Of a DNA stretch of 64,000 nt, positions 1 through 64,000 are shown in pieces. How positions within the stretch are numbered: the first letter of the stretch is position 1; every line of letters starts with the position of its first letter. The DNA comes from Lysobacterales bacterium (GTDB taxonomy: Bacteria; Pseudomonadota; Gammaproteobacteria; Xanthomonadales; SZUA-5). Below the pieces are notes generated by a model, which was not told the DNA's origin, did no database searches, and saw nothing but the letters and a program-made list of their open reading frames with translations. The stretch spans positions 12,875 through 76,874 of the forward strand of contig JALHMG010000028.1 of the NCBI GenBank assembly GCA_022844135.1, given 5' to 3'. A program made the position numbers and the translations under genes.

Positions 1-10681: not shown

Positions 10682-11619
10682 CCCTCGTTCGGAACCAGCT
10701 CGCGTAGCACGGCCGCGAAGTCGCGGCGACGCATCATTTCCACAAGCCGCGCACGCCGGAGTTGGAAGTACGGGATCAGTCGTTCGGGAGCGGCGTCGAG
10801 AATTTGGCCCTGCAAATGCTCCGTTCCGCAAGCGGCTACGCTGTCGATACAGGAGCGATTCCAAGCGGCGGAGCCTCGTTCGCAGGGCATACCCAGATCG
10901 CAAGCAATCAACTGCCACAGAGCCGCGTCCATCCCGGTGTCGGCTAACTCGCGAGACAGCATCGGCAGCGCTTCACCGAGCCGCGCAATGTCCTCCAGTC
11001 GCTCGCTGCGCAGAACCTCGTCGATGAGCGCGCGAGTTTCGGCCAGCGACTCTGGCGTATGCACGTCCCAACGGCGCGCCTGCAGCCTCGCCAGAGGATG
11101 GCCCAGTTGCGCAGCCGACTGGTGAATCTGCTCGATCTCTTTGCTGGTAGCCATCGGCACGGTCGCGCAGCGAGTGGCCAGGTGCTCAATCGCCTCATCC
11201 AGTCCCTTGCGCTCGCGGTCGGCGGTTTCAGTCGGCAGCCAGCGCCAGACTGTTTCATCGACTTTGTCGCGACGCGCAGGCGCCATCGCCGCGCGCACCT
11301 CCGCGCACAACGAAAGCTCATCGGCGCGACGATAAAACTCGTCGGCTGCGACTGGGTTCCGAAGTACGGATTTGGATGCTTGTTCCGAATCCGAATCCGG
11401 ATCGAGATCTGAGACGTCGTCATTCAACGGCAGCGATTGTCCCGCGTCGGCGTCGATCGATGGGTCCAGTTTGGCGGTCTCCATCACATCCGGTGTGGAC
11501 GTCGGTGCCAGCGATAGGTCCGATGACCTGGACTGCTCGGTGAGAAATGTCCAAACCACGATCGCCATCGCAGCTGATACAACACTTAGCAAGATTGCGG
11601 CAGCCCTGCGCTTGATCAC
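10678..11619 (-). CDS. Hypothetical membrane-anchored protein (N-terminal transmembrane helix; Asp/Ser-rich linker; paralog A)
   Basis: Track ORF of 313 aa. The N-terminus MIKRRAAAILLSVVSAAMAIVVWTF is hydrophobic. It shares motifs with the next gene (LGHPLARLQARRW, ALWQLIACDLGMPC). There is a 4-nt overlap with the upstream paralog. Confidence 0.6.
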   Translation of the reverse strand: MIKRRAAAILLSVVSAAMAIVVWTFLTEQSRSSDLSLAPTSTPDVMETAKLDPSIDADAGQSLPLNDDVSDLDPDSDSEQASKSVLRNPVAADEFYRRADELSLCAEVRAAMAPARRDKVDETVWRWLPTETADRERKGLDEAIEHLATRCATVPMATSKEIEQIHQSAAQLGHPLARLQARRWDVHTPESLAETRALIDEVLRSERLEDIARLGEALPMLSRELADTGMDAALWQLIACDLGMPCERGSAAWNRSCIDSVAACGTEHLQGQILDAAPERLIPYFQLRRARLVEMMRRRDFAAVLRELVPNEG

Positions 11620-12596
11620 GGCCTACTCGGAATCAATAGATCGAAACGTCGGGCGTTCCAATGCTCTACGATTTCGCGCGCCTGGGCCTCTGCGATCTGA
11701 CGTTCGCGTCGACTCAACATCAGCAGGCCGGCATAGCTGAGGCCGCCCATGACGCTATCGGGCGACATCTGTTGCAACGCATATGCCGACAAATCTTGCG
11801 CGCAAGCGGCTTGAAGTTGGCAAGCCGCCAAGGTGTAAGCCTCTTGCCGATAAGCACCATTCGCCAACGATATAGCGAAACCTATATCCGCCAGCCACGT
11901 TGGATCGCCCGTCTCAAGGAGCGCGACCATTGCCCGGCGACGATCGCCGCGCGCATCCTCAAAAGTCACCGAACCGTTTTCCGCCGTCATCCGGATGGCC
12001 AGTGCGCGCGCCACCGGGTGTCCCAACGCTGCCGCGCGTTCCTCCATTTCCAGGTGGGCCGAGAAGTGATCGAAATCGCCCGGCATCCACTTCGAACACT
12101 CGGTCGCGCGGTCGGAAAAGCGCTGCAGGACCATCTGGGCCACATCCGGCGCAAACCCCATACGCATCATCAGTGCTTCGACTTCAAATCCCTCTTTGCC
12201 GACGAATCCCTGAGCAATCGAGCATGCCTCGTGCATGCGCGAAAGATCGAAAGCGGCTCGAGCGTCGTTGGCCTTCGCGCGGGCTTGAAGATCTGCTGCG
12301 ACAGTGGTCAGAGCAGGCGCGGCTGGCGCACGCTCGGGGATCTGCGCAGCGAGTTCGCGCCGCTCTTGGGGCGCTTCAGCGGCATGCGGCGAAGGCGCGC
12401 TTTCGCGATCGCTCAACTCAGGCGTCGTCAATAACGTTGCGGACGTGCTGACGACGTCGGCTTTTGCGTCAGAGCTCGTTGCGGCGACGTTGGTTCGAAT
12501 GTCAGCATCATCAAACGAGCGCCGCTGCAACCAGATCGCAACCGCGAACAACCCTGTCAGCACGCAAACTGCGACGATCCTCACCCGGCGATTCAA
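11616..12596 (-). CDS. Hypothetical membrane-anchored protein (paralog B of the 10678-11619 product)
   Basis: Track ORF of 326 aa. The N-terminal transmembrane segment is MNRRVRIVAVCVLTGLFAVAIWL. The conserved LGHPVARALAIRM and AYTLAACQLQAAC motifs parallel paralog A. Confidence 0.6.
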   Translation of the reverse strand: MNRRVRIVAVCVLTGLFAVAIWLQRRSFDDADIRTNVAATSSDAKADVVSTSATLLTTPELSDRESAPSPHAAEAPQERRELAAQIPERAPAAPALTTVAADLQARAKANDARAAFDLSRMHEACSIAQGFVGKEGFEVEALMMRMGFAPDVAQMVLQRFSDRATECSKWMPGDFDHFSAHLEMEERAAALGHPVARALAIRMTAENGSVTFEDARGDRRRAMVALLETGDPTWLADIGFAISLANGAYRQEAYTLAACQLQAACAQDLSAYALQQMSPDSVMGGLSYAGLLMLSRRERQIAEAQAREIVEHWNARRFDLLIPSRP

Positions 12597-12716
12597 TCTC
12601 GATCCTCGTTCCGACTCCGAGTCATATTGCGATCTTTTTGAGCCGACGTCATCCCAACGAACGAGCTATGCGACGGTCCGGCATGACGTCCGAACGTGGC
12701 AAAGAACTCGCATCCC

Positions 12717-12757
12717 GTTGAACGAAAAAGGGCGGCCCGTTGGCCGCCCTTTTTGAT
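12717..12757. terminator. Bidirectional rho-independent terminator (AAAAAGGGCGGCC-CGTT-GGCCGCCCTTTTT) downstream of atpC
   Basis: A perfect GC-rich hairpin is flanked by an A-run on one side and a T-run on the other. It lies between the atpC stop (12772) and the next gene start (12596). Confidence 0.65.
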
Positions 12758-12771
12758 CGCGATGGCTTTGC

Positions 12772-13197
12772 TTAGTGCTTGAGGTTTTTGCGCAGCCGAT
12801 CAAGGGCTTGCAACTGCGCCTGGGTCTGCATTTGCTGCTGGTAGGCTTCGACGATGCTCATGGTCGAGTCGCCGCGACCTTCGATCACCCGCTGCGCTTC
12901 CTCCAGCGCTGCGCGCGCGGCTTTTTCGTCGATGTCCTGGGCGCGAATCGCGGTGTCGGTCAGAATCGTCACGACCGACGGCTGAACCTCCATGATCCCG
13001 CCCGACACGTACAAATGAACTTCTTCGCCGCTGGGCTGGATGACTCGCACTTCCCCAGGCTTGAGGCGCGTGATCAACGGCGCATGCCGCGGCGCGATGC
13101 CCAATTCGCCCAACTCGCCAGAGGCAACCACCAATTTGGCATCGCCGCGGAAAATCTCTGCTTCGGCGCTAACGACTTCGACTCGGATGGTGCTCAT
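12772..13197 (-). CDS. atpC: ATP synthase F1 epsilon subunit
   Basis: [43 protein letters not shown]... is a typical epsilon-subunit sequence. It is the last gene of the atp operon. Confidence 0.95.
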
Positions 13198-13342
13198 TGG
13201 AGTTTCGGTTCCTGTTGCCGTGAGCTCTTAACAAGGTTTGCGGCAATGCTGATAAATGGTCTGCGCGGCTGTGCCGCGCCCTGTGGCCTGCGCTTAGAAG
13301 TTTGCGGTGAGCCGTAAGCAACCAACCCACCGCCAACCTGAC

Positions 13343-14812
<1,470 letters not shown>

Positions 14813-14829
14813 TCAATTGGCTGAATCGA

Positions 14830-15012
14830 CTAGCCGTCCAAACCTAGTTGTCGCCTGATGACGCGACACAACGAATCTCGAATCTCGTTGTGTCGAGGAA
14901 CTGGCGCTTGGCGCCCGTTCGCCGGATTCAGGTACATGTCGTGGCGGCCACCATGTCGCAAAAGTACGCATCCACGATCAACCAATTCTCGAATAAACGC
15001 GCGTCGATTCAC
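14830..15012 (-). CDS. hicA: HicA-family toxin (mRNA interferase) of a type II toxin-antitoxin pair; the likely GTG start overlaps the hicB stop (GTGA)
   Basis: ...AFIRELVDRGCVLLRHGGRHDMYLNPANGRQAPVPRHNEIRDSLCRVIRRQLGL matches the HicA/YcfA consensus (G.H....P......VP.H.E.....L..I.RQ.GL). The track ORF (14830-15081) extends further upstream in the same frame. Confidence 0.7.
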   Translation of the reverse strand: MNRRAFIRELVDRGCVLLRHGGRHDMYLNPANGRQAPVPRHNEIRDSLCRVIRRQLGLDG

Positions 15013-15221
15013 GCCACTTCCAGAAGCACCGCTTTCGCCCTCGCAGCCGGCGGCACGGGCTCTGAGCCTGCGCCCGCACATACCATGCGGTAAGCGTCTT
15101 CAATGTTCTCTTCCAACTCCTGAAGCGTTTCCCCCTGGCTGAAAACGCCAGGAACTTCTTTAAGTCGACCGACAAACCAACCATCGTCTTCCCAGTATTC
15201 GAGCGTGAATTGATGCTTCAT
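15009..15221 (-). CDS. hicB: HicB-family antitoxin (short, 70 aa)
   Basis: MKHQFTLEYWEDDGWFVGRLKEVPGVFSQGETLQELEENIEDAYRM is the characteristic HicB N-terminal fold motif (the ...GETLEEA..NI.EA part). It lies immediately upstream of hicA. Confidence 0.65.
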   Translation of the reverse strand: MKHQFTLEYWEDDGWFVGRLKEVPGVFSQGETLQELEENIEDAYRMVCAGAGSEPVPPAARAKAVLLEVA

Positions 15222-15280
15222 GTGGTCTCTCGATGCCCAACGGACGTCAATGACAACATTACCACCTCACGACGATCGAA

Positions 15281-16144
15281 CTACACTGCCGCAGCGCCAC
15301 CCACAATTTCCGAAATCTCTTGCGTAATCGCTGCCTGACGGGCTTTGTTGTACACCAGCGTCAGGTCGCCGATCAGCTTGGTGGCATTGTCTGACGCGCT
15401 CTTCATGGCAACCATGCGCGCAGCGTGCTCGCTGGCGAGATTCTCCAGCGTCGACTGGTACACCAAACTTTCGATGTAACGCGTGAGCACGTGATCCAGA
15501 ATGTCTTTGGCGTTCGGCTCGTACAGGTAATCCCACGAGTGCGTCGACTCCAGCGAATCGGACGGCGGCAGCGGTAACACCTGATCGATGGTCACCTTCT
15601 GCGTCATGGTGTTGACGAAGTGGTTGTAGGCCAGGAACAAGCGATCGGCGCGACCCGACATGTAATTGTCGAGGATGACTTTGATTGCTCCGATCAGCTG
15701 CGAGACCTGCGGCTTCTCGCCAAGATGCGTCACCGACCCCTCAAAGTTGACCTTGAGGCGTTTGAAAAACGCGGTGGCCTTCTGGCCGATACAAACCACA
15801 TCGATCTCAACGCCTTTCTGTTGCCACTCGCGGAACTCGCCGAGCAGACGACGGAACAAATTAGCGTTCAAGCCACCGCACAAACCGCGGTCGGTGGAGA
15901 CAATGATGTAGCCGACGTGCGAGATCTCTTTGCGCTCGACCAGGAACGGATGCTGATAGTCGGTGTTGGCTTTAGCGATGTGGCCGATCATCTGCCGCAT
16001 CAGCCGCGCGTACGGGCGCGAAGCCTTCATCAAGTCCTGAGCGCGGCGAATCTTGCTCGCCGACACCATCTCGAGCGCGCGCGTCACCTTGCGGGTGTTC
16101 TGCACGCTCTTGATCTTGGTTCGAATTTCTCTTGCGCCGGCCAT
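15281..16144 (-). CDS. atpG: ATP synthase F1 gamma subunit
   Basis: [36 protein letters not shown] is the canonical gamma-subunit N-terminus. Confidence 0.95.
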
Positions 16145-16276
16145 TCGTTTGCTCGCTTCGCTCGCACAGTCTCAGAAGTAACGGGTCACGCGCCCAGGGC
16201 GCGCCAAGCAGCCAGTGGCTCGGGATTCGATGCTGTTTTCCCAATGACCATTGACTACTTCCTATTTACCGCTTCT

Positions 16277-17824
16277 CTACCAGCTCCCGGTCTTCTTGAA
16301 CTCCGCAATGCCCTTCTTGAAGGCGCCTTCCAGCTCGTCGTTCCAGTCGCCCGTGGTGTCGATCTTAGTCATCACATCGGCGTAGTTGCTGCGCATGTGC
16401 TTGTGCAGCGCCTTTTCGAACGGCTGAATCTTCGCCAGCGGCAGATCGTCCATGAAGCCCTTATCGACGGCGTACAGCGACAGACCCATATCGGCAACGC
16501 TCATCGGGGCGTACTGCTTCTGCTTCATGAGTTCCGTCACGCGTTGACCGCGTTCCAACTGCGCACGCGTGGCCGCGTCGAGGTCGGACGCGAACTGAGC
16601 GAAAGCCGCCAGTTCGCGGTACTGCGCCAGCGCCAGACGAATACCGCCGCCGAGCTTCTTGATGATCTTGGTTTGTGCTGCACCACCGACGCGCGACACC
16701 GAGATACCGGCGTTCATCGCGGGGCGGATACCCGCGTTGAACAAATCGGTTTCCAAGAAGATCTGGCCGTCGGTGATGGAGATCACGTTGGTCGGCACGA
16801 ACGCCGAGACGTCGCCGGCTTGCGTTTCGATGATCGGCAGCGCGGTCAGCGATCCCGTCCTGCCTTTCACAGCGCCGCCGGTGAACTTCTCGACGTACTC
16901 CGGATTGACGCGCGCGGCGCGTTCCAAAAGGCGCGAGTGCAAATAGAACACATCGCCCGGATAGGCTTCGCGGCCCGGCGGGCGGCGCAGCAACAGCGAG
17001 ATCTGGCGATACGCCCAGGCCTGCTTGGTCAAGTCGTCGTAAATGATCAGCGCGTCTTCGCCGCGGTCGCGGAAGTACTCGCCCATTGCGCAACCGGCAT
17101 AGGCGGCGACGTACTGCATCGCGGCCGACTCGGACGCAGAAGCGGCGACGATGATGGTGTGCGCCAGCGCGCCGTTCTCATCGAGCTTGCGCACCACGTT
17201 CGCGATCGAGCTCTGCTTCTGGCCGATAGCGACGTAGATACACTTAATGCCGCTGCCCTTCTGATTGATGATGGTGTCGACCGCCAGCGCGGTCTTGCCG
17301 GTCTGACGATCGCCAATGATCAGCTCGCGCTGACCTCGGCCGACAGGCACCATCGCGTCGACCGATTTGTAGCCGGTTTGCACGGGCTGGGCAACGGATT
17401 GACGCCAGATCACGCCTGGCGCCACTTTCTCGATGGGACTCGACAACTTGGCGTTCAGCGGTCCCTTGCCATCGATCGGCGCACCGAGCGCGTTCACGAC
17501 TCGCCCCAGCAACTCAGGACCCACCGGCACTTCCAGAATGCGACCCGTGGTTTTGACGGCATCGCCCTCGCGCAAGTGCTCATAGTCGCCGAGCACCACG
17601 GCGCCGACCGAGTCGCGCTCCAGGTTCAGCGCCAAAGCGAACGTGTCGCCCGGCATTTCGATCATCTCGCCCTGCATCACATCGGCGAGGCCATGGATGC
17701 GCACGATGCCGTCGGACACCGAAACAATGGTGCCTTCGTTGCGCGCTTCGGCGGCCGATTGAAATTTCTCAATCCGCGACTTGATCAGATCGCTGATCTC
17801 GGAGGGATTCAGTTGCGTCTGCAT
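16277..17824 (-). CDS. atpA: ATP synthase F1 alpha subunit
   Basis: [21 protein letters not shown]... and GDRQTGKTA (Walker A); 515 aa. Confidence 0.95.
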
Positions 17825-18029
17825 GGCATTTGTCCAAAGTTCTAATTTGTCGTTGGGAACAACGCCAACACAGTAATTGCAGCGCTGTGCCGTCGCACCC
17901 AGTGAAAAGTGAAAAGTGAAAAGTCAACGGAAATGGGCGCCTTGGCAGGTGCCGAGCCCTGGTCTGACTTTTGACCTTCCACCTTGTTCGAGCGGCGGAA
18001 GGACTGACGTCCAGCCGCCGCCGTCCAGC

Positions 18030-18560
18030 TCACATCAATTCCGCTCGAAGCCGCTTCAATTTGCCGCGCACCGAGCCGTCGATCACAACGTCCCCGGCCT
18101 CGACCACAGCGCCGCCGAGCAGCTCCGGATCGATGGACAGTTCGAGATCGATGGCACGGTTGAACCGCTTGGCCAAGGCGCCGACCAGCTGCTGCTGTTG
18201 CATAGGCTCAATCGCCATTGCAGCGCGAACGCGAACCTGCAGTCGCTTTTCATCGTCGGCACGAAGCTTCTCGAACAGCGAGGCGACTTCCGCGAGCAGC
18301 GACAACCGCTGATTGGATTCCAGCATCGCCAGGAACCGGCCGAAACTGGAACTTGCGTTATCGCCTTCGCTAAGGAACAGCGAAATACGATCGGCCGCTT
18401 GCAGCTTCGGGCTACCCAGCAAATCGTGCACCGCCGACTGATCGGCCACCTGGGCGGCGAAGCCCAAGCGAGCGGACCACTGCGCCTGCGCGCCTTCGTT
18501 TTTGGCTAACTCGAAGGCAGCCCGTGCGTACGGCCGTGCGAGGGTCGTTGCATTGCTCAT
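18030..18560 (-). CDS. atpH: ATP synthase F1 delta subunit
   Basis: MSNATTLARPYARAAFELAKNEG... is typical of the delta subunit (OSCP). There is a 4-nt overlap with atpF. Confidence 0.9.
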   Translation of the reverse strand: MSNATTLARPYARAAFELAKNEGAQAQWSARLGFAAQVADQSAVHDLLGSPKLQAADRISLFLSEGDNASSSFGRFLAMLESNQRLSLLAEVASLFEKLRADDEKRLQVRVRAAMAIEPMQQQQLVGALAKRFNRAIDLELSIDPELLGGAVVEAGDVVIDGSVRGKLKRLRAELM

Positions 18561-19033
18561 CGCGCGATCTCGGCGATCAAATCGTCGAGCAGCGCCTTGT
18601 GCGCGGCCGCGTCGATCTCTTTGCGAATCAGCTTCTCGGCACCCTTGACCGCCAACTCAGCCACCTGCGTGCGCAACGCTTCACGCGCACGGTGGGCTTC
18701 GGTTTCGATCTCGGCAACCGCAACCGCTTTCTGGCGATTACCTTCGGCAATCGCATCGGTCTTGGCTTTTTCGACAATCTGACCGTACTCCTTCTCGGCC
18801 CGATCGCGAATACCAGAAGCCTCAGCTCGCGCCTCGCGCAACACCTGATCTTGCTGCGAAGACGCCGATGCCAGCGCGCGCTTGCCTTCTTCGGCTGCCG
18901 CCAGTCCGTCACCGATTTTCTTCTGACGTTCTTCGATCGCACCGATGATGTGCGGCCAGCCGAACTTCATGACCAGCCAGGCGACCGCGAAGAACGCGAG
19001 TCCCTGGATGACCAAGGTCACATTAATGTTCAT
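18557..19033 (-). CDS. atpF: ATP synthase Fo subunit b
   Basis: N-terminal transmembrane helix MNINVTLVIQGLAFFAVAWLVMKFGWP followed by a long charged coiled-coil. Confidence 0.9.
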   Translation of the reverse strand: MNINVTLVIQGLAFFAVAWLVMKFGWPHIIGAIEERQKKIGDGLAAAEEGKRALASASSQQDQVLREARAEASGIRDRAEKEYGQIVEKAKTDAIAEGNRQKAVAVAEIETEAHRAREALRTQVAELAVKGAEKLIRKEIDAAAHKALLDDLIAEIAR

Positions 19034-19093
19034 GCGTCTCTCTCCGCTCTATGTCGCGCCGAAACCGGCACGACGCCCGCAACGAAAGGCAGA

Positions 19094-19381
<288 letters not shown>

Positions 19382-19532
19382 TTAGCTTGGTTCTTGGTTC
19401 TTGGTGTTGGTCCTTGGCTGGGCCTACGACGAACGCCGTCAGCTCATCCAAAAAACCGCTCTTTCTTACTTCTGTGAACTTGGGCCCTGATATCGGCTAT
19501 TTCCAGCAACCAACAACCAGGAACCATCAACC

Positions 19533-20739
<1,207 letters not shown>

Positions 20740-21201
20740 GCTGAGATCTCGAGACTGCGGCGCGTTGGTACTCGCGCCGCGGGTGGACCCGTAAAAATCA
20801 ACGGGAGTATAGGTTGGCTTTTTCGCGCGTCGCAAGCGTTCGGACGCGAAATTGTCATGGAGCGGTGCAACATTTATTGAGCGAAGGCTCTACTGCTCTG
20901 CGCGGTGGCTCACTGCTGCGCCTTGAGCCTCGCACGTTGTTGAATCGCAGGTTCTGTGGGTTTTCCATTTGCGAGTCCGGCGCGTGACCAGACTCGCTCT
21001 CCATGGAGCAAGCACTTATGTGCTCGATCGATGCGCAATCCTGGTTCCCACAGCAGGCTGTTTCGCAACAGCCTGCTGGAGCACTGGACGGAGCAGGTTT
21101 TTTTGAACCACGTCAAGTGATGCGCGGGTTGTGGCCGATACATCCGGTTGTCGGCGAGCGAAGCCCGCATCGCTCGTCGGTCCGTGGCGGAACTCGTGCT
21201 G

Positions 21202-21975
21202 TTACCAGCCCGGATCGGGTACAAAGCCGGGAAACGCCTGCGGCGAACGTTGAGCGTAGCCGCGATACGGTGGCGGCAGAATACCGGCCGCGATCAGATT
21301 GCGCCGAGAATCGTAGTACACGGTCCGCACTTCGCTCGGCACGTGACTGGCACGGACGAACTGCGTGGAACGTGCATGACTCCACTCGCGTTCACCGTGG
21401 CCTGTACCCAGCGGCGCGCCGGCAAAGCCCTTGTCGTACGCTTCTGCGCTTGCGCCCGGCGCTTGAGTACGCGGTGCGCCATGTGTGTCGGCACCACGCT
21501 GCGACTCGCGCTTGGCGATCCAATTGTCCTCTTGGACATAGGCGCGACGTTCATGAAACACGGCCACACCGATTACGCCGACATCATTGGGACGCCCGGT
21601 ACGCGCGGCATAGCTCTCGGGCAGCGGCGCGAAGTTGAAAGCAGCGATCTCGCTCATGTTCTTGCGCCAGCCGTTGATGACCGTCGACTGCCACGGGCCC
21701 AGCACATAGCCGGATTGACCGGGATTGGCCGTCTCACCCGTCACCACGTTCACGCCATCGACCGAGAGCACCGCCAGTACACGCTCACCGCTGCGATTGG
21801 TCAGTCGAATGCCATAGCGATGGCCAGGCTCGCCGACCGCAAAATCCTGACCTTGATGACGGACCATCGGTACGTCGCGACCGAGCGTGCGGTCTTCGAG
21901 TCGAACCTCGACTTGGGCGAACAACGCCGGCGCTGCTGTCATCAACGCCACCGCCAGTGTGCTCTTGCGCATCAT
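21202..21975 (-). CDS. Hypothetical secreted protein (signal peptide MMRKSTLAVALMTAAPALFAQ)
   Basis: Track ORF of 257 aa with an N-terminal signal peptide. It is downstream of exbBD on the same strand. Confidence 0.5.
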   Translation of the reverse strand: MMRKSTLAVALMTAAPALFAQVEVRLEDRTLGRDVPMVRHQGQDFAVGEPGHRYGIRLTNRSGERVLAVLSVDGVNVVTGETANPGQSGYVLGPWQSTVINGWRKNMSEIAAFNFAPLPESYAARTGRPNDVGVIGVAVFHERRAYVQEDNWIAKRESQRGADTHGAPRTQAPGASAEAYDKGFAGAPLGTGHGEREWSHARSTQFVRASHVPSEVRTVYYDSRRNLIAAGILPPPYRGYAQRSPQAFPGFVPDPGW

Positions 21976-22108
21976 GACCTGCCTCCTTGAGTTGGGGTCA
22001 ATGATGAAAACGGCGGCGGATGGCGAGTGGGGTTAAGGTCCATGCCTGCGCATGTTAGGGCTGCGCCCGCTGGCCTCGCGCAAACACCGGGCGCGATGAA
22101 TCGCGCTC

Positions 22109-22525
22109 CTACTGTTTCCCGCGCACGGTGGCAATCGATAAGTTTCGGAAGCCCAACTGCGCGAGCGCATCCATCGCCGTAACAACCGACTGATGCTCGG
22201 CACGCGCGTCGGCGCGGAGCACGACGGCTTTGCTGCCCGGATCTGCGCCCACTTGCAAGATCGCCGCCTTCAGCGTTTCGATCTTGGGATTAATCACTTC
22301 GTTGTTATTGACGAAGTAACGGCCTTCAGCATCGATCTGGATCATGAGCGGCTGCGCCTGATCGCTTTTCAGATCCGACGATGCTTCGGGCAACTCCACC
22401 TTAATGCGCGAGTTCTGATCGAAGGTGGCGGTGGCCATGAAAAAAATAAGCAACACCAGGATCACGTCGATCAACGGGATCACGGTGATCTCGATGTCGT
22501 CGTTGTCCTCGCTGGTGAACTTCAT
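22109..22525 (-). CDS. exbD: Biopolymer transport protein ExbD/TolR
   Basis: ...ITVIPLIDVILVLLIFFM... is the ExbD/TolR signature; 138 aa; 4-nt overlap with exbB. Confidence 0.85.
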   Translation of the reverse strand: MKFTSEDNDDIEITVIPLIDVILVLLIFFMATATFDQNSRIKVELPEASSDLKSDQAQPLMIQIDAEGRYFVNNNEVINPKIETLKAAILQVGADPGSKAVVLRADARAEHQSVVTAMDALAQLGFRNLSIATVRGKQ

Positions 22526-23175
22526 CGCGCGGCTCGCTGCGGGGCCGGCGCCGGCACGGGCGAGGCGACAGGATCGGGCGCCTCAAGGCTATCCATCAAC
22601 AGGTTGGCTTCATGTTCCAGCGCCATCGCCAGATTCTGCACATGGCCCTTGAAATGGCGATGAAAGAAATACCCGACGCACGCCACACACAAGCCTGCGG
22701 CAGTCGCAACCAGCGCCTCACCGATGCCCCCCGCCAACGCGTTGGCATCGCCAATTCCGGCTGTGGTGATCACCAGGAACATGCGGATCAAACCGCTCAC
22801 GGTTCCCAGCAATCCCAGGAGCGGCGAGATGATCGCGATCGTGCCGAGCGTGTTCAAATACCGCGACAGACGATGCACGACCTGGCGACCTGTGGCCTGC
22901 ACCTTGTCGCTGATCACATCGCGCGAGCGCTGCCGGTTCGCGACTACCGTGGCCAGCACAGCGCCCAGCGGCGAGTTCTGGCGCAACTTGTCGAGATGGT
23001 CTTTCTCGATCTTCGCCGTGCGCGCCCACTGGCGTACTTCGGCACCTAGTTTAGGCGGCACAACACTGGACATGCGCAGCGACCAGAAGCGCTCCAGAAT
23101 GATGCCGATCATCACCACCGATGCCAGCACCAGCGGGATCATGATGAACCCGCCAGTCTTCAAGATTTCAAACAC
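22522..23175 (-). CDS. exbB: MotA/TolQ/ExbB proton channel family protein
   Basis: 217 aa with three transmembrane helices and conserved MotA/TolQ/ExbB C-terminal motifs. Confidence 0.85.
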   Translation of the reverse strand: MFEILKTGGFIMIPLVLASVVMIGIILERFWSLRMSSVVPPKLGAEVRQWARTAKIEKDHLDKLRQNSPLGAVLATVVANRQRSRDVISDKVQATGRQVVHRLSRYLNTLGTIAIISPLLGLLGTVSGLIRMFLVITTAGIGDANALAGGIGEALVATAAGLCVACVGYFFHRHFKGHVQNLAMALEHEANLLMDSLEAPDPVASPVPAPAPQRAAR

Positions 23176-23186
23176 GTCAGTCCTTA

Positions 23187-23714
23187 TTACTCGCCTGCGT
23201 TCGGCGCGCGATCATACCGAACGCTCAATATGCACACACGGGTGGCCCCTGATGGCAGGGCCACTTCGATCTCGTCGTCGACGCCGCGCTTGAGCAGCGC
23301 TCTGGCCAGCGGCGCATCGATGCTGATCCAGCCCAAGGAAGCGCTGGTCTCGTCGGGCCCGACAATGCGCAGCGTGCTGACGTCGCCCGACACTACGTAT
23401 TCGAGTTCGACCCAGGCGCCGAAGAAGACCTTGCCGCGATCGCTGGGTGGTTCGCTGACGACGCGCAGCGACTCCAGGCGCTTGGTGAGATAGCGGACCC
23501 GACGGTCGATCTCGGCGAGCTGGCGCTTCCGATAGGTGTACTCGGCATTCTCGGACCGATCACCTTCCGCTGCCGCAGCCGCCAGCGCCGCAACGACTTC
23601 GGGACGACGCACACGCCACAGTTCGTCCAGCTCAACTTTCAGCGCGCGATGACCCTCCGGCGTGATGATGGCCGTCGAGGGTGCGCTGGGCGGGCGATAG
23701 CGGGTTCCGGGCAT
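23187..23714 (-). CDS. greB: Transcription elongation factor GreB (the track ORF is extended upstream; the likely start is MPGTRYRPP...)
   Basis: [17 protein letters not shown]...[36 protein letters not shown]...[10 protein letters not shown] is the GreA/GreB pattern. Confidence 0.8.
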
Positions 23715-23744
23715 GGGCGCTAGCCTCGGAATAGCTGATACAAA

Positions 23745-23950
23745 AAGCGAGGGCACGAGAGCACGAGGGCACGAGGGCACGTGCTTCGTTCAAGATGATG
23801 GCATGAGCTACTTCTCGAACTATCGGCGCCAAAACTCTGCTTCTTTCGCCTGTAACCGGTGAACCAAGGCGATGGTTCAATCGGCACGAACCCTAAGCAC
23901 CTCGAACGAAGCACGTGCCCTCGTGCCCTCGTGCCCTCATGCCCTCGCTC
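23745..23950. repeat. Large inverted repeat (~50-bp arms built from tandem GGGCACGA-like octamers) flanking a ~100-bp spacer, between fumA and greB
   Basis: AGCGAGGGCACGAGAGCACGAGGGCACGAGGGCACGTGCTTCGTTCAAG at ~23745-23795 is the reverse complement of CTCGAACGAAGCACGTGCCCTCGTGCCCTCGTGCCCTCATGCCCTCGCT at ~23900-23950. Confidence 0.55.
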
Positions 23951-23983
23951 TTTCGACACTGACTCACTGAAGGAGCTGCCCAT

Positions 23984-25498
23984 CTATGCAACAACCACGG
24001 GAATCTTGCCGATCTTGGCCTGCCATTGCCTGGGGCCGGTCTCATGCACCGACTCGCCGTGGCTGTCGACGGCCACCGTAACCGGCATATCGCGCACGTC
24101 GAACTCGTAGATCGCTTCCATCCCCAAGTCCTCAAAGGCGAGCACACGCGCGCCCTTGATCGCTTTGGACACCAGGTACGCTGCGCCGCCGACGGCCATC
24201 AAATAGACAGCGCCGAATTCCCGGATCGCAGCGACTGCCGCAGGACCGCGTTCGGCCTTGCCGACCATGCCCAGCAGGCCGGTTTTTTCGAGCAGCGTGC
24301 GTGTGAATTTGTCCATGCGCGTGGCGGTCGTCGGACCGGCCGGACCGACGACTTCATCGCGCACCGGATCCACCGGTCCAACGTAATAGATGAAGCGACC
24401 GGTAAAATCGACGGGCAGCGTCTCGCCACGATTCAGCATATCGATCATGCGCTTGTGAGCCGCATCGCGCCCGGTCAAGAGCTTGCCGGAGAGCAGAATT
24501 ACCTCGCCGGGCAGGAAGCTGGCCACTTCCTCGCGGGTGATCGTGTCGAGATTGACGCGCCGGCCTTTGGACGTGTCGTAGGTCAACTTAGGCCACGCAT
24601 CCAGCGAGGGCGGTTCGAGCATCACCGGGCCGGAGCCGTCGAGCACGAAGTGCGCATGCCGAGTCGCAGCACAGTTCGGGATGATCGCCACGGGAAGGTT
24701 TGCGGCGTGGGTTGGGTAATCCTTGACTTTGATGTCCAGCACGGTGGTCAGTCCACCCAGGCCTTGTGCGCCGATACCGAGCGCATTGACCTTTTCGTAA
24801 AGCTCCAGGCGCAGCTCTTCGGTGCGATTGCTCGCGCCGCGTGCTTGCAAGTCCTGGATATCGATAGGTTCCATCAGCGCTTCTTTGGCCAGCAACATGG
24901 CCTTCTCTGCGGTGCCGCCGATGCCGATGCCGAGCATGCCCGGCGGACACCAGCCGGCACCCATGGTTGGCACTGTCTTCAAGACCCAATCGACGATCGA
25001 ATCAGATGGGTTCAGCATCGCGAATTTGGATTTCGCTTCCGACCCGCCGCCCTTGGCTGCCACCGTCACATCGACGGTATCGCCCGGCACGATCGAAACA
25101 TTGATCACCGCTGGGGTGTTGTCTTTGGTATTGCTGCGCTTGCCGGCCGGATCGGCAAGCACGCTGGCACGCAGCTTGTTGTCGGGATGGTTGTACGCGC
25201 GACGCACACCCTCATTGACCATGTCGTCCAGCGATAGCGTTGCATCCCAGCGCACGCCCATCCCGACCTTGAGAAACACCGTGACAATGCCGGTGTCCTG
25301 GCAGATCGGCCGATGCCCTTCGGCGCACATTCGCGAATTGATCAGGATCTGAGCGATCGCATCGCGCGCTGCGGGCGATGCTTCGCGCTCGTAAGCGGCA
25401 GCGAGGTTGGTGATGTAGTCCTCGGGGTGGTAGTAGCTGATGTACTGCAAAGCATCGGCGATGCTCTGGATCAAATCGTCTTGGCGGATAGTCGTCAT
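23984..25498 (-). CDS. fumA: Class I fumarate hydratase (FumA/FumB type). The real gene is the C-terminal ~504 aa of the 947-aa track ORF.
   Basis: MTTIRQDDLIQSIADALQYISYYHPEDYITNLAAAYEREASPAARDAIAQIL... and the C-terminal catalytic domain are typical of the Fe-S class I fumarase. ATG at ~25496-25498. Confidence 0.9.
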   Translation of the reverse strand: MTTIRQDDLIQSIADALQYISYYHPEDYITNLAAAYEREASPAARDAIAQILINSRMCAEGHRPICQDTGIVTVFLKVGMGVRWDATLSLDDMVNEGVRRAYNHPDNKLRASVLADPAGKRSNTKDNTPAVINVSIVPGDTVDVTVAAKGGGSEAKSKFAMLNPSDSIVDWVLKTVPTMGAGWCPPGMLGIGIGGTAEKAMLLAKEALMEPIDIQDLQARGASNRTEELRLELYEKVNALGIGAQGLGGLTTVLDIKVKDYPTHAANLPVAIIPNCAATRHAHFVLDGSGPVMLEPPSLDAWPKLTYDTSKGRRVNLDTITREEVASFLPGEVILLSGKLLTGRDAAHKRMIDMLNRGETLPVDFTGRFIYYVGPVDPVRDEVVGPAGPTTATRMDKFTRTLLEKTGLLGMVGKAERGPAAVAAIREFGAVYLMAVGGAAYLVSKAIKGARVLAFEDLGMEAIYEFDVRDMPVTVAVDSHGESVHETGPRQWQAKIGKIPVVVA

Positions 25499-25630
25499 GT
25501 CGAAGATGGTGATCGGGGCTGCGCTAAGTTTAGCCCAGGCTTGCCCTGCTCTCGTCGGCACACGAATAGAATGCGCGCAAGCTAACGCATATGGGCTAAC
25601 CTTGTCCTGTCGCCTTGCAACTAAGCATCT

Positions 25631-26263
25631 ATGACCGAAGACCTGCTGTTGACTCCTTCTGAAGCCCGCGTGCTCGGCGTGCTGATCGAAAAAGCCGCCA
25701 CGACACCGGACCAATATCCACTCACTGCCAACGCCGTTATGGTCGGCGCCAACCAGAAGACGAGCCGTGAACCGGTGATGGAGATGGAGCTCGGCGAAGT
25801 CGGCCACGCATTGCGAACGCTGGAGGACAAAAAGCTGGTGCGCGTGCAGCATTCTTCGCGCGCCTATCGCTACGAGTATCGCGTCGACGACAGTTTCCAG
25901 CTCACGCCGCCGCAGCGCGCGGTGTTGTGCGTGCTGATGCTGCGCAGCGCGCAAACCGCCGGTGAGATCTTCACGCGCAGCGATCGCATCGGCAAATTCA
26001 CCGACATCGAGCAGGTCAAGGACACGCTTGATCGCCTCAGCCGTCGTCAACCGGCGCTGGTTGTTCGCTTGCCCAAGCAGCCGGGACAACGGGAGGAGCG
26101 CTACATGCACCTGTTGTGCGGCGCAGCGTTCGCCGAGAAGGCAGCCAGCGCGGTCCGCTTTGAGGATGCGCCCGTATCGAGCGATCTGGCGGCACGCGTC
26201 GCGGCGCTGGAGAACGAGGTCGCCGAGCTGCGCGCACGACTGGATGCGCTGACCACGGGCTGA
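25631..26263 (+). CDS. YceH-like (DUF480/UPF0502) family protein
   Basis: LTPSEARVLGVLIEKAATTPDQYPLTANAVMVGANQKTSREPVMEM...ERYMHLLCG matches the YceH-family pattern, and it has a C-terminal coiled-coil. Confidence 0.75.
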   Translation: MTEDLLLTPSEARVLGVLIEKAATTPDQYPLTANAVMVGANQKTSREPVMEMELGEVGHALRTLEDKKLVRVQHSSRAYRYEYRVDDSFQLTPPQRAVLCVLMLRSAQTAGEIFTRSDRIGKFTDIEQVKDTLDRLSRRQPALVVRLPKQPGQREERYMHLLCGAAFAEKAASAVRFEDAPVSSDLAARVAALENEVAELRARLDALTTG

Positions 26264-26363
26264 ACGAGATTGACCAGGCGTCGCCAGCGCCGCCTGGCTT
26301 TCACACGATTCACGCGTGGCGCGATGGTATGACCTGCTGCCTCGAACAGCCACAGGTTTTGCC

Positions 26364-28532
26364 ATGCGTCGACTTGCCCTGCCCTTCGCGATCGCGTTCG
26401 CCCTCGCGGCCTGCTCTGAACCCGCCTCGCAACAGCCAAGCCCAGTCACAGGCTCCGACGCGCCGGCAGCTTCCGCCGATGTTGCTGCCAGCCCGTTCAA
26501 CGCGCCGTGGACGACGCCCTTTGGTGCCATCCCGTTCAAGTCGATCCAGGCCAGCCACCTGCCGACGTCGCTCGACAAGGCGATGAGCGAACAGCTGCAG
26601 GCGATTGCGGCGATCACGGCAAACACCGAGTCGCCTTCGATCGACAACACGATGGTTCCGCTCGAACGGTCGTTCGAGCCGCTGCGCCGTGTCATGTCCG
26701 TGTACGGCGTTTTCATCAGCAACTTAAGCAACGACGAAGTGCGCAAGATCGAATCTGAGTACGCGCCGAAACTGGCGGCGCACCAGAACGCAATTCTGCT
26801 CGACGCCAAGTTGTTCGAACGAATCAAGGCGCTGGATGCGCAGAAGAATTCGTTGGATGCAGAAAGCGCGCGACTGGTCGATCAAACCCTGGCGCGCATG
26901 GTGCGTTCCGGTGCCGCGCTGGATGAAGCGACACGCACGCAGGTTGCGGCTTTGACCGAGCAAGAAGCCAAGTTGCAGACCCAGTTCAACCAGAACCTCC
27001 TCAAGGACACCGAGGCCTTCGTCCTGGAGCTGGAGGAAACCGACCTCGACGGCATACCCCAGGGCATCCGATTGAGCGCTGGCCAGACGGCCGCCGATCG
27101 CGGCAAAGCCGGCAAATTTGTCTTTACGCTGCAGCGACCGGATTACGAAGCGTTCATGACTTACTCTACGCGCCGCGATTTGCGCGAGCGCTTCTTCAAC
27201 GCCTTTATCAATCGCGGCAACAACGGCAACGAGTTCGACAATAACGCCATTGTTCGCGACCTCGTCAAGTTACGCGCCGAGCGCGCCGAGTTGTTGGGTT
27301 TTGCCAACCATGCTGAACTGACCACTTTCGACAGCATGGCGAAGACCGCCGACGCCGCTTTGCAATTGATGGAGCGCGTCTGGGCACCGGCTCTGACGCA
27401 GGCCAGGCTCGACCGCGACGCGTTGCAGCAGCTCATGAACGCCGAGGGCATCGAAGGCCCACTGCAAGGCTGGGACTGGCGCTACTATGCTGAGCGCGTG
27501 CGCAACGAACGCTTCGCGCTCGATCCCGCCGTTGTTGCGCCGTTCTTCGGGCTCGACAACATGTTGCAGGCCGCGTTCGCAGTCAGCACTCGACTGTTCG
27601 GCGTGCGCTTCGAAGAGCGCGACGACATTGAGGTTTACCACGACGATGTGCGCGCCTTCGAGGTCCTCGACGCCGCCGGCCAGCACGTGGGACTTTTTTA
27701 CTTCGATCCCTTCGCGCGTCAGGGCAAACGCAGCGGCGCATGGATGGCGAATTACCGGCCGCAGAACAATTTGGACGGCGATGTACGGCCGCAGGTGGTC
27801 AACAATCTGAATATCGCCAAGCCACCGGCCGGCAAGCCGGCGTTGATTTCGATTACGGAGGCGATCACGCTGTTCCATGAACTTGGCCATGGACTGCATG
27901 GCCTTCTGTCGAACGTGAAATATCCGAGCTTGTCGGGCACTGCAGTTCCCCGCGATTACGTCGAGTTCCCGGCGCAGTTCATGGAGCACTACGTGCTGCA
28001 GCCACAGGTGCTGCGCGAATTCGCCAAGCATGTTGAGACTGGCGAGGCGATGCCCGATGAATTGATCGAGAAAATCAACCAGGCAGAAACCTTCAACCAG
28101 GGTTTCGCCACAGTCGAGTTCCTGGCGTCGGGACTGGTCGACCATCGCTTTCATCGCCTTGGCGCAGCGGAAGCGGCGAACGTCGATCCGCAGGCCTTCG
28201 AGCGCGATGCATTGACCGCTATCGGCGCCATTCCGGAGATTCCGATGCGCCATCGCACGTCGCATTTTTCGCACGTGTTCGGCGGCGGTTACTCTGCCGC
28301 GTACTATGCCTACATGTGGAGCGAAGTACTCGACTCCGACGGCTTCGCAGCGATGGAAGAAACCGGCGACATCTTCCATCCGGAAGTGGCCAAACGGCTC
28401 AAGGACTGGGTTTACACGCGCGGCAACACCATCGACTGGTCCGAAGGTTATCGAGGTTTTCGCGGCAAGGACCCCACGGTAGACGCTTTGCTTCGCAACC
28501 GCGGCCTGATCGACGATTCGACCGGCTCTTAA
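26364..28532 (+). CDS. dcp: M3-family zinc metallopeptidase (peptidyl-dipeptidase Dcp / oligopeptidase A-like); lipoprotein-type signal (…FALAACSEP)
   Basis: It has the HELGHGLHG zinc-binding motif and is about 720 aa. The track ORF starts 16 codons upstream at 26316. Confidence 0.85.
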   Translation: MRRLALPFAIAFALAACSEPASQQPSPVTGSDAPAASADVAASPFNAPWTTPFGAIPFKSIQASHLPTSLDKAMSEQLQAIAAITANTESPSIDNTMVPLERSFEPLRRVMSVYGVFISNLSNDEVRKIESEYAPKLAAHQNAILLDAKLFERIKALDAQKNSLDAESARLVDQTLARMVRSGAALDEATRTQVAALTEQEAKLQTQFNQNLLKDTEAFVLELEETDLDGIPQGIRLSAGQTAADRGKAGKFVFTLQRPDYEAFMTYSTRRDLRERFFNAFINRGNNGNEFDNNAIVRDLVKLRAERAELLGFANHAELTTFDSMAKTADAALQLMERVWAPALTQARLDRDALQQLMNAEGIEGPLQGWDWRYYAERVRNERFALDPAVVAPFFGLDNMLQAAFAVSTRLFGVRFEERDDIEVYHDDVRAFEVLDAAGQHVGLFYFDPFARQGKRSGAWMANYRPQNNLDGDVRPQVVNNLNIAKPPAGKPALISITEAITLFHELGHGLHGLLSNVKYPSLSGTAVPRDYVEFPAQFMEHYVLQPQVLREFAKHVETGEAMPDELIEKINQAETFNQGFATVEFLASGLVDHRFHRLGAAEAANVDPQAFERDALTAIGAIPEIPMRHRTSHFSHVFGGGYSAAYYAYMWSEVLDSDGFAAMEETGDIFHPEVAKRLKDWVYTRGNTIDWSEGYRGFRGKDPTVDALLRNRGLIDDSTGS

Positions 28533-28901
28533 GCGTTCGGCAAGCGCTCGTCGCGATCAACGTATCGCGGCGGGCGCTCCTTGCACCTCAGCGCAATTTT
28601 GCGGCGACTATTGAGGCGAGCCGATTATTCGTCAACTGAAGCGGTGGCGGGGGCGGGGGTCGCAGGCCGAGATGGACACCTTCGTAAGCACTTCCCTGCG
28701 TCTGCCAGGGCTACCATCGGCACATACGAAAAGTGTGGCCCTTGCCCCACGCCCCCCGCCCCGTCGCTGAACTCGATCGCCGGATCATTCTGGCCGCAAT
28801 AACGCGCGCCAGTGCTACCAACGCTCGCCCTCGCATTTTGCTCACGTCTACTGAGCCGCTGCTCGCTATGCTCGCTCTACGGTTGTCTTGAGGGCGCTGC
28901 G

Positions 28902-30116
28902 ATGCGACTGCTCACATTACTTGCTTGCCTTGTGGTGCACGCGGCCAGCGCGCAAACCTATTCGTTCCAGCTGCAGGCGCGAACCAATCTGCTGGTCAAC
29001 GACAACGGTTTCAACCTTCCGCCCGGCGCCAGCTTCAATTCGATCAGCGCACATTTGAACGATGCTCGGCAGGTCACGTTTCGCGTCCAGGTGATACCCG
29101 GCACCAGTGCCGAGGGCGTGTGGTTTGGCGCAAATGGCGCTGGACAGCTTGTTTGCTTTGGAGAAAACAATCTCGATGCCGTACTTTCCGACCCCAGGAT
29201 CAACGGTCTCGGGCTCATCGTTTACAAGCAAAGCTTCGGCACCATCAACGGCGTGTTTCGATGCGATCCGACGATACCCAGCGCAACGCGGCTGACCACC
29301 GGTCCGCTCGGAGCCACAGACTGGGGTTCGCCCGATCACAACGATGCTGGCGAAATCGGCTATCGCGCTGGGTTTGCCGGGCCACAAGCCTGGGTATCGA
29401 GAAGCACGACGGGTCAGTTCGCAACGCACGTCGCCGACCTCAACGCCGATGTTGCAAGTCCCTACGACTTTCTCTTCAGCCCGGCCTTTAGTCCTGACCG
29501 CCGTCTTGCCGGTGTGTTGCGCCGCGCCGCGGCAAATGGCAATCCGCAATCGACCGAACTGCGGATCGTCGCAGCCGACGGCAACAGCATTCTGATCGCG
29601 CGCGATCGAATCGCCGATCCGCTCAGTCCTATTGCCAGCTTTGATTCCACGGCGCCGGCCATCAACGCCAGCGGCCATATGGCCTTTATCGCCAGCCTGT
29701 TCGGCGGCGGGCGAGCAGTGTTCCGCGGGAATGGCGGAGATCTCGTCGAGATTGCACGCACTGGAAGCGCGGGAGTGACCACGCTAGATGCTTTTGGTCC
29801 GGCTATTGATGGCCAGAACCGCGTCGTGTTTCGCGGCCGCGATGCCAACGGCCGAGCGCTTTTTGTCGGCGATGGCGCCAGCGTGCGAAGAATCATCGGC
29901 ATCGGCAATCGTGTGACGACGGATCTTGGGCTCGCTCAGCTCGGTCAGAACGATAACAGCGAGATATTCTCCGGACGACCGAACGTCAACACCGCTGGCG
30001 ACATCGCTTTCGTCGCCGCTTTGCACCCCGACGGTAACAACCAGATCGAATGGGGCAGCGGCGTTTTCGTTGCTCGCATCGACGCCGACTTTCTGTACGC
30101 GAACGGCTTCGAGTAA
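28902..30116 (+). CDS. Secreted protein with NxxGxxAF-type (choice-of-anchor-like) tandem repeats; the likely start is MRLLTLLACLVVHAASAQ (the track ORF starts at 28812)
   Basis: It has recurrent motifs LNDARQVTFRV, INASGHMAFIA, IDGQNRVVFRG and VNTAGDIAFVA, plus a signal peptide. Confidence 0.5.
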   Translation: MRLLTLLACLVVHAASAQTYSFQLQARTNLLVNDNGFNLPPGASFNSISAHLNDARQVTFRVQVIPGTSAEGVWFGANGAGQLVCFGENNLDAVLSDPRINGLGLIVYKQSFGTINGVFRCDPTIPSATRLTTGPLGATDWGSPDHNDAGEIGYRAGFAGPQAWVSRSTTGQFATHVADLNADVASPYDFLFSPAFSPDRRLAGVLRRAAANGNPQSTELRIVAADGNSILIARDRIADPLSPIASFDSTAPAINASGHMAFIASLFGGGRAVFRGNGGDLVEIARTGSAGVTTLDAFGPAIDGQNRVVFRGRDANGRALFVGDGASVRRIIGIGNRVTTDLGLAQLGQNDNSEIFSGRPNVNTAGDIAFVAALHPDGNNQIEWGSGVFVARIDADFLYANGFE

Positions 30117-30289
30117 CAGACCGTGTTGCTAAGCAGGACGATGTTGTGCGGATCTGAATCGGCGCAACGGCGTTCGTTAGTTTTTGCTTCGGATTCCGTT
30201 AGCGCTTAGCGATTTCGCAAGTTTGACCTAAGCCTGACTTAAGACTGTCCGCCTAAGGTTGCAACCGTGTTCCATCAACGCGGTGAATC

Positions 30290-30859
30290 ATGGACGGCAG
30301 TTCTTGGGAATCTTCGGTGCGCCTGATAGGCGTCTCCGATCGGCATCGCAACGCCGCCGAGGCGTTCGTGCGCGAACGATTTGCGTCAGCGTTCGGCGCG
30401 CAAGTACGAGAACTGATGCCGAATCTGCTGGTTAGTTTCGACGAACACGGCAAGCTTGCCGCATGCGTCGGCTATCGGGCGGCGGGGCATTCGCCGTTAT
30501 TCCTGGAGCAGTATCTCGATGGCCCGATCGAGGCCGAACTGGGCGCGCGCTTCGACACCACCATCGATCGTCGTCGTATTGTCGAAATCGGCCACTTCAG
30601 TGGACTCGATGCCGGACGCGGGCGCCGACTCATCGCACCGCTGCTGACACATCTGGCGCGTAACGAGCTCGATTGGCTGGTGTTCACCGCCACTCGCTCA
30701 TTGCGCAACCTGTTCATGCGCCTTCAGCTTCAGCCAGTCCCCTTGGCTGCCGCGCGCGCCAGCAGCGTAGCCGCGCCTGAAACCTGGGGCCGCTACTACG
30801 ACGACGAACCCTGGGTCATGGGTGGTCCCTTGTCGTGGTCGCGAGGCCTTGGCGCGTGA
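30290..30859 (+). CDS. Thermostable-hemolysin (delta-VPH) family protein: a GNAT-fold, N-acyltransferase-like small protein
   Basis: 189 aa. I recognise the family by its overall pattern (...LLVSFDEHGKLAACVGYRAAGHSPLFLEQYLD...IVEIGHFSG...). It is the first gene of a tightly overlapping five-gene operon. Confidence 0.55.
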   Translation: MDGSSWESSVRLIGVSDRHRNAAEAFVRERFASAFGAQVRELMPNLLVSFDEHGKLAACVGYRAAGHSPLFLEQYLDGPIEAELGARFDTTIDRRRIVEIGHFSGLDAGRGRRLIAPLLTHLARNELDWLVFTATRSLRNLFMRLQLQPVPLAAARASSVAAPETWGRYYDDEPWVMGGPLSWSRGLGA

Positions 30860-32298
30860 GTAAGGTTCTCGACGCTCTGTCCGATCTGGCGCGCTCGCAC
30901 CCGCAAGCCGAACTGTTGATCGCCGAACGCGCATTGACCGCTGCCGCCGCAAAGGACGCCGTCGCCAGAATGACAGATGCTCTGGTACGCCAGGGCGCTA
31001 AGCGCGTAGCGGCTGCGCTCGACAACGGCGTACCGGCGGTGGTGCTCGATCTGGCCTGCCGCGCCGCTGGCATACCGTTGCTGCCATTGCCAGGCTTCTT
31101 CACCGCATCCCAGCGTGGGCATGCGCTGCAGGATGCCGGCATCGACACGGTAGTCAGCGGCGAGGGCGAGCATGACCTGGGTTTGGGGTTGAAGCTGCAT
31201 CGTTTACCGCAACGGCACGTTTCGCTGCACGAAGGAACCGCCGTCATTACCTACACATCCGGAAGCACAGGCGCCCCCAAAGGTGTGTGCCTGGCGGGAG
31301 ACCATCTTGATCGCGTGGCGTCGAGCCTGGTGATGGCGCTGGGTGCGGCTGCGCCGCGACGGCACTTGGCGCTGTTGCCGCTTGGCGTGCTGCTTGAAGC
31401 TGTCGCTGGCGTGTCCGCGGGACTGCTCGCTGGGGCGCAAATTCTTTTGCCGTCGTTGAGCGATATCGGCTGGCGCGGTGCGGCTGCGATCGACGGCTTG
31501 GCGCTTGCCCGCTGTATCGACCGCCATGCGCCGGAGAGTTTGATTCTCGTACCGCAGATGCTGCGCGCATGGCTCGACGCGCTCGATGCCGGCGCGTCTC
31601 TGCCGCGCAGCTTGCGATTCTGCGCTGTGGGTGGCGCACGAGTCGGCAGCGCCTTGCTGGCGCGCGCTGCAGCCCGAGGGATTCCCTTGTTCGAGGGCTA
31701 CGGTTTGAGCGAATGCGCCTCGGTGCTGAGCCTGAACGTGCCGGGCGCTTCGCGGTCGGGCAGCGTCGGTCGGGGTTTGGCGCACACGCGCCTGGTCGTG
31801 GAGAACGATGAGATCGTCGCGCTGGGACCGCAATTTCTGGGCTACGTGGGCAGTCCGGCTTCAAATACTCAGCGCTATGCCACGGGCGATCTCGGCCGGA
31901 TCGACAGCGACGGATTCGTCCACCTCGCAGGTCGCCGCGGCCATCGTTTCATTACTGCGTTTGGACGCAACGTGTCGCCCGAGTGGATCGAAAGCGAGTT
32001 GGCGGCGCACCCGCTGATTGCACAGGCATTCGTCGATGGCGAAGCGCGCGCCGCGAACGTCGCTGTGATTGTGCCGCGCGCCGGAATTGGCGAGCGCAGC
32101 GTCGATCAGGCCGTGGCAAGCGTCAACGAAGGCTTGCCCGATTACGCTCGCGCGCACTGCTGGCTGCTGGCCGACGAGGCTTTCGGTGTCGGCAATGGCG
32201 AGGCAACCGCCAACGGCCGGCTGCGTCGCGGCGTCATCTTAGGGCGCTATCGCCAGCGCATCGACCAACTATCCCCCGCCACCCAGGAGACTGCATGA
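30856..32298 (+). CDS. Acyl-AMP/acyl-CoA ligase (adenylate-forming AMP-binding enzyme); the putative GTG start overlaps the upstream stop (GTGA)
   Basis: It has the AMP-binding signature ITYTSGSTGAPKGV and C-terminal YATGDLGRIDSDGFVHLAGRRGH (the YRTGDL-like motif). The track ORF starts at 30835. Confidence 0.8.
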   Translation: MSKVLDALSDLARSHPQAELLIAERALTAAAAKDAVARMTDALVRQGAKRVAAALDNGVPAVVLDLACRAAGIPLLPLPGFFTASQRGHALQDAGIDTVVSGEGEHDLGLGLKLHRLPQRHVSLHEGTAVITYTSGSTGAPKGVCLAGDHLDRVASSLVMALGAAAPRRHLALLPLGVLLEAVAGVSAGLLAGAQILLPSLSDIGWRGAAAIDGLALARCIDRHAPESLILVPQMLRAWLDALDAGASLPRSLRFCAVGGARVGSALLARAAARGIPLFEGYGLSECASVLSLNVPGASRSGSVGRGLAHTRLVVENDEIVALGPQFLGYVGSPASNTQRYATGDLGRIDSDGFVHLAGRRGHRFITAFGRNVSPEWIESELAAHPLIAQAFVDGEARAANVAVIVPRAGIGERSVDQAVASVNEGLPDYARAHCWLLADEAFGVGNGEATANGRLRRGVILGRYRQRIDQLSPATQETA

Positions 32299-32972
32299 GT
32301 TTCTACGCCCATTTGCTGGCTGCGACGTCGAGCGAGCGCGATGCTTTGTTGGCATTGCCGATTCTGCGCGATGCGCTGGCCGGACGCGTCACGCTCGACG
32401 AGTATCGACGCTTTCTTGGCCAAGCCTACCACCACGTTGCCCACACGGTGCCGCTGCTGATGGCCTGCGGCGGCCGCCTGCCATCGCGGCTGGAATGGCT
32501 GCGCGAGGCGGTGGCCGAGTACATCGAAGAGGAGCTGGGCCACCAGCGCTGGATTCTCGACGACATTCGCGCCGCCGGCGGGGATGCCGATGAGGTCGCA
32601 AGCGGCACGCCATTGCCAGAAACCGAGCTCATGGTGGCGTACGCCTACGACAGCATCGCTCGCGGCAATCCAGTGGCGTTCTTCGGCATGGTGTTGGTGC
32701 TCGAAGGCACCAGCGTCGCCTTGGCCACGCAAGCGGCCGGCAGTCTGCAACAGAGCCTTTGTCTGCCGCGGAGCGCCTTTCGCTATCTCGGCTCGCATGG
32801 CCAGCTTGATCAGGCGCACGTCGGCTTCTACGCAAGCCTGATGGATCGACTGGACGACGAACACGATCGCCGCGCCGTGGTTCACGCAGCGCGCATGTTC
32901 TACCGGTTGTATGCCTCGGTCTTTCAAGCTTTACGCCCTGCCCTCCCCAACGCATTCGCAAAGGCCGCCTGA
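32295..32972 (+). CDS. TenA/PqqC-like heme-oxygenase-fold protein (a candidate heme-oxygenase-like di-iron oxidase)
   Basis: ATG at 32295 overlaps the ligase stop (ATGA). MSFYAHLLAATSSERDALLALPILRDALAG...AEYIEEELGHQRWILDDI... has the all-alpha TenA/PqqC pattern with E...ExxH-like carboxylate/His motifs. The track ORF (31983-32972) is over-extended upstream. Confidence 0.6.
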   Translation: MSFYAHLLAATSSERDALLALPILRDALAGRVTLDEYRRFLGQAYHHVAHTVPLLMACGGRLPSRLEWLREAVAEYIEEELGHQRWILDDIRAAGGDADEVASGTPLPETELMVAYAYDSIARGNPVAFFGMVLVLEGTSVALATQAAGSLQQSLCLPRSAFRYLGSHGQLDQAHVGFYASLMDRLDDEHDRRAVVHAARMFYRLYASVFQALRPALPNAFAKAA

Positions 32973-33757
32973 TGCACCTCAACCACAAAACCTTCCTGAT
33001 CACTGGAGCAAGCGGTGGAATCGGCAGCGCTCTGGCGCATGCGCTGGTCGCCGCTGGCGCCAACGTGTTGGTCCATGGCCGCGATGAGCAGCGCTTGCAT
33101 ACGCTGCTACGGGCATTGCCGACCGGCACGCCGGCGGTATTGGCTGACCTTGCAACCGCAGACGGACGCGACACGCTCGCGGCTTTCGCCCGCGGCCACA
33201 AGGCGCTCGATGGCGCCGTGCTGAATGCCGCCAGCGGCCATTTCGGTCCGTTCGAAGAGATGACCGGCGAGGAGATCGAACGCGTCCTGACGACCGATTT
33301 GTTATCGCCGTTACTGTTGACCAGGGCCCTGCTGCCGCTATTGCGCCGCCGCGTCGATAGCGCGCTGGTGCTCATCGGATCGACGCTCGGACGCATCGGC
33401 CATCCCGGCTTTGCCGTATATGGCGCCGCAAAGGGCGGACTGCACACCTTCGCCGAAGCGCTCGGGCGCGAGTTCGACAGCGCCGGTCCGCGCGTATTGC
33501 ACGTAGCGCCCCGAGCAACGCGAACGGCAATGAACGATGGCGCAGCGCGCGCGATGAATGCTGCGCTGAAAGTCAGCGAGGACCCTCCCGAGCGCGTGGC
33601 TGCGGCAATCGTGACGGCACTCAAGCGCGACGCCCGGCGCGTTCAGATCGGCGCGCCGGAGAAGATCTTTGTGCGCATGAATGCGCTGCTGCCCGGCGTG
33701 GTCGACCGCGCGTTGGCGGGCAAACGCGACACCATTATGAAATTCGCTTCCACCTGA
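32972..33757 (+). CDS. Short-chain dehydrogenase/reductase (SDR)
   Basis: TGASGGIGSALAHALVAAGANVLVHGRD is the Rossmann motif TGxxxGIG. The ATG overlaps the upstream TGA by 1 nt. Confidence 0.8.
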   Translation: MHLNHKTFLITGASGGIGSALAHALVAAGANVLVHGRDEQRLHTLLRALPTGTPAVLADLATADGRDTLAAFARGHKALDGAVLNAASGHFGPFEEMTGEEIERVLTTDLLSPLLLTRALLPLLRRRVDSALVLIGSTLGRIGHPGFAVYGAAKGGLHTFAEALGREFDSAGPRVLHVAPRATRTAMNDGAARAMNAALKVSEDPPERVAAAIVTALKRDARRVQIGAPEKIFVRMNALLPGVVDRALAGKRDTIMKFAST

Positions 33758-33762
33758 AGCCA

Positions 33763-43183: not shown

Positions 43184-43885
43184 ATGTCCACCTGGCTCAT
43201 CACCGGCGCAAGCCGCGGTCTTGGCAAACATCTGAGCCGCGAGATGGCGCGGCGCGGGCACACCGTGATCGCGGCGGCGCGAGATGCGGGCTTGCTCGCC
43301 ACATTGGCCAACGAATCCTTTGCCGGCGACATCGTTCCACTGCCGCTCGATCTTGCCGATGCAGCCTCGATTCATCCGACCATCGAGCGCGCGCTCGCGG
43401 CGCATGGCTCGATCGACGGCCTGGTCAACAACGCCGCGATCGGCGACTACCGGCCATTTCTCGATCATCGCGAAGACGAGTTGCTGAGACTGGTGCAGGT
43501 GAACATCAGCGCGGTGATGCAGTTATGCCATGCGCTGCTGCCGCACTTCCTTGCGCGCGGCGCCGGGCATATCGTCAATATCGGCTCCGACCTGGCGCGC
43601 CGGCCGCTCGCAAACATGGCGCCGTACGTAGCCAGCAAGCATGCTCTGCTCGGTTTTTCGCACTCGTTGCTGCGAGAAGTGAAAGATCGCGGCGTACGCG
43701 TGAATCTGATCAACCCTGGCATCATCGATACCGATTTCGGCGGTGCCAGCGAAGGTTCCAGGCCGGCGCATGCCAGCCTGCAGCCGCGCGAGTTCGCACG
43801 GCTGATTGCCGATGTTATCGACGGCCAGTTCGGTAACCTGGTGGTCGATGAGCTGATCGTGCATCCGCTGGGCCAGGATTACTAA
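43184..43885 (+). CDS. Short-chain dehydrogenase/reductase (SDR)
   Basis: ITGASRGLGKHLSREMARRGHTVIAAARD, a catalytic YxxxK region (YVASKHAL), and a C-terminal NPGIIDT motif. Confidence 0.8.
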   Translation: MSTWLITGASRGLGKHLSREMARRGHTVIAAARDAGLLATLANESFAGDIVPLPLDLADAASIHPTIERALAAHGSIDGLVNNAAIGDYRPFLDHREDELLRLVQVNISAVMQLCHALLPHFLARGAGHIVNIGSDLARRPLANMAPYVASKHALLGFSHSLLREVKDRGVRVNLINPGIIDTDFGGASEGSRPAHASLQPREFARLIADVIDGQFGNLVVDELIVHPLGQDY

Positions 43886-44140
43886 CCCGCATATTTCATG
43901 AGGGAACGCGGAAGATCGCGATGGGCTTTGCGCCGAAATCGAGGCGGGAGGAGGAGGAATGGTTGTTCCATTGCGACGACGAGCAACGAAGAGTCCGGCG
44001 CAAAGAACGAGCGAGGGCCGCGTTAGCGAGGAAATGGCAGCGGACAGTCTGTCAATTCAACCAGTTCGAAGATTTCAGCGCCGATGCAACGAAATCAGGC
44101 CATTTGCTCGCGACCTCATGAAAAATGCGGGCTAACCCGC
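43883..44140. repeat. MITE-like ~255-bp repeat element (copy 1). It has short terminal inverted repeats (..ATATTTCATGAGG / CCTCATGAAAAAT..) and is flanked by the direct repeat CTAACCCGC.
   Basis: It fills the entire spacer between the convergent stops of the SDR gene (43885) and the TPR gene (44141). Its first ~110 bp recur at 63891-64000 with 2 mismatches. The CTAACCCGC direct repeat is at 43882-43890 and 44132-44140. Confidence 0.55.
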
Positions 44141-46498
44141 TCAGCGTAAAGCAGCTTCCAGATCGGCGAAGCGCTTCGCCAAGTCCGATTCGATGTCGGC
44201 CTTGGCCACGATCGGGCGCAGTTCATCCGCAACGGTGCTTGCCGCCGTACGCTCCCCAGCAACTGCCTGCCGCCATGCATCCAGAACGCGCAACATTGGC
44301 GCGCCGGGCGACTGAATCAGCGGCTGCGTGAGCCACTTTTCGACCACATCGGCACGACCCTGGTTCAGCGCAAAACGAGAAGCGGCTTCGATCAGCGCGC
44401 GATGCTGATCGCTATCGTGCAAACCGGCGCGCAGTTCTTTCTCGAAATCGGCTACCGCAGAGGCAAGTTCATCGACGCTGTAAGAAGCCGGTCGGGAAAA
44501 CAACTTCGCATAGATCTTCGCAAGGGCAAACCGGCGTTCGTCGACCATTTGCGTCTGCGAGCGATAGAACGCCAGCAATCGGTCTAGCTGGGCTGCGATC
44601 TCCGCCCCATTTCCGCGGGCATAGGCGAATTCCAGTTCGACATAAGCGTCGATGTAGGGCTGCAAGGCGGGACTGGCGGCTGGCGCAGCTGCGAACCATG
44701 CGCGCACGGCGTCCTCTCCGAGCACGGTCACCAGCGGGCTGACGTAAGGCAAGAAACGTTCAACGGCAACGCTATCGGGCTGCGCTACCGGCAACGCACT
44801 GCGCACGTCCATCGCTGCACGCGCAGCGCGTACCCTGCCGAGGGAGATGAGCAACTCGATCTTTGCGCCCATGACGAGATCGCGTTGCCGGTTGTCGAGT
44901 TTGCGCTCAAGCAGCTTCTCGATGTCGACGATAGCGGCATCGACTTCGCCTAAGCCGAACCGAATGCGGGCGCGCTCGATATCGGCCGAAATCAGATCCG
45001 GGCGTGTGGCTCGCGCCTGTCCAAGGTAGTCCGCAGCGCGCTCATGACCGCCACGCGCGCTTTCGATCGCGGCCAATGCGAGCAACGTCGGATAGCTGGT
45101 CGGATCGAGCAGGAGCGCCTTCTCCGCCAGCATCAGGGCATCGTCGATCCGCTGTTGACGCAGGAACAAACCAGCGCGCGACGACAACTCCGAGGCAGAG
45201 CCCGATTCCAAGGTGAGCGTCTTGATCTCCTCCAGAGCCGTTGCGCTGCCAGGATCATCGCCCAGGCGCAACTCCGCTAACGCCAGACGCGGTGCGCGAT
45301 CCCACGGCGCCGTTCGCGCCCAAGTCTCGAGCACCTGACGCTCGCCGGGTTTGTCGCCGCGCGCCTGCGCGATGAAGCGTTGAATCATGTATCGAAAGTT
45401 GGTCGGCAATACATCGAGCTGCGGCAACATCGCTTCCAGAGCGGGCAGCCCCTCGCGCATGGTGTAGCTGGGATTCACCGTCACGCTCAGGTAACGAGCA
45501 ATCAGAAAGCTGGGATCAATCGACTGCGCCAACTCGAAGGCTTTGGTTCCCTCGATGCGGTCGCTGCCCACGATCGTGCGCAGGTTACCGTCGACATATG
45601 CCTTTGCGGCGTCCAGCGATTCAGTTGTGACGCTGCGGATGTCCGGATCGTTGGCTTGGGCAATCGCTTTCGCTGGCGCCAGTTCGGCGCGGATCAAGGC
45701 CGCCAACTGGTTGATCGCATCCCATTCATCGCGCGCGGTCAGCACAAACGGCCCGAGTGTAGCGTCGGGTCGCAGCCGATGAATGTCGACGTCGATCCTG
45801 AGAGAGGTACCTTCGCGCACGATGCGCCCACCCACCAGCGCCCGAAAGCCGAGTGCAACCGCAGCGCGGCGCCTGACGGCGGTGGGCGCAGCGGCGATTT
45901 CGTTGATCCCATTGCGCTCCAGGAATGCACTCAGCGTGGGCGTAATGTTCGACAGCGCCGAGCGCGCCGCGAAGCGTCCATCGAAGAAAAGATCGTACTC
46001 TGCAAGCAACGGCAAACCAAATTGCAGCCACGCATCGTTCGGCGCACCTGCGACATCGAAAGTGTAGATGAGCACATCGCTCACCTGATCTTCGCGCCGG
46101 GCCTGCGGCGCAGCAGCTTCGGCGGGCGGTTCAAGCGCCACTGCAGCTGCGATTTGTTGGGGCGGCGCGTGCACATAGCGCCAGCCAACGCTACCCGCGC
46201 AAAGCAGCGCGAACAACCCAACCAAAAGGCGATCCAATCCCGAAAAGGTAGCAGGCCCTGGCGCACCGATGCGCCAGATCAACAGCACCGCCAGTGGCGC
46301 GCCGCTGATCATCGCGGTCAGGAGCAGGTCGATAGACCGGTCTGGCCAACCATAGCGTTCGACCATGAAACTCAAGAACTGCACTAACGCCCACATCAGC
46401 CCGAAATAACCGGCCAGCAGTGGCAACAAGCGACGTTCAATGATTTTTGACCAGAGACTTTGTTCGACCACGAAAAGACGCCGTGCGGAGCGATTCAC
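44141..46498 (-). CDS. Hypothetical membrane-anchored TPR-repeat protein (3 N-terminal transmembrane helices plus TPR-like helical repeats)
   Basis: Track ORF of 785 aa. The N-terminal hydrophobic segments are LLPLLAGYFGLMWALVQFLSFMV and LLLTAMISGAPLAVLLIW. The C-terminal half is Ala/Leu-rich helical repeats. Confidence 0.55.
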   Translation of the reverse strand: MNRSARRLFVVEQSLWSKIIERRLLPLLAGYFGLMWALVQFLSFMVERYGWPDRSIDLLLTAMISGAPLAVLLIWRIGAPGPATFSGLDRLLVGLFALLCAGSVGWRYVHAPPQQIAAAVALEPPAEAAAPQARREDQVSDVLIYTFDVAGAPNDAWLQFGLPLLAEYDLFFDGRFAARSALSNITPTLSAFLERNGINEIAAAPTAVRRRAAVALGFRALVGGRIVREGTSLRIDVDIHRLRPDATLGPFVLTARDEWDAINQLAALIRAELAPAKAIAQANDPDIRSVTTESLDAAKAYVDGNLRTIVGSDRIEGTKAFELAQSIDPSFLIARYLSVTVNPSYTMREGLPALEAMLPQLDVLPTNFRYMIQRFIAQARGDKPGERQVLETWARTAPWDRAPRLALAELRLGDDPGSATALEEIKTLTLESGSASELSSRAGLFLRQQRIDDALMLAEKALLLDPTSYPTLLALAAIESARGGHERAADYLGQARATRPDLISADIERARIRFGLGEVDAAIVDIEKLLERKLDNRQRDLVMGAKIELLISLGRVRAARAAMDVRSALPVAQPDSVAVERFLPYVSPLVTVLGEDAVRAWFAAAPAASPALQPYIDAYVELEFAYARGNGAEIAAQLDRLLAFYRSQTQMVDERRFALAKIYAKLFSRPASYSVDELASAVADFEKELRAGLHDSDQHRALIEAASRFALNQGRADVVEKWLTQPLIQSPGAPMLRVLDAWRQAVAGERTAASTVADELRPIVAKADIESDLAKRFADLEAALR

Positions 46499-46621
46499 CG
46501 AGTCTAGCCCTTAGCGAGTAAGAACTTTGTTCAGCCGCAAGCTGATGATTGCTCAGCCAAAACACACCGCGGGCTGGGCCGGTCTCGCCCGCCGGACCCC
46601 ATTGTCCGGCGGGCACCCCGC

Positions 46622-47752
46622 TTACTTCGGCAACAGCTTCATCACGCCTTCCAAACCACCCAGAACGTTGAGCTGGCCAACCTTGCCGGTGATCTTTTCC
46701 AGCGCCTCCAACTCCTTCAAGCGCAACAACACCGGGCTCTCTTCCAACAGCTTTGCAGTGTTAAGCAAGCTGCGCGTGGCGGCGGTTTCCTCGCGGCGCT
46801 TGATCAGGTTGGCCTGCGCCTGCTTCTCGGCCTCAACCACCTGGTTCAACAGCGCCTTCATTTCGCCCGGCAAAATCAAGTCCTTCAGGCCCACGCTGAC
46901 CAATTGCACGCCGATGTCCTCCAGTTTGGCGCGCGCGTAGTCGGCCACTTCAACATCGACCACGCCCTTGTCCTGCAGCAGGGCGTCCAGCGAGCGCGTA
47001 CCGATCGCCTGACGCAAGCCGAACTGCAGCTCGCGATAGGCGTACGCTTTGACGTCGGCAACGCGCGACTTCAACTTCACGACATCGGTCACGCGATACA
47101 CCGCGCAGAGGTTGGCGCGGATGCTGACCTTATCGCGCGTCAGGATGTCCTGACCGCTGACATCGAGCTCGACAAGCCGCATATCGACGGTCTCGACGCG
47201 CAGGCTGCGGCCAAAGCGCCAGAAACCGTAAACGCCCGACGACAGGGTTTGCGCCAGCGCGCCGTCGATCCACACCAGGCCCGTCTGCTCAGCGCCAACT
47301 TCGACCATGAGAGCGGCCTGTGCCACATCCTTGGCCAATTCCGCCGAACCCGGCGCACGCAAGGCTGCCAGCGTCTGCGCGCCGATCGCAGCACCCGCGG
47401 TCAAATCGATGCGCTCCACACTCACCGGCTCGGAGGCGCGCCAGTAAAACTGCCGCGAACCCGGCGCCAACACCCGCACCAGCTTGCCGCGCTCGCGCAC
47501 GAGACCCACTTCGTTAGCGGCCAGATCGACCTCGACGATGTCGGCTTCCAACGCTGCGCGGTGCAGCCGGAACAGCGCATCGATACCAACAATATTGACC
47601 TGCGGCCGATCGAGTCGATCGGTCAGGAATTGCGGTGCGCGACCGAGGCCATAGCGCACATAACGGCCCGGCGCGAGCACGCGCTCGAAGCGACCATCGC
47701 GCAGCTCGATGGCGCGCTCGTTGTCGGCAACCTGGGTACGAGTGAAGTACAT
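46622..47752 (-). CDS. SPFH/band-7 (stomatin/flotillin-like) domain protein without an obvious transmembrane anchor. The likely start is MYFTRTQV (the track ORF extends to 48004).
   Basis: An SPFH-like core (...DILTRDKVSIRANLCAVYRVTDVVKL...) is followed by a coiled-coil C-terminus (...LLNQVVEAEKQAQANLIKRREETAATRSLLNTAKLLEE...). Confidence 0.65.
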   Translation of the reverse strand: MYFTRTQVADNERAIELRDGRFERVLAPGRYVRYGLGRAPQFLTDRLDRPQVNIVGIDALFRLHRAALEADIVEVDLAANEVGLVRERGKLVRVLAPGSRQFYWRASEPVSVERIDLTAGAAIGAQTLAALRAPGSAELAKDVAQAALMVEVGAEQTGLVWIDGALAQTLSSGVYGFWRFGRSLRVETVDMRLVELDVSGQDILTRDKVSIRANLCAVYRVTDVVKLKSRVADVKAYAYRELQFGLRQAIGTRSLDALLQDKGVVDVEVADYARAKLEDIGVQLVSVGLKDLILPGEMKALLNQVVEAEKQAQANLIKRREETAATRSLLNTAKLLEESPVLLRLKELEALEKITGKVGQLNVLGGLEGVMKLLPK

Positions 47753-48084
47753 GGCACAGCTCCTTTTTGTTCTATCTTCTGGGTTACGCCCTGAGCCCCA
47801 CGCCGTCGGCGTGGGCGATGGTGCGAGCAGCGGCGAGAGTTGGCCCAACCATCGACCATGGCGCATCGCGTGCGATGCGCTCGGAAGCGCTGGCGCAACC
47901 GCTGTCGTTGCTCGTTCGGCCACCGCGCAGAACACGTCTTGCGCTGCGTATCGATGCGACGCATGCCCGCCCTGCCCGGCACAGACATCGCCAACACCCA
48001 ACACGCCGGGGCTCCTGGCGCCGCGCCTTGCGGCGCGGATGCCGGGAACCGCCCGGCCGGTCTTGCGTCATGCGGCGTGATAGG

Positions 48085-48156
48085 CCGTTGCGACGGGAGT
48101 CGAACCCGCTACTTAGTCAGTTTCAATGACTCGCTCTACCAATGAGCTACGCATGG
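48085..48156 (-). tRNA. tRNA-Phe(GAA)-like element with a defective acceptor stem (possible tRNA pseudogene or integration scar)
   Basis: The reverse complement of ~48085-48156 is CCATGCG-TA-GCTCATTGGTAGAGC-G-AGTCATTGAAACTGACT-AAGTA-GCGGGTTCGACTCCCGT-CGCAACG-G-CC. The D-arm and anticodon arm are perfect (U33, anticodon GAA, A37) and the T-arm is plausible. Only 5 of 7 acceptor pairs form and there is no encoded CCA. Confidence 0.35.
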
Positions 48157-48265
48157 TGGTCTGGCGTGGTGTCGAACCACGAAACGCCCCCTCATGGGCA
48201 CCAAACCCATACACCGAACACCGTGCTTCCGGTACGTTGAGCGGCAAAGCCATCAACGCCAGACC
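48154..48265 (-). other. ~112-nt element bounded by the inverted repeat GGTCTGG/CCAGACC, ending in a tRNA-like T-arm plus acceptor 3'-strand plus CCA (a fragment resembling a tRNA 3' end)
   Basis: Reverse complement: GGTCTGGCG...GTTTC-GTGGTTCGACACCACG-CCAGACC-A-CCA. It abuts the 5' end of the tRNA-Phe-like element. It is too long and too poorly folded to be a canonical tRNA. Confidence 0.3.
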
Positions 48266-48439
48266 GCCGTGGTTACCCACAAAACGGTTATCGCTAGAAA
48301 AACACGCCGTTTCGATGCGCTGTTTGAATCGACCTGGTCTAGAAATTAACGTCTCGGCAAGTCGATTCGAATCTCGAATATTTAAGGCAATAATCCCCTA
48401 TCGCCGAAAACGGATTTTCGACGTTTGAAATCGGGGTCC

Positions 48440-48490
48440 TGGAAAAAACGAAGCCCCCGGTGCGGCAGCACCGAGGGCTTCAAAGAATCA
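48440..48490 (-). terminator. Putative rho-independent terminator for the ECF sigma / anti-sigma operon
   Basis: GC hairpin GAAGCCCCCGGTGCGGCAGCACCGAGGGCTTC. Read on the minus strand it is followed by a GTTTTTTCC T-run. Confidence 0.4.
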
Positions 48491-48682
48491 AAGCGAACTC
48501 AGGGCTGCGAGCGCAACCCTGACAAGCAAGGCTACGCGAGGCGCGGGAGCAGTGGATTGAATCCACGCGGCCAACTGGGTTTGCCATGCTTGATCATGCA
48601 AATATCTCCGAACGAGTGCCGCGCATTATTCCGATCCAAAATCACATGTCAAGCCGTAATTAGTGACCGCTCGTCGGGTCAT

Positions 48683-48997
48683 TTACTCCACAGGTTCGGT
48701 AGCCACCCAATAAATCCGGATGTTGGGCTCATCTGCCACCAGGAGCGCGGCCCCGTTTTCCACGATGATCGCCGGCTCGCCGCGGTTGGCGTCAGCCAAC
48801 GCCGCTGACAACCGGGCGTCGAAAACCGCTCTTGCGTGCCATTGCTGCCACACCGGTAACAACGCGACCAACACTGCGATTGCGCAAGCCAACGCGAGCC
48901 GAGGCCGCGCGCTCCGCACACGCCGATGATCGAGAGCGCTCTGCAAGCGCCGCAGACCGCCCGGCGGCGGTTCCAGTTGCCGAAATAGTTCGCTCAC
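48683..48997 (-). CDS. Putative anti-sigma factor (single transmembrane helix, 104 aa)
   Basis: It overlaps the ECF sigma stop by 4 nt. It has a central hydrophobic helix LALACAIAVLVALLPVW, the typical size and layout of ECF anti-sigma factors. Confidence 0.55.
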   Translation of the reverse strand: MSELFRQLEPPPGGLRRLQSALDHRRVRSARPRLALACAIAVLVALLPVWQQWHARAVFDARLSAALADANRGEPAIIVENGAALLVADEPNIRIYWVATEPVE

Positions 48998-49479
48998 CTT
49001 CCCCCCTCGCGGAGCGCGGCGCGCAACTGCGCCAACGCTCGGTGCTTGCGCGATGCCACGGTGCCCGCAGGCCAGCCGAAAAACGCGACCAATTCATCGG
49101 TCGTGAAGCCCGCACATTCGCTCAACAAAACCAGATTACGCGAATCGCTGTCCAGCGCCTCAAGTGCGGATTTCAAACGCTTCCGATCTTGCACGCCATC
49201 GAGACGCGCGTCGTCGCTGGCCTCCTCGTCACGCACGCCGAAGCGCCACAACGAGCGCCAGCGCAGTTTGTTCTTCGCCAGATTCAGCGCAGTGGTGTAC
49301 ACCAGAGCATCGAGCCTGATCGCGTCGATACGCTGGCGCCGATCCCAAATGCGCAGGAACGCGTCGTGCATCACGTCCTCGCAATCCTGCGTGTGCCACA
49401 ACCAGCGGTACAGCACGTTAAAGAGCGGCGTCTGCAAACGCTGATAGCACGCCAGCAACGCCGCCTCCGAAAGCGCCAT
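48994..49479 (-). CDS. ECF-subfamily RNA polymerase sigma-70 factor
   Basis: Region 2 (...DCEDVMHDAFLRIWDRRQRID...) and region 4 (...LSECAGFTTDELVAFFGWPAGTVASRKHRA...). Confidence 0.85.
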   Translation of the reverse strand: MALSEAALLACYQRLQTPLFNVLYRWLWHTQDCEDVMHDAFLRIWDRRQRIDAIRLDALVYTTALNLAKNKLRWRSLWRFGVRDEEASDDARLDGVQDRKRLKSALEALDSDSRNLVLLSECAGFTTDELVAFFGWPAGTVASRKHRALAQLRAALREGGR

Positions 49480-49482
49480 GGG

Positions 49483-50169
49483 TCAGAGCTTGGTGGCGCG
49501 GACGATGACGAAGCGTGAACCCGCTTCGGCGTTCGCAGCGGCTTGGCCAAGCACCACGAACTGCCCATAAGGCAAGAGGGTGTCAACGCGCACTTCGAAA
49601 CCCTTGAGGTCCAGAACCTCCAACCTGGCACGGACGCCATTGGTAGCCGGGCGCAGTTGCCCTTCTACGATGGCCAGATTGTCGCTCGACTTGAAACCCC
49701 CGCCGTTAGCCACCGCCTGCGACGACTGAACGGTGTACAGGCGATAACTGGCGACTCCCGATTCTCTAGACATTAATTCCAGCACGGAGGCGATGGGAGC
49801 AAGCCGCTCGTCCTGCACATCAGCTGCATCGACGATCCACGCATCGACGCGCACGGCGAGATCCGTGCTTTCATCGCCGTCTGGCGTCGTGTTTTTCACC
49901 ATGGCTTCGATGCTGCTCGCGATCGAGCTATGCATCACCGATGGCGCGAGTACCAGCACCTGATTGCTCTCTCCGACGCGCCTGACCGAGCCCACCGGCC
50001 CGAGCGCCATCGCCAAGGACGTTGCGATGTCCTCGCTGCGTTCCAAGGGCACCTCGTAGACCCTCAGCAACTTCGGATTCTCAGACTCCGGAATCGCTGC
50101 CGGCGAACGCATCGCATCGCATCCAACCAGCCCCAGCAACGCCATCAAGATCAGCACTTTCTGCAACAT
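49483..50169 (-). CDS. Hypothetical lipoprotein, co-transcribed upstream of the ECF sigma (the track ORF extends to 50217)
   Basis: Lipobox MLQKVLILMALLGLVGC. There is a 3-bp gap to the sigma factor gene. Confidence 0.5.
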   Translation of the reverse strand: MLQKVLILMALLGLVGCDAMRSPAAIPESENPKLLRVYEVPLERSEDIATSLAMALGPVGSVRRVGESNQVLVLAPSVMHSSIASSIEAMVKNTTPDGDESTDLAVRVDAWIVDAADVQDERLAPIASVLELMSRESGVASYRLYTVQSSQAVANGGGFKSSDNLAIVEGQLRPATNGVRARLEVLDLKGFEVRVDTLLPYGQFVVLGQAAANAEAGSRFVIVRATKL

Positions 50170-50267
50170 GGTCAAACTCCAGTGTAGGTATCGAAGTCCT
50201 ATGACACGCGAGCGCAAAACTTCTTCCCGCGCGTAGACTCACGGCAAATCGCACGGGAGAGAAGCCG

Positions 50268-51377
50268 ATGAAAGTCCGAGCCGCTGTGGCCTATCGCGCG
50301 GGCGCTCCGCTAAGCGTCGAAACCGTCGACCTCGATGGCCCACGCGCCGGAGAAGTACTGGTCGAAGTCCGCGCCACCGGCATCTGTCACACCGATGCGT
50401 ACACGCTGTCCGGCGCCGATGCCGAGGGCAAATTCCCAGCCATCCTCGGCCACGAAGGTGCCGGCGTGGTTGTCGACATCGGCGCTGGCGTCAAAAGCGT
50501 GCGCAAAGGCGATCACGTCATCCCGCTGTACACGCCCGAATGCCGCGAGTGCGAGTACTGTTTGAACCCAAAGACCAACCTCTGCCAGGCCATTCGCGGC
50601 ACGCAAGGTCAGGGGTTGATGCCCGACGGCACCAGCCGCTTCTCCATCGGCGGCGAACCGATCTACCACTACATGGGCACCTCGACCTTCGCCAACTACA
50701 TCGTGCTGCCGGAGATCGCGGTGGCGAAGATTCGCCAGGATGCGCCGTTCGAGAAGGTCTGCTACATCGGCTGCGGTGTGACCACGGGGATTGGCGCGGT
50801 GATTTACACAGCAAAAGTCGAACCCGGTTCGCGCGTGGTCGTGTTTGGCCTGGGCGGCATTGGCCTGAACGTCATCCAGGGCGCGCGCCTGGTCGGAGCC
50901 GCGCAGATCGTTGGCGTCGACATCAATCCAGCCAAACGCGCGTTGGCCGAAAAATTCGGCATGACGGATTTCGTCAATCCCAATGAGATCGACGGCGATC
51001 TCGTCGCCTATCTGGTGTCGCTTACCAAGGGCGGCGCCGATTACAGCTTCGAGTGTGTCGGCAATACGACGCTGATGCGACAGGCCCTGGAGTGTTGCCA
51101 CAAAGGTTGGGGCACCTCGGTGATCATCGGCGTGGCGGAATCGGGCAAAGAAATCAGCACCAGACCGTTCCAGCTGGTCACCGGGCGCAACTGGCGAGGC
51201 AGCGCCTTCGGCGGCGCACGCGGGCGCACCGATGTGCCGAAGATTGTCGACTGGTATATGGAAGGCCGTATCGATATCGACAGCCTGATCACGCACACGA
51301 TGCCGCTGGAGCGCATCAACGAAGGTTTCGATTTGATGCATCGCGGCGAGTCCATTCGTAGCGTGGTGCTTTACTGA
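50268..51377 (+). CDS. frmA: S-(hydroxymethyl)glutathione dehydrogenase / class III alcohol dehydrogenase
   Basis: [64 protein letters not shown]... is near-canonical AdhC/FrmA. Confidence 0.9.
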
Positions 51378-52252
51378 TGGCGATCGAGATCCTCGCCGAA
51401 CATCGCTGCCATGGTGGCGTCCAAGGTTTTTATCGCCACGAATCGAAACACTGCAACGGACCGATGCGCTTCGGGTTGTTTGCGCCGCCGAATCCACGTG
51501 GCGCGCCGCTGCTGTTCTGCCTCGCAGGCTTGACCTGCACCGAAGAAACTTTCGCCATCAAGGCCGGCGCGCAGCGGGTCGCAGCTGAGCTGGGCTTGAT
51601 GCTGCTGCAGCCCGATACCAGTCCACGCGATACCCGGATCGACGGCGCAACCGGCGATTGGACCATCGGCGAAGGCGCGAGTTTCTGGCTCGATGCGACC
51701 GCATCGCCGTGGCGCGATCGGTTTCGCATGGCCAGCTGGATCGTGCAAGAGCTGCGAGCTATTGCCGCAGAGTTCGGCGCGGATCTAACGCGCTGCGGCG
51801 TCCTTGGACACTCGATGGGCGGCCACGGTGCGTTGACTCTGGGACTGAAACACCCAGATGTATTCCGCAGCATCTCCGCCTTCGCACCGATCGTGGCGCC
51901 AACGCAGGTACCCTGGGGACAGCATGCCCTGCCCCGCTACTTGGGCGACGATCCCAGCGCCTGGGACCAGCACGACGCCTGCGCCCTGCTCCAAGCCGGA
52001 CATCGCGGTCCACCGCTGCTTATCGATCAAGGTCGGAACGATAAGTTTCTGGCCGACCAGCTACAACCGGAGCGACTACAAGTCGCCTGCGATGCCATTG
52101 GCCAGCCGCTAAACCTGCGTTACCACGACGGCTACGACCACGGTTACTTCTTCATCCAGAGCTTCATCGACGATCACTTACGGTTTCATGCGCAGGTGCT
52201 GGCGGCTGACTCGGCACAGTTGGCCTCCGCAGAGACTCCTCATCGACGGTAG
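51377..52252 (+). CDS. frmB: S-formylglutathione hydrolase (esterase D)
   Basis: ...GHSMGGHGALTLGLKHPDVFRSISAFAPI... is the serine hydrolase motif. Immediately downstream of frmA. Confidence 0.9.
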   Translation: MAIEILAEHRCHGGVQGFYRHESKHCNGPMRFGLFAPPNPRGAPLLFCLAGLTCTEETFAIKAGAQRVAAELGLMLLQPDTSPRDTRIDGATGDWTIGEGASFWLDATASPWRDRFRMASWIVQELRAIAAEFGADLTRCGVLGHSMGGHGALTLGLKHPDVFRSISAFAPIVAPTQVPWGQHALPRYLGDDPSAWDQHDACALLQAGHRGPPLLIDQGRNDKFLADQLQPERLQVACDAIGQPLNLRYHDGYDHGYFFIQSFIDDHLRFHAQVLAADSAQLASAETPHRR

Positions 52253-53418
52253 TCCACCGTCAGCCAGATCTTGTCCAGATCCGTTCCGAAACGGTCGGCG
52301 CGGTAGCGCGCTAGTTTGCCGGAGAGCGTCCACTGCGTACCGACAGGGCGTACATACTGCATGCCGATTTCGTCGCCATAGTCGATATCGCCACGGTCTG
52401 ACCGAAACTCGTGCCATCGAGCGCTCAAGATGCCGCCGCCGAGCTTGCCCGACACCTCAAACATCATGTCTCGAAGTCCATCGCGCGGAGTCGTGAGGAA
52501 GCGGTCGGCCCAGCCGTTGAATGCATGCAGCGTAGCAAGCGGCGTCTGGAAACCATAACGGCCATTGCCGCCCAGGCGCTCGAAAAGCACGCGCAATGCG
52601 AATGCGCCGTCTTTGAAGTTCAACGTGTTGTCGATGGCGTAGTAACCCACATCGATATCGCTGCTGCCGCGGGCAATGTCGTCCTGCTGCGCAGCCTCGA
52701 CGACGTACAGCCATTTCCAGGTGTCGCGACTGAGAGCGGCACCGCTGAAACGCAAACCGAGATTGCGATGGCTGCTGAGCGGCACATCTTGATTCTCGAT
52801 GGCATACAAGTACGCGACCGCCTGGTGACCGCCGTACAGGTATGCGAGATTGATCAGGTAGGTATCGAGGTCTTGCTGACGCAACAGCGGATTGGGATTG
52901 TAGTTGCCGAAGATCCGGTGCACTTCGTCGACGTAGGCGGCGCGCACGGTGAGGGCGCCGGCCGTGTGCTGCACGCTGAGCGCGTCGTAAGTTTGCTCGT
53001 TCTGGCGAAAGCCGACGCTGCCTACAAAGCGCTGATTGTCGTAGTTCAAGCGTTGGCGACCGAGAATCCACTGCGAAGGCGTTCCGAATCCGTAGGCCAC
53101 GTACGCCTGATTGATCTCCTCGCCAGCCGGGTCGGGGATGGCCGGGCGGGTGCGCTCGTTGTTGATCGTGCTGTTGTAACTGTTGCGATCGGCGGCGACG
53201 ATAATGTCGGCCTCGGCGAACGCGGTGAACCCTCGCCATGCATCGGTCCGCAGCCCCAGACGTCCGCGCAAAGTCAGCGCATCGCTATCGTCCCGGAACG
53301 CGTCATCGGACACGCTTTCGTACCGCAGTCGATAGTCCTGCGTGACCTGCCACGCGCCGACATCGTGTGCGAAGGCGGACGCCAGAAGGGCCAGACCGCA
53401 AATGCGCTTTCCAGACAT
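52240..53418 (-). CDS. Alginate-export (AlgE-like) family outer-membrane beta-barrel protein
   Basis: 392 aa with a signal peptide and an alternating beta-strand pattern. It has Alginate_exp-like motifs (...YRLRYESVSDDAFRDDSDALTLRGRLGL...). Confidence 0.65.
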   Translation of the reverse strand: MSGKRICGLALLASAFAHDVGAWQVTQDYRLRYESVSDDAFRDDSDALTLRGRLGLRTDAWRGFTAFAEADIIVAADRNSYNSTINNERTRPAIPDPAGEEINQAYVAYGFGTPSQWILGRQRLNYDNQRFVGSVGFRQNEQTYDALSVQHTAGALTVRAAYVDEVHRIFGNYNPNPLLRQQDLDTYLINLAYLYGGHQAVAYLYAIENQDVPLSSHRNLGLRFSGAALSRDTWKWLYVVEAAQQDDIARGSSDIDVGYYAIDNTLNFKDGAFALRVLFERLGGNGRYGFQTPLATLHAFNGWADRFLTTPRDGLRDMMFEVSGKLGGGILSARWHEFRSDRGDIDYGDEIGMQYVRPVGTQWTLSGKLARYRADRFGTDLDKIWLTVDYRR

Positions 53419-53563
53419 GGGAACACCTCCGTCGAGAATTCAACAACCACCCGTTTCGCCCGTCGCACGCTGCTGCGAACGACGGGCGATGTGTATGACC
53501 TGCGTCAAGCAGGCAATCTATTCCGATGTGGCGGAAGGCGCGCCGCGCGAGTACTGCCGCGCG

Positions 53564-54016
53564 TCAATCGAGGTTTTCGATCACCACAATGACGCTCGCC
53601 CGATATCCCTTCCAGACCACCGGCAGCGCGTAGGATTTGATTCCCTTGGGCAAATGCAGCGCGTCCTGCCCATAGATCAATGTCGGCACTGAGATCATGA
53701 AATCGTTGCCGAAGTGATTGCGCGCGTTACCAGAAATGGTGTTGGCCACGTCGCCGACCAGATCGAGCATGTTCTCCCGCGTCATGTTCTGCTCGCCGAC
53801 CTCTTTCATCAGCAGCATCAACAGGGCGCGGTCGGCCGTGAAGTACACGGTGCCGCGATGGCGACCAGAAATACCGATGGCGCCGGTAAATTCGCCGGCC
53901 ACCGATCGGGCGTCGTCGATGAGGTAGGGTGAGCCGACCTCGGCTTTGCTACCGACCGTCTCGACGAAATAGCGCGTCGCGCCGTCCAGGAAAACTTTGA
54001 TCTGACCTGCGTCCAC
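53564..54016 (-). CDS. cheX: CheX-family chemotaxis phosphatase (150 aa; GTG start, preceded by an AGGAG ribosome-binding site)
   Basis: The C-terminal 150 aa of the 297-aa track ORF, ...GEFTGAIGISGRHRGTVYFTADRALLMLLMKEV...ENMLDLVGDVANTISGNARNHFG..., matches the CheX/CheC-like pattern. Confidence 0.7.
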   Translation of the reverse strand: MDAGQIKVFLDGATRYFVETVGSKAEVGSPYLIDDARSVAGEFTGAIGISGRHRGTVYFTADRALLMLLMKEVGEQNMTRENMLDLVGDVANTISGNARNHFGNDFMISVPTLIYGQDALHLPKGIKSYALPVVWKGYRASVIVVIENLD

Positions 54017-54024
54017 AGAATCTC

Positions 54025-54429
54025 CTACTTGAGCAACTCGGACAGCGCACGATTCAACGAGGCGTCGTTGAAAGGCTTGCCAAGAAATCCATGGGCGCCT
54101 GCGTGCAATGCCTGCAAGACCATGCTCTGATCGTTCATCGCGCTGACCACCAGGATCAATAAATTCGGATTGATCTTGAGGATCTGCTTTACGCACTCGA
54201 TGCCGTCCATCTCGGGCATCGTGATGTCCATAGTCACGACATCGGGCTTGAGGTCGCGCGCCATCGCAAGTGCTTGCACTCCATTGGCGGCAGCGCCGAC
54301 CACTTCGATTTGCGCGTGGTGTTGGCCGCGCTCGATGCGACCACGAATGATGTTGGAATCGTCGACGATCAGCATCCGATACACTTTCGGCGCAGCGGTC
54401 GTTTTGCCTTCGCGCGAAAAGAAGCTCAT
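54025..54429 (-). CDS. cheY: CheY-like single-domain response regulator
   Basis: ...MLIVDDSNIIRGRIE...VVTMDITMPEMDGIECVKQIL...; 134 aa; 4-nt overlap with the upstream kinase gene. Confidence 0.85.
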   Translation of the reverse strand: MSFFSREGKTTAAPKVYRMLIVDDSNIIRGRIERGQHHAQIEVVGAAANGVQALAMARDLKPDVVTMDITMPEMDGIECVKQILKINPNLLILVVSAMNDQSMVLQALHAGAHGFLGKPFNDASLNRALSELLK

Positions 54430-56519
54430 ACCGATGCACCCGTAAAGCTCGGCACACTAATCGTGAATCTCGAACCTTGACCTGGCCGAGTGCCGATGGC
54501 TACCCGGCCGCCGATGCGCGCGATCGACTGTTCGACCACATCCAGCCCAACGCCACGACCACCGTCTTCGGAAACATCGTCCTTGGTCGTGAAGCCGGAC
54601 GTAAACAGCAATCGCGCCAGCTCTCTGGGCGCCATGGCAGCAGCCTTTTCGCGCGTAGCCATGCCCAGTTGTACGGCTTTGGCGCGGACTCGATCAAGGT
54701 CGATACCGCGACCGTCGTCCTCCACCGCAAGTTCGACGCCGCCGTTCGCCGCCTGCTTCACCGACAGCACAACGCGCCCGACTGCAGGCTTACCCTCCGC
54801 CGTACGATCGTGCGGCGGTTCGATGCCGTGAACGATGGCGTTGCGCACCAACTGCACCAACGCGTCGGATAACTCGTGATAAGCCGTTTCGGGTATCTCG
54901 ACATCGGCGCTGGCGTTGACGCTGAACTCGACGCGCTTCTGTTCGCGCTCCGCCACCCTGCGCGCGATCAGCTCGGCCTTGTTCCACACCGGCGCGAGCC
55001 GACGGGCGGGACGACCGCTGTCCAACGATCGGCGCACCTGGCTGAGTCTCTCGACCATCTCACGGACGCCTTCCAGCTGCTGATACATCTCGCGCAGCGA
55101 TACGGTCAACGGCAGCAAATCGCCGCCGGCGAGGCTGTCCTGACCACGCAGCTTGGAAATCTGATCTTCGATCTGATGCGCCCAGCTTTCGATAGGTTCG
55201 AAATCGAGCGCAGCAGCATCGCCCTTGATGGTGTGCGCAATCCGGTACACCTGCGCGAGCTTGCTCATGGTGCCTTGGCGCGATGTTCCGCCCGTGGCGA
55301 GAATGGAGTTCATCTCATCAAGTCCACGGTTCATTTTGTCGATGAACTCGACCAGCTCGTCGTTGCCCAGATGCATCATCTTGGTCAGCAGCGTGATTTG
55401 CTGCTCGCCGCGACGTCGCGCGCGATCCAGCTCTTGGCGAAGTTCGACTTCGGATGTCACGTCTGCCGCCGACACCAGCAAGTGCGAGAGGTTTCCGTCA
55501 GTGAGCACGCGTCGGAATTGAAAGGCCAGGTAGCGCGTCGCGATACGGCCGTCCTCCGTGGGCGTGGAGACTTCAACCTCCTTCAGCGGATTGACCTCGC
55601 CCATCAACGACTCTTTGACGCGTTCGCCGAATAGCAAGTCCAGGAACGAACGCGCCGTCGCTTGCGTCTTCTCCGGCACCATGCGCGCCAGCACGTCCAT
55701 CAAATTGCGCCCAGCGGTGCCCTTGACACCCAGGATCTGCTCAAGCGACTTTGACTGTTGCTGGCCGATATTGAGCTCGCGATCGACCAGAAACAGACCA
55801 TCGTTGACAGTGTTCAGGATGTTGTCGGTCTCAGCTTTCGCGGCGACCAGCTCAGCGTCTGCCCGACGTAAATTGCGCAGCGAGAAAAACACCACGTATG
55901 CGAACAATGTGAGCGCGACGGCGATGGCCGTCAACTGAATCACGCGCAGTGTGGCGGCGCGCTGCTGCGATTGCTGCTCGAGCGCGGTGGTCAGCGAATT
56001 CATCAACTGCAGAATCTTGACGTTGTTGACTCGCGCATACACCGCGAGATTGGCCAATGAGGCTTCGATGCGATCCGGCGTCGTGGCTTCAAAGAACTCA
56101 TCCAGCAGTTTCTGGTAACCCTCCCACAAATTGACGCCGTCGCTGATCGAATCCAAACCGACCTGGGCCTTGGCGAGATACACTGGCTTGCCGTCGCCGC
56201 CAGTCACTTCGCCGCCATTGCGAAATCCCGTGAGCGTGGTATCGAACAGTTTCACCGCTCCACGCAGCTCTTCGACCGCCGCTGATCGCTCGGTGTCGTC
56301 CTTCGCCTGCTGGATCAAAAAAATGGACTTCGCGATGCGCTGCGAGAGCATGCGTTGCCGACCGGAAAGATTGACGCTGACCGCGTCTTGATCGACACGC
56401 GTGGCGAGATAAAAGTTAAGGCCGGCGACCGTTGCGATGACGAGCAGGAACAGCGTCAGCGCAACGAACAGACCGCGGTATTTGGTTGAACCCTTCATGC
56501 GGGTTGTCCTCTTGAACAC
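54426..56519 (-). CDS. Membrane-bound CheA-like histidine kinase. A PilJ/NarX-type (NIT-like) periplasmic sensor sits between two transmembrane helices, followed by a cytoplasmic linker, an HPt domain and a CheA-type dimerisation/HATPase domain. It has no P2 or CheW-like P5 domain.
   Basis: NLSGRQRMLSQRIAKSIFLIQQ is the PilJ/NarX N-terminal sensor hallmark. The HPt motif is QVYRIAHTIKGDAAALDF. The CheA N-box HELSDALVQLVRNAIVHGIE and G-boxes GRGIDLD...GRGVGLDVV...GQGSRFTISVP follow. The protein ends right after the HATPase domain. Confidence 0.7.
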   Translation of the reverse strand: MFKRTTRMKGSTKYRGLFVALTLFLLVIATVAGLNFYLATRVDQDAVSVNLSGRQRMLSQRIAKSIFLIQQAKDDTERSAAVEELRGAVKLFDTTLTGFRNGGEVTGGDGKPVYLAKAQVGLDSISDGVNLWEGYQKLLDEFFEATTPDRIEASLANLAVYARVNNVKILQLMNSLTTALEQQSQQRAATLRVIQLTAIAVALTLFAYVVFFSLRNLRRADAELVAAKAETDNILNTVNDGLFLVDRELNIGQQQSKSLEQILGVKGTAGRNLMDVLARMVPEKTQATARSFLDLLFGERVKESLMGEVNPLKEVEVSTPTEDGRIATRYLAFQFRRVLTDGNLSHLLVSAADVTSEVELRQELDRARRRGEQQITLLTKMMHLGNDELVEFIDKMNRGLDEMNSILATGGTSRQGTMSKLAQVYRIAHTIKGDAAALDFEPIESWAHQIEDQISKLRGQDSLAGGDLLPLTVSLREMYQQLEGVREMVERLSQVRRSLDSGRPARRLAPVWNKAELIARRVAEREQKRVEFSVNASADVEIPETAYHELSDALVQLVRNAIVHGIEPPHDRTAEGKPAVGRVVLSVKQAANGGVELAVEDDGRGIDLDRVRAKAVQLGMATREKAAAMAPRELARLLFTSGFTTKDDVSEDGGRGVGLDVVEQSIARIGGRVAIGTRPGQGSRFTISVPSFTGASV

Positions 56520-56573
56520 ACGCCTATTCGATCCGATAAGGCCGGCAAGCGGCTACTGTCATTCTGTGTTTTC

Positions 56574-58925
56574 TTGTGTCAGTCTGTGACGTCAGGCAAA
56601 GGAGAACTCATCCTGATAGCGTTGTCGCTCGCGCTCTCATTGGTCTTTGCGGCGCCGCAAGAACGGCAGCGCGACCTGGAAGCGCTCGCATCGATCGCCG
56701 AGCGCGGCATCGAATCGACAGAATCGGTCGCGAACCGGCTGATAGCGGAATCGAGCGCATCGAGCGACGTCGAGACTGGCGTTCGCGCTCGGCTGCATCT
56801 GCTGCGTCATTACCGATTGCAGGGCCGATGGAGCGAAATTGCGCAGTTAAGTGCGGAGACCGTCGCTCTCGCCGAAGCGGCGGGCTTGGACGTGCTGGCG
56901 GCCAAAGCCAGGCTGGCTCGGGTCAGCGCCCTGTTGCAACTGGAGCAAGCCGTCGAGGCGCAAACCGTTGCGCTCGATGTCTTGGCAGCGGGCGAGCGCC
57001 TGAACGATACGTCGCTGCAAGCGCTGGCGCGGCTCAACCTGTCGTCGATTGCCGGTCGCGGAGGCGACGTCGAGTCGGCGCGGCGGCACATCGAAGCCGG
57101 GCTGGCACTGGCCATTGGCGAACCAGAAATTCAGATCCGCTTGTTATTGAACAAGACGCTGGTCGGTCAGGCCAGCGGCGACCGCGAGATGGCCAGCGCG
57201 GCGCTGTCGAAAGCGCTCTCAATCCAGTTGCCCGACCCTATTCCGGAGTTGGAACAAACTTTGTTGCTGGCAAGACTGAGCGTACTGGTCGACGATCCGC
57301 GAGCGGCAGCAGATCTGGCAAAGACGGTCGCCGCCGAGGCGCGCAGCATCGGCAATTCCTTTCTGGCAGCGTTTGCCGATGCCGCTCGCGCGAAACGACT
57401 ATGTGCGCTCGGCGACACCGCCGAGGCGCTCGAACTCTTCGACGCCGCTTTGGCCTTTTATGAGCAATCCGACATCGCGGTCGAACAAGCGAAAGTATTG
57501 GACAGCAAGGCCATCTGTCTCAAAACCGCCGGACAGCTCGACGCCGCATTCGAGGCCCTGTCGGCGGCGCGGAACAAAGAGCGACAGGCGAACGAACGTC
57601 AGCGAAGCGAAGTGATCGCTTCGCTGAATGCGGCGCGCCGCGAAAGCGAACTGGCGACAACGATCGCCGAGAAAGAACAGCGTGTGCGGTCTTTGCAAAC
57701 CGAAGCCATCGCCAAGCAACGCAATGTGCTGCTCTGGGCGCTGGCGGCGGTCGTCGCCATTTCGCTGGCGACGCTGGTCGCGTTGCGTGCACGCAGTACC
57801 GCCGTGCGCGCCGCGGCATTGCAGGGCCTGCAGGAAGCGCGTTCGGACATGCTCGCTGTTGCTGGGCACGAAATTCGCAACCCGATTCAGGGCTTGATGG
57901 GCGCCCTGACAGCGCTCTTGCACGAAGAAATCGACCCGCACCGGCGGCAACTGCTGACCAACGCGCACCGCGCGGTTCAGACCATCGCGCGCATCAGCAA
58001 CGATGCGTTCGACTTATCGCTGATGGACAAAGGGCAATTCCAGCTGTTCAAGCGTCCCACGCGCCTGCTCGATGTTCTGCGCTCCGCGTGCGATTGGGTT
58101 TCGCCCGCGGCACAAGCCAAGGGATTGAACATCGAGTTGCAATATGCGGACGAAGCGGCAGATGTGGAAGCCGACATCGACGCCGATCGCATTTCTCAAG
58201 TGGTTCTGAATCTGCTGACCAACGCAGTGCGCTATTCGCACGCCGGTACCATTCGGATCGAAAGCGCCATTCTCGGCGACCGTTGGCGAGTCGCGGTGAT
58301 CGATCACGGACCAGGCATTAACGAAACCGAGTTGCCGCGCTTGTTCGATGCCTATTTCCGCGGCGCCAGCGCCACGCAAACCCAAGGCGGCGGTCTGGGA
58401 CTGAGCGTCGCTCAACGCATCGTCGCCGCTCACCATGGCGAGATTTTGGCGAGCAATCGACCCGACGGCGGCGCGGAATTTGCGTTCTGGATTCCGCTTG
58501 CCAGCAGCGTCGAACGCCCAGCGCCGGCGCAGGCATCGTCGCTGCGTCCGCTTGAGGGTCTGCGTCTTCTGGTCATCGACGACGATGAGCTCGTTCGTCT
58601 GGCTGTGCGCGTCAATGCAGAAATTGCTGGCGCCATCGTCCAGGACCTGGGCGACGGTTCGCGGCTGATCAAGACCATTCGCGAATTCGATCCCGATATC
58701 GTGCTGAGCGACAAACAACTCGAGGCCGAAGACGGGATTGAACTGCTGCGCAACATCCGTGCCGCATTTCCCGGACCGCGCCCACGACTGGCGTTGATGA
58801 CCGGCTCGGTACGAACACAAACCTTAGAAGGTCCTGTCGAACGCATACTGCACAAGCCATTCTCGAGCGCGGCTTTTGTGGAAGCCATGGCGGAACTGCG
58901 CAACAGTCCGAACGCTTCGGCCTGA
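56574..58925 (+). CDS. Hybrid sensor histidine kinase (N-terminal TPR-like helical sensor region, transmembrane helix, HisKA, HATPase_c, C-terminal receiver)
   Basis: H-box LAVAGHEIRNPIQGLMGAL, ATPase motifs (...LLTNAVRYS..., GGGLGLSVAQRIV), and C-terminal REC (LRLLVIDDDELVR...IVLSDKQLEAEDGIELLRNIR). Confidence 0.8.
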   Translation: MCQSVTSGKGELILIALSLALSLVFAAPQERQRDLEALASIAERGIESTESVANRLIAESSASSDVETGVRARLHLLRHYRLQGRWSEIAQLSAETVALAEAAGLDVLAAKARLARVSALLQLEQAVEAQTVALDVLAAGERLNDTSLQALARLNLSSIAGRGGDVESARRHIEAGLALAIGEPEIQIRLLLNKTLVGQASGDREMASAALSKALSIQLPDPIPELEQTLLLARLSVLVDDPRAAADLAKTVAAEARSIGNSFLAAFADAARAKRLCALGDTAEALELFDAALAFYEQSDIAVEQAKVLDSKAICLKTAGQLDAAFEALSAARNKERQANERQRSEVIASLNAARRESELATTIAEKEQRVRSLQTEAIAKQRNVLLWALAAVVAISLATLVALRARSTAVRAAALQGLQEARSDMLAVAGHEIRNPIQGLMGALTALLHEEIDPHRRQLLTNAHRAVQTIARISNDAFDLSLMDKGQFQLFKRPTRLLDVLRSACDWVSPAAQAKGLNIELQYADEAADVEADIDADRISQVVLNLLTNAVRYSHAGTIRIESAILGDRWRVAVIDHGPGINETELPRLFDAYFRGASATQTQGGGLGLSVAQRIVAAHHGEILASNRPDGGAEFAFWIPLASSVERPAPAQASSLRPLEGLRLLVIDDDELVRLAVRVNAEIAGAIVQDLGDGSRLIKTIREFDPDIVLSDKQLEAEDGIELLRNIRAAFPGPRPRLALMTGSVRTQTLEGPVERILHKPFSSAAFVEAMAELRNSPNASA

Positions 58926-59061
58926 CATCGGCTGTGCTGTTGCGCCTGCGGTGAGCGCGAAGTGCGCAACAGTTGGCGAAATCGCGCGATCGGCTGTCAT
59001 CGCCAGCGCCGTAGTCGTCACTCATGGAAGCCCGAACGACGGGTCATCTTGAGGAACGACT

Positions 59062-59772
59062 ATGGCTAGCTCCACTGGCGCCCCGATCTGCCTGATCCTG
59101 ACGGCAGCTCTCGCCGGCGCTCCCCTGCCCGCCTGCGAATACTGGCAATTGGCGGGACCCTTCACGTTGCAGCAGTCGAATCGAATCACAGTCCACGGCG
59201 AACTGACCCAGACAGGTCGCCGCCTGAGCGGTCGCGCCAGCTTTTACTCGCCAACCCTGGGCGACGGCGGAACTACGTTGGCCGGCGACATCGACGGGCA
59301 TATCGAGGGCGATGCGATTGAACTCGATGTCTACTGGTACGGAAACTACGAGCAGTGTGCCGGCGAGTGTTACGCAAGCAGTTACGACGCTGGTGCGCGC
59401 TACCAGGGACGTATCGATCCCGACGGGCGCATCTCGGGTGTCAACTTCGAATTTGACCGACCACAAGCGCAGGTGCGCTGGACGCTGGCAGGCGCTGTGC
59501 AATGCGGCAATCCGCCGCCGTCCATGGCCGATCGCGTGCGCGAAACGGGCCCGATCGCCCCGTTGGACGCGAACGGCGCCATGACCCACGAGAGCGGCGG
59601 CTTCGCGCCGCGCGATGTCGGCGCTGCGAAAGTGATGGAGACCGAGGGTTTCGCCAGGTCGGATACAGATAACGCCGCGTCTCGCAACCTGCGCTCTGTA
59701 CAACCCTCGGTGCAGCGCAGATCGTTGCAACCGAGGCAGCTCCGCCATGCGCTGAGGGAGGAATTGCCGTGA
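59062..59772 (+). CDS. Hypothetical secreted protein
   Basis: 236 aa with an N-terminal signal-like sequence. There is a 4-nt overlap with the downstream gene. Confidence 0.45.
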   Translation: MASSTGAPICLILTAALAGAPLPACEYWQLAGPFTLQQSNRITVHGELTQTGRRLSGRASFYSPTLGDGGTTLAGDIDGHIEGDAIELDVYWYGNYEQCAGECYASSYDAGARYQGRIDPDGRISGVNFEFDRPQAQVRWTLAGAVQCGNPPPSMADRVRETGPIAPLDANGAMTHESGGFAPRDVGAAKVMETEGFARSDTDNAASRNLRSVQPSVQRRSLQPRQLRHALREELP

Positions 59773-61787
59773 TCGACATCATGCAAACGCTGCGCATCGG
59801 CATCGCATCGATCGCGCTTGCGGCGACCAGCGTCGCCACGGCCAATCCCTACAAGGATCCCGACCCGGAGAAGGTCAAGAAACTGCTGATCGAGTACTTG
59901 AAAAAAGGCGGCCCTGCGGCAGCGGGCAATGCCTCGGACAGCAAACAGATCGCCGACGCCGGCATCGACCTCGTGGTTGGCCTCGCCGATCTTGGATTCC
60001 CCGGAATTGGACTGGTACTCGGACCATTGAAAGGCCTGCTCAAATCGCCATCGCAAACCGTGCCGGCGATCGTCGAACAACGCCTGGGACGGCTGGAGCG
60101 AAACGTGTCGTCTTTGTATGCGGAGATGGCTGAAGTGCAACGTGGGTTGGCGGACAACAGCAATCTCGACCGTCTCACCGAAATTCGCCGCAACCTGCTG
60201 CAAATGAAGAATCTGGCCGCCGACTTGCCCACTCTGCCGTCGTCCTCGGCCGAAGCGCGACGCGCGCACCTGGACAAGGCACTCAACGAAATGGACGCGT
60301 TCTTGCCGCTGGATTCGGTCGGAGAATCCCTTTGGACATGGGACGCTGTGCGTATCAAATCGGCGCCCGGCCAGGACCAGCCCGACATCGAGAGCACGGT
60401 GCACGATCAAATCGACATTGCACTCGATGCTTACATCCAGGCGCTTTCGCTCCTGGTCGCCACACGCGATGCCGTGTCCGCAGCGATGACCTCGCAGCAG
60501 CGATCTCGAATTTTGCGCCACAGCGCGTTCCTGATCGGCGACGAGGCGCAAGTCGGCGCCTACGGCCTGCCGTACTCGCTGAAAATCAGGAGCACACCAG
60601 CGGTTTGCGGATTCACCGCCAGCTCGATCGGCGCCGGTCGCTGCGCCTACACAATATCGTGCAGAAACCCATTTGCGACCCGCTCCGATGTGATTGAAGA
60701 ACCCAATCATGGCGGCTCCTGCCTGATGTTGTCGGGCAACCTGTACGACAGCGTCGCCCAGGCATTGACGCAGGAACTGGATGAGCTTCCCAATCCTCTG
60801 AGTGAACTGCTGACCCTGGCCGCCAACAGGCTCGGTGGCGGCCCGTCCAATCCTCCAACCGGTAGCTTCGACGCCAGTACGCGCTTGGAAGATCAATCGC
60901 TGTTCGTGCTCCGGGACGATGGTCGGCTTGAGAGCTACATGCACACGGTCGCGACGCAAGACTTGCGGCGAGCGCCGCGACCCGCACCTGCGCCGGATTG
61001 CAGCGGCGTGGCAGCGCATCTCAGCGAAGCCTGCCAACCACCGCTCGCACGGCTACTGGTGCGCGAGGAAATCAAGCATTCGCTATCGAACGCTCACCAC
61101 GTCGTTGGCGACTGGCGCGGCCTCGATCCGTTGATGGCGGGTCCTTTGCGCCACAACTCCTTCGTTCTTTATGCCATCGACGACGGCGGCCTGCTGCAAC
61201 GCCGTCGCATCGACACGCCCACGACAGGACCGATGCGCCAACTGGATACGCCGAAAACCGTTGGCCATGGGTGGTTGCGCGGACCGCGCGTGTTCTCCGG
61301 CGGCGAAGGTGTGCTTTACAGCGTCGCGCCTGACGGAAAACTGCTTTGGTACAAACATGTCAATGCCAACGATGGCAATGCCTTCCCAGTTTTCGAATCG
61401 AAGTCCGTGGGCCGAGGATGGGGAGATGTGGTCCGCATCTGGTCGCCGGGCATGGGAATCATCTACGCGGTTAAACCCGACGGCACGCTGCTGTGGTTCT
61501 ATCACCGCCGCTGGCGCGACGGCGGCGGTCTGGCATTGCCCGATGCGTGGGAAGGTCCGAAGATCGTCGGCAGCGGTTGGCAGGACTTCAAGCTGATCGC
61601 AGGCGCCGCGAATGGTCTGGTGTATGCGTTGGAAAACAGTGGGCGATTGCTGGTGTATCGGCATCTGGGATGGCAAAGCGGCAGCAGCGAATGGCGCGAT
61701 CCGGTCGTCGTCGCCGAGGGCTGGACAGATGTTCGAAGCTTGAGCACTACCGTCTCCGAGCCCAGCGCCGCCATAGACGTTGATTAA
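59769..61787 (+). CDS. Secreted protein with a C-terminal tachylectin-2-like beta-propeller repeat region (putative lectin); the N-terminal ~400 aa are novel
   Basis: Signal peptide MIDIMQTLRIGIASIALAATSVATA. The C-terminus has ~47-aa repeats GVLYSVAPDGKLLWYKH...GRGWGDV / GIIYAVKPDGTLLWFYH...GSGWQDF / GLVYALENSGRLLVYRH...AEGWTDV. Confidence 0.5.
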   Translation: MIDIMQTLRIGIASIALAATSVATANPYKDPDPEKVKKLLIEYLKKGGPAAAGNASDSKQIADAGIDLVVGLADLGFPGIGLVLGPLKGLLKSPSQTVPAIVEQRLGRLERNVSSLYAEMAEVQRGLADNSNLDRLTEIRRNLLQMKNLAADLPTLPSSSAEARRAHLDKALNEMDAFLPLDSVGESLWTWDAVRIKSAPGQDQPDIESTVHDQIDIALDAYIQALSLLVATRDAVSAAMTSQQRSRILRHSAFLIGDEAQVGAYGLPYSLKIRSTPAVCGFTASSIGAGRCAYTISCRNPFATRSDVIEEPNHGGSCLMLSGNLYDSVAQALTQELDELPNPLSELLTLAANRLGGGPSNPPTGSFDASTRLEDQSLFVLRDDGRLESYMHTVATQDLRRAPRPAPAPDCSGVAAHLSEACQPPLARLLVREEIKHSLSNAHHVVGDWRGLDPLMAGPLRHNSFVLYAIDDGGLLQRRRIDTPTTGPMRQLDTPKTVGHGWLRGPRVFSGGEGVLYSVAPDGKLLWYKHVNANDGNAFPVFESKSVGRGWGDVVRIWSPGMGIIYAVKPDGTLLWFYHRRWRDGGGLALPDAWEGPKIVGSGWQDFKLIAGAANGLVYALENSGRLLVYRHLGWQSGSSEWRDPVVVAEGWTDVRSLSTTVSEPSAAIDVD

Positions 61788-61852
61788 GCGCTGTCGGCCC
61801 CGGCGCAAAGCGCGCCGGGGCCGTTGGCCTGGGACGCATGCTGGCGACGCGC

Positions 61853-64000: not shown

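Follow-up and report, generated by a model that had tools for sequence, protein, structure and literature searches.

A predicted hicB–hicA toxin–antitoxin pair lies inside the ATP synthase operon of a Lysobacterales bacterium, between the genes for the F1 gamma (atpG) and F1 beta (atpD) subunits, and the same cassette recurs at this position in no fewer than 10 lineages, which have diverged to AtpG p-distances of as much as 0.31. The DNA under study (hereafter, the window) is a stretch of 64,000 nucleotides from a single contig (JALHMG010000028.1). Our main reading, to which we give a probability of about 0.6, is that the pair is a functional, promoter-less Class 2 hicBA toxin–antitoxin system that would have entered the operon once and would be transcribed with the atp genes as internal cistrons.

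A hicBA pair between atpG and atpD

Genes of the operon are arranged on the minus strand in the order atpB-E-F-H-A-G, hicB, hicA, atpD, and atpC (Table 1). The original prediction had described the operon as an otherwise canonical atpIBEFHAGDC; the labels atpB, E, F, H, A, G, D, and C were upheld by Pfam, whereas the atpI label was not, because the ORF at the usual atpI position upstream of atpB (20368–20736, minus strand) had no Pfam match, ATP-synt_I included. The start of atpD was set at MSQGKVVQ by alignment with relatives. The atpG stop and the atpD start lie 531 bp apart, a distance made up of 59 nt, the cassette, and 80 nt, and the GTG start of hicA overlaps the TGA stop of hicB as GTGA (4 nt). 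The coordinates, gene sizes, GTGA overlap, and gap of ~530 bp that had been predicted were all correct, with the operon on the minus strand, and the placement of hicB–hicA between atpG and atpD on the operon strand was borne out by profile, homologues, and predicted fold.

Downstream of the operon, the window contains several ORFs of other kinds. Just beyond atpC, two tandem ORFs (10678–11619 and 11616–12596, minus strand) encode 313 and 326 aa with a 4-nt overlap; neither had a Pfam match, their mutual similarity is weak (24% over 143 aa, E = 0.002), and each carries a hydrophobic N-terminal segment. In an ORF of 1440 aa (6003–10325, minus strand), Ala, Ser, Thr, and Val abound and the organization is repetitive and Ig-like; its sole match was a sub-threshold Big_2 hit, and it probably encodes a large secreted or surface protein.

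Table 1 Features of the atp operon and the hicBA cassette in the window, in the direction of transcription.
Feature	Position	Strand	Remarks
Candidate operon promoter (sigma-70-like match) upstream of atpB	20806–20835	minus	Consensus match
atpB-atpE-atpF-atpH-atpA, upstream part of the operon	16277–20375	minus	
atpB	19533–20375	minus	Pfam ATP-synt_A
atpE	19094–19369	minus	Pfam ATP-synt_C
atpF	18557–19033	minus	Pfam ATP-synt_B
atpH	18030–18560	minus	Pfam OSCP
atpA	16277–17824	minus	Pfam ATP-synt_ab
atpG (F1 gamma), directly upstream of hicB	15281–16144	minus	PF00231, E = 1.6e-101
59-nt spacer, atpG stop to hicB start	15222–15280	minus	GAGAG, Shine-Dalgarno-like, 6 nt before ATG
hicB, predicted antitoxin of 70 aa	15009–15221	minus	ATG start; HicB N-terminal (partial RNase H-like) domain alone
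hicA, predicted HicA-type mRNA interferase toxin of 60 aa	14830–15012	minus	GTG start
Perfect 11-bp inverted repeat with 10-nt loop in the 3' part of hicA	14864–14895	minus	Codons R-H-N-E and S-L-C-R
80-nt spacer, hicA stop to atpD start	14750–14829	minus	Ends in the atpD ribosome-binding region ATTGAGTTTGGAG
atpD (F1 beta), directly downstream of hicA	13343–14749	minus	PF00006, PF02874, PF22919
atpC (epsilon), last gene of the operon	12772–13197	minus	PF02823

Family assignment of the two proteins

Based on profile, homologues, and structural model, the 60-aa ORF is a predicted member of the HicA family. It exceeded the HicA_toxin (PF07927) cutoff of 27, scoring 34.5 bits (E = 2e-8; profile positions 2–58 of 58), and its nearest non-identical database homologue was found at E = 1.6e-26. 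The 132 database relatives, from many phyla, measure 58–61 aa, so the GTG start is favored over the longer ORF of 83 aa. Across 56 aligned homologues, residues G21, H24, D25, P37, P39, R40, and H41 never vary. E. coli HicA (6hpb) aligns with the whole HicA profile, the G-x-x-H motif standing in register with GSNH, and the position of H24 is presumably that of the catalytic His of the B. pseudomallei and E. coli proteins. The AF2 model (pLDDT 95.4) has the order alpha-beta-beta-beta-alpha (H3–12, E16–20, E24–29, E34–39, H46–55) and superimposes on 6hpb_A and 6g26_E with TM 0.77–0.84 and rmsd 1.3–1.4 Å.

The 70-aa ORF is, on comparable grounds, a predicted short HicB without a DNA-binding domain. 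Its scores were 26.7 bits for UPF0150 (PF21748; cutoff 27.3) and 17.9 for HicB_lk_antitox (PF15919; cutoff 27), and an identical protein (P0121) carries PF21748 in a precomputed annotation table. Pfam searches therefore did not fail on both ORFs, an outcome that the original prediction had named as counting against it: HicA lies above its cutoff and HicB 0.6 bits below. A total of 4813 homologues of ~68–70 aa, named as HicB family in their sources, were recovered, the nearest non-identical one at E = 1.4e-28. The AF2 model (pLDDT 84) shows beta-beta-beta-alpha (E7–12, E15–20, E27–30, H33–50), the fourth strand not being modelled, and its top Foldseek matches were all HicB N-domains or UPF0150 proteins (probability 0.99–1.0; TMq 0.51–0.58), the best being the N-terminal toxin-binding domain of B. 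pseudomallei HicB (6g1c), TTHA0281 (2dsy), and Y. pestis HicB3 (4p78). Neither profile nor model contained an HTH or RHH domain in these 70 aa, which leave no room for either. A search of NCBIfam gave no match for either ORF, and PADLOC-DB 2.0 gave no defense-system family at E ≤ 0.01 for HicA or HicB.

Other atp-linked cassettes

The best HicA homologue (83% identity) is likewise located between atpG and atpD, in another organism whose AtpG is 76–80% identical to that of the window. All seven HicB relatives of at least 72% identity whose location was looked up (P0123, P0128, P0131, P0134, P0136, P0143, and P0161) also lie between these two genes; P0146 from Thiohalocapsa (HicB identity 69%) is not atp-linked. 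A metagenome scan added a further atpG–atpD hicBA locus (L099). Besides the seven HicB relatives, three atp-linked loci were found via HicA. The atp-linked loci (L088/L089, L099, L114–L119, L120, L121–L123, L124–L128, L129, L130–L132, and L133) belong to metagenome contigs or MAGs, whose placement as Xanthomonadales-like comes from AtpG and AtpD similarity alone.

The cassette is packed more tightly in these loci than in the window, with 9–13 nt from the atpG stop to the hicB ATG (window: 59 nt) and 28–40 nt, or an overlap, from the hicA stop to the atpD ATG (window: 80 nt). The 4-nt hicB/hicA overlap is present in the window and in nearly every relative examined, with L099 differing. The hicA stop overlaps the atpD start in L099 (700–725, ATGA) and L131 (~1295–1305, TGATG), so translation of F1 beta would be coupled there to translation of the toxin gene. 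An intact hicA is found in all carrier lineages, including loci missed by the gene caller, with the exception of one frameshifted contig. In that contig (L128, 518–690) the frameshifted hicA accompanies an intact hicB, reflecting either a sequencing error or decay of the toxin.

Comparison with wider relatives was based on 77 species-representative loci (Arenimonas, Dokdonella, Rhodanobacter, Xanthomonas, and others) with AtpG 67–82% identical to that of the window. HicA or HicB occurred in the atpG–atpD spacer of 0/77, and tblastn of both proteins against 80 species-representative atpG loci returned no match, showing that carriers are absent among the species representatives. In the comparison of spacing that had been proposed as a check, the spacer measures 28–185 bp in 73 of the 77 loci and 75 bp in strains of the same species, against 531 bp in the window. 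A toxin–antitoxin pair in the atp operon had been called unusual, and no representative carries one; the pair is nonetheless no isolated oddity, being conserved in related lineages. Given that same-species strains and the 77 relatives do without it, the cassette is dispensable, and any benefit would therefore be conditional.

Other small same-strand ORFs are present in atpG–atpD spacers of 572–662 bp (L006, 1632–2147; L028, 1662–2162; L043, 4876–5355). The spacer ORF of a Dokdonella MAG encodes 171 aa with a signal-peptide-like N-terminus, and a Xanthomonas-like MAG and a Luteimonas MAG share a spacer ORF of ~160 aa that is lipoprotein-like with a Cys-rich C-terminus. Because different ORFs occur there in other genera, small genes seem to have landed repeatedly in the atpG–atpD spacer within this order. 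A 292-bp spacer in a Dokdonella MAG (L012, 4862–5159) contains a duplicated, REP- or MITE-like element of ~40 nt, in which a peptide-like string occurs twice in the reverse frame.

Descent and selection

Trees were built by neighbor-joining on short proteins. With HicB and HicA combined, seven atp-linked cassettes were monophyletic relative to 15 non-linked relatives (bootstrap 152/200), and when 131 HicB sequences were placed in a tree, the minimal clade to include all nine verified atp-linked HicB comprised 41 of them, 0 of which are known to be non-linked. Distances of HicBA and AtpG were correlated over nine carrier lineages (Mantel r = 0.82, p = 1e-4). In a tree of AtpG and AtpD, the carriers formed one group comprising the window and L121, together with an Ahniellaceae MAG (L014), and another comprising L114, L124, and L120, next to Rudaea and Rhodanobacteraceae MAGs, with non-carriers falling between the two. 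This patchy distribution requires several losses or transfer by recombination.

Both hicA and hicB are under purifying selection. Where dS was unsaturated, dN/dS ranged over 0.06–0.16 for hicB and 0.05–0.16 for hicA, compared to 0.12–0.32 for atpG and 0.08–0.21 for atpD. Sequence relationships are most simply read as one old capture, after which the cassette would have passed down with the operon and been lost several times, the empty allele of the window's species being one such loss; spread by recombination via the conserved flanks is the alternative. A neutral passenger is hard to uphold, because the toxin has stayed intact through long vertical descent at a fixed site.

Filled and empty alleles within one species

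Six metagenome contigs encode an AtpG that is 100% identical to that of the window (96–98% DNA identity) but have a 75-bp atpG–atpD spacer and no hicBA. The insertion had been suggested to have become fixed, which is not the case, given that these strains of the same species have an empty site. Homology between filled and empty alleles ends exactly at the atpG stop and restarts 4 nt before the atpD ATG, and the two spacers are non-homologous, sharing only a weak similarity of 15 nt and 6 nt. Exact insertion borders cannot be drawn because the spacer is hypervariable (34–137 nt) across the whole order. Locally elevated divergence around the cassette, as expected of a recent import, was considered and rejected: differences stay at the background of ~2–3%, save for 9 in the last 120 nt of atpG.

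A seventh contig with identical AtpG (L081) has a filled site and shares 1573 identical bp with the window, a tract that runs through atpG and hicBA and 140 nt into atpD. The flanks of the contig (1–80 and 1660–1813) differ, and a 145-bp stretch of atpD with 21 differences agrees with neither the window nor the empty strain. This mosaic is either the product of recombination or an assembly chimera. In one of the empty-site strains (L083, 4745–6767), IS66-family transposase genes (TnpB_IS66, DDE_Tnp_IS66) follow atpC at a distance of ~1 kb. The window has other genes there, so the stretch beyond the operon also varies between strains.

Expression signals and RNA structure

Within 12500–21500, the match upstream of atpB was the sole sigma-70-like match on the operon strand. 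A consensus scan of the coding strand in the window, L121, and L114 gave no promoter-like or terminator-like sites flanking the cassette, although a promoter may lie within atpG near its 3' end or in the 59-nt spacer of the window, where such a scan could miss it. In most carrier lineages the gap between atpG and hicB is too short to hold a promoter. Direct or inverted repeats flanking 14750–15280 amounted to short matches at chance level, and GC content at the cassette edges is 0.51–0.53, compared to ~0.6.

Copies of hicA that are atp-linked have retained the inverted repeat of the gene's 3' part, with 77% of cells paired. A conserved RNA hairpin was considered at this place and rejected, since covariation was no better than in shuffles (159/500), and the fold of the hicA 3' end together with the 80-nt spacer was also no better than shuffles (z = −1.07).

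Proposed working of the cassette and rival explanations

According to the main reading, a cassette would have entered the atpG–atpD spacer once, in an ancestor of the Xanthomonadales lineages near the Ahniellaceae and Rhodanobacteraceae MAGs, and from then on would have descended together with the operon, disappearing from several lineages and strains. It would have no autoregulated promoter of its own, because HicB is without DNA binding and hicB mostly starts 9–13 nt after the atpG stop. Transcription of hicBA would come from the atp promoter, with coupled translation from atpG to hicB to hicA and, in some lineages, from hicA to atpD, and HicB would neutralize the HicA RNase through direct binding, as in solved HicAB complexes. 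If phage-induced host shut-off, severe starvation, or another such event cut off the normally constant supply of atp transcript, a more labile HicB would be depleted, and freed HicA would cleave mRNA and arrest the cell. The atp operon would in that case be a “supply line” monitored by the toxin system. That the host has co-opted such a switch, either as a sensor of phage shut-off (abortive infection) or as a link from ATP synthase expression and energy state to mRNA decay and growth arrest, is conceivable but, in our estimate, rather unlikely.

The main rival, a minority view that nevertheless has a real chance of being right, is a selfish addiction element or recombination drive that brings the host no gain. 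Such an element would move via the conserved flanks, cells in which an empty allele replaces it would be poisoned by a longer-lived HicA, and selection at the level of the gene would keep toxin and antitoxin intact. Presence/absence polymorphism inside one species at 96–98% DNA identity fits this explanation, as do the sharp break of homology at the atpG stop with its resumption 4 nt before the atpD start, the mosaic contig L081, and the occurrence of wider relatives on mobile elements (beside an integrase and a primase in L090, and on viral contigs). The mosaic may, however, be a metagenome assembly chimera, and the empty alleles show that loss is survivable. Co-divergence with AtpG and monophyly of the cassettes fit long vertical residence equally well or better than frequent transfer, and the progressive tightening that leads to the atpD overlaps in L099 and L131 suggests accommodation by the host over a transient parasite. 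A recent, neutral one-off insertion of a mobile toxin–antitoxin pair heading to decay would agree with the slightly lower GC at the edges (0.51–0.53 vs. ~0.6), the empty site in close strains, and a variable spacer that holds other small genes in other genera. This explanation is largely refuted and very improbable, because the cassettes of at least 10 diverged lineages are monophyletic, co-diverge with the operon, and are under purifying selection, and flanking inverted or direct repeats indicating recent transposition were not found.

Two further explanations give the proteins another role. HicA and HicB could be domesticated factors of the operon that process or stabilize atp mRNA (e.g., for a 1:3 gamma:beta output) or tune its expression to the energy state. 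The position between gamma and beta is constant in all lineages, two of which have a translational overlap with atpD, purifying selection is strong, the hicA hairpin is kept in atp-linked copies, and E. coli HicA-type and other RNase toxins cut atp operon mRNA (PMC8546651). We regard such a role as improbable, given that most relatives, like the same-species strains, do without the cassette in making ATP synthase, that the catalytic motif is identical to that of ordinary relatives, with no sequence feature setting atp-linked HicA apart from them, that hairpin covariation was not significant, and that the specificity of E. coli HicA is poorly defined. Least probable of all is a pair of conserved small housekeeping proteins that merely resemble HicA and HicB and form no toxin–antitoxin system. 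HicB is 0.6 bits under the Pfam cutoff, NCBIfam matched neither ORF, and Class 2 pairs are without experimental precedent; against this stand a HicA above its cutoff with an invariant catalytic-site His and the HicA fold, a HicB model whose top fold matches are all HicB N-domains, and nearest non-atp relatives that are ordinary mobile hicBA pairs from many phyla.

Significance of an atp-embedded hicBA pair

The atp-embedded pair offers a concrete and testable answer to the question of how HicBA with an antitoxin without DNA-binding domain is expressed. The pair has remained intact under purifying selection in one of the cell's most constantly expressed operons while AtpG diverged by up to ~30%, and natural filled and empty alleles within one species supply the needed comparison. 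Its persistence also bears on the old question of whether chromosomal toxin–antitoxin systems are kept by host benefit or by addiction. If the co-opted switch were true, it would be the first example of regulation for a HicB without DNA-binding domain, by means of a borrowed promoter and translational coupling.

Comparison with known systems

The window pair is, as far as its sequence indicates, a Class 2 hicBA module of Gerdes 2024. Modules of this class have hicB upstream, a HicB of 60–90 aa without DNA-binding domain, a HicA of 60–85 aa, and linked or overlapping genes, with predicted folds of beta-beta-beta-alpha(-beta) for HicB and alpha-beta-beta-beta-alpha for HicA (PMC10865869), and the window pair matches them in order, sizes, overlap, and folds. 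Compact HicBA/HicAB modules in which the antitoxin is without DNA-binding domain are reported to be the most prevalent HicA classes, none of which has been studied experimentally; regulation of Class 2 is an open question, and toxicity, neutralization, or protein-stability data exist for no member (PMC10865869). The Class 2 modules described to date are regarded as independent bicistronic operons, whereas the window pair sits between atpG and atpD, and ATP synthase is not mentioned in the Class 2 paper (PMC10865869).

A classical autoregulated type II system has a DNA-binding antitoxin that represses its own promoter, an arrangement not found in the window pair. The HicAB systems of E. coli K-12 (6HPB) and B. 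pseudomallei (6G26) share with it the HicA fold, the aligned conserved His, and the fold of the N-terminal neutralizing domain of HicB. They differ in that hicA comes first and HicB, of ~135–145 aa, has a C-terminal HTH or RHH domain that represses its own promoter, whereas the window pair has the reversed order, no DNA-binding domain, and no evident promoter of its own, with identities of 24–33%. The stand-alone UPF0150 protein TTHA0281 of Thermus thermophilus (2DSY) is, like the window HicB, a small single-domain protein; it is the best PDB sequence match to the HicB profile (E = 0.002; identity ~27%) and also a top fold match, but, unlike the window HicB, is not known to be connected with an ATP synthase operon.

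Chromosomal toxin–antitoxin systems that adjoin or are co-transcribed with housekeeping or regulatory operons provide a precedent. In S. aureus, mazEF lies upstream of the sigB operon, and together with relA-mazEF of E. coli it exemplifies toxin–antitoxin genes that share transcripts with core genes and have promoters of their own. The closest case in the literature searched is that of Caldalkalibacillus thermarum, where mazEF lies just downstream of the atp operon (PMC7561548); the S. aureus and E. coli cases are looser precedents. These modules stand at the edge of their operons and have DNA-binding antitoxins, in contrast to the window pair, which is inside the operon, between essential F1 genes, and conserved there. 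The open-access literature searched held no description of a toxin–antitoxin pair conserved between atpG and atpD across diverged lineages and no paper combining HicA or HicB with the ATP synthase operon; papers that join toxin–antitoxin systems with the atpG/atpD intergenic region or the atp operon seemed, mostly from their titles and abstracts, to be unrelated. As proteins, HicA and HicB are ordinary members of their families, and the novelty of the pair is its genomic context.

Follow-up and report, generated by a model that had tools for sequence, protein, structure and literature searches.

A membrane-bound CheA-class kinase with a dedicated CheY and CheX

The locus described here most plausibly encodes a self-contained, receptor-independent pathway in which a CheA-class kinase relays to CheY, CheX resets the signal and nitrate is probably the gating ligand; we place the probability of this reading at roughly 60%. 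The genes lie on the minus strand of the window, the 64-kb stretch of DNA that we analyzed, in the order sensor kinase, CheY-like receiver, CheX phosphatase and Alginate_exp-family porin. Chance is ruled out for the locus by the Pfam E-values and by synteny that is conserved in more than 30 genomes.

The kinase gene occupies 54426..56519 (minus strand) as a maximal open reading frame. Read from GTG 56519, it encodes the 697 aa given in the preliminary description. Translation probably begins at ATG 56498, which is preceded by AAGAGGA at 8 nt; the resulting 690 aa equal the length of P0001, a homolog with 83% identity. With PilJ, Hpt and HATPase_c matches in Pfam, the product is confirmed as the proposed transmembrane CheA-type kinase with its own periplasmic sensor, and its open reading frame has the coordinates assigned to it.

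The CheY-like single-domain receiver gene (54025..54429, minus strand; 134 aa; Response_reg 3.8e-27 in Pfam) begins with an ATG that overlaps the kinase TGA as ATGA. This is the 4-nt overlap noted previously, and it amounts to translational coupling. The gene for the CheX-family phosphatase follows (53564..54016, minus strand; 150 aa), with a Pfam CheX match of 6e-18 and 65 bits against a cut-off of 27; as first described, it starts with GTG, here 6 nt 3' of AGGAG. Beyond a 145-nt spacer (53419..53563, minus strand) lies the outer-membrane porin gene (52240..53418, minus strand; 392 aa). The spacer is structured: its RNA fold reaches -69.9 kcal/mol (z = -3.8), and 0 of 200 shuffles fold equally well. 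A terminator-like U-run is absent from the spacer, and the same spacer measures only 10 nt in L081, the closest relative. On the other side, the kinase gene shares a short intergenic region with a divergent hybrid kinase gene (56574-58925) that carries HisKA, HATPase and REC domains and no HPt according to Pfam.

The periplasmic sensor contains a putative nitrate-binding N-box

Transmembrane helix 1 (residues ~17-40, LFVALTLFLLVIATVAGLNFYLAT; 56400..56471, minus strand) is a hydrophobic stretch within a helix that AF2 models from residue 10 to 71. It leads into the periplasmic sensor, a PilJ-type four-helix bundle with a β-hairpin (residues 41-192; 55944..56399, minus strand). Transmembrane helix 2, read from the sequence at residues ~194-214 (55878..55940, minus strand), belongs to an AF2 helix spanning 148-239 and runs on as a cytoplasmic helix to residue 239. 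The sensor is thus placed between two transmembrane helices. Pfam matches PilJ at residues 38-106 (8.7e-14), and the AF2 model of the domain (pLDDT 95.5) is a four-helix bundle whose fold matches periplasmic 4HB sensor domains. The label NIT/PilJ-N had been applied to this region; PilJ stands, but Pfam reports no NIT.

When the sensor domain was compared with the PDB in a profile search, McpN-LBD (6gcv) ranked first (4e-7). The N-box of McpN has the pattern [IVL]-[ND]-x-A-G-x-Q-R-M-L-[ST]-Q, in which R61 is essential (PMC6381276). A putative nitrate-binding N-box in the kinase, V49-N-L-S-G-R-Q-R-M-L-S-Q60 (56340..56375, minus strand), agrees with this pattern at 11 of 12 positions. Arg56, the equivalent of McpN R61, is kept, and the one deviation exchanges a non-contact Ala for Ser. 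The box overlaps NLSGRQRMLSQRIAK, a motif quoted earlier that we find at residues 50-64. At least 402 homologs of the kinase exist; the best 120 all have PilJ and HATPase_c, and most also Hpt. Among these 120, 47 fit the strict McpN N-box, 73 carry Ser and every one contains a relaxed box. N50, G53, R54, R56, M57, L58, S59 and Q60 are invariant in an alignment of 24 sequences (A1). One of them, R54, is an extra Arg that sits where McpN has the ligand-contact residue A59, and it could alter ligand specificity. Overall, the ligand of the sensor is probably nitrate.

A PAS-like domain, HPt and P4 complete the kinase

Between the membrane and HPt, AF2 and Foldseek reveal a cytoplasmic PAS-like α/β domain (residues 240-354; 55458..55802, minus strand) that Pfam does not recognize, returning only stray and weak PAS matches. 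In the AF2 model, two strands are followed by four helices and three strands, and Foldseek aligned the full kinase model with PAS/LOV histidine kinases. A profile of residues 216-385 retrieves 699 representatives at E<=1e-30. The PAS-like domain in this position is the signature of a class of ~700-1300 clusters at 50% identity. In this wider class the N-box is lost in 68 of 111 full-length representatives; ligand specificity therefore evolves readily.

The HPt (P1-like) helical bundle comprises residues 386-499 (55023..55364, minus strand), with a Pfam Hpt match at 390-483 (4.1e-10) and a weak match to E. coli CheA P1 (8c5v_C). Its phospho-acceptor, His429 (codon 55233-55235), lies within the quoted motif HTIKGDAAALDF. 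All 24 aligned sequences have H429, K432 and G433, and H-x-x-K-G is present in 120/120 of the best homologs, in keeping with the claim that this HPt can be phosphorylated.

A helix and linker connect HPt directly to the CheA-type P4 ATP-binding catalytic domain (residues 513-690; 54450..54983, minus strand), with no P2 between them in the AF2 model. P4 has N, G1 and G2 boxes, and the third quoted motif, LVQLVRNAIVHGIE, was likewise found. HATPase_c matches residues 552-690 (1.7e-17). The domain aligns with T. maritima CheA P4 at an E-value of 3e-39 and 35-39% identity in a sequence search, and at a Foldseek TM-score, normalized to the target, of ~0.85. N560, H564, G565, D601, D602, G603, G605, G654, G656 and G658 are invariant in the 24 sequences. 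The region had been proposed as a P3/P4 core, and the P4 half of that assignment is clearly of CheA type. The two-helix P3 was undetected: the AF2 model contains no such hairpin, and only residues 482-510 align with the second P3 helix. NCBIfam CheA models align only over the P3-P4 part, with scores far below their whole-protein cut-offs.

Other CheA domains are missing as well. Pfam at E<=1 found CheW/P5, P2, P3 (H-kinase_dim) and HAMP in 0 of 24 sequences (the kinase and 23 homologs), while the same tool detected H-kinase_dim (1.4e-11) and CheW (7.7e-37) in a control, the canonical CheA of L038. Because the kinase ends 7 residues after the P4/HATPase match, P5 is absent. These results uphold the original statement that the protein lacks both P2 and a CheW-like domain. 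HisKA also has no Pfam match in the kinase.

D23, D24, D68, S96 and K118 of CheY are conserved in ~30 homologs, F115 is also present, and the first PDB relatives are Thermotoga-type CheY proteins (1tmy, 3e-29). On sequence grounds the receiver is a single-domain CheY with no output domain. CheX matches CheX and CheC-like proteins in the PDB and has the active-site motif D85-x3-D89-x2-N92, compared with D-x3-E-x2-N in the family. This motif is conserved among the aligned homologs, except that the window and L081-L083 carry Asp89 in place of the catalytic Glu found in ~30 others.

The module is conserved and recurs beside nitrate-uptake genes

We examined 31 full-length genome loci, which come from Gamma- and Betaproteobacteria, Bacteroidota and Verrucomicrobiota. 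In 29-30 of them cheY and cheX directly follow the kinase on its strand, and where they do not, the contig ends or the reading frame is disrupted. The same order appears in 5/5 metagenome or genome loci with Pfam-annotated genes, so that co-conservation of cheY and cheX with the kinase, which had been predicted, is borne out. The genomes were scanned with [SA]GRQRMLSQ, so every sampled locus is an N-box member; a class member with no N-box keeps the kinase-CheY-CheX order. Genes for MCP, CheW, CheR and CheB are absent within ~10 kb in the window and in five Pfam-annotated relatives, where MCPsignal, CheB and CheR likewise have no match in the kinase or its neighbors; the proposed lack of MCP and CheW holds over this range. 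The immediate upstream neighbor varies: L081 has a GGDEF protein there, L082 has a Ser/Thr kinase, and other loci have unrelated genes. One Cyclobacteriaceae genome contains the kinase module; this family is not known to be flagellated.

Genes of nitrate and cyanate metabolism recur nearby. nrtA/B/D, narK, nasT or cynS lies within 7 kb in 9 of the 31 loci, with the ntrB and ntrCD models passing their NCBIfam cut-offs. These loci have at least four different arrangements (Comamonadaceae, Thiobacillus, Arenicella, Spongiibacteraceae). cynS adjoins the module in L016 and a related sensor in L032. About 60% of loci have no nitrate-related neighbor, and no nitrate-metabolism gene occurs across the 64-kb window.

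The porin recurs with the module and is not a chance neighbor. It adjoins the kinase module in L081, L082, L083, L084, L026, L001, L003 and L011, and other N-box sensors in L032 and L065. In L032 and L001 it stands between the N-box protein and the nrt/cynS genes, and in L065 beside a Bacteroidetes-type nitrate-sensor HisKA kinase. Most module loci have no porin, and the porin does not depend on the module, since a close homolog in L086 occurs without it. The description of an alginate-export-family porin 145 bp downstream is correct, with an Alginate_exp match of 30.9 bits against a cut-off of 25.2 that covers model positions 7-131, the N-terminal third; full-length matches occur in porin homologs of L026 (61 bits) and L065 (214 bits). 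Genes for alginate or polysaccharide synthesis or export (alg8/44/K/X-like) are absent from the window and five annotated relatives. In L084, cheX and the porin gene are separated by a PilZ-domain gene, and L081 is flanked by GGDEF genes.

The undetectable P3, the PAS-like domain between TM2 and HPt, the nitrate N-box, the nitrate-uptake neighbors and the recurrent porin all go beyond the preliminary description.

Comparison with known sensory systems

Like canonical CheA of T. maritima and E. coli, the kinase has an H-x-x-K-G HPt, a P4 and as partners CheY and a phosphatase of the CheC/CheX family. Unlike canonical CheA, it is integral to the membrane with its own periplasmic sensor, a PAS-like domain precedes P1, it is without P2, detectable P3 and P5, and no MCP, CheW, CheR or CheB genes lie nearby. 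CheX resembles the Borrelia and Thermotoga proteins of the CheC/CheX/FliY family in its Pfam match, its length of ~150 aa and a single site of D-x3-E-x2-N type; it differs in the Asp that replaces the catalytic Glu in the window clade and in belonging to a three-gene module instead of a full che operon. Azospirillum brasilense CheA1 has an N-terminal transmembrane (TMX) domain in addition to a full set of P1-P5 domains, and it operates together with CheW and MCPs. It shares transmembrane segments and CheA class with the kinase described here, but its transmembrane domain is not known to be a periplasmic ligand sensor.

The sensor itself has its counterparts elsewhere. McpN (PA2788), the nitrate chemoreceptor of P. 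aeruginosa, has the same PilJ-family bundle, N-box and key Arg, but acts as a methyl-accepting chemoreceptor upstream of CheW and CheA (PMC6381276). In our protein the sensor is fused directly to the kinase, box position 4 is Ser and an invariant Arg fills the x position. NarX/NarQ and the Bacteroidetes-type nitrate/nitrite kinases are also transmembrane dimeric kinases with a homologous P-box/N-box sensor, and some Bacteroidetes forms, such as that in L065, have the same sensor-PAS-kinase order (PMC8199190). NarX/NarQ-type proteins are class I kinases that use a DHp/HisKA histidine, usually with HAMP and GAF, and have the DNA-binding partners NarL/NarP; the nitrate-sensor survey in the same review contains DHp architectures only (PMC8199190). 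The kinase here instead combines an HPt histidine and a CheA-type P4 with CheY and CheX partners, and has no HisKA or HAMP match. The MAC1/MAC2 (methyl-accepting coiled-coil) proteins of Wuichet and Zhulin, as described in a preprint, place receptor and kinase in one polypeptide and are experimentally uncharacterized; for this shared reason neither they nor our kinase would need a CheW bridge (bioRxiv 10.1101/2022.05.07.491037). MAC proteins carry a methyl-accepting module resembling that of chemoreceptors and are accompanied by CheB/CheR domains or genes (bioRxiv 10.1101/2022.05.07.491037); our module has neither, and has CheX instead.

Alternative explanations

The ligand is where a competing view has most to say. 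The same circuit could sense a different oxyanion, such as nitrite or cyanate, or some unrelated periplasmic cue, which we consider unlikely but a serious contender. In its favor, ~60% of loci have no nitrate-related neighbor and 68/111 full-length class representatives have lost the N-box. The lack of nitrate-metabolism genes over the 64 kb of the window also speaks against nitrate; cynS beside the module (L016) and a related sensor (L032) allows cyanate or nitrite. R54 replaces the McpN contact A59 and Ser the pattern Ala, and PilJ has the same fold yet binds no nitrate (PMC6381276). However, the subfamily shows no variation in the key Arg or the box around it, and the closest solved relative is the nitrate-specific McpN-LBD. 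The repeated, independently arranged adjacency to nrtABD/narK/nasT is also far above chance expectation: by a rough estimate, the chance that a 14-kb flank holds a single-copy cluster is <<1%. We favor nitrate on this evidence.

The remaining alternatives concern the output and wiring of the circuit. An "alternative cellular function" chemosensory pathway, with Myxococcus DifE/DifD/DifG as the proposed analog, could control exopolysaccharide export through an AlgE-like porin. The downstream Alginate_exp match, the PilZ-domain gene in L084 and the GGDEF genes flanking L081 would suit this idea, which we regard as improbable: polysaccharide synthesis and export genes are absent from the window and relatives, the 30.9-bit match of the window porin covers only the N-terminal third of the model, homologs of the porin are found within nrt/cynS clusters and next to a nitrate-type HisKA kinase, and most module loci have no porin. 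It is more improbable still that the protein is a conventional array kinase anchored by its periplasmic domain and served by CheW and MCPs encoded elsewhere. Its P4 and CheY are of typical chemotaxis type, and the search for che genes spans ~10 kb around the loci; yet it lacks P5, which binds CheW and receptors, and a detectable P3, both evident in the control CheA. Strong purifying selection acts on the sensor motif, the six annotated loci contain no che genes within ~10 kb, and the module occurs in a Cyclobacteriaceae genome. We give equally little credence to a multistep phosphorelay in which HPt mainly receives its phosphoryl group from the hybrid kinase at 56574-58925. That protein has a receiver but no HPt and is encoded across a short divergent intergenic region, but it is not conserved beside the module (GGDEF in L081, Ser/Thr kinase in L082), and the sensor kinase has an intact catalytic domain of its own.

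A proposed model for nitrate-gated signaling

Under the nitrate-gated CheA-CheY reading, the kinase would act as a membrane dimer with a PilJ-type bundle in which Arg56 of the N-box would bind a small oxyanion, nitrate being the most probable one. In the AF2 model TM2 is part of one long helix, which suggests a signal route along it into the PAS-like domain and a further helix. The signal may change the access of P4 to His429 of HPt; the catalytic and acceptor residues needed for transfer are present. Conserved residues and strict synteny point to Asp68 of the coupled CheY as the next recipient of the phosphoryl group, which CheX would then quickly remove, so that the CheY-P level would track the current ligand level. 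The domain, His429 and synteny checks support the sensor-to-phosphatase circuit of three genes that was first proposed. The co-transcribed porin, given its recurrence, probably admits the ligand to the periplasm.

Because CheW, P5, MCP and CheR/CheB are all lacking, the pathway would report absolute ligand level with no methylation-based adaptation, and true gradient sensing is hard to explain when adaptation enzymes are missing. The foremost candidate target of CheY-P, where the host has flagella, is the flagellar switch. Some other target is possible, since a Cyclobacteriaceae genome also has the module.

We found no published description of this three-gene pathway, which is apparently undescribed though widespread. 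Taken jointly, the findings raise the possibility, which we hold tentatively and with some doubt, of a large unrecognized third chemosensory design beside receptor arrays and MAC proteins. If so, transmembrane sensor, PAS-like domain, HPt and P4 would be united in one polypeptide that is always accompanied by a dedicated CheY and CheX, in at least 700 clusters at 50% identity from several phyla. Its N-box branch would be a periplasmic nitrate gauge with a dedicated nitrate-selective porin, and the CheY of non-flagellated Bacteroidota would have a target outside the flagellar motor.

A CheA-class kinase gene in an operon with cheY and cheX

Four consecutive genes occupy the minus strand: a sensor kinase (54426..56519; maximal ORF of 697 aa with Pfam PilJ, Hpt and HATPase_c domains), a CheY-like receiver (54025..54429; 134 aa, Response_reg 3.8e-27), CheX (53564..54016; 150 aa, Pfam CheX 6e-18) and an Alginate_exp porin (52240..53418; 392 aa, 30.9 bits against a gathering score of 25.2). 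All the motifs quoted in the preliminary description are present in the window sequence, and its account of the gene junctions was accurate. The receiver ATG shares ATGA with the kinase stop codon, which gives the 4-nt overlap; cheX starts with GTG, six bases 3' of AGGAG; and the porin gene follows cheX on the same strand after 145 bp. The kinase length of 697 aa, given in the same description, is right for the maximal ORF, but the true start is most likely the ATG at 56498, judging from the AAGAGGA eight bases upstream and from the resulting product of 690 aa, the length of an 83%-identical homolog (P0001).

Promoter and terminator scans gave no signal exceeding shuffled background. Between cheX and the porin gene, the 145-nt interval (53419-53563, minus strand) has a strong predicted RNA fold (-69.9 kcal/mol, z = -3.8) that includes a perfect 9-bp stem (CGCCCGTCG...CGACGGGCG), and it contains no U-run. 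Since this interval is just 10 nt in the closest relative (locus L081), it resembles an insertion or a site of processing or attenuation.

Elsewhere in the window, an apparent F1Fo ATP synthase operon (12772-20375, minus strand) and an ExbB/ExbD-like pair (22109-23175, minus strand) were recognized by eye from N-terminal sequences, and Rfam identified a tRNA gene (48085-48156, minus strand). The Pfam domains of a zinc alcohol dehydrogenase and esterase pair (50268-52252, plus strand) look like those of glutathione-dependent formaldehyde detoxification. A 672-aa protein with a Tachylectin domain is encoded at 59769-61787 (plus strand).

The kinase retains P1 and P4 of CheA

The Pfam matches cover residues 38-106 (PilJ, 8.7e-14), 390-483 (Hpt, 4.1e-10) and 552-690 (HATPase_c, 1.7e-17). 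The sensor had been called NIT/PilJ-type; the PilJ assignment stands and NIT does not, as Pfam reported PilJ only. In the AlphaFold2 model, for which 24 homologs were used (mean pLDDT 82.5), the first transmembrane helix leads into a periplasmic bundle of four helices and a beta-hairpin, and the second is continuous with a long cytoplasmic helix up to residue 239. An alpha/beta domain of PAS topology (residues 240-354), for which Pfam gave no usable match, is followed by a connecting helix, the HPt helical bundle, whose second helix carries His429, and a short, low-confidence linker (residues 500-512) that precedes the ATP-binding domain. This last domain is unmistakably the P4 domain of CheA, matching Thermotoga maritima CheA with an E-value of 3e-39 in a sequence search and P4 structures with a TM-score of ~0.85 in Foldseek. 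The results of the Foldseek search with the whole kinase model were dominated by P4 and generic PAS-kinase matches.

The HPt and catalytic residues are invariant across the 24-sequence alignment: Lys432 and Gly433 of the HPt domain (P1), N560, H564 and G565 of the ATP-binding N box, D601, D602, G603 and G605 of the G1 box, and G654, G656 and G658 of the G2 box. His429 is likewise kept in all 24 sequences, as expected of a phosphorylatable HPt. None of the 24 family proteins matched CheW, H-kinase_dim, P2 or HAMP even at E<=1, which upholds the reported lack of P2 and of the CheW-like P5 domain. As a control, the identical tool recovered H-kinase_dim (1.4e-11) and CheW (7.7e-37) in a canonical CheA from locus L038. 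The proposed P3/P4 core survives in part: P4 is of the CheA type, but P3 is not recognizable, with only the helix just before P4 aligning to the second P3 helix. The kinase therefore keeps P1 and P4 of CheA without P2, P5 or a recognizable P3. Dimerization presumably occurs through the sensor, the transmembrane helices and the PAS-like region.

The three genes are conserved as a unit

A protein search found at least 402 kinase homologs; PilJ and HATPase_c are present in all of the best 120, most of which also have Hpt. Scanning one genome per species yielded 31 loci with full-length homologs, all of them N-box members by construction. The carriers include Gammaproteobacteria (Cellvibrio, Zhongshania, Spongiibacteraceae, Arenicella, Cocleimonas, Competibacteraceae, Moraxellaceae and Parathalassolituus), Betaproteobacteria (Methylotenera, Polaromonas, Rhodoferax, Thiobacillus, Azoarcus and Chitinivorax), one Cyclobacteriaceae (Bacteroidota) genome and one Verrucomicrobiales genome. 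Experimentally tractable carriers include Methylotenera mobilis JLW8 (CP001672.1, at about 2.005-2.008 Mb), Polaromonas sp. P2-4 and Parathalassolituus penaei. In 29-30 of these 31 loci, cheY and then cheX come immediately after the kinase gene and share its strand; the exceptions fall at a contig end or in a frame-disrupted stretch. The gene order is unchanged in five more loci for which Pfam annotation had been precomputed, and cheY and cheX are thus co-conserved with the kinase. We found no MCP, CheW, CheR or CheB gene within ~10 kb of the module in the window or within 8-10 kb in the five annotated relatives, in agreement with the earlier observation that MCP and CheW are missing.

CheY keeps D23, D24, D68, S96 and K118, and among solved structures it is closest to CheY proteins of the Thermotoga type. 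CheX retains a single D-x3-E-x2-N site, but in the window and in L081, L082 and L083, its three nearest relatives, Asp89 (53750-53752) stands in for the catalytic Glu; Glu is present in all other CheX homologs (~30). The Asp has been kept throughout this clade even as its CheX proteins diverged in other respects, so the substitution does not look like decay and would instead be a clade-specific change.

Apart from the porin, no gene recurs 3' of cheX across the loci, where we found a transposase, PqqE, MsrA, an epimerase and others. At locus L086, a porin homolog lies beside a Reg_prop/GGDEF gene like that of L081 and kinase-cheY-cheX is absent, suggesting that the module acts as a cassette that can be inserted or deleted. 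An ABCB-type exporter gene in the window (fused ABC_membrane and ABC_tran; 61853-63619, minus strand) is 48% identical to a Cellvibrio gene located directly upstream of the kinase in three loci (L002, L004 and L009), and its presence near the module may be a remnant of shared synteny.

To gauge the size of the kinase class, we built a profile from residues 216-385, the region specific to the family, and searched 1.84 billion representatives with it. At E<=1e-30 it recovered 699 proteins, and at E<=1e-10 the count rose to 1320; almost all are 690-760 aa long and have the domain at a constant position. Representatives of ~520-550 aa were considered as a sensor-less variant and set aside, as they begin at a conserved internal methionine (Met173) and are probably truncated gene calls. 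Among the full-length representatives listed, 43 of 111 keep the nitrate-binding N-box of PilJ-type sensors, while the remainder (within P0243-P0383) have a homologous but degenerate box that has lost the key Arg. In one protein, P0338, three cytoplasmic PAS domains replace the periplasmic sensor. The sensor input has thus diversified on a constant PAS-like/HPt/P4 core, and the class has several inputs, of which the nitrate-type sensor is one. One representative without the N-box could be placed on a contig, where a receiver and then a CheX homolog (45% identity) lie downstream; what is conserved is therefore a kinase made up of sensor, PAS-like domain, HPt and P4, accompanied by CheY and CheX.

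The sensor domain carries a putative nitrate-binding motif

In the structure of the PilJ-type ligand-binding domain of the Pseudomonas aeruginosa chemoreceptor McpN, nitrate is bound at the dimer interface and R61 is essential (Martin-Mora et al., PMC6381276). The same study defined the N-box, [IVL]-[ND]-x-A-G-x-Q-R-M-L-[ST]-Q, which distinguishes PilJ domains that bind nitrate from those that do not, PilJ itself among the latter (PMC6381276). Residues 49-60 of the window kinase read V-N-L-S-G-R-Q-R-M-L-S-Q, matching 11 of 12 positions including the Arg. The lone mismatch is a Ser, at a position absent from the contacts given in PMC6381276. The box is kept in all of the best 120 homologs, with Ala in 47 and Ser in 73 at this position. 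As a point against nitrate, the invariant Arg54 occupies the position of the McpN contact residue Ala59, a difference that could alter specificity. With a sensor-domain profile, McpN-LBD was the best solved relative (4e-7), ahead of PilJ (5e-3). Foldseek with the sensor domain alone returned generic four-helix-bundle sensors with weak E-values, NarQ ranking 16th and McpN absent from the top 50, indicating that fold alone does not discriminate the ligand.

Gene neighborhoods provide independent support for a nitrate-type ligand. Nitrate or cyanate uptake or use genes lie within 7 kb in 9 of the 31 genome loci, but most loci have no such neighbor. A neighboring permease and ATPase exceed the NCBIfam equivalog/subfamily cut-offs for nitrate ABC transporters (ntrB, 255 vs 209 bits; ntrCD, 321 vs 292 bits), and other neighbors include a NarK-family transporter, cyanase and ANTAR-type NasT-like regulators. 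The module of Polaromonas and Rhodoferax sits within a nitrate-assimilation cluster (nasT, nrtABD, kinase-cheY-cheX, narK, Ser/Thr kinase). The arrangements in Thiobacillus, Arenicella and Spongiibacteraceae differ from this one, implying at least four independent juxtapositions of the module with nitrate genes. By our estimate, chance adjacency of a single-copy cluster to a 14-kb flank should be well under 1% per genome. On the other side, the window itself has no nitrate gene: tblastn with nrtA/B/D, narK, nasT and cynS returned only a generic ABC ATPase match. We put the probability that nitrate is the ligand at roughly 55-60%.

The porin is a recurrent partner

The porin, first described as a downstream gene, is a recurrent partner of the module rather than a mere neighbor. 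It lies 3' of cheX on the same strand in L081, L082 and L083, as well as in the Cyclobacteriaceae locus L026. In L001, L003 and L011 it also borders the module, there from upstream or on the other strand. In the complete genome CP171822.1 (L084), a PilZ-domain gene (11670-12050; 23.9 bits vs a cut-off of 22.5) separates cheX from a same-strand porin gene, which hints at a c-di-GMP link to the module's output. L065 encodes a nitrate-sensor kinase of the Bacteroidetes type (PilJ-PAS-HisKA-HATPase; PMC8199190) and its regulator, after which comes a porin scoring 214 bits. At L032, the order is nasT, nrtA, cynS, nrtB, nrtD, an N-box protein and the porin. Alginate_exp porins thus adjoin N-box PilJ sensors of three different architectures, and also nrtABD/cynS genes.

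The 360-aa N-box protein of L032 (5131-6213) has a perfect N-box PilJ domain and two transmembrane helices. No Pfam family matched its C-terminal region, and it may be another, uncharacterized nitrate/cyanate sensor.

The window porin matches Alginate_exp only in the N-terminal third of the model. No polysaccharide genes accompany the porins in the window or at L001, L003, L011, L026, L032, L065 and L081-L084, and we therefore read the protein as a small-anion channel rather than an alginate exporter. It may be an outer-membrane channel supplying nitrate or other small anions to the periplasmic sensor and transporter. The review of nitrate sensors mentions no outer-membrane channel of this kind (PMC8199190).

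Proposed mechanism and alternatives

The best-supported reading is that the kinase is a ligand-gated, receptor-independent member of the CheA class. It would phosphorylate its dedicated CheY with no separate receptor, and CheX would give a fast reset of CheY-P. Lacking CheR and CheB, the pathway would have no methylation-based adaptation, and the amount of CheY-P would track how much ligand is present in absolute terms. Such a signal would be kinesis-like or state-switching, unlike classical gradient sensing. The flagellar switch is the leading candidate for the target of CheY-P, to judge from the resemblance of CheY to Thermotoga proteins and from the many hosts that have flagella. The intact module in Cyclobacteriaceae, to our knowledge a family without flagella, argues for at least one other target.

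A conventional, array-bound CheA would fit the chemotaxis-type P4 and CheY sequences, but is contradicted by the missing P5 and P3. The same circuit with a ligand other than nitrate is plausible, as the adjacency of cyanase makes nitrite or cyanate possible. Control of polysaccharide export through an AlgE-like porin would fit the Alginate_exp match, and is a weak alternative given the genes found around the porins. The divergent hybrid histidine kinase (56574-58925, plus strand), which has a TPR-like N-terminus, HisKA, HATPase and a receiver and no HPt, could in principle feed a phosphorelay through the HPt of the sensor kinase. We rejected this possibility and dropped the hybrid kinase from the system, since it is not conserved beside the module in relatives.

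Relation to known systems

All parts of the ligand-gated kinase circuit are already known: PilJ/N-box sensor, HPt, CheA P4, CheY and CheX. A full-text literature search, largely outside subscription journals, found no description of this kinase-CheY-CheX combination, of a transmembrane or P5-less CheA, of PilJ with Hpt and CheX, of CheX/CheY with nitrate, or of an Alginate_exp porin with nitrate. A paper on HmrABCX, also considered, has no bearing here. A review of nitrate-sensing kinases covered DHp architectures only (PMC8199190). The nearest concept is that of MAC1/MAC2, uncharacterized systems that unite receptor and kinase and include a methyl-accepting module with CheB/CheR (bioRxiv 10.1101/2022.05.07.491037); the three-gene module, by comparison, has neither a methyl-accepting part nor CheB/CheR. 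The kinase lacks the DHp and HAMP domains of NarX and NarQ as well as their NarL partner. It also fails three defining features of CheA (P2, P3 and P5) and should not simply be filed under that name, as JGI/KEGG-style annotation does. The database labels of the family ("ATP-binding protein", "CheA" and "PilJ N-terminal domain-containing protein") conceal its architecture and significance.

In textbooks, CheA exemplifies a kinase with no sensing ability of its own, one that relies on P5, CheW and receptor arrays. Here, its catalytic and phosphotransfer parts appear to have been rebuilt as an ordinary ligand-gated membrane kinase that retains the fast CheY/CheX pair. If this is true, the module would offer a minimal, array-free system for studying the control of P1-P4 phosphorylation, a new class of probable nitrate sensors beyond the reach of DHp-restricted surveys, and a candidate nitrate-related outer-membrane channel. 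The family also raises the question of what CheY does in bacteria without flagella.
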